Shown: positions 1 through 64,000 of the stretch, one piece after another
How positions within the stretch are numbered: position 1 is the first letter of the stretch
Layout: each line of letters starts with the position of its first letter
NCBI GenBank assembly: GCA_013336275.1
Contig: JAAXUA010000002.1
Location: forward strand, 45,057 to 109,056
Reading direction: 5' to 3'
Length of the DNA stretch: 64,000 bases
Origin: Candidatus Falkowbacteria bacterium
Lineage (GTDB): Bacteria; Patescibacteriota; Patescibacteriia; Patescibacteriales; GWE2-39-37
The notes under the pieces: model-generated
Database searches by the model: none
Told to the model about the DNA's origin: nothing
The model's input: the letters and a program-made list of their open reading frames with translations, nothing else
Translations under genes and position numbers: made by a program

Positions 1-2
1 AG

Positions 3-497
3 GGCGTAATCGCCCATGAGCTGTCGCACATCGGCAACCGTGACATCCTGATTTCCACGGTCGTCACGGTCTTGGTCGGCGTAGTAGTCCTATTAGCCGA
101 TTGGTTCAGGCACTGGTCATTTTTCGGTCACAGCAAATCAGACAGCGACAATCGTGACGGCCGCATTACCCTGATCATTACGGTGCTGGCAATCGTTTTG
201 TCGATTCTGGCTCCGATTTTCGCCTATATGATGCAGTTTGCCATCTCGCGCAAGCGTGAGTTTTTGGCTGATGCTGACGGTGCGCTTTTGACCCGCTATC
301 CGGAAGGTTTGGCTCGAGCACTGGAAAAGATATCTGCCGACCAGGAGCCGCTAGAAGTGGCCAACCGGGCCACGGCTCACATGTACATCGTTACGCCGCT
401 CAAAGGCGAGGCGGCAATCGGCTGGTTCTCGAAATTGTTCATGACTCATCCGCCGGTCGAAGAGCGCATCAAAGCTCTGCGAAGCCAGGGGGTTTAA
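3..497 (+). CDS. htpX: Zn-metalloprotease HtpX (M48 family), 5'-truncated by the window edge
   Basis: The same frame as track ORF 72..497 is open from nt 3 and reads GVIAHELSHIGNRD (HExxH). TM stretches follow, and the C-terminal ...FMTHPPVEERIKALR is typical of HtpX. Confidence 0.85.
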   Translation, partial: GVIAHELSHIGNRDILISTVVTVLVGVVVLLADWFRHWSFFGHSKSDSDNRDGRITLIITVLAIVLSILAPIFAYMMQFAISRKREFLADADGALLTRYPEGLARALEKISADQEPLEVANRATAHMYIVTPLKGEAAIGWFSKLFMTHPPVEERIKALRSQGV

Positions 498-502
498 GGG
501 TT

Positions 503-1237
503 ATGTGGAATCAAGAGAAAATAACCGACCACGCCCAGGCCGCCAGGCTGCTCTGCCAGATAAAGGATAGCTCATTTTCATTGATCGCGAGCAGACGCGA
601 TGTCAGCGAGTATGAGGTGCAGCAGCACATCGTCGAACAGTTCGTCCGTAACGGCTTAGTGACTGATCGCGACAGCGCGATTGTTGCCTTTGATACGAAT
701 ACGTCTTTCGTCCACTATTATCCGACCAAAGAGTGTAAGCAGCTAGAACCGGAGTCGCTGATTATGATCGACCTTTGGGCCAGGCTGGATAAGGATGACG
801 CGCCATTTGCAGATATCACCTGGATGGCTTACTATGGAGATTCACCAGCCTCAGAGATTGCGGCCGTATACGTTTTAGTGATCAAGGCCAGGGATGCCGG
901 TTTGAAGCTGATTAGGAGAAATTTGAAAAAGGGACAGATGCCGACCGGCAAGATGGTCGACGATGAGGTGCGCAAGGTGATTGCGACCGCTGGTTACGGC
1001 GATAAATTTCTCCACACCACCGGGCATAGCTTGGGTTTCGATTCGCCTCACGGCAAGGAATTCGGGCTCAACTGGAAAAGCGAGCGCCCCTTGATCAAGA
1101 ATCTGGCTTACACCATCGAACCAGGGGTCTATCTGGAAAATAGGTTCGGCGTGCGCTCGGAAATCGATTTCTATATAGACGACAAATTGGAACTCATCAT
1201 AACGACCGATGTTCAAAAAGAGTTGGTTATGATTTAA
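503..1237 (+). CDS. M24-family metallopeptidase (Xaa-Pro aminopeptidase/creatinase fold)
   Basis: 244 aa. Pita-bread-fold metal-ligand motifs HTTGHSLG and YTIEPGVY...GVRSE. Starts 6 nt after the htpX stop. Confidence 0.7.
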   Translation: MWNQEKITDHAQAARLLCQIKDSSFSLIASRRDVSEYEVQQHIVEQFVRNGLVTDRDSAIVAFDTNTSFVHYYPTKECKQLEPESLIMIDLWARLDKDDAPFADITWMAYYGDSPASEIAAVYVLVIKARDAGLKLIRRNLKKGQMPTGKMVDDEVRKVIATAGYGDKFLHTTGHSLGFDSPHGKEFGLNWKSERPLIKNLAYTIEPGVYLENRFGVRSEIDFYIDDKLELIITTDVQKELVMI

Positions 1238-1268
1238 CTAGGAAAGTTATTATAAATAATCTTCGTAG

Positions 1269-1342
1269 GTCCGGCTTTCAACATCATTTTTATCACTTAG
1301 ACGGGTACGTATGCGCGATAAAAATGATGTTGAAAGCCGGAC
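1269..1342. repeat. Long perfect inverted repeat (24-26 bp stem, 22-nt loop) in the intergenic region
   Basis: 1271-1294 ccggctttcaacatcatttttatc is the exact reverse complement of 1317-1340. Two flanking pairs extend the stem. No U-run follows on either strand. Confidence 0.9.
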
Positions 1343-1379
1343 TAGCGCAAAGATATTAACAAATAATAGATAAAATAAT

Positions 1380-2792
1380 ATGCCAAAAACAGATTATCAA
1401 AAAATGGAAAAGGAATTATTCTTCGAAAAGAGAAATGCTTGGGAGGTTTGGGACGAAAAGCAGACCAAAGAAGCAATGAATTTTTCTGAAGGGTATAAGA
1501 AGTTTTTAGATGAGGCTAAGACCGCGCGCGAGTCGGTCAAGGCTGGCGTCCGTTTGGCTGAAAAGGCCGGCTTCAAGGCTTTGGACAAGTCTGGCAAGCT
1601 CAAAGCCGGAGACAAAGTCTACGCAGTGAACAAGAATAAGACTTTGGCGCTCGTAGTGGTTGGCAAAGATATGGTCGAAGACGGTTTCAGCTTGGTGATG
1701 TCTCACATCGATTCGCCGCATCTTGATTTGAAGGTCAACCCGCTTTACGAAGATGAGGCGATGGCTTTTTTCAAGACCCACTATTACGGCGGGATCAAGA
1801 AATACCATTGGCCCACCACGCCTTTAGCCTTGCACGGCACGGTCGTTTTGGCGAGCGGCAAAAAGGTTGAAATCAAGATCGGCGAAAAAGAGAGCGATCC
1901 GATTTTCATGATTACCGACTTGCTGCCCCATTTGGGCAAGAGCCAGGCGAAAAAGAGCATTGATGAAGCCGTGGCGGGTGAAGAGCTGAATATTTTAGTC
2001 GGTTCTTTGCCGGTCAAAGATGACAAGGTTAAGGCCAAGGTCAAATTGGCGATCATGGAACATCTGAACAAGGAATACGGGATTATAGGCGAAGATTTTT
2101 TCAGCGCCGAAATCGAGGCCATGCCTGAGGCCAAGGCGCGCGACCTGGGCTTTGACCGTTCATTCGTTGCCGCCTTCGGCCAGGATGACCGTGTCTGTGC
2201 CTACGCTTCGTTGGCTGCGTTGTTCAAGAGCAAAGCGGGCAAACGGACTCAGGTCTGCCTGTGGGTCGATCGCGAGGAGATCGGTTCTGATGGCACGACC
2301 GGGGCTAAATCGATATTTATCGAAAGCCTGGTGGCCGAGCTCCTGGAAAAAACCGGCAAGAAGGGCACTATGCGCGAGGTTTATCAGGTAATGGAGAAGA
2401 GTGAGGCGCTTTCGAGCGATGTGACGGCCGGTTACGACCCGGACTACAAGAGCGTCCACGACCCGATGAACGTAGCCAAGATCGGCTGCGGCGTGGCGGT
2501 TGAGCGGCACACCGGCTATGGCGGCAAATACGGCACGACCGAGGCTAGCGCCGAGTTCGTCCAGCGCTTGCGCACCATTTTTAATAAGAACAAGGTGATT
2601 TGGCAGACTGCGGGTCTCGGAAAAGTCGACGAGGGCGGCGGCGGCACGATCGCCAAGTTTTTGGCCGAACGCAATATGGAGGTCATCGATATCGGCGTGG
2701 CCTTGATGAATATGCACGCCCCGATGGAAATCGCTTCGAAAGCCGACATCTACTCGGCCTACCAGTCATATATTGCATTTTATCAGGCATAA
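1380..2792 (+). CDS. M18-family aminopeptidase (aspartyl aminopeptidase-like)
   Basis: 470 aa. Motifs SHIDSPHLDLK, HYYGGIKKYHW, DREEIGS and MHAPMEI are characteristic of M18 aminopeptidases. Confidence 0.8.
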   Translation: MPKTDYQKMEKELFFEKRNAWEVWDEKQTKEAMNFSEGYKKFLDEAKTARESVKAGVRLAEKAGFKALDKSGKLKAGDKVYAVNKNKTLALVVVGKDMVEDGFSLVMSHIDSPHLDLKVNPLYEDEAMAFFKTHYYGGIKKYHWPTTPLALHGTVVLASGKKVEIKIGEKESDPIFMITDLLPHLGKSQAKKSIDEAVAGEELNILVGSLPVKDDKVKAKVKLAIMEHLNKEYGIIGEDFFSAEIEAMPEAKARDLGFDRSFVAAFGQDDRVCAYASLAALFKSKAGKRTQVCLWVDREEIGSDGTTGAKSIFIESLVAELLEKTGKKGTMREVYQVMEKSEALSSDVTAGYDPDYKSVHDPMNVAKIGCGVAVERHTGYGGKYGTTEASAEFVQRLRTIFNKNKVIWQTAGLGKVDEGGGGTIAKFLAERNMEVIDIGVALMNMHAPMEIASKADIYSAYQSYIAFYQA

Positions 2793-2796
2793 ACAT

Positions 2797-3156
2797 ATGG
2801 GAATCAGAGTCGAATTCAATCCTGACCTTTGCTTGCGCGACATTTCAGAATATCGAGCAGGCAGGCGGCTCGAGGCGGAGTGCCTGCCTGAGCAGCTAAC
2901 CGAGGGCGCGGTATATGATTTTTTGAAATCAGACCAGCGGCTTTACTGGCTGTTCGGCGAACTGCCGCTGCGCGAGACCAAGGGTGGAGAAAAATTATCA
3001 CTGCCCAAGGCCAGTGTGATCATCAAGGAAGTCACGCACTTCGTTCGAGACGGTAAAATATTCACCAAGGGCAGATATGAAGTGGCCAAGGTGTTATCCG
3101 ATACGGATGATTATTTCGAGGGTTATGAAATCAAGAAACGGGACCATGAGCAATAA
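2797..3156 (+). CDS. Hypothetical protein
   Basis: First ATG (2797) after the M18 stop. Balanced amino-acid composition. I recognise no motif. The track's 2773 start would overlap the upstream gene. Confidence 0.5.
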   Translation: MGIRVEFNPDLCLRDISEYRAGRRLEAECLPEQLTEGAVYDFLKSDQRLYWLFGELPLRETKGGEKLSLPKASVIIKEVTHFVRDGKIFTKGRYEVAKVLSDTDDYFEGYEIKKRDHEQ

Positions 3157-3301
3157 GGAACTGCAGGAAAAACTGAAACCGAAAAAGCGCAACAACCCGG
3201 TTGATGACGCGATTAAGACGATTCTCAAATCGCAGTCCGAATGCTGCGTAAGAGCCAGGGCGAAATTAGAGGAATTAGAAAAAAAAGATGAAGAAAAATA
3301 G
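3146..3301 (+). CDS. Small hypothetical protein (51 aa, Lys/Glu-rich, CC pair)
   Basis: An internal ATG of track ORF 3077..3301. It overlaps the upstream stop by 11 nt and the U32 start by 14 nt, a pattern consistent with translational coupling. Confidence 0.3.
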   Translation: MSNKELQEKLKPKKRNNPVDDAIKTILKSQSECCVRARAKLEELEKKDEEK

Positions 3302-4547
3302 TATCAGAAAACCGGAGCTGTTGGCACCGGCGGGCAATCTGGAAAAGATGAAGACTGCGTTCGCTTTCGGAGCGGATGCTGTTTATGCCGGCATTCCGGA
3401 CTTTTCCCTGCGTACGCGTATCAATGACTTCACTTTGGCCAGCCTGAAAGAAGCTGTCGAGTATGCTCGCGAACGGGGCAAGAAAGTCTATGTGACGATC
3501 AATATCTTCGCCCATAACGAGCATCTGGCTAAATTGCCGGGATATTTGAAAGAGCTTAAGAAGATCAAGCCCGATGCGCTGATCGTGTCCGACCCGGGAG
3601 TAATCAGCATGATCAAGAAGCAGTGGCCGGAGGCGGAAATCCACCTCTCGACCCAGGCTAACTGCACGAATTCGTCAGCGGCTGAGTTTTGGTGGAAAAG
3701 CGGAGTCAAGCGCGTCATCTTGGGCCGGGAAGTCGCTTATGAAGATATCCTTTCGATAAAAAAGGCCGTGCCGAAGCTGGAGCTGGAAACTTTCATCCAT
3801 GGCGCCATGTGCATGGCCTATTCCGGGCGCTGCTTCCTTTCGAAATTTCTGGTTGGCCGCAGCGGCAATCTGGGAGACTGCGTCCAGCCGTGCCGCTGGA
3901 ATTACGGTTCGGCTAGTATCGCCATCAAGCCGGATGGGCACGATTCGGAATTCGAATTAGTCGAGGAGCAGCATGGTTCCTATATCCTGAATTCCAATGA
4001 CATGTGTTTGATGAAGCGCATGCCTGAATTGATGGCCAGCGGCCTGGATTCTCTCAAGATCGAGGGGCGAGCCAAGAGCGCTTATTATCTGGCGGCCGTC
4101 GTCGGCGCCTATCGTAAGGCCATTGATGAATTATCAAGTGGTAAAACGGATGACCGGGCGCAAAAGCTTCTGGCCAAGAAGCTATTCAAAGAACTGGAAG
4201 AAAAATTGGTCCATCGCGGCTATACCGAGGGGTTTATGTTTGGCGAGGGCAAGAGTGCTCAGAATCTTGCAAATTCTCATAATGAATGTGCTTGGGAGTT
4301 TTGCGGCCAAGTCATTGGTTCAAAAAATGGACTTACTTTAGTCAAAATACATAATGCTTTGCGGGTTGGAGACCAGATTGAGGCGCTTTTGCCCGGGTAT
4401 GATATAATAAGGAAAAAGGTGGATAGGATTATTGATGCGGAAACGGGCGAACCCTTAGAATCAGCCCATGGCGGCCAGGGAAGGATGGCGCTTCTTGATT
4501 TTAAGAGGGACGTGCCGGAGTTCAGTGTTTTGAGAAGAAGGGTTTAA
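3288..4547 (+). CDS. Peptidase U32 family protein (collagenase-like / RNA hydroxylation-associated family)
   Basis: PELLAPAGNLEKMKTAFAFGADAVY at the N-terminus and the U32 signature ETFIHGAMCMAYSGRCFLS. Confidence 0.85.
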   Translation: MKKNSIRKPELLAPAGNLEKMKTAFAFGADAVYAGIPDFSLRTRINDFTLASLKEAVEYARERGKKVYVTINIFAHNEHLAKLPGYLKELKKIKPDALIVSDPGVISMIKKQWPEAEIHLSTQANCTNSSAAEFWWKSGVKRVILGREVAYEDILSIKKAVPKLELETFIHGAMCMAYSGRCFLSKFLVGRSGNLGDCVQPCRWNYGSASIAIKPDGHDSEFELVEEQHGSYILNSNDMCLMKRMPELMASGLDSLKIEGRAKSAYYLAAVVGAYRKAIDELSSGKTDDRAQKLLAKKLFKELEEKLVHRGYTEGFMFGEGKSAQNLANSHNECAWEFCGQVIGSKNGLTLVKIHNALRVGDQIEALLPGYDIIRKKVDRIIDAETGEPLESAHGGQGRMALLDFKRDVPEFSVLRRRV

Positions 4548-4589
4548 AATCGCATAACCTGCCGGCAGGCAGGAGCATAACGCGTAAAG

Positions 4590-5177
4590 ATGATTTCATA
4601 TTTGAAAGGACAACTCAAAGGCAAGCATAAGAATTATTTCATCGTGGTAGTGGCTGATGTCGGCTACCAGGTATTCGTCAATCAGACACTGTTCTCAGAG
4701 TTTGTTGCCGGGCAGCCAATCGAGCTGTACACCCATCAATACATCAAGGAAGATGCGTTAGACCTTTATGGTTTTAAGGGTTTGGAAGAGCTGGAGATGT
4801 TCGAGCTGCTTTTGTCTATTTCGGGCGTCGGTCCGAAATCTGCCTTGGGCATCTTGTCGGTCGCCAAGACCGAGGAGCTCAAGGTGACTATAGCGCGCGG
4901 AGATTCGTCGATTCTGACGAAGGTCTCCGGCATCGGCCGCAAGACTGCCGAGCGCATCGTGCTCGAGCTGCGCGACAAGGTTGCGGCGATCGGCACCGGA
5001 GAAATGATCGCTGGCGGCGGCTCATCGTCAGGCATGGCGCAAAGCGACGAGATCGATGCCTTGTTGGCTTTGGGGTACAGCCTACAGCAAGCGCGCGAAG
5101 CATTGCGCGAGATCGATCCGTCATTGAAGAATTCCAGCGAGCGCATCAGGGCGGCATTAAAAACCTTAGGCAAATAA
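4590..5177 (+). CDS. ruvA: Holliday junction branch-migration complex subunit RuvA
   Basis: MISYLKGQL start, HhH region LLLSISGVGPKSALGILS and VSGIGRKTAERIVLEL, and a C-terminal domain III. Confidence 0.9.
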   Translation: MISYLKGQLKGKHKNYFIVVVADVGYQVFVNQTLFSEFVAGQPIELYTHQYIKEDALDLYGFKGLEELEMFELLLSISGVGPKSALGILSVAKTEELKVTIARGDSSILTKVSGIGRKTAERIVLELRDKVAAIGTGEMIAGGGSSSGMAQSDEIDALLALGYSLQQAREALREIDPSLKNSSERIRAALKTLGK

Positions 5178-5186
5178 AACAATTCT

Positions 5187-6176
5187 ATGAATATCGTACA
5201 CGTTTCCGACAAGAAGCAGCTTGACGATTTCGTCGGCGGCCAAAAGAATAGCCAGTTCATCCAGTCATGGGAGTGGGGCGAGTTCCAAAAAGATGTCAGC
5301 GGCAATGTCTGGCGTATCGCAGTTGAGGATGCCGGCCAGCTGGTGGCCTCAGCCAAGGTCATTAAGAAGGACCTGCCCATGGGCAAGAGTTATTTCTATT
5401 GCGGCCGCGGTCCGATTTTCGCCGACGCAGTCTGGCACGAAGAGGCTGCGCGGCTGCTTTATGCGGAAATCGAGCGTATTGCCAAAGATGAGATGGTCAT
5501 GTTCATGCGCTTCGATCCTTATTTCGACTGTCACAACGAGATGCAGCGGCTGGCTGGCGATCGTCCGTTCTTCAAGACGACCGATGTGCAGCCGAGCAAG
5601 ACATTGATCGTAGACATCTCTGGCGAGCCTGAAGAAATCTTGAAGAATATGCATCAGAAGACCCGTTATAATATCAAATTAGCGGAGAAGAAAGGCATTA
5701 AGGTGGTTGAGGCCGGCAAGGAGCGATTCGAGGAATTTTGGACCTTGTTGGATCAGACTACTGGACGAGATAAGTTCCGGCCGCATGGACGGAGCTACTA
5801 CCAAGAGATGCTCGACCTGCCAAGCGATTTTTTGAAGCTGCTCTTTGCCGAATATCGAGGCAAAGCGATTGCTGCCAGTATCGTCTCGTTTTTCGGCGAT
5901 ACCGCGACGTATCTCCATGGCGGCTCGGCCAATGACGAGCGCAATGTCATGGCACCCTATGCCTTGCAGTGGCAGACTATATTGATGGCTAAAGCGCAGG
6001 GTCTGAGCTATTACGACCTGCATGGCGCTGATGAGAAGAAGTGGCCCGGCGTAACCAAGTTCAAGCAAGGCTTCGGTGGCACGGAGATCGAGTATCCCGG
6101 AACTTTCGACCTCGTGTTCGACCAAGGCTGGTATGCCATCTACAAAATGGTGAGACAAGTGCGCAGAAGTTTTTAG
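5187..6176 (+). CDS. FemAB-family peptidoglycan interpeptide-bridge aminoacyltransferase
   Basis: FIQSWEWGEFQ, HQKTRYNIKLAEKKG and YLHGGS...APYALQW are typical FemA/FemB/FemX motifs. Confidence 0.75.
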   Translation: MNIVHVSDKKQLDDFVGGQKNSQFIQSWEWGEFQKDVSGNVWRIAVEDAGQLVASAKVIKKDLPMGKSYFYCGRGPIFADAVWHEEAARLLYAEIERIAKDEMVMFMRFDPYFDCHNEMQRLAGDRPFFKTTDVQPSKTLIVDISGEPEEILKNMHQKTRYNIKLAEKKGIKVVEAGKERFEEFWTLLDQTTGRDKFRPHGRSYYQEMLDLPSDFLKLLFAEYRGKAIAASIVSFFGDTATYLHGGSANDERNVMAPYALQWQTILMAKAQGLSYYDLHGADEKKWPGVTKFKQGFGGTEIEYPGTFDLVFDQGWYAIYKMVRQVRRSF

Positions 6177-6245
6177 CACAGGGTTTTTGTAATTAGAAGA
6201 CGAGCAGCAGAGCTGGTATTGTTCAGAAGCAATTAAATTATCATC

Positions 6246-7637
6246 ATGAATACAATTTTAAATATCATAAAACGCGCGATTCCCAAAAAACTGTTCAAGT
6301 CGCTCCAGCCGAGCTACCATTACGCAATGAGCTGGTTAGCATCGGTCGCCTATCGTGCCCCATCGAATAAATTAATAGTCATCGGTGTTACTGGGACCAC
6401 CGGTAAAACCACCAGCACTTTTTTGATCGCCAAGACGCTTGCCGCCTTGGGCTACAAAGTCGGTTACACTTCAACGGCCATGTTCAACGATGGCCAACGG
6501 GAGTGGCTCAACGATAAGAAAATGACGATGCCCGGGCGATTCTTCACTCAAGCGATTTTGGCCAAGATGGTCGAGAACGGCTGCCAGTATGCGATCGTCG
6601 AGACAACCTCTGAGGGTATTCGTCAGTTCCGCCATCGTTTCATTAATTACGACATCCTGGTTTTTACCGGCCTTTACCCGGAACACATCGAATCGCATGG
6701 CGGCTTCGAAAATTATAAGCAGGCCAAGGGGCGGCTGTTCTCCCATCTGAAGAGCTGCAAGACTAAATATATCGACGAACAGAAGCGGGTCAGCTTGGCC
6801 GAAACCTCGATCAAGAAGCTTGACCTGCAGCGCGTCAAAAAGACCATCATTCTTAATCTTGACGATGAGCATGTGGATTATTTCGGCGGATTCTGGTCGG
6901 AAAGCAAGTGGGGTTTCAGCCGGCGCAAATACAGTTCCAGCCGCGAGCTTTCCGTCTTGACCTATGACCACATAATCAACACTCAGTCAGGACTAAACTT
7001 CGCCGTCAATGATACGAAATTCCGCTTGAAATTGCTGGGGGAATTCAACGCCACAAACGCCATGACCGCCATCGCGGTAGCTATGGACCAGGGCAAAGAG
7101 TTGGGACGCATCAGGGCCGCGCTTGAAACAATCCTCGGGGTTCCCGGCCGGCTTGAACGCATCGATGCAGGTCAGGATTTCGCCGTAATTGTCGATTATG
7201 CCTTCGAGCCTAATGCAGTCAGCAAGCTTTATGAGACTATCGAGGCCATCCCGCATCAGCGCAAGCTGCACGTGTTGGGTTCGGCTGGCGGCGGCCGGGA
7301 TACTTCAAGACGGCCGATTTTAGGGAGAATAGCCGGAGAAAGGGCAGATACGGTCATCGTTACCAATGAGGATCCTTACGATGAGAATCCGGAGATAATT
7401 GTCGACCAGGTGATCGTCGGAGCGGAAAAGGCCGGAAAAGTCTTGAACGAGGACCTTTTCAAGATTATGGACCGCCGACAGGCCATCGCCAAAGCTCTTG
7501 GCCTGGCTCAAGCAGGCGATATAGTGCTTATTACGGGCAAAGGCTCAGAACAGGGCATAGTCGGTCCGCATGGCAAAATCGAGGTTTGGGACGACCGGAA
7601 AGTCGTTAGGGAAGAGCTAGCCAAGCTCGGTATTTGA
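6246..7637 (+). CDS. Mur ligase family protein (MurE-like, third-residue-adding enzyme)
   Basis: P-loop VIGVTGTTGKTTST, central and C-terminal Mur ligase motifs (GEFNATNAM, VVDYAFEPN, GSAGGGRD, ITGKG). Lacks the DNPR motif; it has TNEDPYDE instead. Confidence 0.75.
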   Translation: MNTILNIIKRAIPKKLFKSLQPSYHYAMSWLASVAYRAPSNKLIVIGVTGTTGKTTSTFLIAKTLAALGYKVGYTSTAMFNDGQREWLNDKKMTMPGRFFTQAILAKMVENGCQYAIVETTSEGIRQFRHRFINYDILVFTGLYPEHIESHGGFENYKQAKGRLFSHLKSCKTKYIDEQKRVSLAETSIKKLDLQRVKKTIILNLDDEHVDYFGGFWSESKWGFSRRKYSSSRELSVLTYDHIINTQSGLNFAVNDTKFRLKLLGEFNATNAMTAIAVAMDQGKELGRIRAALETILGVPGRLERIDAGQDFAVIVDYAFEPNAVSKLYETIEAIPHQRKLHVLGSAGGGRDTSRRPILGRIAGERADTVIVTNEDPYDENPEIIVDQVIVGAEKAGKVLNEDLFKIMDRRQAIAKALGLAQAGDIVLITGKGSEQGIVGPHGKIEVWDDRKVVREELAKLGI

Positions 7638-7726
7638 CACGGTTATCGGCTGTTGATAAGTTGTGGACCTTCTTGAATTTTGTCTGACGATATTTTGGGT
7701 AAAATAAGCTAATATTAAATAAAAAA

Positions 7727-7755
7727 TGGCAAATCTTGCCAGGTTTTATTTTTTT
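7727..7755 (+). terminator. Candidate intrinsic terminator after the Mur ligase gene
   Basis: tggcaa-atc-ttgcca hairpin followed by ggttttatttttttt. Confidence 0.5.
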
Positions 7756-7766
7756 TGCATCTACTC

Positions 7767-7795
7767 TTGACAACTTCGCCCAAGGTTGTTAAGAT
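7767..7795 (+). promoter_or_regulatory. Sigma-70-type promoter candidate upstream of rpoB
   Basis: TTGACA (7767-7772), a 17-nt spacer, then TAAGAT (7790-7795), in an AT-rich gap. Confidence 0.5.
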
Positions 7796-8085
7796 AATAA
7801 AGTCTCAAAATACTTAACATTTAAAACTATTAGATAGTTTTTAGAAGAAAACGGAACACTGTCACAGAGTTGTGATATCGAATACCGTTTTTTTATTTTT
7901 TTGACTGACCGCCTCTCCTTTTTATTGTGCTAAAGTTAGATAATTATCGGCTTGCATACAAGGGCCGAATATTTAATAATTTTCTCCCCGTGCGTTAAAT
8001 TTCTAAAAATAGAGTGGCTATCTTTCCAAGGTAAATTAAATATCAATTAATATAACTCAAGAGTAACTAAACTTGAGATTTTTTT

Positions 8086-11541
<3,456 letters not shown>

Positions 11542-11564
11542 TTAATTATAACACTCGACATACT

Positions 11565-14500
11565 ATGCTTAATCCTATCAAAACGACCGACTTCGATGCG
11601 ATCAAGCTCAAGCTCGCTTCTCCGGACGCGATCATGGGCTGGTCACATGGCGAAGTGACTCGGCCGGAAACGATCAATTACAGGACGCAGAAGCCGGAAA
11701 AGGACGGTTTGTTCTGCGAGCGCATCTTCGGTCCGTCGAAGGACTGGGAGTGCTACTGCGGGCGCTACAAGAAGATCCGCTACAAGGGCATCATCTGCGA
11801 CAAGTGCGGCGTGGAAGTCACCCGCTCGATCGTCCGCCGCGAACGCATGGGTCACATCACCCTGCAGGCTCCGGTAACCCATATCTGGTTTTTGCGCGGC
11901 ATCTCTTCGAAGATCGGCTTGATTTTCGATCTGTCGATGCAGGCTTTGGAGAAGGTAGTCTATTTCGCCAGCTTCATCATCATGGATGTCAACGAAGAGC
12001 TGAAGGAGGCGACTATCGAGCAGATCAAGCAGGAATTCAAATCCAAGAAGAAGTCTTTGGAATCAGAGTTCGCCAACCAGGTCAACGAGATCAAGAACCG
12101 CAAGGCCAAGCTGTTGCAGCAGGGCAAGACCGAGCTGGAGATCGATCAGGAAATCAATGAGGAAATCGAATCCTTGACCAAGATCCGCGACGAGAAGACC
12201 GAGGCTCTGAACCAGGCCTTCGAGCAGGCCCAGAAGGAATTGAAGGAACTGAAGCCTTTTGCCATCATCTCCGAGAGCACCTATCAGAATTTGAGCTTGA
12301 AATACGGCCATATCTTCGAAGCTGGTATCGGCGCGGAGGCTATCCGTCGCCTGTTGGCCAGCATCGACTTAGCCGAGTCCATTGAGAAGCTGGAGCAGGA
12401 GATGCTTGAAGCCAACGAGACCAAGAAGTCCCGCCTGGTCCGCCGCTTGAAGCTGTTGAAGAGCTTGCAGGCCAATGACATCAGGCCGGAATGGATGATT
12501 ATGACTGTCATCCCGGTCATCCCGCCGGATCTGCGCCCGATGGTACCGCTCGATGGCGGACGTTTTGCCACTTCCGACTTGAACGACCTGTACCGCCGCG
12601 TCATCAATCGCAATAACCGCTTGAAACAGTTGATTGACCTATCCGCTCCGGAAGTTATCTGCCGCAACGAGAAACGCATGCTTCAGGAAGCGGTCGACGC
12701 TTTGATCGATAATTCGGCTCGCCATGGCAAGACCGTGGTGGCTTCGACCGGCCAGAAGCGCATGCTCAAATCCTTGGCTGATTCGCTCAAGGGCAAGCAG
12801 GGCCGTTTCCGCCAGAACTTGCTCGGTAAGCGTATCGACTACTCCGGCCGTTCCGTTATCGTGGTCAACCCGAATCTCCATCTTGACCAGTGCGGTCTGC
12901 CGAAGACTATGGCCATCGAGCTGTTCAAGCCGTTTATCATCAGCCAATTGATCAAAAAAGAAATAGTCCACAATGTCCGCAGCGCTTCCCGCTATATCGA
13001 AGCCGGACACGACGAAGTTTGGGACATCTTGGAAAAGATCATTTCCGAGGCTTATGTCTTCCTGAACCGCGCTCCGACCCTGCATCGTCTAGGTATCCAG
13101 GCTTTTAAGCCGATCTTGATCGAAGGCAAGGCCCTGCAAATCCATCCTTTGGTCTGTACCGCTTTCAACGCCGACTTCGACGGTGACCAGATGGCCGTCC
13201 ATGTGCCGCTGACCAAGGAGGCTGTGGCCGAAGCCCGCGACCTGATGCTGGCCTCTCACAACCTCTTGAAACCGGCGACCGGCGATCCGATCGTCGCACC
13301 GGCTCAAGACATCGTCTGGGGCGCTTTCTATATGACTGTCATCAAGGGCGAAGAGAAGGAAGACAAATATCTCAAGAATTTCTCCTCGGCGCTTGAAGCT
13401 GAGTTGGCTTACAGCTTGGGCGAATTGAAGATGCATGACTTGGTCCGCGTCCGCGTCAACGGCGAGATGATCCGCACCACTATCGGACGCCTGCTCTTCA
13501 ACGACGTACTGCCGGAAAAATTGCAGTTCGTCAACTCCGTAGTCGGCAAGAGCAAGCTGAAGAATCTGATCAAGGATTGCTTACGCCATTACGGCGAGGA
13601 ACGCACCGTGCGTTTCGTCGATGAATTGAAGCATGTTACGTTAAAATATATCACCAAATCCGGCTTGTCCTGGGGCATGGGCGACCTGCCCGACTTCACT
13701 GAGCGCGAACAGATGATCAGCGAGGCCAACGACAAGGTCGACAAGATCCAGGAGCAGTACGAAGAGGGCTTGCTGACCGACAGCGAGCGCTACGGCAAGG
13801 TCATTGAGACCTGGACCGACGTCAAGGAAAAGATCACCGACCTCTGTAAGACCGGCTTGCCGGTCGACGGCCCGGTCTATTCGATGATCGAATCCGGCGC
13901 TCGCGGTTCGTGGGCTCAGCTGACTCAGATTATCGGTATGAAAGGTTTGGTGACCTCGCCTTCAGGCGACATCATCGAGTTGCCGGTCCGCGGTAACTTC
14001 AATAAGGGTTTCGGCGTTTTGGAATACTTTATCTCCACCCATGGTGTGCGTAAAGGTTTGTCCGATACCGCCTTGCGTACCGCCAACGCCGGTTACTTGA
14101 CCCGCCGCTTGGTCGATGTTTCCCAGGATGTCGTCATCATGTCTGATGACTGCGGCGACACCAAGGGCATTGTCTATACCAAGAAAGAAAGCGAAGAGTC
14201 CGGCCATGACTTGCTGAAGCGTATCGTCGGCCGTTTCTTGGCCTCGGATCTCAAGAACGCTGAAGGCAAGGTCCTTCTCGCTGCTGATACTCTGGTAACA
14301 GAGCAGGAAGCCGATGACATGAAAGGCGAGTTGATCGAAGAGGCTAATATCCGTTCCGTATTAAGCTGCAAGATGCATAAGGGTATCTGTGCCAAGTGTT
14401 ACGGCTACGATTTGGCCTACAACCAGCCGGTTAAGATGGGCACCGCTGTCGGTATCATTGCCGCACAGTCCATCGGTGAACCGGGTACCCAGCTGACCAT

Positions 14501-15497
14501 GAGAACCTTCCATACCGGCGGTGTGGCTGGCCTTGAAGATATCACCCAAGGTTTGCCGCGCGTCGAAGAAATCTTCGAATCACGCAGCCCGAAGCGCAAA
14601 GCCTTCATTTCCGATGTCGATGGCACGGTCAAGATCGAGACTGCGCAGCGCACGATCGAAGATGAGCACGGCAAGACCGTCCTCGTTTCCAATCCTCAAG
14701 TCAAGATCCTAAAAATATATCATCGCGGCCACGAATCCGAGAAGTACCTATTCGCTGATGCGGCCGAGAATAAGAAAGAGGCCAAGAAGGTCGTGGCTAA
14801 GGTTTTGGTCAAGGAAGGCCAGACCGTACATAAGGGCGATGAGCTTTTCGCTGTCGGCGATGTCGTGATGACTGCCAAGCAGAGCGGTACCGTCAAGATC
14901 GAGGACAAGGCCGTCAAGGTGACCAGCGAAGTGGATAAGGTGAAGGAATATATTATCCCCAAAGGCTATAATGTCTGGGTCAAGAACGACCAGGAAGTGA
15001 AGCGCGGCGATCAGCTGACCGAGGGCAATATGGACCTGCAGCAGCTCTATCAGCTTAGGAACCGCATCGAGACCCAGAAATATATCATCCGCGAGATCCA
15101 ATCGGTTTATTCTTCGCAGGGTCAGCCATTGAACGATAAGCACGTCGAAATAATCGCGCGCCAGATGTTCTCCCGCGTCTTTGTGCAGGATGCCGGCGAA
15201 ACCGACTTGCTGCCTGGAGAAGTCGTGGAGAAATCGATCTTCGACCGCGCTAACGAGGCAGCTGTGTCTGACGGCAAGGTTGAAGCTAAGGGCGATGAAT
15301 TGCTCTTGGGCATGACCAAGACTTCGCTTTCGACCGACAGCTTCCTCTCTGCCGCTTCGTTCCAGGAGACCGCCAAGGTCCTGATCGAGGCCGCAGTTAC
15401 AGGCAAGATCGACAACCTCGAGGGCTTGAAAGAAAATGTTATCATCGGCCGTTTGATCCCGGCCGGCACCGGTTACAAGCATCGAGAAAAGAACTAG
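11565..15497 (+). CDS. rpoC: DNA-directed RNA polymerase subunit beta'
   Basis: 1310 aa. Zn-finger [23 protein letters not shown], catalytic [12 protein letters not shown], and trigger-loop/bridge regions. Starts 23 nt after rpoB. Confidence 0.98.
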
Positions 15498-15520
15498 TTT
15501 ATCTGTTCTTTAAGATACTA

Positions 15521-15559
15521 AATCAAAAGACCTCCGATTCATCGGAGGTCTTTTGATTT
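15521..15559. terminator. Bidirectional terminator hairpin between the convergent rpoC and DUF2283-like genes
   Basis: aatcaaaagacctccga-ttca-tcggaggtcttttgatt, a roughly 17-bp near-perfect stem with A/T runs on both sides. It overlaps the minus-strand stop codon. Confidence 0.8.
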
Positions 15560-15776
15560 ACTGAGTATCGAGCGTAGAGAGAAATTTTTTCAACTTCGGA
15601 CTGGCACTAGCTTTTTCAAAGTCGCCCAGGAATTTAGAAGCATCGAGCATTTCTATGAGAACCGGCTTACCAAGTGCAGAGAAGTGGATAATGAGGTTGC
15701 CGAATTCTTTGGTTTGGGCAATGGGGTCGGCTGCCAGTTCCCACCAGGCGATATTTGATTCAGTGTCGTATTGCAT
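15558..15776 (-). CDS. DUF2283-like small protein (putative antitoxin partner)
   Basis: 72 aa. MQYDTESNIAWWEL...LIIHFSALGKPVLIEMLDASKFL resembles the YDxExD...IEIL pattern of DUF2283. Confidence 0.55.
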   Translation of the reverse strand: MQYDTESNIAWWELAADPIAQTKEFGNLIIHFSALGKPVLIEMLDASKFLGDFEKASASPKLKKFLSTLDTQ

Positions 15777-15786
15777 ATTGTCCCAT

Positions 15787-16005
15787 CTAGACTTTTACTG
15801 GGTAAAAGGTGAGAACGCGGATGACTTCGGCCTGCTTTTGATAAATTACTCGCCATTCATCCTTGGTAGCGGAAAAATATTTTCCCTTTTTGGAAACTTT
15901 ATCTGGAGATTTTATGGCGTCCTGTATCTGCTCCTTGATGACGTAAACCTTATGCTTCTGTAGGATATCGAATTTTTGATTGGCGTAGGCGGTAAAATAA
16001 ATCAT
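15787..16005 (-). CDS. DUF4258-like small protein (putative toxin partner)
   Basis: 72 aa. Layout YANQKFDILQKHKV..IKEQIQDAIKSPDKV....RVLTFYPVK resembles DUF4258. It lies 10 nt upstream of the DUF2283-like ORF. Confidence 0.45.
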   Translation of the reverse strand: MIYFTAYANQKFDILQKHKVYVIKEQIQDAIKSPDKVSKKGKYFSATKDEWRVIYQKQAEVIRVLTFYPVKV

Positions 16006-16007
16006 AA

Positions 16008-16988
16008 TCAGTATTGTTTGACTCGCAAACCGTTAGAGCCGTACATCTTGTTGACTTGTGCAGCGGTATAGATACCAATAGCGCCCCCTGGTGTCCTTGC
16101 CTTGTTGCCGTGCGAGTCTGCATACCGGCCGTTGCCAAGAGAAATTAAGACATGACCGAATGTTTTTCCGTTGTCCCCTTGTTTCCATCCAACTAGCGTT
16201 CCTTCTGGCAAACTACCAAGCGTTCCGGTGTCATATTTTTTTATAGCGGTATTGGAAAATATCGTTCCAGTGCCGCCGTTAATGCTGATGTTTTTGCTGC
16301 TTTTTAGGACATATGCAGCGAAGCCTGAACAGTCAAAGCAGATTGTTCCGTTAGGCCCTTGGCCGCCTTTGCCGAAGCAATCGCCAGGCTTAATGGTTGA
16401 GTTCAAGCCGTAGGTGACTTTCCCGACAGCTGAGGCGACAATATCAGCAACGCTTCCGCTTTGCAGCAGCTTCGCTGTCGATGCAGTGGTCGTCATGCCA
16501 GAGTCAAGAGAGTCTTCGGTGTCGCCAAGGTTATATTTTTCGATGATTTTTATTTCCAGAGAGGTGCCATTTATGATAGCCGGATTTATTTGCTGTAGCA
16601 CAGTGTAAGATGCCATCATTAGAACTAATCCGGTTATGCTGCCACCGATCCATGCCTTGGCTTCGGAAATCCGCGTGGCATTGCCGGCTGAGGTAAGCCA
16701 AAGCAATCCGCCGAACATCATGCCCACAGTAGCAATAATGCCGATTACGGCAACGGCGTAGTTGTAGAGGCCGGCAATGTATTCCCAAATCCAATTATTG
16801 CACATGTTGTCGCCGCACTGGGCCGGCTCGCTGAAACGCTGCATTCCAGGAATTTTTATCTGCAAGCTATCAGTGGGATTTTTGATGTTCGGCATTTCAA
16901 CATCAGATGCTTGCGCAGGATAAAAAACCGAAAAGAATGCAGGAATGATAAAAAACAGGAGAAGGATTTTTTTTGGGGAGTATTTCAT
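16008..16988 (-). CDS. Secreted VirB2/TrbC-type T4SS-pilin-domain protein fused to a C-terminal NlpC/P60 cysteine peptidase domain
   Basis: Signal peptide. Pilin-like two-helix core IATVGMMFGGLLWLTSAGNATRISEAKAWIGGSITGLVLMMASY (about 16584-16811). C-terminal FDCSGFAAYV...GHVLISLG...DSH, the NlpC/P60 Cys-His-His layout (about 16011-16466). Confidence 0.65.
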   Translation of the reverse strand: MKYSPKKILLLFFIIPAFFSVFYPAQASDVEMPNIKNPTDSLQIKIPGMQRFSEPAQCGDNMCNNWIWEYIAGLYNYAVAVIGIIATVGMMFGGLLWLTSAGNATRISEAKAWIGGSITGLVLMMASYTVLQQINPAIINGTSLEIKIIEKYNLGDTEDSLDSGMTTTASTAKLLQSGSVADIVASAVGKVTYGLNSTIKPGDCFGKGGQGPNGTICFDCSGFAAYVLKSSKNISINGGTGTIFSNTAIKKYDTGTLGSLPEGTLVGWKQGDNGKTFGHVLISLGNGRYADSHGNKARTPGGAIGIYTAAQVNKMYGSNGLRVKQY

Positions 16989-17797
16989 TATTTATTTTTA
17001 CATCTTGCCACGACATTGGCCCACGATGTATAAAATTCGCACATCTTGTTTGCTTCGAAAGAATATGTGCCAGCGTAAGTCGGGTTAAGGGAGGCTTGTG
17101 AGCAACTTGAAATGTCATTGGCTGATTTACACTCTTTCCATTCGGAGCCATCTTTTCCTAAGAGACAGCAGCCGCTTTGGGTCGTGATAGCGTAAGGGTT
17201 CTCGCATTTTTTTGTAGTAGTATTGCACATGCCGCCGGACATCCAGGTATCGGGGCAGCGGCTTTTGGGAACGCCTGCTTGGCAGCTTGACCATCCTTCT
17301 TGCTGCGGACAGCAGCCTTCTCCGCCGGTGCCGGTATTGGGGTCAGCCTTCTTCTCTTTTATCTGGGCAATGCCAGTCGTTCGCAGATTAACCAGGTCAG
17401 TATTGATCGTCGCCAGTAAAATATATGCGCCGAATGCTAAAAGCAATCCGGTTATCGATGAAGTGATATATGTTTTGGCTGAACTAATCTTATCCGGGCT
17501 GCCGCCTGCCGTCAGCCAGACTACACCGCCGATCATCATAAATACAGTAGCCAGGATGCCGGCGACACCGGACAGATATTTGAAAAATGTTTTGATGTAC
17601 TCCGCGATTGGACGAGTGTCCGTGACGTTGGTGAAATCGATTTGATTCGGCTGTCCTGGAATCTGCACTTGAGGGGTGAATTTAACCTCGGTCGCAGACG
17701 CGCTATCGGCTAGGCTTACAAAAAACAATAATGTCGACAGAAATATTAAGCCGTTTACTATGATGAATATTTTTTTACTCATAACCATAGGGTTCAT
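16988..17797 (-). CDS. Secreted VirB2/TrbC-type T4SS-pilin-domain protein with a 12-Cys C-terminal domain
   Basis: Signal peptide. Core ILATVFMMIGGVVWLTAGGSPDKISSAKTYITSSITGLLLAFGAY (about 17393-17620). The C-terminal 110 aa carry 12 Cys, including two CC pairs (about 16991-17320). Its stop overlaps the start of the downstream ORF. Confidence 0.65.
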   Translation of the reverse strand: MNPMVMSKKIFIIVNGLIFLSTLLFFVSLADSASATEVKFTPQVQIPGQPNQIDFTNVTDTRPIAEYIKTFFKYLSGVAGILATVFMMIGGVVWLTAGGSPDKISSAKTYITSSITGLLLAFGAYILLATINTDLVNLRTTGIAQIKEKKADPNTGTGGEGCCPQQEGWSSCQAGVPKSRCPDTWMSGGMCNTTTKKCENPYAITTQSGCCLLGKDGSEWKECKSANDISSCSQASLNPTYAGTYSFEANKMCEFYTSWANVVARCKNK

Positions 17798-18486
17798 TTT
17801 TTGATTAAATCGTCGATTATTTTTTGCCAGATGTCTAGCGGCAAATCACCATCAACCTTGGTACCGTTAATCAGCCAAGTCGGCGTGCCTTTGACGCCGA
17901 TCTTGTCTGCATATTCCAGGTTGGCCAATATCTTGTATTGTTCACCTTGGCTCGCCATACATTTGGTAAAGCCATAGGGCTTGACCCCGACTTGTTCGGC
18001 TAATTTGACCAGGTCTGAAGTTGAGGCAATCTTTCCTTGATTCTGAAAAAGCTTGTCGTGCATAGGCCAGAATTTTCCTTGTTGTCCGGCGCACCTCGCA
18101 GCTAAGGCCAAATCAAGAGATTGTTCACTGATGTTAGGGTAGTCACGAAAAACTATTTTGACGTCGTCTTGGTATTTTGAACCTAGCGAGCGTATTTTTG
18201 AGAAGCTGGATTTCGAATTCGGACAAGAAAAGTCACTGAATTCTACTATGGTTATCTTAGGCGAGCTGGTGCCGAACCAATAGTTATCTTGTCCTTCCGT
18301 ATCAGAGTAGTTGTTACCCGAGGCGACACTGGAAAGCTGTTTGCTTTGGTAATTTTTGGCGGCAAAAAAGGCAGCTGTAAAAACAGTGATGACTAGGGCC
18401 AGAAAAATCCATAATAAAATCGCCCACCAGCGCAAAGGCCACGGACGTTTATTTATTATATTTGTTTGAGGATCAAGTTGAGCCAT
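17794..18486 (-). CDS. Membrane-anchored DsbA-family thioredoxin-fold protein with a CPNS (CxxS) active site
   Basis: Preferred start is MAQLDPQ (ATG at 18486); the track's upstream extension looks non-coding. FSDFSCPNSKS at 18214-18225, and ARCAGQQGKFWPMHDKLF is shared with the paralog at 62202. ATGA overlap with the downstream pilin gene. Confidence 0.7.
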   Translation of the reverse strand: MAQLDPQTNIINKRPWPLRWWAILLWIFLALVITVFTAAFFAAKNYQSKQLSSVASGNNYSDTEGQDNYWFGTSSPKITIVEFSDFSCPNSKSSFSKIRSLGSKYQDDVKIVFRDYPNISEQSLDLALAARCAGQQGKFWPMHDKLFQNQGKIASTSDLVKLAEQVGVKPYGFTKCMASQGEQYKILANLEYADKIGVKGTPTWLINGTKVDGDLPLDIWQKIIDDLIKK

Positions 18487-18671
18487 TTGGATAAAAAGTA
18501 TTTTTATTATACCATAATAATCATGAGCAAACAAAATCATGAAACGGCCGAAAAAATGGTTGAGCAAAAAGCTGGTCGCCGCCAGAAAAAGGGGCGCCCA
18601 AAGATGCGCGTAGCAGGTACTTCGGTCAAAGAATTGCAAAAATTGATTATCAAGCGTTCGAAAATCAGGGT

Positions 18672-18699
18672 TTGACTATTTTCACAATAAGGGTAAAAT
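18672..18699 (+). promoter_or_regulatory. Promoter candidate for leuS
   Basis: TTGACT (18672-18677), a 16-nt spacer, then TAAAAT (18694-18699), about 40 nt upstream of the leuS ATG. Confidence 0.5.
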
Positions 18700-18739
18700 T
18701 ACCTAGTAATTATATTTGCTTAAATTAGCCTAAAATACT

Positions 18740-21181
18740 ATGGAAAAGTATAATTTTTCTGAAAATGAAGCCAAGTGGCAAAAATATTGGCTGGATAACG
18801 GCTTATTTGCCGCTGATGATGACTCAAAAAAGCCTAAAAAATACATATTGGACATGTTTCCTTATCCTTCCGGAGCAGGGCTGCATATCGGCCACGTCGA
18901 GTCCTATACGGCGACCGATATCTACTCACGCTACTGCCGCCTAAAAGGATTCAACGTGCTTCATCCCCAGGGCTGGGACGCTTTCGGCTTGCCGGCAGAG
19001 AATTATGCTATCAAGACCGGAGTTCACCCCTCGGAAACAACCAAGGAGTCTATCGCTACGTTCATCAGGCAGATCAACTCGATGGGCTTTTCTTATGATT
19101 GGTCGCGCGAAGTCAATTCCTCTGATCCCGGGTACTACAAGTGGACACAGTGGCTGTTTTTGTTGTTTTACAAAAATGGGCTGGCTTATAAGAAAAAGGC
19201 CAAGGTCAATTGGTGCGATAGCTGTCAGACGGTTTTGGCTAACGAGCAGGCCGAGGGCGGAGTCTGTGATCGCTGCGGCAGCTCGGTGGTGCAGAAGGAC
19301 CTGGAGCAATGGTTTTTCAAGATTTCTGATTTCATAGAGGACCAGACAGCTGGAGGCAAAACGATCAGGGGCCTATTGTCCGGCCTGGATGACGTTGATT
19401 GGCCCGAATCTACCAAGGCGGCACAGAAAAATTGGATTGGCCGTTCAGAGGGCGCAGAAATAGATTTCAAAATCAAAGACAGCGAGCTGAAAATAAAGGT
19501 TTTCACCACTCGTGTCGATACTATTTTCGGCTGCACCTATGTCGTGGTGGCACCCGAACACCCCCTGATCGGACGTTTGAATGACACCATAAAGAACGGC
19601 CAGCAGGTTGCTGATTATCTGGAGTCTGCCAGAGCCAAAACCGACCTGGACCGCATGGAGGCCAAGGATAAGACTGGCATCGCCCTTGAAGGCATAACCG
19701 CCATCAATCCCTTCAACAACGAAGAGGTGCCGGTTTTCGTGGCCGACTACGTCTTGGGCAACTATGGCACGGGTGCGGTCATGGCTGTGCCGGCTCACGA
19801 TGAGCGCGATTGGGAATTCGCCAAGAAATATGATTTGAAAATAGTCGAAGTGATTTCATCGGGCGAGGGAAACCCCGCTTTAGAGGCGGCTTTTACCGAT
19901 GACGGAGTCTTGGTGAATTCTAGAGAGTATGATGGCTTGGCTTCAGCGGCTGCCCGCAAGCAGCTCTCGGTTTGGCTGGTTGAGACCGGCAACGGCGGCG
20001 TTAAAGTAAATTATAAGTTGCGTGATTGGCTGATCAGCCGCCAGCGTTATTGGGGTGCACCGATTCCGATCATCTATTGCGATGTCTGCGGCGCCGTGCC
20101 GGTACCGGAAAAAGACTTGCCGGTCATACTGCCTACGGACGTCGATTTCAAGCCGACCGGTGAATCGCCCTTGGTCGGTTCGAAAACTTTCCATGACGTT
20201 GTTTGCCCGAATTGCGGAGCGAAGGCCAGGCGTGAGTCCGATACTATGGATACTTTCGTGTGCTCGTCTTGGTATTATCTGCGCTATGCCGACCCCAAGA
20301 ATGATGAGTTCTTCGCCAGCGATGAAGCGCTCAAGCGCTGGCTGCCGGTCGACGTCTATCTGGGCGGAGCAGAGCACACGGTACTGCATCTGTTGTATGC
20401 CCGTTTTTTCACCAAAGTTTTACATAAGTTGGGTTACGTGGATTTCAACGAGCCATTTTTGAAGTTGCGCCATCAAGGCATAATTCTGGGCGCCGACGGC
20501 AACAAGATGAGCAAATCAAAGGGCAATGTCGTCAATCCTGACGAAGTGGTCGCCTTGGTTGGGGCCGATGCTTTGAGAATGTACGAGATGTTCATGGGCC
20601 CCCTTGAAGAGATGAAACCCTGGAACACTCAAGGCATTGTCGGGATTACCAGGTTTCTAGACAGGACATGGCAATTGCAAGAGAAAATTAGCACCCAGCC
20701 ATTAGAAGGACTAGATAAGGACATGGAATCATTGATGCACAAGACCATTAAGAAAGTGACTGAAGATATAGAAGCTTTCAAATTCAATACCGCCATTTCA
20801 GCTTTGATGATCATGCTGAATGAGTTTGAAAAGAGAAAAGAAATTCCTAGGGAATATTTTTCATTATTTACCGTCTTGTTGTCTCCGTTTGCGCCGCACC
20901 TGGCCGAGGAGCTTTGGCAGCGCTTAGGCAGCGGGGGCAGTGTAGCGCTCGGAACATGGCCGGAATATGATATTGAAAAGACCAAGGATCAGGTGGTCAA
21001 GTTGGTAATCCAAGTCAATGGCAAGGTTAGGGAGATGGTTGATGTCGAGCCAGGCCTTGACGAGACTTCTGCCAGATCTTTGGCTGAGGCCAATCAGGCT
21101 GTGCTGAAATGGCTTGACGGCAAGGAGATAAAAAAAGTTATTTACGTTCAGGATAAGCTGATAAATATCGTAGCCGCATAG
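18740..21181 (+). CDS. leuS: Leucine--tRNA ligase
   Basis: 813 aa. HIGH motif (PYPSGAGLHIGHV), KMSKS motif (KMSKSKGN), and a CP1 editing region. Confidence 0.97.
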   Translation: MEKYNFSENEAKWQKYWLDNGLFAADDDSKKPKKYILDMFPYPSGAGLHIGHVESYTATDIYSRYCRLKGFNVLHPQGWDAFGLPAENYAIKTGVHPSETTKESIATFIRQINSMGFSYDWSREVNSSDPGYYKWTQWLFLLFYKNGLAYKKKAKVNWCDSCQTVLANEQAEGGVCDRCGSSVVQKDLEQWFFKISDFIEDQTAGGKTIRGLLSGLDDVDWPESTKAAQKNWIGRSEGAEIDFKIKDSELKIKVFTTRVDTIFGCTYVVVAPEHPLIGRLNDTIKNGQQVADYLESARAKTDLDRMEAKDKTGIALEGITAINPFNNEEVPVFVADYVLGNYGTGAVMAVPAHDERDWEFAKKYDLKIVEVISSGEGNPALEAAFTDDGVLVNSREYDGLASAAARKQLSVWLVETGNGGVKVNYKLRDWLISRQRYWGAPIPIIYCDVCGAVPVPEKDLPVILPTDVDFKPTGESPLVGSKTFHDVVCPNCGAKARRESDTMDTFVCSSWYYLRYADPKNDEFFASDEALKRWLPVDVYLGGAEHTVLHLLYARFFTKVLHKLGYVDFNEPFLKLRHQGIILGADGNKMSKSKGNVVNPDEVVALVGADALRMYEMFMGPLEEMKPWNTQGIVGITRFLDRTWQLQEKISTQPLEGLDKDMESLMHKTIKKVTEDIEAFKFNTAISALMIMLNEFEKRKEIPREYFSLFTVLLSPFAPHLAEELWQRLGSGGSVALGTWPEYDIEKTKDQVVKLVIQVNGKVREMVDVEPGLDETSARSLAEANQAVLKWLDGKEIKKVIYVQDKLINIVAA

Positions 21182-21185
21182 ACAT

Positions 21186-21217
21186 AAAAAAACACCCGCG
21201 AAAGCGGTTGTTTTTTT
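21186..21217. terminator. Bidirectional terminator between the convergent leuS and secreted-protein genes
   Basis: aaaaaaacacccgc-gaaa-gcggttgttttttt: a GC stem with a GAAA loop, flanked by an A-run and a T-run. Confidence 0.7.
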
Positions 21218-21223
21218 ATATTG

Positions 21224-22186
21224 CTATATTTTACTGATAAGCCATTTTCCGTCTGGCTGCTTGTCTAGATAGAAGTTTATAGTAACTTTGTAGCCTCCCA
21301 GGGAGAAATAAACATCGGTCGAATAGATTTTCTGCATAGCCGATTCGCTGGTTATTCTGGCGCCAGAAAGCATATTGGCGAAAGACAATAGGCCGTCGTT
21401 TTTCAGGAAGCCCATGGTGTAAGAAATCTGGCTTTGCATTGATGGAGTAAAATAGGACAGGGTTTTGCCTAGGTTGTTTGTCCTGATTGCCTCGGCCGCC
21501 TCGGCCATAATCGTGTCGCTGGTCGAGGTGGATGTGTGGGTGGCAATTGTCAGGTAGGAATAATCGATGGTGATAGTTTCAAGGTTGGCGTTGGAAATAC
21601 CTAGGCCGAGTTGGCGCATGACTGCCAGGGCAGTAGTCGGCGAACCGAGGTAATAGCGCTTTTTATCGACCGGATTTATGTACCAGGCTTGGCCTTTGCT
21701 TTCAACTTGCAGGAGTATTTTGCCTCTGACTCGTTCAATCAAGCTAGAATTGACAGACAGCTTGCCCCAGCCAAGCGGATTGAATTGCTTTTCTATCTCG
21801 ACTTTATCAGAGAATCCGTCTTTGTCAGTGTCGAGGTCGAGAGCATTAGTGCCTAGCGCCTCTTCGAGATCGTCGTTCAGCTTATCGCCATCGCCATCCT
21901 TGCCGTTGACTGCAATGAGACCGACGGGAATGTGAAACAAGTCTGCATTAGTTACGCCCACGCCGAGGCGCTTCATGGTGGCAAGGGCATCAGTCGGGCG
22001 CCCTAAGTAGCTGCGTTTTTGGTCAAGCGGATTGACGTACCAGGCCTCGCCGTGGCTTTCAACTTGCAAAAGTATGCGGCCCGCCACCCTGAGAATGAGC
22101 AGTTCAGCGGCATGGGCGGCATAGCCGAAAGCGATGGCAGAGGCGCCTAGGGCGAAAATTATTAGCTTGTGGTGCTGGTTATTCAT
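21224..22186 (-). CDS. Secreted protein with a duplicated about 50-aa module and thrombospondin-type-3-like Asp-rich repeats
   Basis: Signal peptide. R..G+ILLQVES.G.AWY.NP.D.KR.YLG.P..AL..M+.LG.G..NA.L occurs twice (21938-22090 and 21581-21733). DGDGD / DLDTDKDGFSD lies between the copies. Confidence 0.6.
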   Translation of the reverse strand: MNNQHHKLIIFALGASAIAFGYAAHAAELLILRVAGRILLQVESHGEAWYVNPLDQKRSYLGRPTDALATMKRLGVGVTNADLFHIPVGLIAVNGKDGDGDKLNDDLEEALGTNALDLDTDKDGFSDKVEIEKQFNPLGWGKLSVNSSLIERVRGKILLQVESKGQAWYINPVDKKRYYLGSPTTALAVMRQLGLGISNANLETITIDYSYLTIATHTSTSTSDTIMAEAAEAIRTNNLGKTLSYFTPSMQSQISYTMGFLKNDGLLSFANMLSGARITSESAMQKIYSTDVYFSLGGYKVTINFYLDKQPDGKWLISKI

Positions 22187-22221
22187 GGGATATTTGGTAT
22201 AATTGAATTATAAACCATAGA

Positions 22222-22686
22222 ATGATATTTATGAAGCCATCATATAAAAAGCTGTTGGCCTGGTCACTGGCCTCAGTTGCGGTCAGCGGGGCGATTCTGG
22301 TAATTTTCGGCCTCGTTCAGTTAAGGGAGTTTAATAATGTGGCCAGTGCGACTGGAGGGTTGCCCTGGCAAGATGCCGGCAAGATTTCTTATGTTCAGAT
22401 GGGCTGTACTAGGAGCTGTGTCGGGAAATGTTGCTGCGCCCTGTGCGATGCGGCATGTGATGGTTCGACACAAATCAATTTTACCGGTCAGCAAGGGACC
22501 ATGTTCATGTGCGTCCCGGCCGGCTTCATGTATAAGGGGGGCGGTACTGTTCCAATGATGGGGGCTGGCATTATTGCTGGTGGCATCAGTAATGTCATGC
22601 CGCAAGTTATCGGTATACCGACCATGGCGGCCAGCCGGGCTCAGCGCTTGGTTGATTCGTTCAAGCATTTATTCAATTGGTTATAG
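22222..22686 (+). CDS. Small membrane-anchored Cys-cluster protein
   Basis: N-terminal TM helix, then MGCTRSCVGKCCCALCDAACDG (8 Cys in 19 residues). A Gly/Met-rich hydrophobic C-terminal half. The start could be 22222 or 22231. Confidence 0.5.
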   Translation: MIFMKPSYKKLLAWSLASVAVSGAILVIFGLVQLREFNNVASATGGLPWQDAGKISYVQMGCTRSCVGKCCCALCDAACDGSTQINFTGQQGTMFMCVPAGFMYKGGGTVPMMGAGIIAGGISNVMPQVIGIPTMAASRAQRLVDSFKHLFNWL

Positions 22687-22689
22687 CAG

Positions 22690-23538
22690 ATGATAGACCT
22701 GCTAAAAAAAACCCAAGAGCTTTGCCAGACTTATGGCATCAAGCCTGCCCACTCCAAGGGGCAGAATTTTTTAATTGAAGAAGATGTCTATGACAAGGTG
22801 GTTGAGGCTGCGGAAATTAATAAGAATGACACGGTTTTAGAGGTGGGGCCAGGTTTGGGTTTTTTGACAGCCAGGTTGGCAGATCGGGCAAAGCAAGTGG
22901 TTGCCGTGGAGATAGATGAAAAGCTGGCCGATTTTTTAAAAATGGCAATGATAAGCCAAAAAATTTCCAATGTGGCTATAGTTAATGAAGATGTGACCAA
23001 ATTATCACTGAATTTAGGCAGCTCTACCAAGTATAAGATTGCCGCCAACCTTCCATATAATATAACTTCATTCTTTTTACGCAAATTTTTGACTAGCGAA
23101 CATCGGCCTGTGCTGATGTCATTATTGATACAGAAGGAGGTAGCTGAGCGGATCGTGGCTAAGCCTGGTGATATGAATCTTTTGGCACTCTCGGTGCAAT
23201 TCTATGCCGAGCCGGAGATAATCGCCGATGTTCCGCCTAAATCTTTTTGGCCTGCGCCTAAAGTGGATAGTGCCATAATCAGGATCAGATCTCTTGACGA
23301 GCAGCAGACGGAAACTAGGGGTTTGTCCGGTATCGATGAAAAGAAATTTTTCCGTCTGGCAAAATTTGGCTTCAGTGCTAAGCGCAAAATGTTAAAGAAT
23401 AACCTGGCCGCTGGATTTCATGTTCCTGTGGCTGATGCACAGGCAAAAATAGAGCAAGTTGGACTGGACGGCAGGGTGAGAGCCGAAGATCTTTCTTTGG
23501 CTCAGTGGCTTGTTCTTTATAGATTGTGGTTTGTCTAA
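22690..23538 (+). CDS. rsmA: 16S rRNA (adenine1518/1519-N6)-dimethyltransferase
   Basis: HSKGQNFL, SAM-binding VLEVGPGLGFLT, and NLPYNITS motifs. Confidence 0.93.
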   Translation: MIDLLKKTQELCQTYGIKPAHSKGQNFLIEEDVYDKVVEAAEINKNDTVLEVGPGLGFLTARLADRAKQVVAVEIDEKLADFLKMAMISQKISNVAIVNEDVTKLSLNLGSSTKYKIAANLPYNITSFFLRKFLTSEHRPVLMSLLIQKEVAERIVAKPGDMNLLALSVQFYAEPEIIADVPPKSFWPAPKVDSAIIRIRSLDEQQTETRGLSGIDEKKFFRLAKFGFSAKRKMLKNNLAAGFHVPVADAQAKIEQVGLDGRVRAEDLSLAQWLVLYRLWFV

Positions 23539-23596
23539 ACACAGGAGGGTGATATGAAAAAATAGCGGGGTGACCTTGGTGGTTTTTGTTTGCTTG

Positions 23597-23605
23597 TGTT
23601 ATAAT
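23597..23605 (+). promoter_or_regulatory. Extended -10 element (TGtTATAAT) heading the long plus-strand operon
   Basis: tgttataat sits 21 nt upstream of the ATG at 23626, in the only sizeable gap (about 87 nt) before a 19-kb run of tightly packed genes. Confidence 0.4.
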
Positions 23606-23625
23606 AAGTGTATAAATATTTCCCC

Positions 23626-24306
23626 ATGCTTGAGGACTCTAAGGAGGTCAACAATCCAGAGCTTGAGCCGATAGAACCGGCCCAAGCAGTGCGCCCTAGT
23701 ATAAATAGAAACCAGAAGTTATTTCTGGCGATTTTGGTTTTAATCGGCTTTTCCATGATCGGACTCTGGGCAGCACAATTACGGCAAGGAATTGCCCAGC
23801 CATTCCAACCGAAAAATAGCCAAAATTCGCCCGAAAATAGTAACGTCACCAACAATAATACAACAGAACAGACAGACACGGACAACGATGGCCTTTGGGA
23901 CGTCGATGAGCTTAATACCTATGGAACTTCGCCATATCTTGATGATACGGACGGCGACAACATCAGCGACGGCAATGAAATTAAGTCTGGCGGCAATCCG
24001 AATTGTCCCGAAGGCAAAAATTGCGAAGCGCCAACCGCTCCAGCCAGCGACGTGGCCTCATCTACGGCTTTGATAATGGATCAGAATGCGACGACCTCCC
24101 CGGCCGCTGCCCCTAAACAGACCCAGCCAGGAACGATATCGAGCGGCTTGTCCGATGAGGAGATGAAAAGTATGCTCGAGGGTAATATGAGCGCTGCCGC
24201 TTTGCGCCAAGCCTTGCTCAAATCAGGGGCAGATCCTAAGCTGTTGGAACAGTTGAGCGACGACGACCTGCTGAAGAGCTATAAGCAGTCCTTGACCAGC
24301 CAATAA
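23626..24306 (+). CDS. Membrane-anchored protein with thrombospondin-type-3-like Ca-binding repeats
   Basis: ATG at 23626 is preferred over the track's GTG at 23608. One TM helix (LFLAILVLIGFSMIGLW). DTDNDGLWDVDE...DDTDGDNISDGNE at about 23877-24000. Confidence 0.6.
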   Translation: MLEDSKEVNNPELEPIEPAQAVRPSINRNQKLFLAILVLIGFSMIGLWAAQLRQGIAQPFQPKNSQNSPENSNVTNNNTTEQTDTDNDGLWDVDELNTYGTSPYLDDTDGDNISDGNEIKSGGNPNCPEGKNCEAPTAPASDVASSTALIMDQNATTSPAAAPKQTQPGTISSGLSDEEMKSMLEGNMSAAALRQALLKSGADPKLLEQLSDDDLLKSYKQSLTSQ

Positions 24307-24341
24307 ATTCGAATTTTCAATAAGACGCGAAAATAACCATT

Positions 24342-27300
24342 ATGCCAACCCCTAAAAAAAATGGTGCACTCAAGATTTCCATAATCTTCTTCCTATTGTT
24401 GGTGGGACAGTTTTTTGTCATAAGGGCGATTTTCGCCGCAGGTGCATTCCAGACGCCAAGTCTTGAAGTAAACCCAGCGTACAAGGCTGCCGACACTCAA
24501 GCGGAAGCGACCGTGCCTGACTTTTCAGCAATAAAAATACAAGCGCCAGAGCTCAAATACATCCCAGCTTTAAATAAAAAATACTCACTTTTGGCTCAAG
24601 ATACCAACAAGGGTTTTTTTGAGCGTAAATTGGACCAGCTAACGTCTTGGTTTCAGGAAGACTTGTGGGAAGAGGTGATATTGGCTGGAGGGTCCAAAGC
24701 CCTGGGGTCGGCTATGCGTTCGGCTCTTAACACGATTGCCATGGACACCGCCACCTGGCTGGGTTCTGGCGGGAATGGACAGAAGCCGTTGTTTTACACC
24801 GAAGGCTGGGGCGCCTACCTGACCAACGTGGCCGATAATGCTGCTGGAACTTTTGTCGAACAGCTTGGCAAACAGAATGGCTATGCCAAGTTCAATCTTT
24901 GCAAACCGAATTTCGCCCTGCAGATGAAAATAGGTTTAGGTTTGGTCCAGTCAGTTAAGCCATCGGCTCCTGCCTGTACCTTCACAAAACTTGTCAGTAA
25001 TTGGGAAAATGAGTTGACTAGTGAAGATTTTATGCAAAAGATACAATCTTCATTCGACCCGAATAATAACGACTTCGGAGTGGCTTTCTCTTTGCAGACG
25101 GGCATGTTCCAACAGATTGCTGAAGATAAATATTCAAAACTATTAACCCGAGAGGAGGGTCAAGGATATGTCAACGACCCAACGGGGAAGATTTCCGGCG
25201 CGCTGGGCATACCAATCGCATCAGAGGTTGAAAGAAAAAATGTTTTGGACTCTGGCATGAAGGCTAATGCAATTACCCAATACACTGGCTATGCGCTGGT
25301 TGACGCTGCCAACGTCTTTATTAATCAGCTTGCCGTAACGGCTTTTAATGAACTGATGAAAAAGCTGGGGGGTAAAAGCTATACTTCCAGCTATGGCAAC
25401 TGGAATAGCCTGATCAGTAACTTTAGTGCCGGGCCAGACGCCACAATTGGCGGAGGTATTACAGCTACCAAGAACCAGCTCCGCAAGATTGTCGAACCGC
25501 AGTTCAATGTTCGCGGAGACTACAATATATTGTCCGAACTGAGCTCTTGTCCGAAACCGGACAGGGCAGGGCCGACCAACTGCGTTATCGATGAGAAGTT
25601 CAAGCAAGGCATTCTGGACAAGAAGACCGTGGCTGAAGCTGTCAGACTCGGTTATCTTAATGGTGAAAAGGTTGTTGGTTTTAGCAGCGATGGCGTCGAA
25701 CCACGCTACACCGACGCTTATCCTTATAGAACTTTGCTTATCCTGCGCAAATTCCGCATCTTGCCAGTTGGATGGGAGATTGCCGCCCAGTATATTAGGG
25801 ACAACCTTGATTCAACTAAGCCGAACGGAGTCGGTCCTAAAACCTTGGCTGATTTGATGGCTTGTTTTGATCAGAATGATGAATTTCCGGGCTATTTTGC
25901 CGCTTGGTGCCAGGGTCTAGTCGATCCGCACTGGCTCTTAAAAGCACCACTGAACTATTGCCGCCGAGAGGGGCCTGGTCCGGAAAACATCTCGGACGAC
26001 GACTCGACCTTGGTCAGGAATGATAAATATTGCGCCGACGAGCAGTCTTGTATCAAGGAAAAGGCCGATGGTTCTTGTGAATACTATGGTTACTGCACCG
26101 AAGAGAGGCGTAAATGGAAGTTCAATACCGATTCCTGTGAACCTTTGTATAACACTTGCCAAACTTTTAAAAAGGAAGATGGCGCCTCGGTTTCTTATTT
26201 GAAGAATACTTTGGATTATAGCGGCTGCACAGTCGATAATGCAGGGTGTACTGATTATTGCACCGCGTATAATTTCTCAACCGGTAAATATTCCTGCACA
26301 GCGAGCTCTACTGGGAATAAGGTCTTTTTGGATAGAGATGCCCAGTCTTGTGATTCAAAATCAGAAGGATGCACCTCCTTTATTAGAGCCAGGGACGGTC
26401 TTGGAGCCAATCTTTTGTTGAATTCAAGCTTTGAGGAAGATTTGGCCAACGGCACCTGGAGTGCTATTGGCGCTACATCTTCCGATGCTTTTTCTGGGTT
26501 CAGCAGTTTGCTTTTGAACCCGGGCGTCATGACTAAGAATTTTAGCGCCGGACCAGGATTAGCTTATGTCGGCGGTGAATATAATGTAGAGGGTGAGTCT
26601 TATACGATTTCGCTTTATTCTAAGAACTGTCCTGCCGGCAGCACGATCTCGTTGAAAGATGGAGCCAATACAGAATCTGCATCGATCGAATCGGGCGGAA
26701 CTTGGCAGTTATTCTCGTTATCACACGTCTTCTTAAGCTCCGGGCCGAGCTTCGATTTTGAATTCAATACACCTGCTGGTTCAAGCTGTCTGATTGACGC
26801 GATCAAGATGGAGAAGAGTATCGGTGCCACGCCTTATAGCGATTATGGTGCAACAGGTCTTATTACCGAGAAGTATGCACCGAGCTATCTTGGTTGCGAC
26901 GGCGTTGCCGACCCAGCAGAGTGCAAGGATTTTGCACGAAGCTGCAAATTTGAAGAAGTCGGTTGCGAACTATATACCCCAACTAATGGGGGGCTGCCTG
27001 TTCCTGGCAAGGTCAAACCGGGTGATTACTGCGTAGCAGAGTGCGTTGGCTTTGATACTTATTTGCAATCGCAGACTACTTTTGATTCGTTGCGCCCCGA
27101 TTACTTTATTCCTAAGACAGCCAAGTCTTGCAGTGCCGAGCTTAACGGTTGCGATCAGTTCACTAATTTAGATAAGCTGGGCAGTGGCGCCGAGGCGACA
27201 GAGTATTATTCATATCTCCGACAGTGCGTCACCTCCGGTGGCACCCAGTTCTACACTTGGGAAGGCTCGAACGAGACAGGTTTTCAGTTGAAAGTCGTAA

Positions 27301-30300
27301 GCCTTAAGGCTGATGACGACACAGATGATGTGCCTCTTGATTTGGATGGCAACCCGGTAACGCCCGACATCGCTGATTATGTTGGCGACCCAGCAGTTAC
27401 AGGTACACGAGCGCTGGAAGTGGCAAAATGTAATGAGAAAATTTATCAATTGAAACAGACTGACCCCGGCTACAATCCTGATTGTCGCGAATATTATAAT
27501 ACTGCTGGTGTTAAATCGTACCATCTTTACAGTCAGACTATAAGCGAGGACTCCAACTGCCATCCTTATAGGCGAACCGAGGTCAATATCGACCCATCGA
27601 TAACACTTCAAGCAGCTTGTGTCGGTGCTGATAAGAATTGGAATGCTTCCACCACTGAGTGTGCAGTTTGCATTAATGGTGGTGTTTGGAACGCGCAGCA
27701 GGGAGCTTGTATCTATCAAGCGATTCCGGGCCAAGGAACCCAGTGCTCGGCCGCCGCCAATGGTTGCCGCGAGTATACCGGAAATACAGGACAAACGGTC
27801 AAGATATTATCTAATAGTGATTTTGAAGATAGCACATTGCAGGGCTGGGCCAGCTTCAACGGGGCCGATGTTCCAATTTTGAGTACGGAGTCAATAAATA
27901 TGGGCGGACATTCGCTTTATGTTAAGACAACTGCGAATAACCAGGGCGTAGTTTTGGCCATGCCGACTTCGACTATGCTTACCGGCAGTTCATATGCCAT
28001 AACTTTGATTGCTAAGACTAGGACGCCAGTCAATCTCAAGGTCCGTTCAACTAATGCAGCCGCGGCCAATGTCGATTTCATCGGCATTGGGGCGCTTACT
28101 GCCGATTGGCAGATGTATCGAGCAAACCTTTCTGACATGACCGTTATTGACCCCATTAATCTGATCATCGAAGCCGATGTGCCGGCCGAGTTCTTTGTCG
28201 ACAACATCAAGCTCTCCGAAATTTCCAACAGGTTCTATTTGCTTAAGAACTCCTGGAACACCCCCGAGACCTGCAATCAGGACCTGAACAAAAAGCCTTA
28301 TCCTTTATATATGCTTGGTTGTAACGAGTATAAAGATAGGGACAATCTAACGTATTATCTGAGATCGTTTTCATATTTATGCAAGGATGATGCGATCGGT
28401 TGCGAGCTGATGGTTGATATTCATAATTCAACTAATCCAAAATCAGAAAACTTCAATACCGGCACGGCTCAGACAGAAGATGACCTCACGGTTTTGGCTG
28501 ATAATTATATTTATGCAGTTTATGACAAGAAAAAATTATGCAAATCCGAAGATGTCGGTTGCCAGCGCTTGGGCAAGCCATATGACTATTCCGGCGAACG
28601 CCTCCACTCGGATGTCTATCTGAAAAATAATCCGGACAATTACAAGACTGCGATGTGCGACTATCCTGGATTGAGCTGCGATGAGTATTCTTCTGATGAT
28701 AGCGTAAGCTATTTCAAAAACCCTTACGACCTGGCTTGCGAATGGCGTCCCGGACCGAAAAATGTCTATAGCTGGTACAAGAAACGAGTTAATCGTTGCG
28801 ACGTCAATAATGATGGAAGCGGTGAAGGGGCGTTGTGCGCAGATAATGCCGGTTGTTCCGCGGCTCCTGGCTATGTCGGTGTTGCGTGTACGCAGAGCAG
28901 CCAGTGCAACCCCGCCACCCCAGCCCCGCAAAACAATGTCTGTGACAAGGGAGTCTGCCGGTCTGCTTGCAGCGAGGACAGGGTCGACCATCTGTGTTCA
29001 ACCGACTTCGGAATCAATCCCAAGACCTTCGGAATCGGAACCGGCCAGCGTACCTCCCAGCCGACACGCGATGTCGGGGGTACCAATTGGGTTGGCCTCT
29101 GTCCAGCAGAAGAGTCGAGCTGCACAGAATTGGTTGATCCGAAAAGTAGCTTTAACCAGAATTTAATCTTTAACAATGATTTTGCACAGAACATAAATCT
29201 GGCCGATGAGCCTAATCGTGATGGTTGGCCGGGAAATGTCCAGGGTGTCAAATTGGATGCTAACACTCTTTATATCCTGAGCGGAACCGGTAATGCTGGA
29301 AGCAGCGTGACTGTTGGCAACTGCACGTCGGCTTCAGGCGGGTCTAATGTCAGTCTTCTGAGCGCCAACACCAACACATTAAACGCTCCACAGGCTGCTA
29401 TTACTCTTAATTTGGGGGCAAATCCAGTTAAGACGAGCCTAGCCTTCTATTCTAATAATTCAATCAAATGCCAGATTAGCATCGTGCCGGCTGGCGTGGT
29501 CACTAATTTGGACCTGGGGCTCTATAAAGCAGCTGTCGATTATCAGCTAGACAAAGGTCTTGATGCAACGGGCTGTAATGGCTTAGTTGATCAAAGCCAA
29601 GGTTGCGTTTTGTTCAACAAACGCAGTCAGGATGGAGCATCTGTTTTGAACCTCAATTATGACGCTGATACTAGCAGCAGTACACCTTCGATTAACGCCG
29701 GATTAGAAAGGGATTCCAATGTTCTTCTGAAAGTAGCCCCAGACCGCATTTGTGACAAGTGGCTGTCTTGCCGATCATCAGTCACCCTAAAAGATCAGGA
29801 TGGAAACGACAAAAATGTATGTCTGGATATCGCCCTTTGCAATCAATTCGGGTTTGATGGCGGCTGTAACGGCACCATTAGCAAGGACAGGAATAATCAG
29901 ACTTATAATTATCCCAATCTTGGCGGCGGCTTGCTAAGCGCAAGCCAGGTCGGCAATATCAGCGGCTATGCGAAGGTCGGTAAAAATCAGGCCGGACAGA
30001 CAGATGCTCAGATTCCTTTCGGCTCGATGATCCAATACGGTGCAGCAGCCAATGTATATAATGGCAACATGGAATTGGCTGGCGATGATGGCTATCCTGT
30101 TGGTTGGAAATATTATAATTCGAATGACGTTTGGGATGAAAAATCTTTCAAGGTGATCAATACGGTAGCAGGGGTCCAGAATGAAGGTGTTGGCAGCGCT
30201 CCTGAAGGCAACGGCATATTGAAGTTGGGTGTCAGGCACGAAATTACGTCTAACTCATTTACGGTCAAGGGCGGAGAGTTTTATGTCTTGCAGACCATGG

Positions 30301-32768
30301 CAAATACGGCCAGGCTGAAGGGTGATGACAACGCGGATCGGGTGCATATGCGATTTTTCTGTACGGATAATGCCATGATTGAAATCCAGATGGACGACAG
30401 GCAAATACTCCCCGGTGAGTTGTGGCACCAAGTAATGTCGCCCAGAGTGCAGATTCCGAACAATTGTTCCAGAGCATCGGTCCGTTTCTCAGCAGATAAT
30501 GGCATGGAGGGCAATTTCTTTGTCGACGATGTCAAAGTTAAACCGGTGTTGGAGTCTCGTCAGAATGAATATACATCCCAGTCTTGCCGCCTATACCCTA
30601 AATCTGAGGCGAAGTCTTGCCAGTATCAGGACTCCATGGGCATTAGATATAATGGCTGGTATGGCTACTGCTTGGAAAAAGACCGTTACCCAGGCTCTAA
30701 GGATGCCTGCTTGCTTTGGTGGCCAGTAGACAAGATTAACGGTGATCCATTCAGCAAAGAAAATACCTTTAAGGGTTACGATGGCAAATTCCCAGCTTAT
30801 TATTGCGCAGAGCTTGATGGTAATTATCGCTATGTTGAGAAGCGCTCGGCCGCAATGGTGTTGCACCAGACTTCAAGCAAGGCTTGTTTTTGGGGAAATT
30901 TCTTCAATGCCTTGATTCTCGGCGCGACCGGAGGCTGGTCAATTTTAGGCGGCTTCGACATCTTGGGATACAATGGCACCTCGGCCTCTGGTGGACCCTA
31001 CTGTCCGACCGGAGCGGGCTACCTGACCCAGACAGCGAAAGTAGATTGCAGCTGCGGTTTTTGGGATACGGACTGTACTCAGCATTATTATACCTATTGT
31101 TTGCCAGCATCGAGGAAATATGTTGTCAGCAATGCTGGCGAGACTAATAACGAGTGGTCTGGCGGAGCCTGGTATCAATTCAACGGCAGCCTGCTCAAGT
31201 GGCAAGGGCTGGCTGGTCCGGTGACAACCGAAATCGATAATAGTGTAAAAATTCTTGATATGAGCAAGGCTGTGGCGGGCACTAGCGATGGCGAGTTGGT
31301 TGATCCGAGTAAATATGACTTCCTGCCATGTAAGAAGTTCTATCAGACCGTCAGCGAGACCGGGGAAAACAAGGTTTGGCTTGGCCGGTTAGGTGAGGAT
31401 TCGAGATATTCTCCGCTTGGTCTCGGCTACCAATTCAAGCAGGATGATGCACCCTTCGGTTCAGCTGTGCCGCCAAGCCCCGAAGACAATCCGTATGATT
31501 GGGATGGCCACTCTAAGACCGGCCGTCAACCGATTTCATTCAAGTTGCCGGAAAGTCAGGAAGTCAGGGCTGGCTCGCCCTATGCCTGTACTGGTGCAAA
31601 GTGTTCCCAGGTTGGTCATTGCGCCGATAGCGGCAGAACTTGTGTTTCATTAACCACTGTTACAGAACCTATTGATTTATGCGCAACCCTAGGAGCCGCC
31701 GGTACCGTTTCTGGCGCCGCCTACGCAACTCCAAATCTTTGTTATACGGCTGAAAATACTCAGGTAGTTCCAGTGAATGTTATGTCAACTGAGTGTACTA
31801 GGATTGCCACCGGCCTTGCCTGTACTCCTCAGAGTACAGCTGGCTGTAACTGCATATCGCAGCCTACTGGCTTGCCTGGTCCTGCTCCTGCAAATGCTAC
31901 AATTTGCCGAAATGCTGCCAGTGCCTACTGCGACCCGGGTGTTTGTAGCGGTCCTGTGGGAGCGGCGTCCTGCAACACTGTGGTTATAGGCGTGACCAAC
32001 GTTACCACAGCCGCAGCTGGCGGCCCCTCTGACAACTTGGCAATGATTTACCCGTCGTCAGCCTCGACAACCAACCCAAATGCCAGAACCTGGACCTCAC
32101 CGGAGTATGCCTGTGAATATGGCGAAGAGTGTGTAATCACGCCGCAGCCAGATTGGCCAGTAGCAGCTCCTCAGGTTGCCAGAACAGCAGCTCAGACCTA
32201 CCCGGCCTTGGAAAATTTGAAGCGCATGTTCGCTAAGAATTATGGCGTGTGGGTTTGGAATCCTGCTACTAAACATTATGAGAAAGATAACAATCCGGTT
32301 GAAAATTGGGACATCAACAACGATCCAGCAGCAGGTTTCTGCGCCTCCCCAAGACCAGCCTGGGTTCCTGCCGTGACCAATGACTATTGCCGCATCAGAC
32401 CTACAGTCGACAATGTGCTGGTAGATAAGAGTGTTGTTCACAAGGGGGATAATGTCATATTGACATTCAATTCCCATGTTGACGTCAACCAACTGCCAGT
32501 CGTATATTACAAGATTGTTTGGGGTGACGGAAAGCCTGATACGGTTGTTACGGGTGAATTCAGCGATCGACCGAACGCTAATAACCCCCATGTTGTCACG
32601 CATCGCTATGAATATAATGATATCCAAGGCTGCTCGACCGATCCTTGCGGTGACACTAATGGCGATGGTGTGTCTGATACATTAAGGCCGACAGTTATTC
32701 TGATGGATAACTGGGGCACTGAAAGCCTCACCGCAACAGGTCCTGTGGTATCGGTATTCTCGAATTAA
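24342..32768 (+). CDS. Giant (2,808 aa) Cys-rich surface protein with N-terminal anchor, multiple CBM4/9-like jelly-roll modules and a C-terminal PKD-like domain
   Basis: A single uninterrupted ORF with an N-terminal hydrophobic anchor. CBM-like modules open with LLLNSSFEEDLANGTW (about 26410-26820), ILSNSDFEDSTLQGW (about 27800-28225), NLIFNNDFAQN (about 29160-29540, weaker) and YNGNMELAGDDGYPVGW (about 30055-30548). Three of them close with the hallmark F(F/Y)VD(D/N)(I/V)K-like strand. YKIVWGDGKPD...THRYEY (about 32390-32615) is PKD-like. Confidence 0.75.
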   Translation: MPTPKKNGALKISIIFFLLLVGQFFVIRAIFAAGAFQTPSLEVNPAYKAADTQAEATVPDFSAIKIQAPELKYIPALNKKYSLLAQDTNKGFFERKLDQLTSWFQEDLWEEVILAGGSKALGSAMRSALNTIAMDTATWLGSGGNGQKPLFYTEGWGAYLTNVADNAAGTFVEQLGKQNGYAKFNLCKPNFALQMKIGLGLVQSVKPSAPACTFTKLVSNWENELTSEDFMQKIQSSFDPNNNDFGVAFSLQTGMFQQIAEDKYSKLLTREEGQGYVNDPTGKISGALGIPIASEVERKNVLDSGMKANAITQYTGYALVDAANVFINQLAVTAFNELMKKLGGKSYTSSYGNWNSLISNFSAGPDATIGGGITATKNQLRKIVEPQFNVRGDYNILSELSSCPKPDRAGPTNCVIDEKFKQGILDKKTVAEAVRLGYLNGEKVVGFSSDGVEPRYTDAYPYRTLLILRKFRILPVGWEIAAQYIRDNLDSTKPNGVGPKTLADLMACFDQNDEFPGYFAAWCQGLVDPHWLLKAPLNYCRREGPGPENISDDDSTLVRNDKYCADEQSCIKEKADGSCEYYGYCTEERRKWKFNTDSCEPLYNTCQTFKKEDGASVSYLKNTLDYSGCTVDNAGCTDYCTAYNFSTGKYSCTASSTGNKVFLDRDAQSCDSKSEGCTSFIRARDGLGANLLLNSSFEEDLANGTWSAIGATSSDAFSGFSSLLLNPGVMTKNFSAGPGLAYVGGEYNVEGESYTISLYSKNCPAGSTISLKDGANTESASIESGGTWQLFSLSHVFLSSGPSFDFEFNTPAGSSCLIDAIKMEKSIGATPYSDYGATGLITEKYAPSYLGCDGVADPAECKDFARSCKFEEVGCELYTPTNGGLPVPGKVKPGDYCVAECVGFDTYLQSQTTFDSLRPDYFIPKTAKSCSAELNGCDQFTNLDKLGSGAEATEYYSYLRQCVTSGGTQFYTWEGSNETGFQLKVVSLKADDDTDDVPLDLDGNPVTPDIADYVGDPAVTGTRALEVAKCNEKIYQLKQTDPGYNPDCREYYNTAGVKSYHLYSQTISEDSNCHPYRRTEVNIDPSITLQAACVGADKNWNASTTECAVCINGGVWNAQQGACIYQAIPGQGTQCSAAANGCREYTGNTGQTVKILSNSDFEDSTLQGWASFNGADVPILSTESINMGGHSLYVKTTANNQGVVLAMPTSTMLTGSSYAITLIAKTRTPVNLKVRSTNAAAANVDFIGIGALTADWQMYRANLSDMTVIDPINLIIEADVPAEFFVDNIKLSEISNRFYLLKNSWNTPETCNQDLNKKPYPLYMLGCNEYKDRDNLTYYLRSFSYLCKDDAIGCELMVDIHNSTNPKSENFNTGTAQTEDDLTVLADNYIYAVYDKKKLCKSEDVGCQRLGKPYDYSGERLHSDVYLKNNPDNYKTAMCDYPGLSCDEYSSDDSVSYFKNPYDLACEWRPGPKNVYSWYKKRVNRCDVNNDGSGEGALCADNAGCSAAPGYVGVACTQSSQCNPATPAPQNNVCDKGVCRSACSEDRVDHLCSTDFGINPKTFGIGTGQRTSQPTRDVGGTNWVGLCPAEESSCTELVDPKSSFNQNLIFNNDFAQNINLADEPNRDGWPGNVQGVKLDANTLYILSGTGNAGSSVTVGNCTSASGGSNVSLLSANTNTLNAPQAAITLNLGANPVKTSLAFYSNNSIKCQISIVPAGVVTNLDLGLYKAAVDYQLDKGLDATGCNGLVDQSQGCVLFNKRSQDGASVLNLNYDADTSSSTPSINAGLERDSNVLLKVAPDRICDKWLSCRSSVTLKDQDGNDKNVCLDIALCNQFGFDGGCNGTISKDRNNQTYNYPNLGGGLLSASQVGNISGYAKVGKNQAGQTDAQIPFGSMIQYGAAANVYNGNMELAGDDGYPVGWKYYNSNDVWDEKSFKVINTVAGVQNEGVGSAPEGNGILKLGVRHEITSNSFTVKGGEFYVLQTMANTARLKGDDNADRVHMRFFCTDNAMIEIQMDDRQILPGELWHQVMSPRVQIPNNCSRASVRFSADNGMEGNFFVDDVKVKPVLESRQNEYTSQSCRLYPKSEAKSCQYQDSMGIRYNGWYGYCLEKDRYPGSKDACLLWWPVDKINGDPFSKENTFKGYDGKFPAYYCAELDGNYRYVEKRSAAMVLHQTSSKACFWGNFFNALILGATGGWSILGGFDILGYNGTSASGGPYCPTGAGYLTQTAKVDCSCGFWDTDCTQHYYTYCLPASRKYVVSNAGETNNEWSGGAWYQFNGSLLKWQGLAGPVTTEIDNSVKILDMSKAVAGTSDGELVDPSKYDFLPCKKFYQTVSETGENKVWLGRLGEDSRYSPLGLGYQFKQDDAPFGSAVPPSPEDNPYDWDGHSKTGRQPISFKLPESQEVRAGSPYACTGAKCSQVGHCADSGRTCVSLTTVTEPIDLCATLGAAGTVSGAAYATPNLCYTAENTQVVPVNVMSTECTRIATGLACTPQSTAGCNCISQPTGLPGPAPANATICRNAASAYCDPGVCSGPVGAASCNTVVIGVTNVTTAAAGGPSDNLAMIYPSSASTTNPNARTWTSPEYACEYGEECVITPQPDWPVAAPQVARTAAQTYPALENLKRMFAKNYGVWVWNPATKHYEKDNNPVENWDINNDPAAGFCASPRPAWVPAVTNDYCRIRPTVDNVLVDKSVVHKGDNVILTFNSHVDVNQLPVVYYKIVWGDGKPDTVVTGEFSDRPNANNPHVVTHRYEYNDIQGCSTDPCGDTNGDGVSDTLRPTVILMDNWGTESLTATGPVVSVFSN

Positions 32769-32769
32769 G

Positions 32770-33354
32770 ATGTTAGAATTAAATCAACAACAAGCGGCGT
32801 TGGATTTGCGTTTGGCGCAAGCGGCTGAGCGTAACAGTGTCGAGCCCGAGGAGTCAGTTGTTGAACGACCGGAGATGTCATTGCGCCAAAGGCGTCTGTT
32901 GGCCAAAAAACAAGAAGATCAAATCAGTAAGGTCGCAGCCAACAAGCTGTCCAGTGGAGGTGGGGAAACGGCAAGTCAAGGCGTTAAATTCGCTACCGCC
33001 AGGCTGCTGCGCGCTGCCTGGATGAGCGAAGGCACGATCGTCGGCTTTCTTCTGGGGCTGGTTTACATCAATATCCACGTTTTTCTGCGCATGGTGCTTG
33101 GTCCGAATATGTTTTGCAAGCTTGGCGAGGAGTGGTCGCTTGGCAAGACGGGGACAGCTGGCAAGACCGCCAGTACCGGGTTGTTTTTGGTTGAAGCGAT
33201 GCAGCTTATCCTTTTTGATTTGTTGATTTTGGCCATATTGGCTTTCGTCTGTTTCTGGCTTTACTTACTAGCCCAACTTATCACGAGTCCATGGGAAACG
33301 ATACAGCAAAACGGGTGGGAATTTTTCAAGTCATTGTGGGACTTAATGAGATAA
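32770..33354 (+). CDS. Hypothetical integral membrane protein
   Basis: 194 aa. Charged N-terminal third, then 2-3 hydrophobic helices. Starts 1 nt after the giant gene's stop. Confidence 0.55.
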   Translation: MLELNQQQAALDLRLAQAAERNSVEPEESVVERPEMSLRQRRLLAKKQEDQISKVAANKLSSGGGETASQGVKFATARLLRAAWMSEGTIVGFLLGLVYINIHVFLRMVLGPNMFCKLGEEWSLGKTGTAGKTASTGLFLVEAMQLILFDLLILAILAFVCFWLYLLAQLITSPWETIQQNGWEFFKSLWDLMR

Positions 33355-33363
33355 CACGACAAA

Positions 33364-36045
33364 ATGAAAAAAGCTATAAAAAAGTTGAAAGATCATAAAA
33401 TCAAGGCAGTCGTTTTTCTTTTGTTCTGTGCTTCATTATTCTTGGGACAGCATGTTTATGCTGTCTCTGGTGAGGATAAGTTGAGTACGGTTTTTGGCGC
33501 AGTCGGCGTTGCCGTTACTACGGTTGTGGGTATTTTTGCTTATTTGCTAACCACCGTTTTCGGCCTGGCCTTAACGGCCATGGCAGCCCTCTTGGTCCAG
33601 GTTGCTCTGTACAGCGACATAATCAATGTTCCGGCAGTTAGGGAGGGGTGGGTCATTATCCGTGATTTGTGCAATATGTTCTTCGTGCTGATTTTCTTGA
33701 TCATCGCTTTTGCGACGATTTTGCGAATAGAGAATTACAGCGCTAAACGGCTGTTGCCCAAGCTGATTATAATGGCTATCTTGATTAATTTTTCCAAGAC
33801 TATTTTCGGCTTGTTGATTGATTTTTCACAGATCGTCATGTTGACCTTTGTGGTCGCCTTTAAGAATGGGGGCGGCTGGTTCATGGATGCGTTCAGAGTG
33901 CAGAAGTGGTATTCCTTTAACATGAACGATAAGGACTCGAGCGCGGCTACTCAATGGGGAACTGTCGTTGCTATGGTTTTGTCCGTATTTGCAGCTGCTG
34001 TTGCATTGATAATGGTGATGGTCATTCTTGCGGTTCTAGTTATACGTATTGTCATGCTTTGGATTTATACTATTTTATCACCTTTTGTGTTCCTGGGCTG
34101 GGCCTTCCCGCCAGTCGGCAAATATACCGAACAGATTTGGACTGACTTCATTAAGCAGCTTATTGTCGGTCCTGTGCTGGCTTTTTTCCTGTGGCTAGCA
34201 TTGGCCTTTGGAACAGCAAGTTCCAGCACCATGTCATTATCGGCCAGCAGCACAGAGGTTTGCGCCGGCGTTAGTGGTATGTTTTGTACAGGTGAATTAC
34301 AGAAGTTTATTATCATGCTTGGCATGATGGTGGGTGGGCTTATTACTGCCCAATCTGTGGGTGGCGCAGGCGCCAAGGCTGTCAACTGGGGCACTAATAA
34401 GATTAAGAGCGGTCAGGCCTGGGCTGGCAACAAGTTTAATCGTGGCTTCCAAGATGTAACCCGTATCAGCGCTGCAAAGGAGTACTATTCACAGTACCGA
34501 GCCTCTAAAGAGGGTGCCAGAACGGAAAAAATTCAGCTGCAGGCCAATCAGATGGCTTATGGTGTTGGCAAAGCAAAAGAAATGACAGTTGGCAAGGTGA
34601 GCGGTTTTGCAACTGAGCAGTGGGGTAGATTCGGCGGCAATAGTGCCAAGAAATTGCGTGACACCAACAATAAGGATCGGGTTAAGATGCAAGAACTGAA
34701 TGAAGGCAAGGGCTTGGCATTTGAAAAGGCAAAAGATCGCCTTGCATCTAACATGATGAGTCAACGTACGGTGACCATAGGTAACGAAAGGTATGGCCGG
34801 ACCGGGACGGGCTGGACTGATAATACTGGGCGCTATTTTGAGGACGGCGCAATAAAAGAGAAGCTTATTAAGACTGACCAATTCAAGGCTCAGTTAACTC
34901 CAGTGATACAACAAAGGCAGGCTACTCTTCAGCGGCACATGGATCGTCGAGAGTCTTTGGCTCAGTCTGCTCAAGCTAGACAGAAGAGATTTGATCGTTT
35001 GGGTAAACTCGGCTTAGCCGCAACACTTGGTGCGGCTACCGGCGGTGCAGCCCTAGCTGGCGGCGCCTTGGCAGCTTCAGCTGGTCTTGGTGCGGTAGCT
35101 GCTGCCCCGATGGCATATGGATCACTTGGTGAAATGGGCAAAAGGTTCAAGGGCGCTGGCAAGACTGACGGCAATTTAGTTTCTAAATTTAGAATTGAAC
35201 AGATTACTAAGGCCAAGGGAGACATGAAGGATGATAATCACGGCACTGTTTTGGCAAATATCAATGATGAAAGCAAGAGTGCTTTTGTTAGGCTGGCAGC
35301 TGTCATGGAAGCAATGGACCGTCATTTGCTCAGCCAACAGGACGTTAACAGATACCGCAACATATTCCAAGGAAAATTAGGAGGACCGAATGTCGCTCCA
35401 GATGCTGCAGCTCAGCCATGGGCCGACAAGAAAATCAACAGCCGTTTCGAAGCTATTGTTGATAAGAATTATAAAGGCGCTAGTCTCGGATGGCACACTG
35501 CCCAAGACCAAACTCCAGGAAAACAGGATGATGCACGCAGGGCTCAGCTTTCGATTCAGGATGATTTTGCAAGTGGCGACGTCAAGTTAAAAGATCTGGG
35601 TGTGGATGCCTTGCGTGACTCAATAAATCAATTGGCCTTGGGCATGAAGAATGGGCAGTTCGTTAAAGAGTATAAAGATCTTAACCCTGCCAAACAGCAA
35701 GCGCTTATCGATGCTCTTGATAGAAATACTACTTATGAGGCAAAGGCAAAACTGGCTTTTGTAACGAATATCCAAAGAGCCTTTAGAAATGATCAGGCTG
35801 GGGCAACACGATTCATGCAAGGTTTGAGCGTCAAGCAAATCAAGGAAATATTCGAAGAGGAGTCTGACCCTGCGAAAACCAACGCCATAAGATCAGCGGT
35901 CGGGGGTGATCAGAATAATCTTTCGCAAAACGTCAGGCTTTATATCAATGGCAACAGTGCTGCGGCGCAGCAGATGAGAGCCGATCTGGGAGTCGGACAA
36001 CCTGCTGCTCCGAACCCGCCTCAAAATCAGAATCAGATTCCTTAA
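33364..36045 (+). CDS. Polytopic membrane protein, candidate VirB6/TrbL/PrgH-type T4SS channel component with a long soluble C-terminal region
   Basis: 893 aa. Signal/TM, then at least 6 hydrophobic helices in the first about 340 aa, followed by a long polar region with one Ala/Gly-rich hydrophobic segment. The assignment rests on its position in the operon with VirB3/VirB4 homologues. Confidence 0.4.
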   Translation: MKKAIKKLKDHKIKAVVFLLFCASLFLGQHVYAVSGEDKLSTVFGAVGVAVTTVVGIFAYLLTTVFGLALTAMAALLVQVALYSDIINVPAVREGWVIIRDLCNMFFVLIFLIIAFATILRIENYSAKRLLPKLIIMAILINFSKTIFGLLIDFSQIVMLTFVVAFKNGGGWFMDAFRVQKWYSFNMNDKDSSAATQWGTVVAMVLSVFAAAVALIMVMVILAVLVIRIVMLWIYTILSPFVFLGWAFPPVGKYTEQIWTDFIKQLIVGPVLAFFLWLALAFGTASSSTMSLSASSTEVCAGVSGMFCTGELQKFIIMLGMMVGGLITAQSVGGAGAKAVNWGTNKIKSGQAWAGNKFNRGFQDVTRISAAKEYYSQYRASKEGARTEKIQLQANQMAYGVGKAKEMTVGKVSGFATEQWGRFGGNSAKKLRDTNNKDRVKMQELNEGKGLAFEKAKDRLASNMMSQRTVTIGNERYGRTGTGWTDNTGRYFEDGAIKEKLIKTDQFKAQLTPVIQQRQATLQRHMDRRESLAQSAQARQKRFDRLGKLGLAATLGAATGGAALAGGALAASAGLGAVAAAPMAYGSLGEMGKRFKGAGKTDGNLVSKFRIEQITKAKGDMKDDNHGTVLANINDESKSAFVRLAAVMEAMDRHLLSQQDVNRYRNIFQGKLGGPNVAPDAAAQPWADKKINSRFEAIVDKNYKGASLGWHTAQDQTPGKQDDARRAQLSIQDDFASGDVKLKDLGVDALRDSINQLALGMKNGQFVKEYKDLNPAKQQALIDALDRNTTYEAKAKLAFVTNIQRAFRNDQAGATRFMQGLSVKQIKEIFEEESDPAKTNAIRSAVGGDQNNLSQNVRLYINGNSAAAQQMRADLGVGQPAAPNPPQNQNQIP

Positions 36046-36052
36046 TAAAAAT

Positions 36053-37138
36053 ATGAATACAAATATCTCTAATTTTTTCAGCAAGATTTCTAAATATCCC
36101 GAAGAGGTCCAGTTTTATTTTGAATCGAAGTCACTGGTGATAGCGGTGGCAGATTTAGCAGAAAAATATAATCTTGCAGCAGGTTCATTAAATGAATTGA
36201 TGTTGGATTTAGCGGTCGATGATTTTGACTTGGCAAAGTTGCCAAAAAAAATAGAATCAAAATTTTTTTCAGCCGTTGGGGAGAAGCAGGGTGATTTATT
36301 GAGAGATTTTTTTGGGGTTTTATTGCTGCCCTTATCTGCATTTTTAAAAAATGTAAATATAAAGCAGGAATTTGCTAAAATTGGAGGTCATGAAGATGAG
36401 TATGCGATTTATCTTGAGGAGTTCAATAATGAATTAGAAGAAGAGCTGCTGGATGCTTTGGATGAGTATATGGATGAATATGAAAAAACTATTGATTTAA
36501 AAAGCGAAGCTTCAGCTTCATTGGAACTTTTTTCCTTCAATTTTGTCGACGTGATAAAATCTAGCTCATCTGAAACCTTGTCTTCGCTCAATGCCGGACT
36601 GATTTATCTTTTAAATCATCAGGCAGATTTTAAGGATGAGTTAGTCAAACGACTTGTTACAAACCAGGAGAGGTTGACAGCAAGCAACATTAATATTGAC
36701 GGGAAGGCAGTTGAGCCGAGTATAGCTAATTGGATAAAGGATTTTATACAGAAGAATGGCAGTAGTTATTTCAATAATATTTCTCTGACTGAGTATCTTA
36801 CAAATTCTGAGAATACCAAGCAGCTTTCAGGTCAAGAAAGAACTTTGCTCGGTGACGTTTTTGAAACTTACAGAAATTTGAAGTTTTTCCCCCAAAGCAT
36901 GGAAGCTTTGCCTGCACATAAGTGGGCTATCGTGCCACATAACCGCCCCGAACAGAAGAAGGCAAGCCTGGCTAAACGAGTTGAAGTGATTAAGAAAAAT
37001 GAAAATGTACCGCTCATTACGGAAGAAAAAAAAGAACAGACAAGGGCAGAGGAGCTTAAGAAGATGTCTGAATCTTTTCCGCCCAATAGCCTCGAACGGC
37101 GGGCTATTGAGCAGGAAATTGCAAGTTTGAATAAATAA
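36053..37138 (+). CDS. Hypothetical protein (AT-rich gene; N-terminal domain paralogous to the next ORF)
   Basis: 361 aa, no TM, with an acidic central stretch. The N-terminal about 90 aa align by eye with the N-terminus of 37146..38576. Confidence 0.5.
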   Translation: MNTNISNFFSKISKYPEEVQFYFESKSLVIAVADLAEKYNLAAGSLNELMLDLAVDDFDLAKLPKKIESKFFSAVGEKQGDLLRDFFGVLLLPLSAFLKNVNIKQEFAKIGGHEDEYAIYLEEFNNELEEELLDALDEYMDEYEKTIDLKSEASASLELFSFNFVDVIKSSSSETLSSLNAGLIYLLNHQADFKDELVKRLVTNQERLTASNINIDGKAVEPSIANWIKDFIQKNGSSYFNNISLTEYLTNSENTKQLSGQERTLLGDVFETYRNLKFFPQSMEALPAHKWAIVPHNRPEQKKASLAKRVEVIKKNENVPLITEEKKEQTRAEELKKMSESFPPNSLERRAIEQEIASLNK

Positions 37139-37145
37139 AACAATT

Positions 37146-38576
37146 ATGAGTTTCGATTATTTGAGAAAATTCAACGAGCTGCCGGCCGAAGTCAAGGCGG
37201 CGGCTTCTTCGCCTGAAGCGATGGCTTCTTTGGATGAATTGGAAGAGAAGTACCACGTCAACCTGGCCAGCTTGGTCATGCGCATCCTGGTCAAGGAGGT
37301 CAGATTGGCCGAATTAGACAATCATTTATTGATAGATTTGAAGATGGGTCCGGCCGAGGCGGTCGCAGTTGCTGCCGCCCTAAGGGAGAAGATCCTGTCG
37401 CCAGCAATGAAATATCTTATGACCGAGAGCCCGACTCCAGTGGCTAAAGGACAGGAATTGGTTGAAATCGAGCACAATCTTCCTGACGCTCCAGCCAATC
37501 ATAGCCATGCCGAGGAGGAGGTTTTGGATCTTTCTCAGGAATTGAAAGAGCTTAATCGGGAAAAGACTTTACAGCTAGACCTCAAGACCGGAAGACAGGA
37601 TGATATTTTCAATGAAGAAGATGAAACGGAAATTAAAGTTCTGACAGAGCAGATGGATGTCATTGAAAAACCGGCCACGGACCCGACCGAAGAAAATCTA
37701 TCCAAGCTGATCGAAGAGTGTAAGATCAGTTTTTCCAGCCAAATCCTAGTCGACCGTTTCAGGCAGATATTCAGCACCTATTTGAAAGGCATTCGGAAGA
37801 AGATTGAGACTAAAGATGCCATGCTCAAGCCGATTGAGGCGGGTGGGCTGAATCTTGATGATGCGGAAATAGAACGCATCATGCAGCTGGCCCAGAAGTA
37901 CGTGGCGGTCGATGGAGATGCAAAAATGGAGCAACCGAAAAAGATAGTATTGCCTGAGGACAAGCTGGCTTCCGACAGAATGGCCGTGCTAAAGGAGATT
38001 GGAGCTCGTGATGTTGAGTACGACTTAGGCAAAGCGATAGAGGAGCGCAAGAATCAGGCTCAGCCGAGTGATGGCCAAAAGGCGCAGGCAGAGACGGCAG
38101 CACCTCAACCAGCTCCCGCCGCACCAGTAGCGGCAACAATCCAGTTAAAACCTCAACTGCCCGCCGAACCGGCCAAAAAGACATTCTCGTTTTTTCGCAA
38201 TTCTGATGCCATCGGCAAAAAGAAGATGGAAGACGTCAAATTCGTCCCCAAGACTATGGGTCCGATCGATGAGCTGCGCTTCATGGATACCGTGAGCTTT
38301 CGTCGATTGGGCAAGGTGGCGGCTGAAAGTACAGCTAAGCTCAGGGACAAAATTACTCTTTTGGAAAAAGAGCAATATGCTAAAAAGTTAGAGGGCATCA
38401 AGGCTTGGCGGCAAAGCCCGTTGAATCAGCTGTATGTCTCAATGACGCAAAATGCGCTAAGTCAAGGGTTGAGTATCGACCAGGTAATCACCCAGAAAAG
38501 CCAGGCCAATGAGGACTGTTTGAATCAGGCCGAGTTTGAGGCTATAATGAAGTTAAATCAAGAGTTAAGATTCTAG
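37146..38576 (+). CDS. Hypothetical protein (N-terminal domain paralogous to the previous ORF)
   Basis: 476 aa. N-terminal ELPAEVKAAASSPEAMASLDELEEKYHVNLASLVMRIL. Ala/Pro-rich linker QAETAAPQPAPAAPVAAT. Confidence 0.5.
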   Translation: MSFDYLRKFNELPAEVKAAASSPEAMASLDELEEKYHVNLASLVMRILVKEVRLAELDNHLLIDLKMGPAEAVAVAAALREKILSPAMKYLMTESPTPVAKGQELVEIEHNLPDAPANHSHAEEEVLDLSQELKELNREKTLQLDLKTGRQDDIFNEEDETEIKVLTEQMDVIEKPATDPTEENLSKLIEECKISFSSQILVDRFRQIFSTYLKGIRKKIETKDAMLKPIEAGGLNLDDAEIERIMQLAQKYVAVDGDAKMEQPKKIVLPEDKLASDRMAVLKEIGARDVEYDLGKAIEERKNQAQPSDGQKAQAETAAPQPAPAAPVAATIQLKPQLPAEPAKKTFSFFRNSDAIGKKKMEDVKFVPKTMGPIDELRFMDTVSFRRLGKVAAESTAKLRDKITLLEKEQYAKKLEGIKAWRQSPLNQLYVSMTQNALSQGLSIDQVITQKSQANEDCLNQAEFEAIMKLNQELRF

Positions 38577-38579
38577 GGT

Positions 38580-39014
38580 ATGCAACAATTCACGGTACCT
38601 CAGTTTATCGATGTTGAAGATAAGATTATCGGCCCGATTACCACGCGCCAATTCGTTATTATCCTGGCATCATTTTTGATTATCGCTTTGTGTTACAGAT
38701 TGTTTGATTTTTCAGCCTTCATTTTTTTCGGAATAATTATTTTTGCAATTATGATTGTGCTGGCATTCGTGAAGATCAACGGCCGACCGTTTCATTTTTT
38801 TATGTTGAATGTCATCCAGACCTTCAAGCGACCAAAGACCAGAATCTGGCTCAAGGACGAAAGCGTCGAATCTTCGGTCGAAGCAGAAGATCCTTCACTT
38901 AAACGGTTCGAACCTGTTCCGGTCAAGGAGTACACTTTGGGCGGTTCCAGGCTGGATGAGATGTCATTGATCGTCGATACGCAGGGCGCTTACCGAGGCG
39001 AAATCAGAAAATAA
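38580..39014 (+). CDS. PrgI/VirB3-like small membrane protein
   Basis: 144 aa. MQQFTVPQFIDVEDKIIGPITTRQFVIIL followed by two TM helices matches the PrgI-family layout. It sits immediately upstream of the VirB4 ORFs, as in Gram-positive T4SS. Confidence 0.6.
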   Translation: MQQFTVPQFIDVEDKIIGPITTRQFVIILASFLIIALCYRLFDFSAFIFFGIIIFAIMIVLAFVKINGRPFHFFMLNVIQTFKRPKTRIWLKDESVESSVEAEDPSLKRFEPVPVKEYTLGGSRLDEMSLIVDTQGAYRGEIRK

Positions 39015-39023
39015 AAAGCAATT

Positions 39024-39701
39024 ATGGAAAATAAGTTAGCAACAGGCAAAATAAATAAATCGACGCAGCACTATCTAGACATAGCGGAAATACGCGATGA
39101 TACGGTAATCATGAAAGATAGCACCATGCGTTCGGTGCTGCTGGTTTCCAGCATAAACTTCTCCCTGAAGAGCGAAGATGAGCAGAACGCCGTCATTTCG
39201 TCTTATGTCAGTTTTTTGAATAACATCGATTTTCCTGTCCAGATCGTAATCCAGTCACGTGAGCTGGATATAGAGAAATACCTGAACAGCCTTAAGCAGA
39301 AGGAGAAGGAGCAGACCAACGAGCTTTTGAAGATTCAGATCAACGACTATATCCAGTATATCGGCGAACTGATTTCCATCGGCAAGATCATGAGCAAGCG
39401 ATTTTACGTGGTAATCTCGTTCAATCCGCTATCGGATAAGCAGAAGGGTTTCTTTAGTTCGATGAAAGAGGCATTCAAGCCGGTTAATCTGGTCAAAATG
39501 AAACGGGAAACCTTTTTGCGACGCCGCCACGAGCTGACCCGCCGGGTTGATAACGTGATGAGCGGCTTGGCCTCAATCGGCCTCAAGTCCGTAGAATTGG
39601 ACACGCAGAGCCTGATAGAGCTTTACTACAATACTTACAATCCGGTCGTCTCGGCTCATGAGAAGCTGGTCGACGTTAAAAAATTGCGTGTAACAGAATA
39701 G
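39024..39701 (+). CDS. VirB4/PrgJ-type ATPase, N-terminal domain encoded as a separate ORF
   Basis: 225 aa. YLDIAEIRDDTVIMKDSTMRSVLLVSSINFSLKSEDEQNAVISSYVSFLNNIDFPVQIVIQSR matches the N-terminal pattern of VirB4-family proteins. The TAG at 39699 is followed 1 nt later by the next ATG. Confidence 0.55.
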   Translation: MENKLATGKINKSTQHYLDIAEIRDDTVIMKDSTMRSVLLVSSINFSLKSEDEQNAVISSYVSFLNNIDFPVQIVIQSRELDIEKYLNSLKQKEKEQTNELLKIQINDYIQYIGELISIGKIMSKRFYVVISFNPLSDKQKGFFSSMKEAFKPVNLVKMKRETFLRRRHELTRRVDNVMSGLASIGLKSVELDTQSLIELYYNTYNPVVSAHEKLVDVKKLRVTE

Positions 39702-39702
39702 C

Positions 39703-41622
39703 ATGTTCAACTTAAACGATGTAAAAAACCAAAATACCCAGCAACCAGGGCAGGCTGCCGCGCAGAAGCCGGTTATGCCTGTGGTTGACCCCAAAGAATC
39801 GAAAGAGGCTCGCGACATTATCGAACAGGAAAAGGCTTTTCGTCGGGGTGTCGTTTCGATTCGTGACCTTATCGCCCCTGCCAGCTTCCAGATAAATTCA
39901 GACTATCTCCGTTTGGGCGAGAAGTATGTTCGTACCTTGTTCGTCATCAATTATCCCCGCTACATCAGTGTGGGCTGGTTTTCCCCCATCATCAACCTGA
40001 ATTCAACCTTCGATATCGCTATGTTTTTTTATCCGGTGGCGGCCGGCGTAGTCTTAAAGCAGCTAAAGAACAAGGTAGGCGCCCTGGAGGCCCAGATTAT
40101 CGCTGATGCGGAAAAGGGAGCCGCCCGCGACCCGTTGCGTGAAACGGCCTTGCGCGATATCGAGGCTTTGCGCGATGCCTTGACCCAGGGAACTGAAAAG
40201 TTTTTCCAATTCGCCCTGTACGTTTCCTTGTACGCCGATTCTAAGGAGGAGCTTGATAACCTCTCTGATGAGATAGAGAATATTTTCGGTTCGCGGCTGG
40301 TGTATTCCCGCCGGGTTTTTTTCCAGGCTGAGCAGGGATTCAATTCAACCATGCCTTTGGGCAATGACGAGCTATTCATCTGCTTTAACATGAATTCATC
40401 GCCGGTCGCTTCATCTTTTCCTTTTATGTCCTCGGAGCTGACAACGGACAATGGCGTCCTTTACGGTATTAACCGCCATAACAACAGCTTGATTTTATTC
40501 GATCGTTTCAGCCTGCAGAACGCCAATTCGGTCGTGTTTGCCACCTCAGGTTCGGGTAAGAGCTATACCGTCAAGCTTGAGATATTGCGCAGCTTGATGG
40601 TCGGTACGGATGTGATAATCATCGACCCGGAGTATGAATATAAGCACCTTTCAGATGCTGTCGGCGGCACTTATATCAACATTTCCTTGTCTAGCGAAAA
40701 CAAAATCAATCCTTTCGATTTGCCGCGCTCCATCGGCGGTGACGCTAGAGCTGAGGACATCATCCGCAGCGCGGTCATAACGGTCAAAGGCCTGTTGAAA
40801 ATCATGTTAGGCACCTTGACCAACGAAGAGGATTCAATAATCGATAGAGCACTTTTGGAAACCTATGCCAAGAAGGATATCACGCCTGACGCCGATCTTT
40901 CCAAGGTCGAGTCGCCGATTTTGCAGGACTTTCAGGATATCCTTGAGGGCATGGAGGGCTCGTCTGACTTGGTTGTTCGTCTGAAAAAATATACCGAGGG
41001 CACTTTCGCCGGTCTTTTGAATAACCCGACCAATGTCAAAATGGATAACCAACTGATCTGTTTCTCTGTCCGAGACCTTGAAGACGAATTGCGGCCGATG
41101 TCCATTTATACGATCATCAACTATATCTGGAATATCGTCCGCTCAGAAACCAAGCGCCGCATTTTGGTAATTGACGAAGCGTGGTGGATGATGCAGCATG
41201 AGGATTCGGCGAAGTTCATTTTCGCTCTGGTCAAGCGCTGCCGTAAATATTATCTCGGTGTCACTACGATCACCCAGGATGTCAATGACTTTTTGCGCTC
41301 TCCCTATGGTCAGGCCATCGTGACCAACTCGTCGTTGCAGCTTCTATTGAAGCAGTCGCCGGCCTCGATCGAGATGATCCAAAAAACTTTCAGCCTGACT
41401 GAGGGCGAGAAATATCTGCTGATGGAGTGCGGCGTGGGCGAGGGGATATTTTTTGCCGGACCGCGGCATGCCGCCATCAAGGTTGTGGCTTCATACACCG
41501 AAGACCAGCTAATCACCACTGACCCGAAGCAGCTCTTGGAGATCGAGGAGGCTAAGCGTGAATTCGCGGCAAGCAATGATGCCGGATCTTCACAGCCGCA
41601 GGACATGGATATTGATTTATAA
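39703..41622 (+). CDS. VirB4/TrsE/PrgJ-type T4SS ATPase (middle and ATPase domains)
   Basis: 639 aa. YVRTLFVINYPRYISVGWF. Walker A ATSGSGKSYT (about 40540-40566) and Walker B RILVIDEAWWMM (about 41161-41190). GVTTITQDVNDF. Confidence 0.8.
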   Translation: MFNLNDVKNQNTQQPGQAAAQKPVMPVVDPKESKEARDIIEQEKAFRRGVVSIRDLIAPASFQINSDYLRLGEKYVRTLFVINYPRYISVGWFSPIINLNSTFDIAMFFYPVAAGVVLKQLKNKVGALEAQIIADAEKGAARDPLRETALRDIEALRDALTQGTEKFFQFALYVSLYADSKEELDNLSDEIENIFGSRLVYSRRVFFQAEQGFNSTMPLGNDELFICFNMNSSPVASSFPFMSSELTTDNGVLYGINRHNNSLILFDRFSLQNANSVVFATSGSGKSYTVKLEILRSLMVGTDVIIIDPEYEYKHLSDAVGGTYINISLSSENKINPFDLPRSIGGDARAEDIIRSAVITVKGLLKIMLGTLTNEEDSIIDRALLETYAKKDITPDADLSKVESPILQDFQDILEGMEGSSDLVVRLKKYTEGTFAGLLNNPTNVKMDNQLICFSVRDLEDELRPMSIYTIINYIWNIVRSETKRRILVIDEAWWMMQHEDSAKFIFALVKRCRKYYLGVTTITQDVNDFLRSPYGQAIVTNSSLQLLLKQSPASIEMIQKTFSLTEGEKYLLMECGVGEGIFFAGPRHAAIKVVASYTEDQLITTDPKQLLEIEEAKREFAASNDAGSSQPQDMDIDL

Positions 41623-41649
41623 TAACCGCGCTTCGGCGCAACCAAACAT

Positions 41650-42246
41650 ATGGATCGTCGATTTATTGGCTTTTTCTTTATCGGCCTGGGGGTCATCATA
41701 TTGATCCTGATAATTTATTTCCTGTTTTTCTTCAAGTTCAACAAGCCCGCGGCCGAAACTCCTAAGCCAGAACCGGCCAAGGAACAGCCGGTCGTCAAGA
41801 CCGTAGTCGAGCCCCCGAAAATTATCGATGCCAGGCCAGTTACTAAAGCGGAGCTTGATCAAGAGGGGATCAAGCGTCTAGCTGCCAGTTTTGCCGAGCG
41901 TTTCGGCAGCTATTCCAGCCACTCCAATTTTCAGAATATGGATGACTTGAAGCTGTTCATGACAGACAAGATGAAGGCCTGGTCTGAGGACTTCGTTAAA
42001 ACACAGGCCTTGAAACAGGCCGGCAAGACCGACTACTACGGCATTACGACCAAGGCTATAACCAAGAAGATGGTGGAGTTTGATGAGGCGAAGGGCGTGG
42101 CCAAGGTTTCAATTCAGTCGCAACGAAGGGAAACAATCGGCCAGGCCGGAGCGCCGGTCAGTTTTGGGCAAGCTATTGAAATTACTCTTTTGAAGCAGGG
42201 AGGTACCTGGAAGGTGGATCAGGCGTATTGGAAAGATAGGCAATAA
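41650..42246 (+). CDS. Membrane-anchored protein, possible VirB8/PrgL-like (NTF2-like) component
   Basis: 198 aa. N-terminal TM, a Pro/Glu/Lys linker, then a roughly 140-aa globular domain ending ITLLKQGGTWKVDQAYW. The size and topology fit VirB8-like proteins, but this is topology-level evidence only. Confidence 0.3.
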   Translation: MDRRFIGFFFIGLGVIILILIIYFLFFFKFNKPAAETPKPEPAKEQPVVKTVVEPPKIIDARPVTKAELDQEGIKRLAASFAERFGSYSSHSNFQNMDDLKLFMTDKMKAWSEDFVKTQALKQAGKTDYYGITTKAITKKMVEFDEAKGVAKVSIQSQRRETIGQAGAPVSFGQAIEITLLKQGGTWKVDQAYWKDRQ

Positions 42247-42968
42247 TGTGCAGGCTTGAGATATTGAAAAACAAGATTTCGATTCTCGGATCTTGTTTTT
42301 TTGATGCCATTTTTCCAAAACGATGTGCGGGCTGCGGCAAGCAAGGTGAATGGCTGTGCAAAGCCTGTTCTGGCATATTATTTTTCCGGCCGCAGCAGGA
42401 TTGCCTGGTTTGTGGCCAACCGAACCAGGATGGCGGCAAATGTACCCATTGCGCACCCTTGGCACACAGCAGACGGGTGTTGTGCGCCTTCAGCTATCAT
42501 CAAGATATACCCGTGAGGCTGGTAAAAATATTCAAATATGATTTTGTAAGATCTGCGGACCAGGTTCTTGGGACTCTGATGGCGGATTTTTTGGCGAGAC
42601 AGGACAATATTCCCAAGGAGTTGCTAGTTTTGCCCGTTCCACTACACGGCAAGCGTCATCGTTGGCGGGGTTATAATCAATCGGCGTTATTAGCTGAAGC
42701 CATAGCTAGCTATTTCGGCTGGAGCTATGATAGCGGTATCTTATTCCGTCATAAGGCCACAAAGCCTCAGGCGAAAATGGAATCAAGCGCGAGGTGCCTT
42801 AATGTTGATGGCTGCTTTTCTGTCAGATCCGGTTTGAATTTGAAAGGATTAAGGGTGATGCTTGTCGATGATGTAGTTACGACTGGCGCCACAGTCGAGT
42901 CCTGCGCCTTAGTCTTGAAACGAGCTGGAGCCAAATCTGTCGATGTCTTAGCACTGATCAGGGGATAG
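42246..42968 (+). CDS. comFC: ComF family protein (ComFC-type phosphoribosyltransferase-fold competence protein)
   Basis: N-terminal Zn-finger CAGCG...CKAC...CLVCG...CTHC. C-terminal PRT motif VMLVDDVVTTGATV. The ATG overlaps the upstream TAA (TAATG). Confidence 0.85.
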   Translation: MCRLEILKNKISILGSCFFDAIFPKRCAGCGKQGEWLCKACSGILFFRPQQDCLVCGQPNQDGGKCTHCAPLAHSRRVLCAFSYHQDIPVRLVKIFKYDFVRSADQVLGTLMADFLARQDNIPKELLVLPVPLHGKRHRWRGYNQSALLAEAIASYFGWSYDSGILFRHKATKPQAKMESSARCLNVDGCFSVRSGLNLKGLRVMLVDDVVTTGATVESCALVLKRAGAKSVDVLALIRG

Positions 42969-43076
42969 GCGAGACGTGGCTTGGAGGGTTTACAAAAAGA
43001 GTGGTATATATTAGAATGTGTATATCGCTCAATAACCAAGAATTTTGGTTATTTTTGTGTAAAAATAGCAAAAAAA

Positions 43077-43127
43077 GGAGAGGTGCCTTCCGCCCAAGGC
43101 GGACCCGCCTTGGGCGGGGAGTGGCTG
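43077..43127 (+). other. Duplicated 5' fragment of tRNA-Ser(GCU), interrupted by a GC-rich hairpin
   Basis: ggagaggtgcc (43077-43087) and gagtggctg (43119-43127) equal positions 1-11 and 13-21 of the tRNA at 43383. They are separated by the 31-nt palindrome ttccgcccaaggcgg-ac-ccgccttgggcggg. Confidence 0.8.
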
Positions 43128-43131
43128 TTTT

Positions 43132-43377
43132 ATGTACTATGTCTATATACTAAAAAGTAGAAGGAACGGAAAGCTTTATAAAGGCTTTACTAATGATTTG
43201 AAGAGAAGAGTTTCGGAACACAATTCTGGCCATTCAGACTTTACCAGAAATAATGGACCTTGGGATTTGGTGTATTATGAAGCTTTCCTGAGCAAAGATG
43301 ATGCAAGAAAAGAAGAGCAGTTTTTAAAAACTGGCAAAGGAAGAGAACGAATAAAATACTTGTTATCAATAGATTAA
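43132..43377 (+). CDS. GIY-YIG (URI-domain) nuclease family protein
   Basis: 81 aa. YYVYILKS...GKLYKGFTNDLKRRVSEHNSG is the GIY-YIG signature. The gene is AT-rich relative to its neighbours. Confidence 0.85.
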   Translation: MYYVYILKSRRNGKLYKGFTNDLKRRVSEHNSGHSDFTRNNGPWDLVYYEAFLSKDDARKEEQFLKTGKGRERIKYLLSID

Positions 43378-43382
43378 ATTTT

Positions 43383-43469
43383 GGAGAGGTGCCTGAGTGG
43401 CTGAAAGGGGCACCCTGCTAAGGTGTTAGACTAGAAATAGTCTCGAGAGTTCGAATCTCTCCCTCTCCG
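43383..43469 (+). tRNA. tRNA-Ser (anticodon GCU), type II with a long variable arm
   Basis: Hand-folded. Acceptor GGAGAGG/CCTCTCC. Anticodon arm GCACC-CTGCTAA-GGTGT. Variable arm present. T-arm GAGAG-TTCGAAT-CTCTC. CCA is not encoded. Confidence 0.85.
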
Positions 43470-43480
43470 CACAAACAAAG

Positions 43481-43504
43481 AAGCCGCGACTTGTGTCGCG
43501 GCTT
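43481..43504. terminator. Bidirectional terminator hairpin
   Basis: aagccgcgac-ttgt-gtcgcggctt followed by ttggtttt, between the tRNA-Ser and the convergent amidohydrolase gene. Confidence 0.7.
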
Positions 43505-43524
43505 TTGGTTTTAATTGAGGTGAA

Positions 43525-44676
43525 TCAGCCGATGTCTATCCGTGGGAAATCGGGGCGGTATTCGCGGAAGACCTTGCTGTCCTCATAAAGAGCTCGGGAG
43601 ATGCTGGCCCGATCCATGTCATTGGGGGTTTCGCCGCAAGCGATTTTGACCCAGAGCTTGGTCAGGTAATATCTGAGGGAGTCTGACAGGTAGCCGATTT
43701 CATTGAGCATGTTGTTCGACCCGCTGGGGATGAAGATATCGGCAATGTTGTCGGTGCCGAGGCGGACCGGAATCTCCCACTTGATCATCTCGAGCAAACG
43801 GGCAATGCTGTTGTGCAGCGGACCTTCGATCGGCCTGATCTGGCGCATCGACAGAGCCGCTCGGGGGCAGCAGATAATGCCGATATTGTAGCGTTTGAGG
43901 TTGTCCAGCAGCTTCTTGAAGCGGTACTCGTCATAACATGACGGGGAGATGGCATGGACAGCCCAGACGCCGGGCTCGGTCGAATCTTTTATCTTCGGGC
44001 TGCCGAGCCATCTGACCGCCTCGACCAAGGTTTCGGTGCCGTTTTCCGAGGGGTTGTTGGCCTGATCGACATGGATGTGGACTTCCTTTCCCAGTTCGAT
44101 GCCCAATTTCAGTACCAGCTTGAGATGCTCGTCGTAGCCGATTTTATTCGGGGCGTCATCTTTTTCCGGTAAGCTGCCCAGTACGTCGGAAACCTGAGCA
44201 GCGGATTTGAAGAAATCCCAACGCTCGGATTTTTCCTGCTTGAAGCCGAAGATAGGTTGCGGGCCAATCTTGAAATCGATCTGACCCTTGTACTTCTTCT
44301 TGAGGGCTAAGGCCGTATCGATAGCGACCATGCCGATATCCGGGGTGGCGTCGATCAATGACACGACTTCCTTCGTGCCGTTGGCAATCATTTGCAGCAG
44401 CTGCTTCTCCATCCGCTCCTTCAGGCTTTCCTTGGTGTAGGCCAACCCTTTGTGCAGTTCGCCGGTCAGGTTCTGCTTGACTGACAGGGGTAGGGTAGCG
44501 GCCTCAAGCGGATCGATGCCGGCATGGACCCAGAAGTTGGCTCCAAGGGTGTCGGCTCGGTCCAGGTGGGTGTGGGCGTTGATCCAGCCGCCGTGCCGCC
44601 GTGCTAAATCGATCAGGATCTGTTCATAGCTGGACGGTTCAAAGACATACGCTGGTTTTTCAAGGATTTTTTTCAT
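43525..44676 (-). CDS. Amidohydrolase-superfamily protein (metal-dependent hydrolase, cytosine-deaminase-like)
   Basis: INAHTHLDRA (HxH metal site) near the N-terminus, with later HVH/HAI/D motifs. The start at ATG 44676 is preceded by AAGGAG; the track's 44727 start lacks an RBS. Confidence 0.65.
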   Translation of the reverse strand: MKKILEKPAYVFEPSSYEQILIDLARRHGGWINAHTHLDRADTLGANFWVHAGIDPLEAATLPLSVKQNLTGELHKGLAYTKESLKERMEKQLLQMIANGTKEVVSLIDATPDIGMVAIDTALALKKKYKGQIDFKIGPQPIFGFKQEKSERWDFFKSAAQVSDVLGSLPEKDDAPNKIGYDEHLKLVLKLGIELGKEVHIHVDQANNPSENGTETLVEAVRWLGSPKIKDSTEPGVWAVHAISPSCYDEYRFKKLLDNLKRYNIGIICCPRAALSMRQIRPIEGPLHNSIARLLEMIKWEIPVRLGTDNIADIFIPSGSNNMLNEIGYLSDSLRYYLTKLWVKIACGETPNDMDRASISRALYEDSKVFREYRPDFPRIDIG

Positions 44677-44706
44677 CGGCGTTCTCCTTTCTCTGGTTTT
44701 AAAGGA

Positions 44707-44846
44707 CAAAAAAATATCCCGATTCACGGGATATCAGTGAACGGTCGGATTTTTAAAAAAACGCCAAAGCAGTTGGCGTTTTTTCCTGATTGTGTAAGTC
44801 ATGGTAATCATTACCGGTATTTTATCATAAATAGTCGGCCAGTCAA
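44707..44846 (-). promoter_or_regulatory. Promoter plus leader carrying two tandem intrinsic-terminator-like hairpins upstream of the amidohydrolase gene
   Basis: On the minus strand: TTGACT (44841-44846), a 16-nt spacer, then TGaTAAAAT (-10 at 44819-44824). Next come acgccaa-ctgct-ttggcgt plus U7 (44754-44779) and atatcccg-tgaat-cgggatat plus U7 (44708-44734), then AAGGAG and the ATG. Confidence 0.5.
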
Positions 44847-44950
44847 TATGTTTGCCCTAATTTATGCGGTCATAATTTGAACATTTGTACTATATTAAAA
44901 AAAGGACTAATATTAGTACTGTAAAGAATAAGTTATGAATAATAATAAAT

Positions 44951-45955
44951 ATGAGAAAGCATAACCATGCTTCTGGCTTTTTTTCGGTTTCTTTAGCTAT
45001 TTTAGGCAATGCTTCAATTACGGTTATTAAATTCGTCGGGTTTTTGGTTTCAGGCTCCAGCGCCTTATTTTCCGAGTCGGTCCATAGCTTTGCTGATACC
45101 ATGAACCAGTCCTTGCTGATGGTCGGCATCAAACGCTCTATCAAGAAAGCCGATTCCGAGCACACCTACGGTTACGGCCAAGAGCGATTTTTGTGGGCGT
45201 TGATTTCGGCTTGTGGCATCTTTTTCTTGGGCGCTGGCGTAACCGCAGTCAATGGAATAAACTCGATGCAGCATCCGGAATCGATCACTATCGGACCCCT
45301 GGTTTTTGCCATATTGGCGGTGTCGTTCATCGTGGAGTCCGTGACTTTCATTGTCGCCGTACGCGAGCTCAAGTCTTCCGACCCGGAGGCAAGCTTCGGT
45401 GAGCTGCTCAAGGACGGCGACCCGACCACCATCGCGGTGATTTACGAAGATGGTGTCGCCTTGATCGGCGTACTGGTCGCCTTAGCCTCTGTCACCTTGG
45501 TGAAGCTCACAGGCCAACATTATTGGGATGGCCTGGGCTCTGTCGTGATCGGGTTGATGCTGGCTGTCATAGCTGTGGTGCTGATCAGGAAAAATCGCCA
45601 GTACCTTATCCGCAAAGCCATCCCTGAAGAGGTAAAAGAGCAGATAATCCACATTCTTGAGGCCGAACCGGCGGTCGAGCGGGTCATTAATTTCAAATCA
45701 TCCATTTTGGATGTCGGAGCTTATCACGTCTTGTGCGAGATCGAGTTCAATGGCGCCCATCTCCTGAAGAAGCTCCAAGGCAACCTCAAGGAAGAATTCG
45801 AGGAAATCGATGGCGACTTCGAGGAATTCAAGAAGTTCGCTGTTCGCTATATTGACCGGGTGCCCCGGATCGTTGGCAATTACATCAACGAAATCGAAGA
45901 AAAGATCCAGAGTGAGATACCGAGCATTATCCACATCGATATCGAAATAAACTAA
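44951..45955 (+). CDS. Cation diffusion facilitator (CDF) family metal efflux transporter
   Basis: SALFSESVHSFADTMNQ (TM2 HxxxD-type site), six predicted TM helices, and a C-terminal cytoplasmic domain. Confidence 0.8.
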   Translation: MRKHNHASGFFSVSLAILGNASITVIKFVGFLVSGSSALFSESVHSFADTMNQSLLMVGIKRSIKKADSEHTYGYGQERFLWALISACGIFFLGAGVTAVNGINSMQHPESITIGPLVFAILAVSFIVESVTFIVAVRELKSSDPEASFGELLKDGDPTTIAVIYEDGVALIGVLVALASVTLVKLTGQHYWDGLGSVVIGLMLAVIAVVLIRKNRQYLIRKAIPEEVKEQIIHILEAEPAVERVINFKSSILDVGAYHVLCEIEFNGAHLLKKLQGNLKEEFEEIDGDFEEFKKFAVRYIDRVPRIVGNYINEIEEKIQSEIPSIIHIDIEIN

Positions 45956-45964
45956 ACAGGCAAC

Positions 45965-46486
45965 ATGGTGATCAAATTTTTAGCTACGCTAGTTATAGCC
46001 GCCCAAGCGGTATCGGCGATAATTCTGGTTTCATTGGTTTTCCGGGGCAAGTTGCCCCGCTTGCATGGCTTTCTGGCGCACCTATCCTTGCCCCTGGCCT
46101 TTGCCACGGCCTTGGTTGCGACATTGGGCAGCCTCTATTTATCGGAAATCGCCGGTTTCAAACCCTGCGACCTCTGCTGGTTCCAACGCATTTTTATGTA
46201 TCCCCAGGCAATCCTGCTGGGGCTAGCCCTCCTGAGGCGGGAGATGGTTGTCATCTGCTATAGTCTACCCCTGCTTTTCATCGGCTTAGCCATTTCCTTG
46301 TATCATAATTACATCGTTTATCAGGCAGTAACTGCTACTTTCTGTTCGGCTATCGGGGAAATATCCTGCACTCAGCAATATATAGTCGAATATGGCTATG
46401 TCACGATTCCTCTGATGTCCCTGACCGCTTTTTTATTGGTAATCTTATCGCTTTTGCTTGCGAAGAGCAGACAGGCCCAAGAGTAG
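45965..46486 (+). CDS. Disulfide bond formation protein B (DsbB/BdbC family)
   Basis: 173 aa, four TM helices. CDLCWFQRIFMYP (CxxC in the first periplasmic loop) and a second Cys pair (FCSAIGEISC). Confidence 0.8.
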   Translation: MVIKFLATLVIAAQAVSAIILVSLVFRGKLPRLHGFLAHLSLPLAFATALVATLGSLYLSEIAGFKPCDLCWFQRIFMYPQAILLGLALLRREMVVICYSLPLLFIGLAISLYHNYIVYQAVTATFCSAIGEISCTQQYIVEYGYVTIPLMSLTAFLLVILSLLLAKSRQAQE

Positions 46487-46573
46487 GCAGACAAACCGAA
46501 GGAAGTCGATAAAAACTGTTCAGAAGGGCAGTTTTTTTATATAATGAAAGAGCGTAATTAAATAAAAACATAT

Positions 46574-48337
46574 ATGCTCAAGCATCATTTTCGATTCACC
46601 TGGAAGGTTGGCGGCGAGGCCGGTTTCGGCATCAAGCTGGCTGGCTTGTCGTTCGCCAAGGCTTGCATGCGTGCCGGCTATCACACCTTCGATTATACCG
46701 AATATCCGTCACTAATCCGCGGCGGCCACAACACCTATCAGATCACCATCGCTACGGAGCCGGTTTTCAGCGCCAGCCGGGAAGTGGAAGTCCTGGTTGC
46801 CCTGAATAAGACGACGATCGACAAGCATTTCGAAGAAATGACCGAGGGATCGGCCATCATTTATGACGGCAGTGAGATCAAGCTGAATCCGGCCAAATTC
46901 AAAGCCAAAAAAATCAGCCTGGTTTCCGTGCCGCTGAAAGAGATTAGCGCCGCGACGGGCGGCGAAATCATGCGCAATGTGGTGGCCATCGGCGCCACCG
47001 CCGGACTGCTCAACTTACCACTGTCAATTTTGAACGATATCATCAAGGAACAATTCGCGGCCAAGCCCCAGGTCATAGACCAGAATATAGAGGCGTTGAA
47101 ACAGGGGCAAGAATACGTCAAGAAGCATTATGGCAAGATCGATTTCAAGGTCAAACTTGAGCCCATCGCCCGTGAGAAGCGCTTGCTGATTGCTGGCAAC
47201 GAGGCCATGGGCATGGGGGCCTTGGCGGCTGGAGTCAATTTTTTCGCCGCCTATCCGATGACGCCCTCGACTTCATTGATGCTGTTCTTGGCAGCCCAGG
47301 CGGTCAAGACCGGACTGGTTGTCAAACATGCCGAAGACGAGATTTCGGTCATCAATATGGCCCTGGGTGCAGCTCATGTCGGCGCTCGTGCCATGTGCGG
47401 TACATCGGGCGGAGGTTACGCCTTGATGGGCGAGGGTCTAGGCTTGTGTGCGGTCAGTGAGACGCCGTTAGTCATGGTTGATGTCCAGCGTCCCGGCCCG
47501 GCAACCGGTATGCCGACCTGGACCGACCAGGGAGACCTGCAATTTGTTCTGCACAGTGCCCAGGGTGAGTTCCCCCGCATCGTGGCCGCGCCTGGAGACA
47601 TCGAAGAATGTTTCTCCATTACCGCCGAGGCCTTCAATTGGGCCGAAAAATATCAGCTGCCAGTCATTCTTTTGTCTGATAAGTTTTTGGGCGAGGGAAC
47701 TGGGACGGTCAACCCATTCGATACCAGCAAGGTCAAGATAGAAAGAGGCAAGCTTTTGGCTGAAGGCAAGATCCCGAAGAATTATAAGCGCTATAAGGTT
47801 ACTGATGACGGCATCTCACCGCGTACTCTGCCAGGTATGAAGGACGGCATTTATTGGGCTGATAGCTATGAACACACCGAGCAAGGTTTTTCGAGCGAGA
47901 CGATCGAAGACCGCATCGCTCAGGTGGATAAGCGCGCACGCAAACTGGTGACCGCCGCCAAGGACTTGGACGGCGCCAACTGGTACGGTTCGCCTAAGGC
48001 CAGAATCACTCTGGTGGCTTGGGGCTCGACCAAGGGTCCGATTTTGGACGCCATCAAACTGTTGCCGGCAGACAAGCAGAAGCAGATCGCCTTGCTGCAT
48101 CTGAACATCATCTGGCCTTTCCCGAACAAGAAAGTGACTGAGGCCATCAAGCCGGTCACGGGTCTTTTGGCTAAGCCTAAGAAGGTGGTTTTGATCGAGA
48201 ACAATTCCCAGGCCCAGCTCGGGCAGATCATCCGCCAGGAAACCGGTATCGAAATCAAGGACAAGATTCTCAAGTATGACGGCCGGCCATTTTTCCCGGA
48301 GGAGCTGGCGGAAAAGATTAATAAATTAATGAAATAA
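46574..48337 (+). CDS. korA: 2-oxoacid:ferredoxin oxidoreductase, fused gamma/alpha subunit
   Basis: N-terminal gamma-like GGEAGFGIK..EYPSLIRGGHN, then alpha-domain GNEAMGMGALAAGVNFFAAYPMTPST. Confidence 0.85.
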   Translation: MLKHHFRFTWKVGGEAGFGIKLAGLSFAKACMRAGYHTFDYTEYPSLIRGGHNTYQITIATEPVFSASREVEVLVALNKTTIDKHFEEMTEGSAIIYDGSEIKLNPAKFKAKKISLVSVPLKEISAATGGEIMRNVVAIGATAGLLNLPLSILNDIIKEQFAAKPQVIDQNIEALKQGQEYVKKHYGKIDFKVKLEPIAREKRLLIAGNEAMGMGALAAGVNFFAAYPMTPSTSLMLFLAAQAVKTGLVVKHAEDEISVINMALGAAHVGARAMCGTSGGGYALMGEGLGLCAVSETPLVMVDVQRPGPATGMPTWTDQGDLQFVLHSAQGEFPRIVAAPGDIEECFSITAEAFNWAEKYQLPVILLSDKFLGEGTGTVNPFDTSKVKIERGKLLAEGKIPKNYKRYKVTDDGISPRTLPGMKDGIYWADSYEHTEQGFSSETIEDRIAQVDKRARKLVTAAKDLDGANWYGSPKARITLVAWGSTKGPILDAIKLLPADKQKQIALLHLNIIWPFPNKKVTEAIKPVTGLLAKPKKVVLIENNSQAQLGQIIRQETGIEIKDKILKYDGRPFFPEELAEKINKLMK

Positions 48338-48341
48338 ACAT

Positions 48342-49196
48342 ATGGCCATTGAACAGTTCAACACCATCAATCCGCCGACCTGGTGTCCCGGCTGCGGCAA
48401 TTACAGCATCTGGAACGAGATCAAGCGCGCCCTGGATGAGCTGAAGATCCCGCCACACAAGACGCTGATCGTTTACGGCATCGGCTGCGCTGGCAATATG
48501 TATAACACAGTCAATACTTATGCTTGGCATTCGCTGCACGGCCGCGCCTTGCCGACCGCCGTTGGGGCCAAACTAGCTAACAAGGATTTGACCGTTATCG
48601 TGGTTGCTGGCGACGGCGACGGCTTAGGTGAGGGCATGGGTCATTTCATCCACACCTTGCGCGGCAATGTGGATATCACCTACCTTATCCATGAGAATAA
48701 GGTCTATGGCCTGACTACCGGCCAATCGGCTCCGACCTCGGACAAGGGGTTTGTAACCAAATCCACCCCCGAAGGCCTCATCGAAGTGCCGACCAATCCG
48801 GTCAGCCTGGCGATGACGGCTGGCGGCGGTTTCGTGGCTCGCGGTTATGCCGGACGGCCGCAACAGCTTAAGGACCTGATCAAATTGGGCATCCAGCACA
48901 AGGGCTTTTCGTTTGTTGACATTTTGCAGCCCTGTGTTACATTCAATAAGATCAATACGTATCAGTATTATAATGAAAGGGTATATGATTTGGCTGAGGC
49001 CAAGCACGACTCATCCGATTTCAATGCCGCCTTCATCAAGGCGCGCGAGTGGGGAGAAAAGATTCCGTTGGGCCTGGTTTATCAGGATACTCGAGAGGCC
49101 TATGAAGACGATCTGCCTCAGGAAAAGGGCAAGGCGATCGCGACTAGACCTATCGTTACGCGCAATCTGGAGCCTTTATATAAAGATTTTATGTAA
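48342..49196 (+). CDS. korB: 2-oxoacid:ferredoxin oxidoreductase, beta (TPP-binding) subunit
   Basis: WCPGCGNYSI and TPP motif GDGDGLGEGMGHF...NKVYGLTTGQ. Confidence 0.88.
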   Translation: MAIEQFNTINPPTWCPGCGNYSIWNEIKRALDELKIPPHKTLIVYGIGCAGNMYNTVNTYAWHSLHGRALPTAVGAKLANKDLTVIVVAGDGDGLGEGMGHFIHTLRGNVDITYLIHENKVYGLTTGQSAPTSDKGFVTKSTPEGLIEVPTNPVSLAMTAGGGFVARGYAGRPQQLKDLIKLGIQHKGFSFVDILQPCVTFNKINTYQYYNERVYDLAEAKHDSSDFNAAFIKAREWGEKIPLGLVYQDTREAYEDDLPQEKGKAIATRPIVTRNLEPLYKDFM

Positions 49197-49239
49197 TCGG
49201 TCCGAGGCGGTTTACGAGCCGTTAAGGACATAAAACCGT

Positions 49240-49824
49240 ATGATGAAAACACTAGAAAATTTAGCTAAGGCTTTCGTCGGAGAGAGCCAGGCCCGCAACC
49301 GTTATACCATGTATAGCAAAGTGGCCAAAAAGGAAGGATACGAACAGATGTCAGCGATTTTTTTAGAGACTGCTGACCAGGAGCGCGAGCATGCCGCCCA
49401 GCTGTTCAAGATGATCAGCGCATTGCAGGCCGAGGCCGGCGAGGCAAACAAAGAAATCAGCATCCCAGCCGGAGTGCCAACCGTTTATGCCACCACCAAG
49501 GAAAATCTGGCCGCAGCCATCGGCGGTGAGAATTATGAGCACACCATCATGTATCCGGAATTTGCTGAGGTTGCCAAAGAAGAGGGCTTGCCCCAGGTAG
49601 CTGCTCGCCTGCGTTCGATTGCTAAGGCCGAGGAACACCACGAAGAGCGGTACATGAAGCTGTTGAAGGAGATTGAATCTGGCACGGTCTTTGAGAAAGA
49701 TACTGAGGTTTGGTGGTATTGCCGTGAGTGCGGCTACATGCACTTCGGCAAGCGCCCACCGGAAAAGTGTCCGTCCTGCGATCATGAGAAGGCCTATTAT
49801 CAGGTCAAATGTGAGCAGTATTAA
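49240..49824 (+). CDS. rbr: Rubrerythrin
   Basis: Di-iron four-helix motifs (ESQARNRY, EREHA, ENYEH, EEHHEERY) and a C-terminal rubredoxin-like CRECG...CPSC. Confidence 0.92.
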   Translation: MMKTLENLAKAFVGESQARNRYTMYSKVAKKEGYEQMSAIFLETADQEREHAAQLFKMISALQAEAGEANKEISIPAGVPTVYATTKENLAAAIGGENYEHTIMYPEFAEVAKEEGLPQVAARLRSIAKAEEHHEERYMKLLKEIESGTVFEKDTEVWWYCRECGYMHFGKRPPEKCPSCDHEKAYYQVKCEQY

Positions 49825-49842
49825 TTTAATATTAGTAAAAAT

Positions 49843-49962
49843 ATGGTACAAGTAGATCAGATTTATAAGTGTAATGTCTGTGGAAATGGCGTCAAAGTAG
49901 TTGATGCCGGCGGTGGCGAGTTAGTCTGCTGCGGTCAGCCCATGGTCTTGCAAGAAGAGTAA
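49843..49962 (+). CDS. Desulforedoxin (39 aa), absent from the ORF track
   Basis: Manual translation gives [39 protein letters not shown]. It has the YKCxxCG...GGGxLVCCG Fe(Cys)4 signature of desulforedoxin. Confidence 0.85.
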
Positions 49963-49988
49963 AAATAGGTTATATTACCACAATACTA

Positions 49989-50020
49989 AGAAACACAAGG
50001 CCTAATCACCTTGTGTTTCT
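49989..50020 (+). terminator. Terminator hairpin after the rubrerythrin/desulforedoxin genes
   Basis: agaaacacaagg-cctaatca-ccttgtgtttct, a 12-bp perfect stem. Confidence 0.6.
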
Positions 50021-50023
50021 CTA

Positions 50024-50110
50024 GGAGGGATGTCTGAGCGGTTTAAGGAGACAGTCTTGAAAACTGTTGGCTCTTCACGGGGCCCGTGAGTTCGAATCTC
50101 ACTCCCTCCG
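50024..50110 (+). tRNA. tRNA-Ser (anticodon UGA), type II
   Basis: Hand-folded. Acceptor GGAGGGA/TCCCTCC. Anticodon arm ACAGT-CTTGAAA-ACTGT. Long variable arm. T-arm GTGAG-TTCGAAT-CTCAC. Confidence 0.85.
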
Positions 50111-50209
50111 CACTTAAAACACCAGCTTATAGCCGGTGTTTTATTATATGATTGCTAATTTGAAAGAAATGATGATTGCATAGCGTAATAGTAATGCTAC
50201 ACTTTAATT

Positions 50210-50782
50210 ATGGTTACGGAAACAGACTGTCAAAAATATAATGACGAGGAATTGGTCGGATTGGTGTTGGAAGGCCCTGACTATTACGCTTGTCTGGTCA
50301 ATCGTTATTCTGAGGCTTTGCGGCGTTACGTGATTCGGCTTGGTGCTAGCATCGCTGATTCTGATGATATCTTGCAAGAGGTCTTTTTGAGCGCTTATCT
50401 GCATCTGAATGATTTTGACAAAAATCTGAAGTTTTCAAGCTGGATTTATCGTATCGCCCACAATCAGGCAATTACGGCTTTTCGCAAATCGAACGTCAGG
50501 CCGACCGTAGAACTATCTGATCTTGAACCGTGGCAGGAGATGGTGCGCGACAGCTGCCCAGGAAAAAAATTCGATCAAGATCTTCTTGCGAGCAGGATCA
50601 AGGCCATGTTAGAGCAGCTCGAGCCTAAATATCGCGAAGTTCTGGTATTGAAATACTTCGAAGACAAGGATTATTCCGAGATGTCCGACATCCTGAAAAA
50701 ACCGATGGGTACGATTGCCACCTTGGTCAATCGGGCAAAAAAGCAATTGGCTAAAATTGCAGAGGGGGAATTATTAAAATGA
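50210..50782 (+). CDS. ECF-type RNA polymerase sigma-70 family factor
   Basis: Region 2 (DILQEVFLSAYLHLNDF..WIYRIAHNQAITAFRK) and region 4 (YREVLVLKYFEDKDYSEMSDILKKPMGTIATLVNRAKKQL). Confidence 0.88.
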   Translation: MVTETDCQKYNDEELVGLVLEGPDYYACLVNRYSEALRRYVIRLGASIADSDDILQEVFLSAYLHLNDFDKNLKFSSWIYRIAHNQAITAFRKSNVRPTVELSDLEPWQEMVRDSCPGKKFDQDLLASRIKAMLEQLEPKYREVLVLKYFEDKDYSEMSDILKKPMGTIATLVNRAKKQLAKIAEGELLK

Positions 50783-51513
50783 ATAATATGAGCACGATTT
50801 CCGATAAAGTATTAGACAAAATCAAAAAAGAGCACATAATGCCGCGCCCACGTTGGCAGTTCTGGCTGCGCGACGGCGGACGGTGGGCGGGCTTCATCAT
50901 GCTTTCGCTGCTGGCGGCTTTCGCCCTCGGTCTGTTATGGTATTTCTGGTCTGACGGCCCTTGGTTGCACGGTGGGCGCTCCATGGGCCTGTTTTTCTCT
51001 CCGATGCCTCTGGTTTTTCTTGGCTTGATCGCTTTGGGCTGGGTGTTGGCCTTGGTTGATTTCAGCAGCACCGGCCGAGGTTATCGCTACCCGCTTATTA
51101 AAATCGGAGTGGCGCTCCTGCTTCTGGCAGTGATTTCGGGCTGGGCTCTGAATTTCTTCGGTGTCAGCCAGCGCATGGACCGAGCTTTCAGCAGTTCGCC
51201 CTTGTATCAGGATCGGGAGTCCTATATGAAAAGCGTCTGGCAGCGGCCAAGCGAGGGTTTGTTGGCGGGAGAAATATCGAGTGTTGGCGCTGACGGCCGT
51301 TTTACCTTCCGCGATTTCGACGGCCACGATTGGCTGGTCGACGGCTCGCGGGCGATTTGGCGGCATGGTTTGGCGCCAGCGGCCGGTGTCAAAGTGAAGC
51401 TGATCGGCACGCCCAAGGGGGATGGCTTCACGGCCGATGATGTTCGTCCCTGGATGGGGCCTGGCAGCTGCGGGATGATGCAGAATGGCGGTTCTTGCGG
51501 GATGATGAGATAG
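50779..51513 (+). CDS. Membrane protein, candidate anti-sigma/sensor, with C-terminal SCGMM repeats
   Basis: 4-nt overlap with the sigma gene. 3-4 TM helices, an extracytoplasmic domain, and the C-terminus PGSCGMMQNGGSCGMMR (about 51463-51510). Confidence 0.5.
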   Translation: MNNMSTISDKVLDKIKKEHIMPRPRWQFWLRDGGRWAGFIMLSLLAAFALGLLWYFWSDGPWLHGGRSMGLFFSPMPLVFLGLIALGWVLALVDFSSTGRGYRYPLIKIGVALLLLAVISGWALNFFGVSQRMDRAFSSSPLYQDRESYMKSVWQRPSEGLLAGEISSVGADGRFTFRDFDGHDWLVDGSRAIWRHGLAPAAGVKVKLIGTPKGDGFTADDVRPWMGPGSCGMMQNGGSCGMMR

Positions 51514-51588
51514 TGAAAGAAAAATGAGATAGGGTGCGTAGTAAGAGTGAAAGGTTTAGCTTTCACTCTTATTTATTAAAGAAAGAAT

Positions 51589-51972
51589 ATGAAAAAGACG
51601 TATCTTTTGGCCGGCCTGGGCGTCGGTCTGGCTCTGACGGCCGCTTCGGCCGCCTATGCCGCAAGCGGCAGCTATGAGGCTTGGCGGAATGCCATGGGTA
51701 CCCGCGCCGGCCGGGCCACTACCGTGGTGAACGAGCAGAATTTCGACAAGTTCACCGAGATGCATCGGCTGATGGCCGAAGGCAAGTATGATGAGGCGCA
51801 AAAAGTCCGTACCGATCTCGGCTTAGGTAGTGGCAACCAGGGCAGGGGCTGCGGCATGAATAACAGCGCCGGCCGCCAAGGCGGTTGCGGGATGCGCGGC
51901 GCCGGTACAGGCTTCGTGGATGCCAATAATAACGGCATCTGCGATCGTGCCGAGCAGAATAACGCGCAGTAA
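51589..51972 (+). CDS. Small secreted protein with GCGM repeats
   Basis: Signal peptide MKKTYLLAGLGVGLALTAASAAYA. GRGCGMNNSAGRQGGCGMRGAG (about 51841-51900). FVDANNNGICD. Confidence 0.55.
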   Translation: MKKTYLLAGLGVGLALTAASAAYAASGSYEAWRNAMGTRAGRATTVVNEQNFDKFTEMHRLMAEGKYDEAQKVRTDLGLGSGNQGRGCGMNNSAGRQGGCGMRGAGTGFVDANNNGICDRAEQNNAQ

Positions 51973-51981
51973 ATAATGACC

Positions 51982-52052
51982 AACAGTTCCTCGCCCGGCT
52001 TGCTCGGGCGGGGAACTGTTCGAATGATCCGAAAACCGCTCAAGCGGTTTTT
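51982..52052 (+). terminator. Two tandem terminator hairpins
   Basis: aacagttcctcgcccg-(7 nt)-cgggcggggaactgtt (one mismatch), then aaaaccgc-tcaa-gcggttttt. Confidence 0.65.
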
Positions 52053-52082
52053 AGCCCAGGATCTCGAAATTATCAAAATATT

Positions 52083-53216
52083 ATGAAAAAAAATAATCTC
52101 TTTCGGCGAACCGTCCAAATCGCCGTTTTTTCCTTGCTGATCTTCTTGTCGTTGAGCCATATCAAATATGGCATCGAAAAAGCCGCTTCGATTGACGCCT
52201 ACTGCCCTTACGGCGCCGTGGAGAGTTTTTTAACCAAGGTTTCCTCCGGCAATTATCTGAATCGTATCTGGACCAGCTCATTTATCCTTATGGCCATAAC
52301 CATCCTGGTCACGCTGTTTTTCGGGCGGGTTTTCTGTTCCTATCTCTGTCCGCTGGGGGCGCTCCAGGAGTGGCTCAGGGGGCTAGGCAGAAAAATGGGC
52401 ATCAAGAAAGATGTGGAGCTGCCGGCAAAGGTTGATAAATATGCCAGATATCTGAAATACCTGGTTCTGGTTTTCGTAGCTTATTATTCTTACCGGGTAG
52501 GTGATCTTTTTTTCCGGAATTATGACCCTTATAACGCCTTGATGCATTTTGGCAATGAGTTCGAAGAAAAGATGTTCGCTTACGGCATTTTGGGCGTCGT
52601 GGCCATTTCGTCTGTTTTCTCGAAGAGCTGGTGGTGCCGCTATCTTTGCCCGATGGGCGCATTTTTGGGCATGATAAAAAAAATCAGCCCTTTCAAAATC
52701 GTACGGGACAAGGCCACCTGCGTGTCTTGCGGTCTGTGCGACAAGACCTGTCCAGCGAACTTGGACATCAAGGATGCCGACATCACTGACTCGGCCGATT
52801 GCATCAGCTGCCTGAACTGCGTGAATGGCTGCCCCGAAAGCAGCTTGAGCGCTAAAGTCTTCGGCAGGGCGGTGACGCCTAAGAAGTTCGCGATTATAGC
52901 CGTAGCAGCATTTTTTATCCCGCTGGGCGCTGCGGTCATGACCCCGTTGTGGCAGAGCAAGGCCCCGTCAAATATCGTCGATTCCCAGGGGCAGGTCGAT
53001 GTCGCTAACATCCGCGGGAGTAATTCGCTGAAAAAGGTGATCGAAGAGACTGGTGTGCCGCTCGAGGTTTTTGTCAGGGAATTGAATCTGCCTGCGAATG
53101 TCGACACCTCGCTTTTGCTTAAAGAAATAGGATTGAAATACGACCTCAAGAACTCAGAGGGTGCTGCGCTGGAAACTGAGGATTTCCGCGAAGTCATCCG
53201 CAAATCCAGCAAATAA
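52083..53216 (+). CDS. NapH/MauN-like polytopic 4Fe-4S binding protein
   Basis: Membrane CxxCP motifs FCSYLCPLGALQEW and CRYLCPMGAFLG, then ferredoxin motifs CVSCGLCDKTCP and CISCLNCVNGCP. Confidence 0.75.
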   Translation: MKKNNLFRRTVQIAVFSLLIFLSLSHIKYGIEKAASIDAYCPYGAVESFLTKVSSGNYLNRIWTSSFILMAITILVTLFFGRVFCSYLCPLGALQEWLRGLGRKMGIKKDVELPAKVDKYARYLKYLVLVFVAYYSYRVGDLFFRNYDPYNALMHFGNEFEEKMFAYGILGVVAISSVFSKSWWCRYLCPMGAFLGMIKKISPFKIVRDKATCVSCGLCDKTCPANLDIKDADITDSADCISCLNCVNGCPESSLSAKVFGRAVTPKKFAIIAVAAFFIPLGAAVMTPLWQSKAPSNIVDSQGQVDVANIRGSNSLKKVIEETGVPLEVFVRELNLPANVDTSLLLKEIGLKYDLKNSEGAALETEDFREVIRKSSK

Positions 53217-53236
53217 TGATCGATAGTCGGCGGCTA

Positions 53237-53290
53237 TTGACAAGAAATGCATCGTAGCCTACTATATCAATATAAATTGATATAGTAGGC
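53237..53290 (+). promoter_or_regulatory. Promoter overlapped by a 15-bp perfect inverted repeat (candidate ArsR/SmtB operator)
   Basis: TTGACA (53237-53242), a 17-nt spacer, then TACTAT (53260-53265). gcctactatatcaat (53257-53271) and attgatatagtaggc (53276-53290) are exact reverse complements, ending 3 nt before the arsR-like ATG. Confidence 0.7.
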
Positions 53291-53293
53291 AGT

Positions 53294-53557
53294 ATGGACC
53301 AAAGTCTTCTGCAATTCATCAAAGCGATCGGTGAGCCGACCAGACTCCGTATCTTGAGGCACTTGAAAAACGAGTGCTGCGTAGGGGAAATTTGGAAAAA
53401 GCTGGATTTATCGCAAAACCTCGCCTCGCATCATCTGCGGGTGCTTAAGGATGCCGACCTAATCTCTGCTGAGAAGCGAGGCTTGAAGGTCGTTTACCGC
53501 CTCAATGAGCGGGAACTGGCCAGGGGCTTAAAGCGCTTGGGGAGCTATCTTGAATAA
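53294..53557 (+). CDS. ArsR/SmtB-family metalloregulatory transcription repressor
   Basis: 87 aa. LGEPTRLRILRHL...CCVGEI...LSQNLASHHLRVLKDADLI winged-HTH with a CC pair at the alpha3 position. Confidence 0.85.
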   Translation: MDQSLLQFIKAIGEPTRLRILRHLKNECCVGEIWKKLDLSQNLASHHLRVLKDADLISAEKRGLKVVYRLNERELARGLKRLGSYLE

Positions 53558-53584
53558 CTCACATATAAATTAAAGAGTAAAATT

Positions 53585-54484
53585 ATGTTAAAACAAAACG
53601 AAAATCTGACTGACAGGCTTTTGAGGGGGGTATTGGCCGAGGCTTTATTTGTTGTCGGCTATTTTTGGCTTGCAGGGGCGTGGCAAGCAGTCGCCTACGT
53701 CCTGGGTGCAGCCATGCTGATTACCTCCGTTACCGGTTTTTGCAGCTTGTACTTAGTCATGGGAGTGGACACTAAAAAGTCATTTGCGGCACCAAGAAAA
53801 TATTTTATCACCGGATTGGTGGCAGTTTTGGTCGTGTTGCCCTTGGCGGGAAGCTACGCAAGCAGCTTTTTCAGCAAAAAGTTCTTTTTAGAGGACTTCA
53901 ATTACATGAATAATTATTACAAACAGGCACTGTTTAATACTGGTCAGGAAAAGCGTCAGGAATCGATAGACAACTATAGCCAGCTCGTAAGCGCTTACGC
54001 TGAGTTCAAGGACAAATATGGAAAATTCAGACCGGTTTCATTGCGCAGAGACAAGGAGCTGACCAGCGACCTGATTAAGGTCGATAATCTGATCAAGGAT
54101 GTCGAAACAGAGGTGCGGAGCGGCGATTTGAAAGTGGCGCACACTAAGCTAGAGGAAGTTCGCCCTCTCTGGCAGGATATCTTCAAGCGCAATGGCTATT
54201 CAATGCTGGCCGTCGCTTTGGTCGATTTCCACGATTCCATGGAAAAGATGCTGGACCCAGCAAGTGCCGGCAATGCGCAAGGAGTCCAGGACGCTTACGC
54301 TGACGCCGATTCGAAGCTGAAAGCGGTCGAAGAGGAGGCGAGTGATGATGAGATCAAGGCCATCAGGAAAAATTTGGATCAGTTGCTCGAACTTGCCAAG
54401 GGACAGGCAAATAAAGATGAGCTGGCAAAGCAAGTAGCAGAACTCAAATCAAGCTTCGTCAAGGTATATCTGAAAAGGGGGTGA
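53585..54484 (+). CDS. DUF2892 (YgaP-like membrane domain) protein with a long helical C-terminal extension
   Basis: N-terminal NLTDRLLRGVL...GAAMLITSVTGFCSLYLVMG fits DUF2892. A third TM and a roughly 200-aa helical region follow. Confidence 0.55.
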   Translation: MLKQNENLTDRLLRGVLAEALFVVGYFWLAGAWQAVAYVLGAAMLITSVTGFCSLYLVMGVDTKKSFAAPRKYFITGLVAVLVVLPLAGSYASSFFSKKFFLEDFNYMNNYYKQALFNTGQEKRQESIDNYSQLVSAYAEFKDKYGKFRPVSLRRDKELTSDLIKVDNLIKDVETEVRSGDLKVAHTKLEEVRPLWQDIFKRNGYSMLAVALVDFHDSMEKMLDPASAGNAQGVQDAYADADSKLKAVEEEASDDEIKAIRKNLDQLLELAKGQANKDELAKQVAELKSSFVKVYLKRG

Positions 54485-54511
54485 AATATTAGTAACTAAA
54501 ATATCGGAAAT

Positions 54512-55432
54512 ATGTACGACATCGCAATCATCGGTGCCGGTCCTGCCGGCTTGAACGCCTCGATCTATGCCGCGCGATACGGCCTGAAGTCGGTCGTCGT
54601 CGGCGCAGTGACCGGCGGACTGGCCGGTACGACCCACGAAATCGGCAATTGGCTGGGGGTGAAAAAGATTACCGGTTTCGAACTTGTGCAGAATATGCTT
54701 GACCACGCCAAAAGCTATGAGACGCCGATCATCGAAAGGATGGTCGAAGACATTAAGGCCGTTGACGGGGGATTCAGTTTGGCGATCGCCGGTTCAGAAC
54801 CGATCGAAGCCAAGGCGGTCATTCTGGCAACCGGCACTAGCCACCGGCATCTCGGGTTGCCGGATGAGGCCAAGTATATCGGCAAAGGCCTGTCTTATTG
54901 CGCGACTTGCGACGGCTTCTTTTATAAAAATAAGGTTGTGGCAGTTGTCGGCGGCAACGATGCCGCAGCCATGGCTGCCACCTATCTGGGAGATATTGCA
55001 GCAAAAGTCTACTTGGTCTACCGCAAGGAACCGTTGCGCGCTGAACATTTCTGGCAGACAGCCATCGCCAATAATCCAAAAATTGAGATCATTTATAATA
55101 CTAATTTGACCGAGATAGTCGGAACAGAAAAAGTTAGCGGAATCAAGACTCTTAATTTGGCTGGTAAAATGAAGGAACTGACAGTGGATGGCGTCTTTGT
55201 CGAGATTGGTTCCGAGCCGAATACGGAGCTGTTCAAAGAGTTGGGAGTGGAGTCTGACGAGCAGGGCTTCGTGAAGATCGGTGCCGACGGTTCGACGACA
55301 GCCAAAGGTATTTGGGCTGCCGGCGACCTGACAGATGGTTCGAACAAGTTCAGGCAGATTGTTACGGCGGCAGCTGAAGGCGCAATTGCCGCCGCCAGCA
55401 TTAGTAAGTATCTTAAGCAAAACTTTAAATAG
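54512..55432 (+). CDS. trxB: Thioredoxin-disulfide reductase
   Basis: FAD motif IIGAGPAGLNASIYAAR, redox-active CATCDG, NADPH motif VVGGNDAAA, and GDLTD. Confidence 0.92.
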   Translation: MYDIAIIGAGPAGLNASIYAARYGLKSVVVGAVTGGLAGTTHEIGNWLGVKKITGFELVQNMLDHAKSYETPIIERMVEDIKAVDGGFSLAIAGSEPIEAKAVILATGTSHRHLGLPDEAKYIGKGLSYCATCDGFFYKNKVVAVVGGNDAAAMAATYLGDIAAKVYLVYRKEPLRAEHFWQTAIANNPKIEIIYNTNLTEIVGTEKVSGIKTLNLAGKMKELTVDGVFVEIGSEPNTELFKELGVESDEQGFVKIGADGSTTAKGIWAAGDLTDGSNKFRQIVTAAAEGAIAAASISKYLKQNFK

Positions 55433-55434
55433 CC

Positions 55435-56481
55435 ATGCTGGATAAAATTCTAGAGTATGTGCAGAAGAATCTGTTCTTACTGATTGTCCTTTCGATCGCG
55501 GCCGGCTTGTCGGCTGTCCGCTTGATGGGAGGCATCGCGTTTACGCCCTTGTTGTGCCTATTGGCGGCCCTGTTGATGATATACCCCTCATTGGTGCCGC
55601 TGGACTTTAAGAAAATCGGTTCGGTCCGCCAGCACAAAATGTTGGTGGCCGTTTCCTTGGCCGCTAATTTCATCATTGCGCCATTGCTGGCGGTGGTTGT
55701 CGGCCGGATATTTTTGGCTGATGAGCCGGCTTTGTGGCTGGGCTTGATTCTGCTTTCTGTCTTGCCCGGTGGCGGTATGGTGACGATCTGGGCCTATCGG
55801 TCGAAAGCGGATATAGCGCTGACAGTGAATATCGTGACCGCCAACCTGCTGGCCGCCATAATCTTGTCCCCTTTCTATCTTTCCGCGGCCATGAATAAGC
55901 TGGCGACGATGGCTGTGAATCAGCCGGCTGGCAGCTGCACGGTGTCCGAAGCTACCGGAGGCATATTTGATTGCGCTTTCGGCGGAGCGGGTTCGATAAG
56001 TCCGGCAAAGATAGCGTTGCCGATCATCTTTATCGTTGCTATACCACTGTTGTTGGCGTATCTTACGCAGAAGCATTATCTGAAAGCCGGACGAGAAAGA
56101 TTCGAGACGATCAAGGCCAGGTACGCATCTTTCAGCAATCTTGGCTTGTTGCTGGTCTTGTTCCTGTTGATGTCCATCAAGCAGAATCAAATCATCTTTT
56201 CGCGTCCTGATCTGATTCCGAAAGCTCTGCTGGCTCTACTGGCTTTCTATGGCGCGAGCTTGCTCTTGTCTTGGCGCTTGGGAAAAGTTGTCGGGGGCGA
56301 GAGGGGCAGGTCGTTGGTCTGGGGGACTTATTTGCGTTACATCACCTTGGCGCTCGGTTTGGCAATTTCCATCGTTTATCAGGACCCGACTTATAGTCTG
56401 ACGCTTATTGTCGCGGTGATGGCATACTTGGTGCAGATACCGAGCTCGTTCTGGTTAGCTAATAAATTAAATAATAAATAA
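55435..56481 (+). CDS. ACR3/BASS-fold permease (arsenite or bile-acid:Na+ symporter family)
   Basis: 348 aa, about 10 TM helices, with family-like LSVLPGGGMVTIW. Context is ArsR, thioredoxin system and rhodanese. Confidence 0.6.
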   Translation: MLDKILEYVQKNLFLLIVLSIAAGLSAVRLMGGIAFTPLLCLLAALLMIYPSLVPLDFKKIGSVRQHKMLVAVSLAANFIIAPLLAVVVGRIFLADEPALWLGLILLSVLPGGGMVTIWAYRSKADIALTVNIVTANLLAAIILSPFYLSAAMNKLATMAVNQPAGSCTVSEATGGIFDCAFGGAGSISPAKIALPIIFIVAIPLLLAYLTQKHYLKAGRERFETIKARYASFSNLGLLLVLFLLMSIKQNQIIFSRPDLIPKALLALLAFYGASLLLSWRLGKVVGGERGRSLVWGTYLRYITLALGLAISIVYQDPTYSLTLIVAVMAYLVQIPSSFWLANKLNNK

Positions 56482-56492
56482 TAATAAAACTT

Positions 56493-56822
56493 ATGAGCAA
56501 CGTAATTACTCTTACAAATGAAAATTGGGATAAGGAAGTGATGCAGACAGAAGTGCCTGTTTTGGTTGATTTTTGGGCCCCTTGGTGTGGTCCTTGTCGC
56601 ATGATGGCGCCAGTCTTGGATGACCTGTCTTTTGATTTAAAAGGCAAGCTGAAGATTGCCAAGCTGGATGTTGATAACCCGGTCCATCAGGCAATTGCCG
56701 TAAAATATCAGATTCAGTCTATTCCAGCCCTAAAGCTGTTTAAATCAGGTAAGGTCATCAGTGACTATATCGGTTATCGAGACAAAGAAACCCTTACAAA
56801 GGAGTTGGCGGCAGAATTATAA
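56493..56822 (+). CDS. trxA: Thioredoxin
   Basis: 109 aa. VDFWAPWCGPCRM active site. Confidence 0.95.
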   Translation: MSNVITLTNENWDKEVMQTEVPVLVDFWAPWCGPCRMMAPVLDDLSFDLKGKLKIAKLDVDNPVHQAIAVKYQIQSIPALKLFKSGKVISDYIGYRDKETLTKELAAEL

Positions 56823-56837
56823 ATTAATTTATTTGAA

Positions 56838-57200
56838 ATGGTAAAAGAATTGAGCCCAAACGAGGCGAAGTCCGAGTTGGAGAAGGGAGCGTTGCTGGTC
56901 GATGTTCGTGAAGCCTATGAAGTCGATCAGTTCGCCTGCGACGTTCCGGAGACACTGGTGCTGCCCTTATCTGAACTGCAGCAGCGTTATCAAGAGTTGC
57001 CCAAAGACCGCGAGCTGGTTATCGCTTGCGCTGGCGGCGGCAGAAGCCTGTATGCGGCCACGTTCCTGGTTGGCAAAGGATACAATAAGGTAGCCAACTT
57101 GGATGGGGGCGTCTTTACATGGAATTCTTTGGGCTTGCCAGTCAAGAAGGGCGGTGGCGGGGATGAAAAAAGCGTCAGCAGCTGCAAATTGTGGCGTTAA
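56838..57200 (+). CDS. Rhodanese-domain sulfurtransferase
   Basis: 120 aa. LVDVRE..E, and active-site loop CAGGGRS. Confidence 0.8.
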   Translation: MVKELSPNEAKSELEKGALLVDVREAYEVDQFACDVPETLVLPLSELQQRYQELPKDRELVIACAGGGRSLYAATFLVGKGYNKVANLDGGVFTWNSLGLPVKKGGGGDEKSVSSCKLWR

Positions 57201-57270
57201 CCCAGGCGGGCGTTATTTAATGTCCAGTTTTTAGCTTTACTCAATCCGAAATTTTTGGCATAATATAGAT

Positions 57271-57768
57271 ATGAAAGAACAGATTGAACAGGATTTTGGT
57301 GTAGCCGAAATGACTTGGCGCGTGCCAGAATACGAAAAGCATGAACGCGATCGCCGCTGGTATATCTTAGCCGGCGTGGTTGTTGTTTTATTGGTTGTTT
57401 ACGCTTTTTGGACTGATAATTTCCTATTTATGGGCATAATCCTTCTGGGTTCGTTTATTCTGGTTTTAAATGAGACCCAAGAGGCGCCGCAGGTGGAAAT
57501 TTCCCTAACAGATGAGGGGGTGGTTGTTGGCCGCAAGTTTTACGACTATGATCAACTGAATAATTTCGGTATCGTATATAAACCTAATATAGGTGCCAAG
57601 AATCTTTATTTCGAGTTTAAGTCGCCAATGAAACAGCGATTATCGATTCCCCTAATGGAGCAGGATCCTTTAGCCGTCAGAAAGGAGTTACTTAAGTATC
57701 TGCCAGAAGACCTGGATCGGACCAACCGCCCGTTATCTGAAAATCTGTCACGCTTGCTAAAACTGTAG
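57271..57768 (+). CDS. Hypothetical membrane protein
   Basis: 165 aa. Two adjacent TM helices after RRWYILAGVVV, then a small soluble domain. Confidence 0.5.
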   Translation: MKEQIEQDFGVAEMTWRVPEYEKHERDRRWYILAGVVVVLLVVYAFWTDNFLFMGIILLGSFILVLNETQEAPQVEISLTDEGVVVGRKFYDYDQLNNFGIVYKPNIGAKNLYFEFKSPMKQRLSIPLMEQDPLAVRKELLKYLPEDLDRTNRPLSENLSRLLKL

Positions 57769-57843
57769 TTTTGTGTTACTATGCATGAGTTGAGTCGATT
57801 TTGACCGACTTTATTTTATTTTTAGCCAATATTTGGCAATTTT

Positions 57844-57915
57844 GCACTCGTCGTTCAACGGATAGGACACAAGCTTGCGGAGCTTGTAATCTAGGTTCGA
57901 TTCCTAGCGAGTGCA
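57844..57915 (+). tRNA. tRNA-Arg (anticodon GCG)
   Basis: Hand-folded, 72 nt. Acceptor GCACTCG/CGAGTGC. D-arm GTTC..GGAC. Anticodon arm CAAGC-TTGCGGA-GCTTG. T-arm CTAGG-TTCGATT-CCTAG. Confidence 0.8.
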
Positions 57916-57916
57916 C

Positions 57917-57952
57917 AAAAAGAAGAATCCCCGAATGGGGATTTTTCTTTTT
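57917..57952 (+). terminator. Strong intrinsic terminator after tRNA-Arg
   Basis: aaaaagaagaatcccc-gaat-ggggatttttcttttt, a 16-bp stem including one G-U pair. Confidence 0.8.
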
Positions 57953-58026
57953 GTGGGATTGTTAGATGCGAAAAGCTAAGTGTCGGCGTGGGGCTTCCGC
58001 CCCTTAGACCTGCCTGCCGGCAGGCA

Positions 58027-58045
58027 GGTTCCTAGCGAGTGCACA
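58027..58045 (+). repeat. Duplicated 3' end of tRNA-Arg (direct repeat)
   Basis: ttcctagcgagtgcaca at 58029-58045 is identical to 57901-57917. With aggttc it matches the tRNA's last 24 nt apart from a 5-nt deletion in the T-loop. Confidence 0.85.
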
Positions 58046-58100
58046 GTATACAAACCCCTTGTTTTATTGAAAAACAGGGGGTTTGTGTTATGCTGTTCGT

Positions 58101-60200
58101 ATGCTAACTCTAGGGACTTCAATCAAAGAAATGAGCCGGGTGGGGGAACTGACAGCCAAAAAGCTCAAAGGCCTTGATATCGAGACGGTCGAGGATCTTT
58201 TGCTGTATTTTCCTTTTCGTTACGACGATTATAGTCAGCCGGTCAAAATCAACCAATTAACTCCCGGCACCAATGCCTGTTTGACTGGCCAGGTCGAACT
58301 TTTGCAGAATAAGCGCAGCTTTCGGAAGCACATTTCAGTAACCGAGGCGCTGGTCAGCGATGAGACCGGCTCGGTCAAAGTCGTGTGGTTCAACCAGCCA
58401 TTCATCATCAAGAACCTCAAGGAGGGAAATAAAATATCGCTGGCGGGCAAGGTTGAGGAGGATTATGCCGGGCCATTCTTGGCTAGTCCGACCTATGAGA
58501 AGTTGTCAGATGATGATAGCGCTGTGCACACCCAGGGCTTGGTGCCGAATTATCATCTGACAGCCAACCTAACACAGAAGCAATTGCGCTTCTTGATGAA
58601 GCAGGTTATCGGATTATCATCCAGGCTGAGCGATTGGTTGCCGGAATCGATCAGAAGGCAGAACAAGCTGCTGACTTTGGCCGAAGCTGTGCGACTGATA
58701 CATTTTCCGCGGGATGTTAACGATATCCACTCTGCTAAGAAACGCCTGGCTTTCAATGAGCTATTTTTGATCCAGCTGGTGGCGCAGCAGAACCAGCGAG
58801 GCATTTCGAAATCCAAGGCACCATCCATCGTCTTCGACGAGGAGCTTACCAAGAAGTTCGTGGCTAATCTGCCTTTTACCTTGACCGACGCCCAACGCAA
58901 GGCGGCGTGGGCGATTTTGAAGAATCTGGAGCAAGACAGTCCGATGACTCGGTTGCTCGAGGGTGATGTCGGTAGCGGCAAAACGGTCGTCGCTGCTTTG
59001 GTTGCGCTCAATGCGGTAGCCAATGGGTGGCAGTCGGCCATCTTGGTTCCGACGGAGATTCTGGCCAAGCAGCATTTCGCTAGCATCACCAAGCTGCTCG
59101 AAAGTTTCGATATAACGGTCGGCCTGGTTACGCGGAGTGATAAGAAATTGAGCAAAGATGACGAAGAGACGGCAAGCGATGACGCGAAGAAGAAGGTTAA
59201 GAAGCTGAACGCCTCAGCCGTTGTCCAGCAGTCGGACATCATTGTCGGTACGCATGCTTTGATCCAGGAGGATGTCAGATTTGAGAAGCTTGGTTTAGTG
59301 GTGGTGGATGAGCAGCACCGTTTCGGCGTGGCTCAACGGCAGAATCTTTTGGAAAAATCAGGAATTGAAGGGTCCTCCCCGCATCTTTTGTCTATGACGG
59401 CGACACCGATTCCGCGAAGCTTGGCCTTGGCCTTATATGGCGATCTAGATATTTCGATTTTGGACGAGTTGCCAGCTGGCCGGAAACCCATCAAGACTAG
59501 GATCGTGTCCGAAGAGAAGCGCTTGTTGGCCTATAAATTTATCCGCGAACAGATCGAGGCTGGACGGCAGGTATTTGTCATTTGTCCGTTGATCGACCCC
59601 TCGGACAAGCTAGGAGTCAAATCGGTCAATGATGAGCACGAGAAACTGAATAAGCAGATTTTTCCGGACTTGGAAGTAGGGCTGCTTCACGGCAAGCTCA
59701 AAGCGGCTGAGAAGGAGCAGGTCATGTCTGACTTCGCATCCGGCAAGACCAAGATTCTGGTCTCGACATCGGTGGTGGAGGTCGGCGTGGATGTGCCGAA
59801 TGCCACGGTCATGATGATCGAAGGGGCTGAGCGTTTCGGCTTAGCCCAGTTGCACCAGTTCCGTGGCCGGGTCGGTAGAAGCGACCATCAATCATATTGT
59901 TTGCTGTTTACGGAAAGCAACTCGCCAGAGACCCTGAAGCGGCTTGAGGCCCTGGAGCAGCACAATGACGGCTTTGCTCTGGCCAAGATAGATTTGGAGC
60001 TGCGCGGGCCAGGCGAGGTCTATGGCCAATTGCAGAAAGGCTTTCCAGAGCTGAAACTGGCTTCGTTGTTCGATTATGATCTGATGGAAATGGCCAAGAA
60101 AGCGGTTAGCGATCTGTTGGATCGCGACCCGGAGCTGGCCGGCAGCGAATTATTGAGAAGTGAGTCGGCGCATTGGCGCGGCAATATCCATTGGGAGTGA
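58101..60200 (+). CDS. recG: ATP-dependent DNA helicase RecG
   Basis: Wedge domain, helicase motif I GDVGSGKT, DEQHRFG, SMTATPIPRS, and QLHQFRGRVGR. The ATG at 58101 is preferred over the track's TTG at 58083, which lies inside a hairpin. Confidence 0.92.
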   Translation: MLTLGTSIKEMSRVGELTAKKLKGLDIETVEDLLLYFPFRYDDYSQPVKINQLTPGTNACLTGQVELLQNKRSFRKHISVTEALVSDETGSVKVVWFNQPFIIKNLKEGNKISLAGKVEEDYAGPFLASPTYEKLSDDDSAVHTQGLVPNYHLTANLTQKQLRFLMKQVIGLSSRLSDWLPESIRRQNKLLTLAEAVRLIHFPRDVNDIHSAKKRLAFNELFLIQLVAQQNQRGISKSKAPSIVFDEELTKKFVANLPFTLTDAQRKAAWAILKNLEQDSPMTRLLEGDVGSGKTVVAALVALNAVANGWQSAILVPTEILAKQHFASITKLLESFDITVGLVTRSDKKLSKDDEETASDDAKKKVKKLNASAVVQQSDIIVGTHALIQEDVRFEKLGLVVVDEQHRFGVAQRQNLLEKSGIEGSSPHLLSMTATPIPRSLALALYGDLDISILDELPAGRKPIKTRIVSEEKRLLAYKFIREQIEAGRQVFVICPLIDPSDKLGVKSVNDEHEKLNKQIFPDLEVGLLHGKLKAAEKEQVMSDFASGKTKILVSTSVVEVGVDVPNATVMMIEGAERFGLAQLHQFRGRVGRSDHQSYCLLFTESNSPETLKRLEALEQHNDGFALAKIDLELRGPGEVYGQLQKGFPELKLASLFDYDLMEMAKKAVSDLLDRDPELAGSELLRSESAHWRGNIHWE

Positions 60201-60225
60201 GAAATAAAACAATCCTGCCTTTGAG

Positions 60226-60792
60226 TTATTTATTTGAAATGAAGGTGCTGTTTTTGATATAGAATCGCCACGGCTTATCCTTGTATTCTTCGGCATAGTT
60301 GATGCCGATGCGAGGCCTAGCAACGATGTCCTCGGGTTTTAAAATGAAGTTTTTAGCACGGCCCTCAATCCAAAGGCCGTGCTTTTTGGTATATAGTGGA
60401 AGCTCGTTGAATGATTTGTCGACCTCAAGAGTTTTGGTTAGCTTGGCAGGGCCATCGGTTTTTCCGGAGCTTGTGGTCGAGGGTTCAAGTGCGCGAATAA
60501 GCACGGCTGCCGGGTAGTCTTTGGTCCCGGTTACGGCATTGAGCATGTAGTGCATACCATAGGTGAAATAGACATAAGCGATGCCGCCGGTCTCGAACAT
60601 CGGTTGGTTTCTGGGCGTGCGTCCCCGGCTGGCGTGCGAGCCTTTATCAAGCGGCCCATCGTAAGCTTCGGTCTCGACAATCATGTATTTCGCGGTTTTT
60701 CCGTCAGGTAAGCGGCGCACCAAAAAACAGCCCAATAAGTCTTGGGCTATTTTCAAAGTCGGTTGATCGTAGAATATTTTTGGTAGCAGCAT
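60226..60792 (-). CDS. DNA-3-methyladenine glycosylase (Mpg/AAG family)
   Basis: 188 aa. LLGCFLVR, IVETEAYDG, and YVYFTYGMHYMLN motifs. The start overlaps the radA stop (TAATG). Confidence 0.88.
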   Translation of the reverse strand: MLLPKIFYDQPTLKIAQDLLGCFLVRRLPDGKTAKYMIVETEAYDGPLDKGSHASRGRTPRNQPMFETGGIAYVYFTYGMHYMLNAVTGTKDYPAAVLIRALEPSTTSSGKTDGPAKLTKTLEVDKSFNELPLYTKKHGLWIEGRAKNFILKPEDIVARPRIGINYAEEYKDKPWRFYIKNSTFISNK

Positions 60793-62141
60793 TATTTGAA
60801 AGTGAAGAAAGAGGCCAGGTTGTCGACGTTCTTGACCGGCAGGGCTTTTATCTTCTTGCCGCCTTCCGCTTTGGCCGGGACCATGGCCTGAACGAAGCCG
60901 AGTTTTTCCGCCTCATTCAGGCGCTGCCCTAGCTTGGAGGCCGGACGGACTTCGCCGCCCAAGCCGACCTCGCCCAGGGCGATGGTCTGCGCAGGTAACG
61001 GTTCGTTCAGAAGGGAAGAGATGATGGCGGCGCAGACTGCCAGGTCCAGGGCCGGGTCGTTGATTCTGAGGCCGCCGACGACATTGATGATGACGTCCTG
61101 GTTGGAGAGATTAACTTTGGCTCGTTTCATGAGGACGGCGATCAGGACTTGCAGGCGGTTGAGGTCGAAGCCGGAAGCCTTCCGCTGAGGATATCCGAAG
61201 ACCGTCTTGGTGACCAAGGCCTGTACTTCGACCAGGAAGGGGCGCGTACCCTCAAGGATGCAGCTTACTGCCGCCCCAGCCAGATGTTCGCTGTCCGCTT
61301 CCAAGAAGATGCCGCCAGGATTGACCACTTCTTCGAAGCCTGAGCCGGTCATGGAGAAGACGCCAAGTTCATTGACTGAGCCGAAACGGTTCTTGCTAGC
61401 CCGAAGAAGGCGGTAATCATGCTGGGTTTCGCTTTCGAGGTACAGGACGGTATCGACGATGTGTTCAAGGCTTTTCGGTCCGGCCACAGCGCCATCCTTG
61501 GTGATATGGCCGATCAGGATGACTGCCACGCTTTTTTGTTTGGCCAGTTCGAGCAGCTTGACGGCGCTGGCGCGTATCTGACTTACACTGCCAGCCTCAG
61601 AGGGTAGATTGAAAGAGTAGATGGTCTGGATTGAGTCGACGATCAAGACGACCGGCTTGGATTCTTCGGCAGTGGCGACAATTTTTTCGACATTGGTCTC
61701 ATTGAGGAAGCCTATAGTTCCCGGGTCGATCGATAGCCGTTCGAGCCGTTCTTTGACCTGGTGGGCTGATTCCTCGCCGCTGACATAAAGGACCGGCTGT
61801 TTTTTGGCCAGATGTCCGGCCAGCTGGGCCACCAGCGTCGATTTACCGATACCAGGCTCGCCAGCCAGCAAGACGAACGAGTCAGGCATCAAGCCGCCGC
61901 CCAGGACGCGGTCGCACTCGGCCAAACCGGTAGATAGCCGATTGAAATTGCGTTCATTGATCTCTTTGAGATTGATGATATTGGCAGCTGCCGGCTTCTG
62001 GCTCTGCGACTTTTGCTCTTGGGGGGTTAGGCTCTGTTCTTCGAGCGTGCCCCAAGAGCCGCACTCGGTGCAGCGACCGCTCCATTTGGGAAATTGCGCG
62101 TCACATTTCTTGCAAACGAAGACTGTTGATAGTTTGGCCAT
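60792..62141 (-). CDS. radA: DNA repair protein RadA/Sms
   Basis: Start MAKLSTVFVCKKCDAQFPKWSGRCTECGSW (Zn finger). Walker A GEPGIGKST. KNRFG motif. Lon-like C-terminal domain. Confidence 0.93.
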   Translation of the reverse strand: MAKLSTVFVCKKCDAQFPKWSGRCTECGSWGTLEEQSLTPQEQKSQSQKPAAANIINLKEINERNFNRLSTGLAECDRVLGGGLMPDSFVLLAGEPGIGKSTLVAQLAGHLAKKQPVLYVSGEESAHQVKERLERLSIDPGTIGFLNETNVEKIVATAEESKPVVLIVDSIQTIYSFNLPSEAGSVSQIRASAVKLLELAKQKSVAVILIGHITKDGAVAGPKSLEHIVDTVLYLESETQHDYRLLRASKNRFGSVNELGVFSMTGSGFEEVVNPGGIFLEADSEHLAGAAVSCILEGTRPFLVEVQALVTKTVFGYPQRKASGFDLNRLQVLIAVLMKRAKVNLSNQDVIINVVGGLRINDPALDLAVCAAIISSLLNEPLPAQTIALGEVGLGGEVRPASKLGQRLNEAEKLGFVQAMVPAKAEGGKKIKALPVKNVDNLASFFTFK

Positions 62142-62201
62142 ATGTTCAAACAAAAACAGCACCCCTTGCTGTTTTTATGTTAATTTTTGATTTATAACTT
62201 A

Positions 62202-62936
62202 TTATTTTAGCAACGATTCTACGGTCTGCTTCAGTTCGGCGAAAGTAACCTCACCCATGAATTCCTTATCGTTGACGAAGAGAAAGGGGATGCCTGTGAT
62301 GCCAAGAGCATTAGCTTCAATCATGTTGTTGTTGATCGATTGAGCAGTCAGACTGTCTTTGAAACATTTGTTGAAATCGATCATGTTCAGGGTGAGCTTT
62401 TTCGCAATCGAAGTCAAAGACTCGGCGCTGATTTTGGAGCCGCCCTGGAACACTAGGTCGTGATACTGCCAGAATTTTCCTTGGCTGGCGGCGCAGCGGC
62501 CAGCGATGGCTGCCCGGTGGGAGATAGAGGCGGTGTCTTTTTCCGGGTAGTCTTTCCAAATCAGCTTGATTTTGCCCGGGTATTCGTCCATCAGCTTACG
62601 GATCTGCAATTCTTGAGAACCGCAGTATGAGCAGGTAAAATCTGAGAATTGGATTATGGTTATGGGCGACTTCATGTCTCCGAGGATGGGGTCGCTGCCG
62701 TTGATGATCGGCTTGGTGATAAGATCTTTGGCTGTCGGCACTTTGGTAATGAAGGGGTCGGTCTGAAATTCGGCATATGGATCAGGGGAGGTTGACTGTT
62801 CGGCCGCGGCCGGTTGGTTATAAAAAATGATGCCACGCAAGAGCATGACGCTGAAGATAAAGATGAAGATGGCAACAGCTGATGAAGCGATGAATAAGGG
62901 GGTGAAGAATTTCTGTTTGAAGATGGATTTTTTCAT
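62202..62936 (-). CDS. Membrane-anchored DsbA-family thiol:disulfide oxidoreductase (CSYC active site)
   Basis: N-terminal TM. FSDFTCSYCG (62622-62633). GRCAASQGKFWQYHDLVF. A paralog of 17794..18486. Confidence 0.8.
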   Translation of the reverse strand: MKKSIFKQKFFTPLFIASSAVAIFIFIFSVMLLRGIIFYNQPAAAEQSTSPDPYAEFQTDPFITKVPTAKDLITKPIINGSDPILGDMKSPITIIQFSDFTCSYCGSQELQIRKLMDEYPGKIKLIWKDYPEKDTASISHRAAIAGRCAASQGKFWQYHDLVFQGGSKISAESLTSIAKKLTLNMIDFNKCFKDSLTAQSINNNMIEANALGITGIPFLFVNDKEFMGEVTFAELKQTVESLLK

Positions 62937-62955
62937 GAGAGGTTGGATTTTATTA

Positions 62956-63040
62956 AAGGCCGTTCTCCTTGGTCCTTGCGGACCCTGCGGAGAAGTTTCT
63001 TAAGGCCGTTCTCCTTGGTCCTTGCGGACCCTGCGGAGAA
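62956..63040 (-). repeat. Two identical 39-nt tandem units (7-nt spacer), each a predicted hairpin
   Basis: 62956-62994 and 63002-63040 are identical. Read on the minus strand: TTCTCC-GCAGG-GTCC-GCAA-GGAC-CAA-GGAGAA-CGGCCTT, with a GNRA loop and an SD-like GGAGAA paired to TTCTCC. Confidence 0.85.
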
Positions 63041-63061
63041 CCGACTGCTCACACGCAGTCG

Positions 63062-64000
63062 TTATTTTAGATTTATCTTGTGGAGCTGGCCTGAGGCACT
63101 GTCGCTGAAGTATAGGTACTTCTGATCGGCGCTGACCATGATGTTATCTATGGTGTAGTCTCCCTCGGGGATGGCGATGCGTTTTTTGGCGCCTGTGGCT
63201 GAATCGATTTGGTAAAGGTCGTCTACTGTGTTCTTGGCCAGCTCTGGGAATAGGCCAGCGCCTTCATCGAGTTCGCGAGGGACAGCACAGAAGAGGTTAG
63301 TTCCACCGGAAAAGTTACATTTTTCGGCCCAGGTATTGATGTTCAGGTTGCGGCGGTTTGAGCCGATATTGTCGCCCTGTGCATCGACTACCCATAGTCC
63401 AGGCTTCATTTCCGTCTGACTGGAGTAGACGCTGTAAACCAGCTGATTGCCTTGAGGAGACCACTTCGGGTCGAAACCGCGGCCCTCGACGATGGTCGAT
63501 TTGAAATTTTCTCCGTTCAAACCAATGAAATAAACCTCCTGCCGATCAAAATCCTTACCCTCGGCGTAAAGCGCTGCCACCTGGTTGTTGGGTGACCACT
63601 CGGTATAGACCTCGTCATCCTTGTCGCCAAGCTGCTCGATGCCTCGGACCTGACTACCGTCGCTTGAAACCGTGGCCACCCAGCGATTGTCGGGGTCCTG
63701 GCCCATGCTTTTGAAGACTAGGTTGCCTCCGTCTGGGGAATAGGAAAAATTTTTCCAATGAGCGGGCAGAGTTATCTGTTTCTGGTTGTTGAAGTCGTAG
63801 ATAATATTAGAACCGTCGGGGTATTCTAATACGGCCTGGTTCTTGTTCGGCGACCAGACTACGCTGTCGACTTTGTAAAAGACCTTGTCGGAGATGGCCT
63901 TGGCGTTGCCAGCTGGGTCGATGCGGTAGAATTTTCCGTCATTCTTGTCGTAGTATTGCAAGCCGTTGCCATCGCTTGAGATAGTGGCGCCCAAGCTTGG
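63062..64000 (-). CDS. TolB-like beta-propeller (PD40/WD40-like repeat) protein, N-terminus beyond the window
   Basis: Recurrent WSPN/SPDG/WSPQG...LVY repeat motifs. The frame is open to the window edge. Confidence 0.65.
   Translation of the reverse strand, partial: PSLGATISSDGNGLQYYDKNDGKFYRIDPAGNAKAISDKVFYKVDSVVWSPNKNQAVLEYPDGSNIIYDFNNQKQITLPAHWKNFSYSPDGGNLVFKSMGQDPDNRWVATVSSDGSQVRGIEQLGDKDDEVYTEWSPNNQVAALYAEGKDFDRQEVYFIGLNGENFKSTIVEGRGFDPKWSPQGNQLVYSVYSSQTEMKPGLWVVDAQGDNIGSNRRNLNINTWAEKCNFSGGTNLFCAVPRELDEGAGLFPELAKNTVDDLYQIDSATGAKKRIAIPEGDYTIDNIMVSADQKYLYFSDSASGQLHKINLK

Follow-up and report, generated by a model that had tools for sequence, protein, structure and literature searches.

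Tandem arrays of VirB2-like pilins have already been reported in Patescibacteria (Quinonero-Coronel et al. 2025, PMC12102498; Wang et al. 2023, PMC10633639), where they consist of small, structurally conserved pilins often encoded near virB4; hydrolase fusions are mentioned in neither paper. Both the pilin array and the T4SS are essential in Southlakia epibionticum (PMC10633639). No PF18895 protein has yet been demonstrated to form a pilus (PMC12857230), and VirB1 is not detectable in most Patescibacteria endowed with VirB2 (PMC12102498). Gram-positive T4SSs come with hydrolases proposed to open the wall for the secretion channel, including PrgK of pCF10, TraG of pIP501, CwlT of ICEBs1, TcpG and CD419 (in part from PMC12102498). 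These enzymes are held by a simple transmembrane helix or a lipid anchor and often carry two hydrolase domains per protein. SLT, NlpC/P60-type and M23-type domains all occur among them. The TrbC precursor of RP4 has a C-terminal extension, and the extensions of known propilins, of a few to about 30 residues, are removed.

The locus described here lies in a 64-kb stretch of DNA (the window) from Candidatus Falkowbacteria, an ultra-small bacterium of the Patescibacteria (CPR). It shares with the published Patescibacterial arrays the PF18895 pilin family, tandem divergent pilin genes and a monoderm setting with a T4SS of the VirB4, PrgI and VirB6 type. It differs from them in that its two pilin-module proteins, B and C, have C-terminal domains of 130-185 residues (Cys-rich in the former, an enzyme in the latter), and in that B and C are located 22 kb from virB4 with a DsbA gene in front.

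Organization of the A-B-C operon

Genes A (17794..18486; 230 aa counted from the ATG), B (16988..17797; 269 aa) and C (16008..16988; 326 aa) follow one another on the minus strand as three overlapping open reading frames, as proposed in the initial annotation of this DNA: the A/B overlap reads ATGA (17794-17797) and the B/C overlap TAATG (at 16988). The database copies of A and C have the same lengths as these reading frames (230 and 326 aa), that of A (P0021) being identical to the gene product; the database copy of B (P0013, 98% coverage) has 264 aa, which would place its start 5 codons after the ATG at 17797. The surroundings of the operon are made up of housekeeping genes (rpoC, leuS). The arrays have a chromosomal setting adjoining rpoBC, leuS and POR genes, and in relatives the operon is interleaved with oxidoreductase subunit genes, an arrangement that counts against a link with the T4SS.

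Pilin modules of B and C

The signal peptides of B and C end in AxA-type signal peptidase I sites (after ASA and AQA) and there is no lipobox Cys, which rules out generic lipoproteins. Each is followed by two hydrophobic helices predicted to flank a short basic loop (hydropathy, AF2), the loops of the two proteins reading NATRISEAK and SPDKISSAK. The predicted helices span residues 62-96 and 101-131 of B (pLDDT about 80) and residues 66-99 and 104-134 of C (pLDDT 77-91), where a Cys58/Cys63 pair within the module precedes helix 1. Against the T4SS_pilin profile PF18895 (cut-off 26.6 bits), residues 61-128 of B score 35.7 bits and residues 65-131 of C 25.8 bits, slightly below the cut-off, and the signal peptide and VirB2/TrbC-like core first read from the sequence are upheld in both proteins, for C by a score just under threshold; against TrbC (PF04956), B scores 16.8 bits, below that family's cut-off. 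An HMM of the module, whose seed includes both proteins, gives 139 bits for residues 40-137 of B (17387..17680, minus strand) and 161 bits for residues 36-141 of C (16566..16883, minus strand), and the invariant residues of the module of B are common to C-type proteins. Comparison of the two models with the PDB using Foldseek returned no significant match: 8dfu ranked 3 and 19 and the T-pilus 8exh 12, with E about 1-2 for a helical hairpin of generic shape, and the list for C was headed by NlpC/P60-type enzymes, likewise not significant.

Like the RP4 TrbC and Ti VirB2 propilins, B and C combine a signal peptide with two hydrophobic helices; unlike them, they bear extensions of 130-185 residues that are folded domains. 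At about 234 aa for B and about 299 aa for C, the mature proteins exceed the usual size of small pilins, which have about 70-120 aa when mature and no further folded domain. Beyond the module, the extensions amount to about 132 aa in B and about 185 aa in C, within the range of about 110-190 residues estimated at first.

An NlpC/P60 and a Cys-rich extension

Residues 207-295 of C (16104..16370, minus strand) match the Pfam family NLPC_P60 at 29.9 bits (cut-off 23). Sequence matches in the PDB include 7cfl (E 1.4e-6) and CwlO 8wt3, with both of which Cys220 (FDCSGF; 16329-16331, minus strand) and His279 (GHV; 16152-16154) align. The Cys-His-His triad put forward in the initial annotation stands in its first two members, no loss of the catalytic Cys or His having been observed across 21 pilin-NlpC/P60 fusions, in which both residues are invariant. 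The third His fares less well: His293 is kept in 12 of the 21 fusions, whereas position 291 is D, E or Q in 19, and Asp291 (16116-16118) is from the alignment the more likely third catalytic residue. The remaining Cys of C form two pairs. Between module and enzyme, residues 146-175 (16464..16553, minus strand) are predicted to be a disordered linker (AF2 pLDDT below 50).

The extension of B carries exactly 12 Cys, as originally counted, all at residues 162-266 (17000..17314, minus strand; delimited by the Cys positions). They fall in two units with GCC at the start of each, the first of which resembles by eye that of P0015-P0017 (homologues of B, P0013-P0020). No Pfam or NCBIfam family matched this domain, and AF2 gave no confident fold for it (pLDDT below 50). 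In a sliding-window comparison of the DNA with the closest relative (L001), identity drops from 0.7-0.85 to about 0.4, with gaps, over 16914..17360, a stretch spanning the Cys-rich domain of B and the signal peptide of C. The Cys-rich domain of B is a hypervariable cassette, replaced outright in the closest relative.

A DsbA-fold protein with a CPNS active site

Gene A matches the Pfam families Thioredoxin_4 (89 bits) and DSBA (62 bits) and has a transmembrane anchor at residues 15-46 (hydrophobic segment), features that point to a membrane-anchored, extracytoplasmic DsbA/MdbA-type thioredoxin-fold protein. Its active-site motif, CPNS in place of CxxC, was noted at the outset and is confirmed by the codons TGT CCG AAT TCG (18214..18225, minus strand). 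Cys88 is the sole active-site Cys, and Cys132 and Cys176, judging from their positions, probably form a structural pair. A sequencing error was ruled out: CPNS is kept in the five orthologues P0021-P0025, and other CxxS motifs (CPFS, CPKS, CPYS and CEFS) turn up independently among homologues. Nor is CPNS a lone case, CxxS or CxxT being found in about 30 of 120 close homologues; the DsbA-like genes of the related loci and the window divide into 29 with CxxC and 8 with CxxS or CxxT (37 in all).

CPR bacteria are enriched in the MdbA-like family, 92% of whose members have CxxC (bioRxiv 10.1101/335083). MdbA of Actinomyces is a DsbA/MdbA oxidoreductase needed to fold the FimA pilin. With the DsbA/MdbA proteins of monoderms, A shares a predicted extracellular, membrane-anchored thioredoxin fold and a genetic tie to secreted Cys-rich surface proteins; unlike MdbA, it has a CPNS motif that rules out the classical oxidase cycle. 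A would therefore be a member by fold, its sequence lacking the classical CxxC oxidase motif. By likeness to CxxS isomerases, such as yeast Eug1, a monothiol member of the protein disulfide isomerase family, A may act as an isomerase or holdase. A second DsbA-fold gene in the window (62202..62936, minus strand; Thioredoxin_4, 91 bits), whose translation shows a CSYC motif, could be the source of the oxidase activity that A lacks. A DsbA gene lies less than 5 kb upstream of the array in 35 of 43 related loci; this linkage is the most conserved association of the arrays, and the DsbA concerned is usually CxxC.

The neighbouring T4SS-like operon

The T4SS-like operon (24342..42968, plus strand; delimited by Pfam and gene spacing) starts 5.9 kb from A-B-C on the opposite strand, in agreement with the distance of about 6 kb given earlier. 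It opens with the gene for a giant Cys-rich surface protein of 2808 aa and includes a PrgI/VirB3-like gene (38580-39014, plus strand; Pfam), virB4 (39703-41622, plus strand; Pfam), comF, what we read as a polytopic VirB6-like protein and a possible VirB8-like protein. Among its genes scanned with Pfam there was no recognisable wall hydrolase family, and no relaxase or coupling protein was recognised in the window. When the module HMM was run against all six-frame ORFs of the window, only B and C matched, and the T4SS-like operon contained no pilin module; the same search, together with Pfam, found neither a short canonical pilin nor a VirB1-like gene in the window. In 14 of the 30 loci with enough flank, 5-9 kb separate the array from the giant first gene; this conserved neighbourhood could be a matter of gene order passed down in a single clade. 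In several genomes there are second loci that do not lie near the giant gene.

A large family of pilin-module fusions

A-B-C belongs to a modular family of great size, with 33,611 representatives (at 50% identity) matching the profile, in which a conserved pilin module is joined to almost all classes of cell-wall hydrolase. The partners of the module include SLT, NlpC/P60, VanY/M15, 3D, SLT_3 and glucosaminidase domains as well as M23, Amidase_2, M15_4, phage lysozyme and Cys-rich domains. PF18895 is matched at E <= 0.001 by 127 family representatives, some of which exceed the curated cut-off. The profile had C-terminal columns that skewed the top 150 matches to long proteins, and we make no claim that all family members are long. 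The arrays place several different enzymes side by side, with a Cys-rich, non-enzymatic partner of the B type at their head, and in Uhrbacteria (locus L037) short canonical pilins occur in the same array as fused ones. The number of Cys in the extensions is even in 131 of 156 cases (median, 10 Cys). Mean identity is 0.46-0.56 in the pilin module, with 14 invariant residues, versus 0.22-0.41 in the enzyme domains, a comparison biased by the choice of the set with a module-dominated profile. Current annotations scatter the family members over 'C40 peptidase', 'pilin' and 'hypothetical', the database copy of C bearing the name 'C40 family peptidase'. The initial annotation knew of no study of a pilin-hydrolase fusion; full-text literature searches retrieved Patescibacterial pilin arrays and found no description of such fusions.

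Discussion

The reading that we favour, with a probability of about 0.45, is that B and C are T4SS pilin-module proteins holding disulfide-stabilised domains for wall cutting and for binding outside the cell, where they would provide a VirB1-like function in cis, and that A-B-C is an envelope module working with the neighbouring Patescibacterial T4SS. B and C would be exported by Sec, have their signal peptides removed after ASA and AQA and reside in the membrane as a VirB2-type hairpin, with the short basic loop in the cytoplasm and both ends facing outward; this orientation would place the C-terminal domains in the wall zone. The NlpC/P60 cysteine endopeptidase of C is predicted to be active and to sit on a flexible tether of roughly 30 residues, and the fast-evolving disulfide-rich domain of B most likely binds something. 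A would help form or reshuffle the disulfides of both proteins; since CPNS allows only mixed disulfides, it would serve as an isomerase or holdase, the oxidation step perhaps being carried out by the CSYC paralogue. Recognition of the hairpin module by a VirB4-type machine would then bring the domains to the T4SS site or onto a pilus, so that peptidoglycan would be cut exactly where the apparatus crosses the wall, as VirB1 and PrgK would do, the substrate being the cell's own wall and possibly that of the host. In the case of a pilus, the C-terminus would be outside by analogy with F pili, in which both ends of the pilin are on the exterior (PMC7555446). The predicted topology would suit a hydrolase displayed on a pilus to a host wall equally well as a VirB1/PrgK-like function in cis.

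The Gram-positive T4SS hydrolases and C have in common an N-terminal membrane anchor followed by a hydrolase domain (SLT, NlpC/P60-CHAP or M23-type in the former), whereas here every domain has a copy of the conserved pilin hairpin to itself and the genes are not part of the T4SS operon. In FlgJ of the flagellum and in the virion-associated lysins of phage tails, too, a component of a wall-crossing machine is fused to a peptidoglycan hydrolase for local cutting; the folds and machines are unrelated to the pilin fusions, and the comparison is one of analogy, not homology.

Alternatively, the hairpin may serve solely to anchor in the membrane the housekeeping autolysins of growth and division, with neither a T4SS role nor polymerisation. 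That the arrays together cover the enzyme classes of normal wall turnover (endopeptidase, carboxypeptidase, lytic transglycosylase and amidase) is suggestive of such a function, as are the chromosomal housekeeping context (rpoBC, leuS and POR genes), the Uhrbacteria L037 array, for which no recognisable T4SS gene was found in the flanking ORFs scanned, and the finding of no wall hydrolase besides C in a Pfam scan of roughly 30 ORFs of the window. VanY-type carboxypeptidases, moreover, are typically wall-maturation enzymes. We nonetheless regard this explanation as somewhat unlikely. The 14 invariant residues and a module better conserved than the catalytic domains would be unusual for a plain anchor, and the presence of the Cys-rich, non-enzymatic and hypervariable B at the array head, of short canonical pilins beside fused ones in L037 and of the head of the T4SS operon at a recurrently short distance would all be left unexplained.

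The module proteins might also build a T4SS filament or surface patch in which each module bears a different tool, an idea that we consider unlikely. The hypervariable Cys-rich domains would recognise the surface of the host, and the complete range of hydrolases (endopeptidase, carboxypeptidase, lytic transglycosylase, amidase and muramidase) would digest its wall locally. The result would be an enzymatic drill, with its parts folded by a dedicated DsbA paralogue, that makes an opening for the exchange these epibionts rely on. A VirB2-type filament may not accommodate a domain of 17-20 kDa on every subunit, and there is no gene for a short pilin nearby.

This steric problem would be lifted by cleavage, were B and C pro-proteins whose C-terminal domain is carried out and then cut off near the conserved INPxLxN segment that follows helix 2, or in the linker predicted to be disordered beyond it, to yield a short pilin and a soluble lysin or binding protein. 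The lack of a short pilin gene in the window would fit this scheme, and there is precedent in the RP4 TrbC propilin, which loses a C-terminal peptide in maturation. Its probability is low, however, given that the linker between module and extension is variable, with no conserved cleavage motif recognised in it, that neither operon showed a TraF-like protease or any other dedicated one, and that the module may continue beyond helix 2, the next strand possibly pairing with the N-terminal hairpin (AF2 secondary structure, moderate-to-low confidence).

C is followed on the minus strand by two 72-aa genes, the first (15787-16005) after a 2-nt gap and the second (15558-15776) matching DUF2283 at 26 bits; they are probably co-transcribed with C and look like a toxin-antitoxin pair. 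A conserved N-terminal module with swapped C-terminal enzyme domains and small genes immediately downstream would also befit a polymorphic-toxin-like system delivering interchangeable wall-degrading toxins against competitors, but this is highly improbable and an immunity role for the pair was ruled out, as its products, judged from their translations, have no signal peptides and could not protect the wall compartment, it is unchanged whichever C-terminal domain is present, its homologues occur downstream of arrays in only 12 of 46 loci, and the arrays consist of several different enzymes side by side and not of toxin-immunity pairs.

Whichever explanation holds, the family is very large. Southlakia, in which the T4SS and the pilin array are essential, is the one genetically tractable member of the Patescibacteria. 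If hydrolases are indeed carried on the pilin module itself and act with the T4SS, as we favour, this would account for the missing VirB1 in the group. It would also provide a testable idea of how an ultra-small epibiont passes its apparatus through its own wall, and perhaps through that of its host.

Genetic organization of the pilin-fusion locus

The minus strand between positions 15558 and 18486 carries a closely packed string of five genes. Genes A (17794-18486) and B (16988-17797) overlap through an ATGA start/stop, and B has one base in common with gene C (16008-16988; TAATG), which confirms the overlapping codons described in the initial annotation. Database copies of A and C, from a 252-kb Candidatus Falkowbacteria contig, are identical to ours, and that of B (264 aa, 98% coverage) starts five residues later; the entries are named ‘C40 family peptidase’ (C), ‘hypothetical protein’ (B) and ‘thioredoxin domain-containing protein’ (A). 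Two nucleotides beyond C lie two 72-codon genes (15558-16005, minus strand), one devoid of any Pfam match at E <= 5 and the other encoding a DUF2283 protein, which together look like a toxin-antitoxin pair. We note that this pair is retained 3' of the pilin arrays in 12 of 46 loci (the window and related loci L001, L002, L004, L007, L009, L015, L020, L026, L035, L040 and L046) regardless of the C-terminal domain of the last pilin, a persistence that is unusual for a toxin-antitoxin pair.

A common pilin module with exchangeable tails

B and C each begin with a signal peptide ending in an AxA site, and the T4SS-pilin core proposed for both is borne out by profile matches, common motifs and structural models. 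B scores 35.7 bits against T4SS_pilin (PF18895; curated cut-off 26.6) and C, at 25.8 bits, falls less than 1 bit short; sequence comparison nonetheless places in C, unambiguously, the same module as in B and all homologues. Twenty aligned sequences have 14 invariant module residues and the motifs QxxIPG, Y..Y....GI...., M..GG..WL...G, AK and an INP-type turn in common, and AlphaFold predicts two long helices in both proteins (62-96/101-131 in B, 66-99/104-134 in C; pLDDT about 80-90). In structure searches, conjugative pilins (archaeal 8dfu, T-pilus 8exh) appeared at non-significant E-values only, and the fold evidence is therefore compatible with a pilin but weak. Mean pairwise identity is higher in the module (0.46-0.56) than in the domains joined to it (0.22-0.41), a comparison biased by the choice of sequences with a profile that included C-terminal columns.

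The tail of C scores above the NLPC_P60 cut-off and aligns with the solved endopeptidases 7cfl and CwlO such that its nucleophile Cys and its His match theirs. All of 21 pilin-NlpC/P60 fusions have Cys220 and His279, as the initial annotation would predict; its third residue, a His, is probably Asp291 instead, since position 291 is D/E/Q in 19 of the 21 fusions and His293 is retained in 12, which favors a Cys-His-Asp over a Cys-His-His triad. The five Cys of C comprise one pair ahead of helix 1, a probable pair within the enzyme domain and the catalytic thiol. The tail of B contains, as previously counted, 12 Cys, arranged in two units both starting with GCC; family searches with it returned no match and its AlphaFold model was unusable. 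DNA identity to the closest relative is 0.7-0.85 across the operon and drops to about 0.4, with gaps, precisely over 16914-17360, coinciding with this Cys-rich domain, which, unlike its neighbors, has been replaced or has diverged past recognition.

Tails are swapped among homologues of C, which keep the N-terminal module and carry NlpC/P60 (database proteins P0002, P0006, P0007), VanY/M15 (P0003, P0005, P0010) or His/Asp-rich, probably LAS-type, tails (P0004, P0008, P0011). When 1.84 billion representative proteins were searched with a profile, 33,611 matched, the best 138 of which were analyzed for tails; as the profile included C-terminal columns, long proteins are over-represented among these. 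PF18895 was detected at E <= 0.001 in 127 of the 138, and the tails include SLT (10), NlpC/P60 (10), VanY/M15 (9), 3D (6), SLT_3 (5) and glucosaminidase (2) domains, as well as M23, Amidase_2, M15_4 and C39-like domains; at locus L039, the module is fused to a phage lysozyme. Clustering of 248 tails yielded six large groups (LAS-like, Cys-rich, VanY, NlpC/P60, SLT and 3D). The median number of Cys per tail is 10, and the number is even in 131 of 156 tails.

The commonest tail (cluster 0; 49 members including P0004, P0008, P0011 and L004 7181-8233) has no Pfam match; its conserved His/Asp and HxH motifs (CHxNGTCxD ... HFH), similar to those of zinc LAS-type peptidases, suggest that it may represent an unmodelled wall-peptidase family. 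Nine polypeptides of 460-890 aa (P0141, P0142, P0143, P0146, P0150, P0167, P0170, P0177 and P0222) contain two to four pilin modules; they are genuine tandem fusions or else result from gene calls that merged array members.

Association with DsbA-like proteins

Gene A encodes a DsbA/MdbA-type thioredoxin fold with one transmembrane anchor, and its active site indeed reads CPNS in place of CxxC. This variant is recurrent, CxxS or CxxT occurring in about 30 of 120 close homologues. Among 37 DsbA-like genes from the related loci and the window, 29 encode CxxC and eight CxxS (five different motifs); CxxC is likewise found in 92% of the MdbA-like family, which is enriched in CPR and has been tied to pilin folding (bioRxiv 10.1101/335083). 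As a general rule, therefore, a DsbA accompanies Cys-rich pilin fusions, and the monothiol form is a lineage variant. Oxidase cycling is impossible for a CxxS protein; A might act as an isomerase or holdase, and a second DsbA-fold protein of the window with a canonical CSYC site (62202-62936, minus strand) as the oxidiser. The CSYC gene is flanked by radA and a beta-propeller gene (60792-63994), and the same slot in the Uhrbacteria locus L037 (7300-14199) is occupied by a five-gene pilin array; it may be the ancestral site of the DsbA/pilin module.

Genomic neighborhoods

A T4SS-like operon of tightly spaced plus-strand genes (24342-42968) encodes a Cys-rich surface protein of 2808 aa, a polytopic protein of 893 aa, a PrgI/VirB3-like protein, the ATPase VirB4, a small anchored protein and ComF. 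No peptidoglycan hydrolase was detected when these genes were scanned with Pfam, and C is the only wall hydrolase among roughly 30 window ORFs so scanned. Only B and C match the module HMM among all six-frame ORFs of the window, making them the sole pilin-type proteins within 64 kb. The first gene of the operon (24342-32768) encodes the secreted, very Cys-rich 2808-aa protein, which has a weak CBM_4_9 match and an N-terminal region conserved beside pilin arrays in many loci; it would depend on extracytoplasmic disulfide formation, as would B and C. Directly 3' lies a gene (32770-33354) for a 194-aa protein with two C-terminal hydrophobic helices that was matched neither by family searches nor by the module HMM and may represent a highly divergent component of pilin-like or VirB3-like type.

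A pattern search, with local gene annotation, retrieved 54 loci from species-representative genomes, all Patescibacteria and mostly Falkowbacteria-like. The order that recurs runs from the giant T4SS gene through leuS and DsbA to between one and four long pilin genes, which the two small genes sometimes follow. Where flanks sufficed, 35 of 43 loci have a DsbA gene <=5 kb upstream of the leading pilin gene, and 14 of 30 have the giant gene at a distance of 5-9 kb; as the search mainly reaches close relatives, this order may in part be inherited synteny. A Cys-rich member typically comes first in an array, and hydrolase fusions of different kinds come after it (Cys-rich, NlpC/P60, 3D, M15_4 in L008). 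The L037 array combines short pilins of 177 and 145 aa with pilin-NlpC/P60 and pilin-VanY fusions, and no T4SS gene was found among its flanking ORFs scanned.

In two more distant relatives (L003 5343-11149, L004 2755-10138), DsbA/pilin-fusion genes are interleaved with those for the gamma, alpha and beta subunits of 2-oxoacid:ferredoxin oxidoreductase, an odd single-strand mixture of envelope and core-metabolism genes. L005, L008, L013, L015, L017 and about 20 other loci, all clearly Patescibacterial, are titled ‘uncultured Gammaproteobacteria bacterium’ in GenBank, probably a labelling error in the assemblies.

Proposed role of the pilin fusions

Patescibacterial pilin arrays and their essentiality are already published (PMC10633639, PMC12102498, PMC12857230), and pilins are small subunits in these studies, which do not mention enzyme fusions. 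A full-text literature search found no description of pilin-hydrolase fusions, in keeping with the earlier impression that they are unstudied.

The signal peptide, two helices and basic loop of B and C suggest a topology with both ends outside, so that the tails would lie in the wall compartment, a fitting place for a wall hydrolase and disulfide-rich domains. Both pilin termini are exposed on the filament exterior in F pili (PMC7555446), and by analogy a domain at the C-terminus might in principle be displayed on a filament. We tentatively favor a T4SS-linked role (probability about 0.45), in which the T4SS machine would recognise the hairpin as a handle, and the tails would bind and cut wall material at the point where the apparatus passes through. 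That the proteins are instead anchored housekeeping autolysins appears unlikely, and that they are cleaved pro-proteins more doubtful still; a function as polymorphic toxins is very improbable. VirB1 function is reportedly absent from most Patescibacterial T4SS genomes (PMC12102498); if the T4SS-linked role is correct, the tails of the pilin fusions would provide this missing function.
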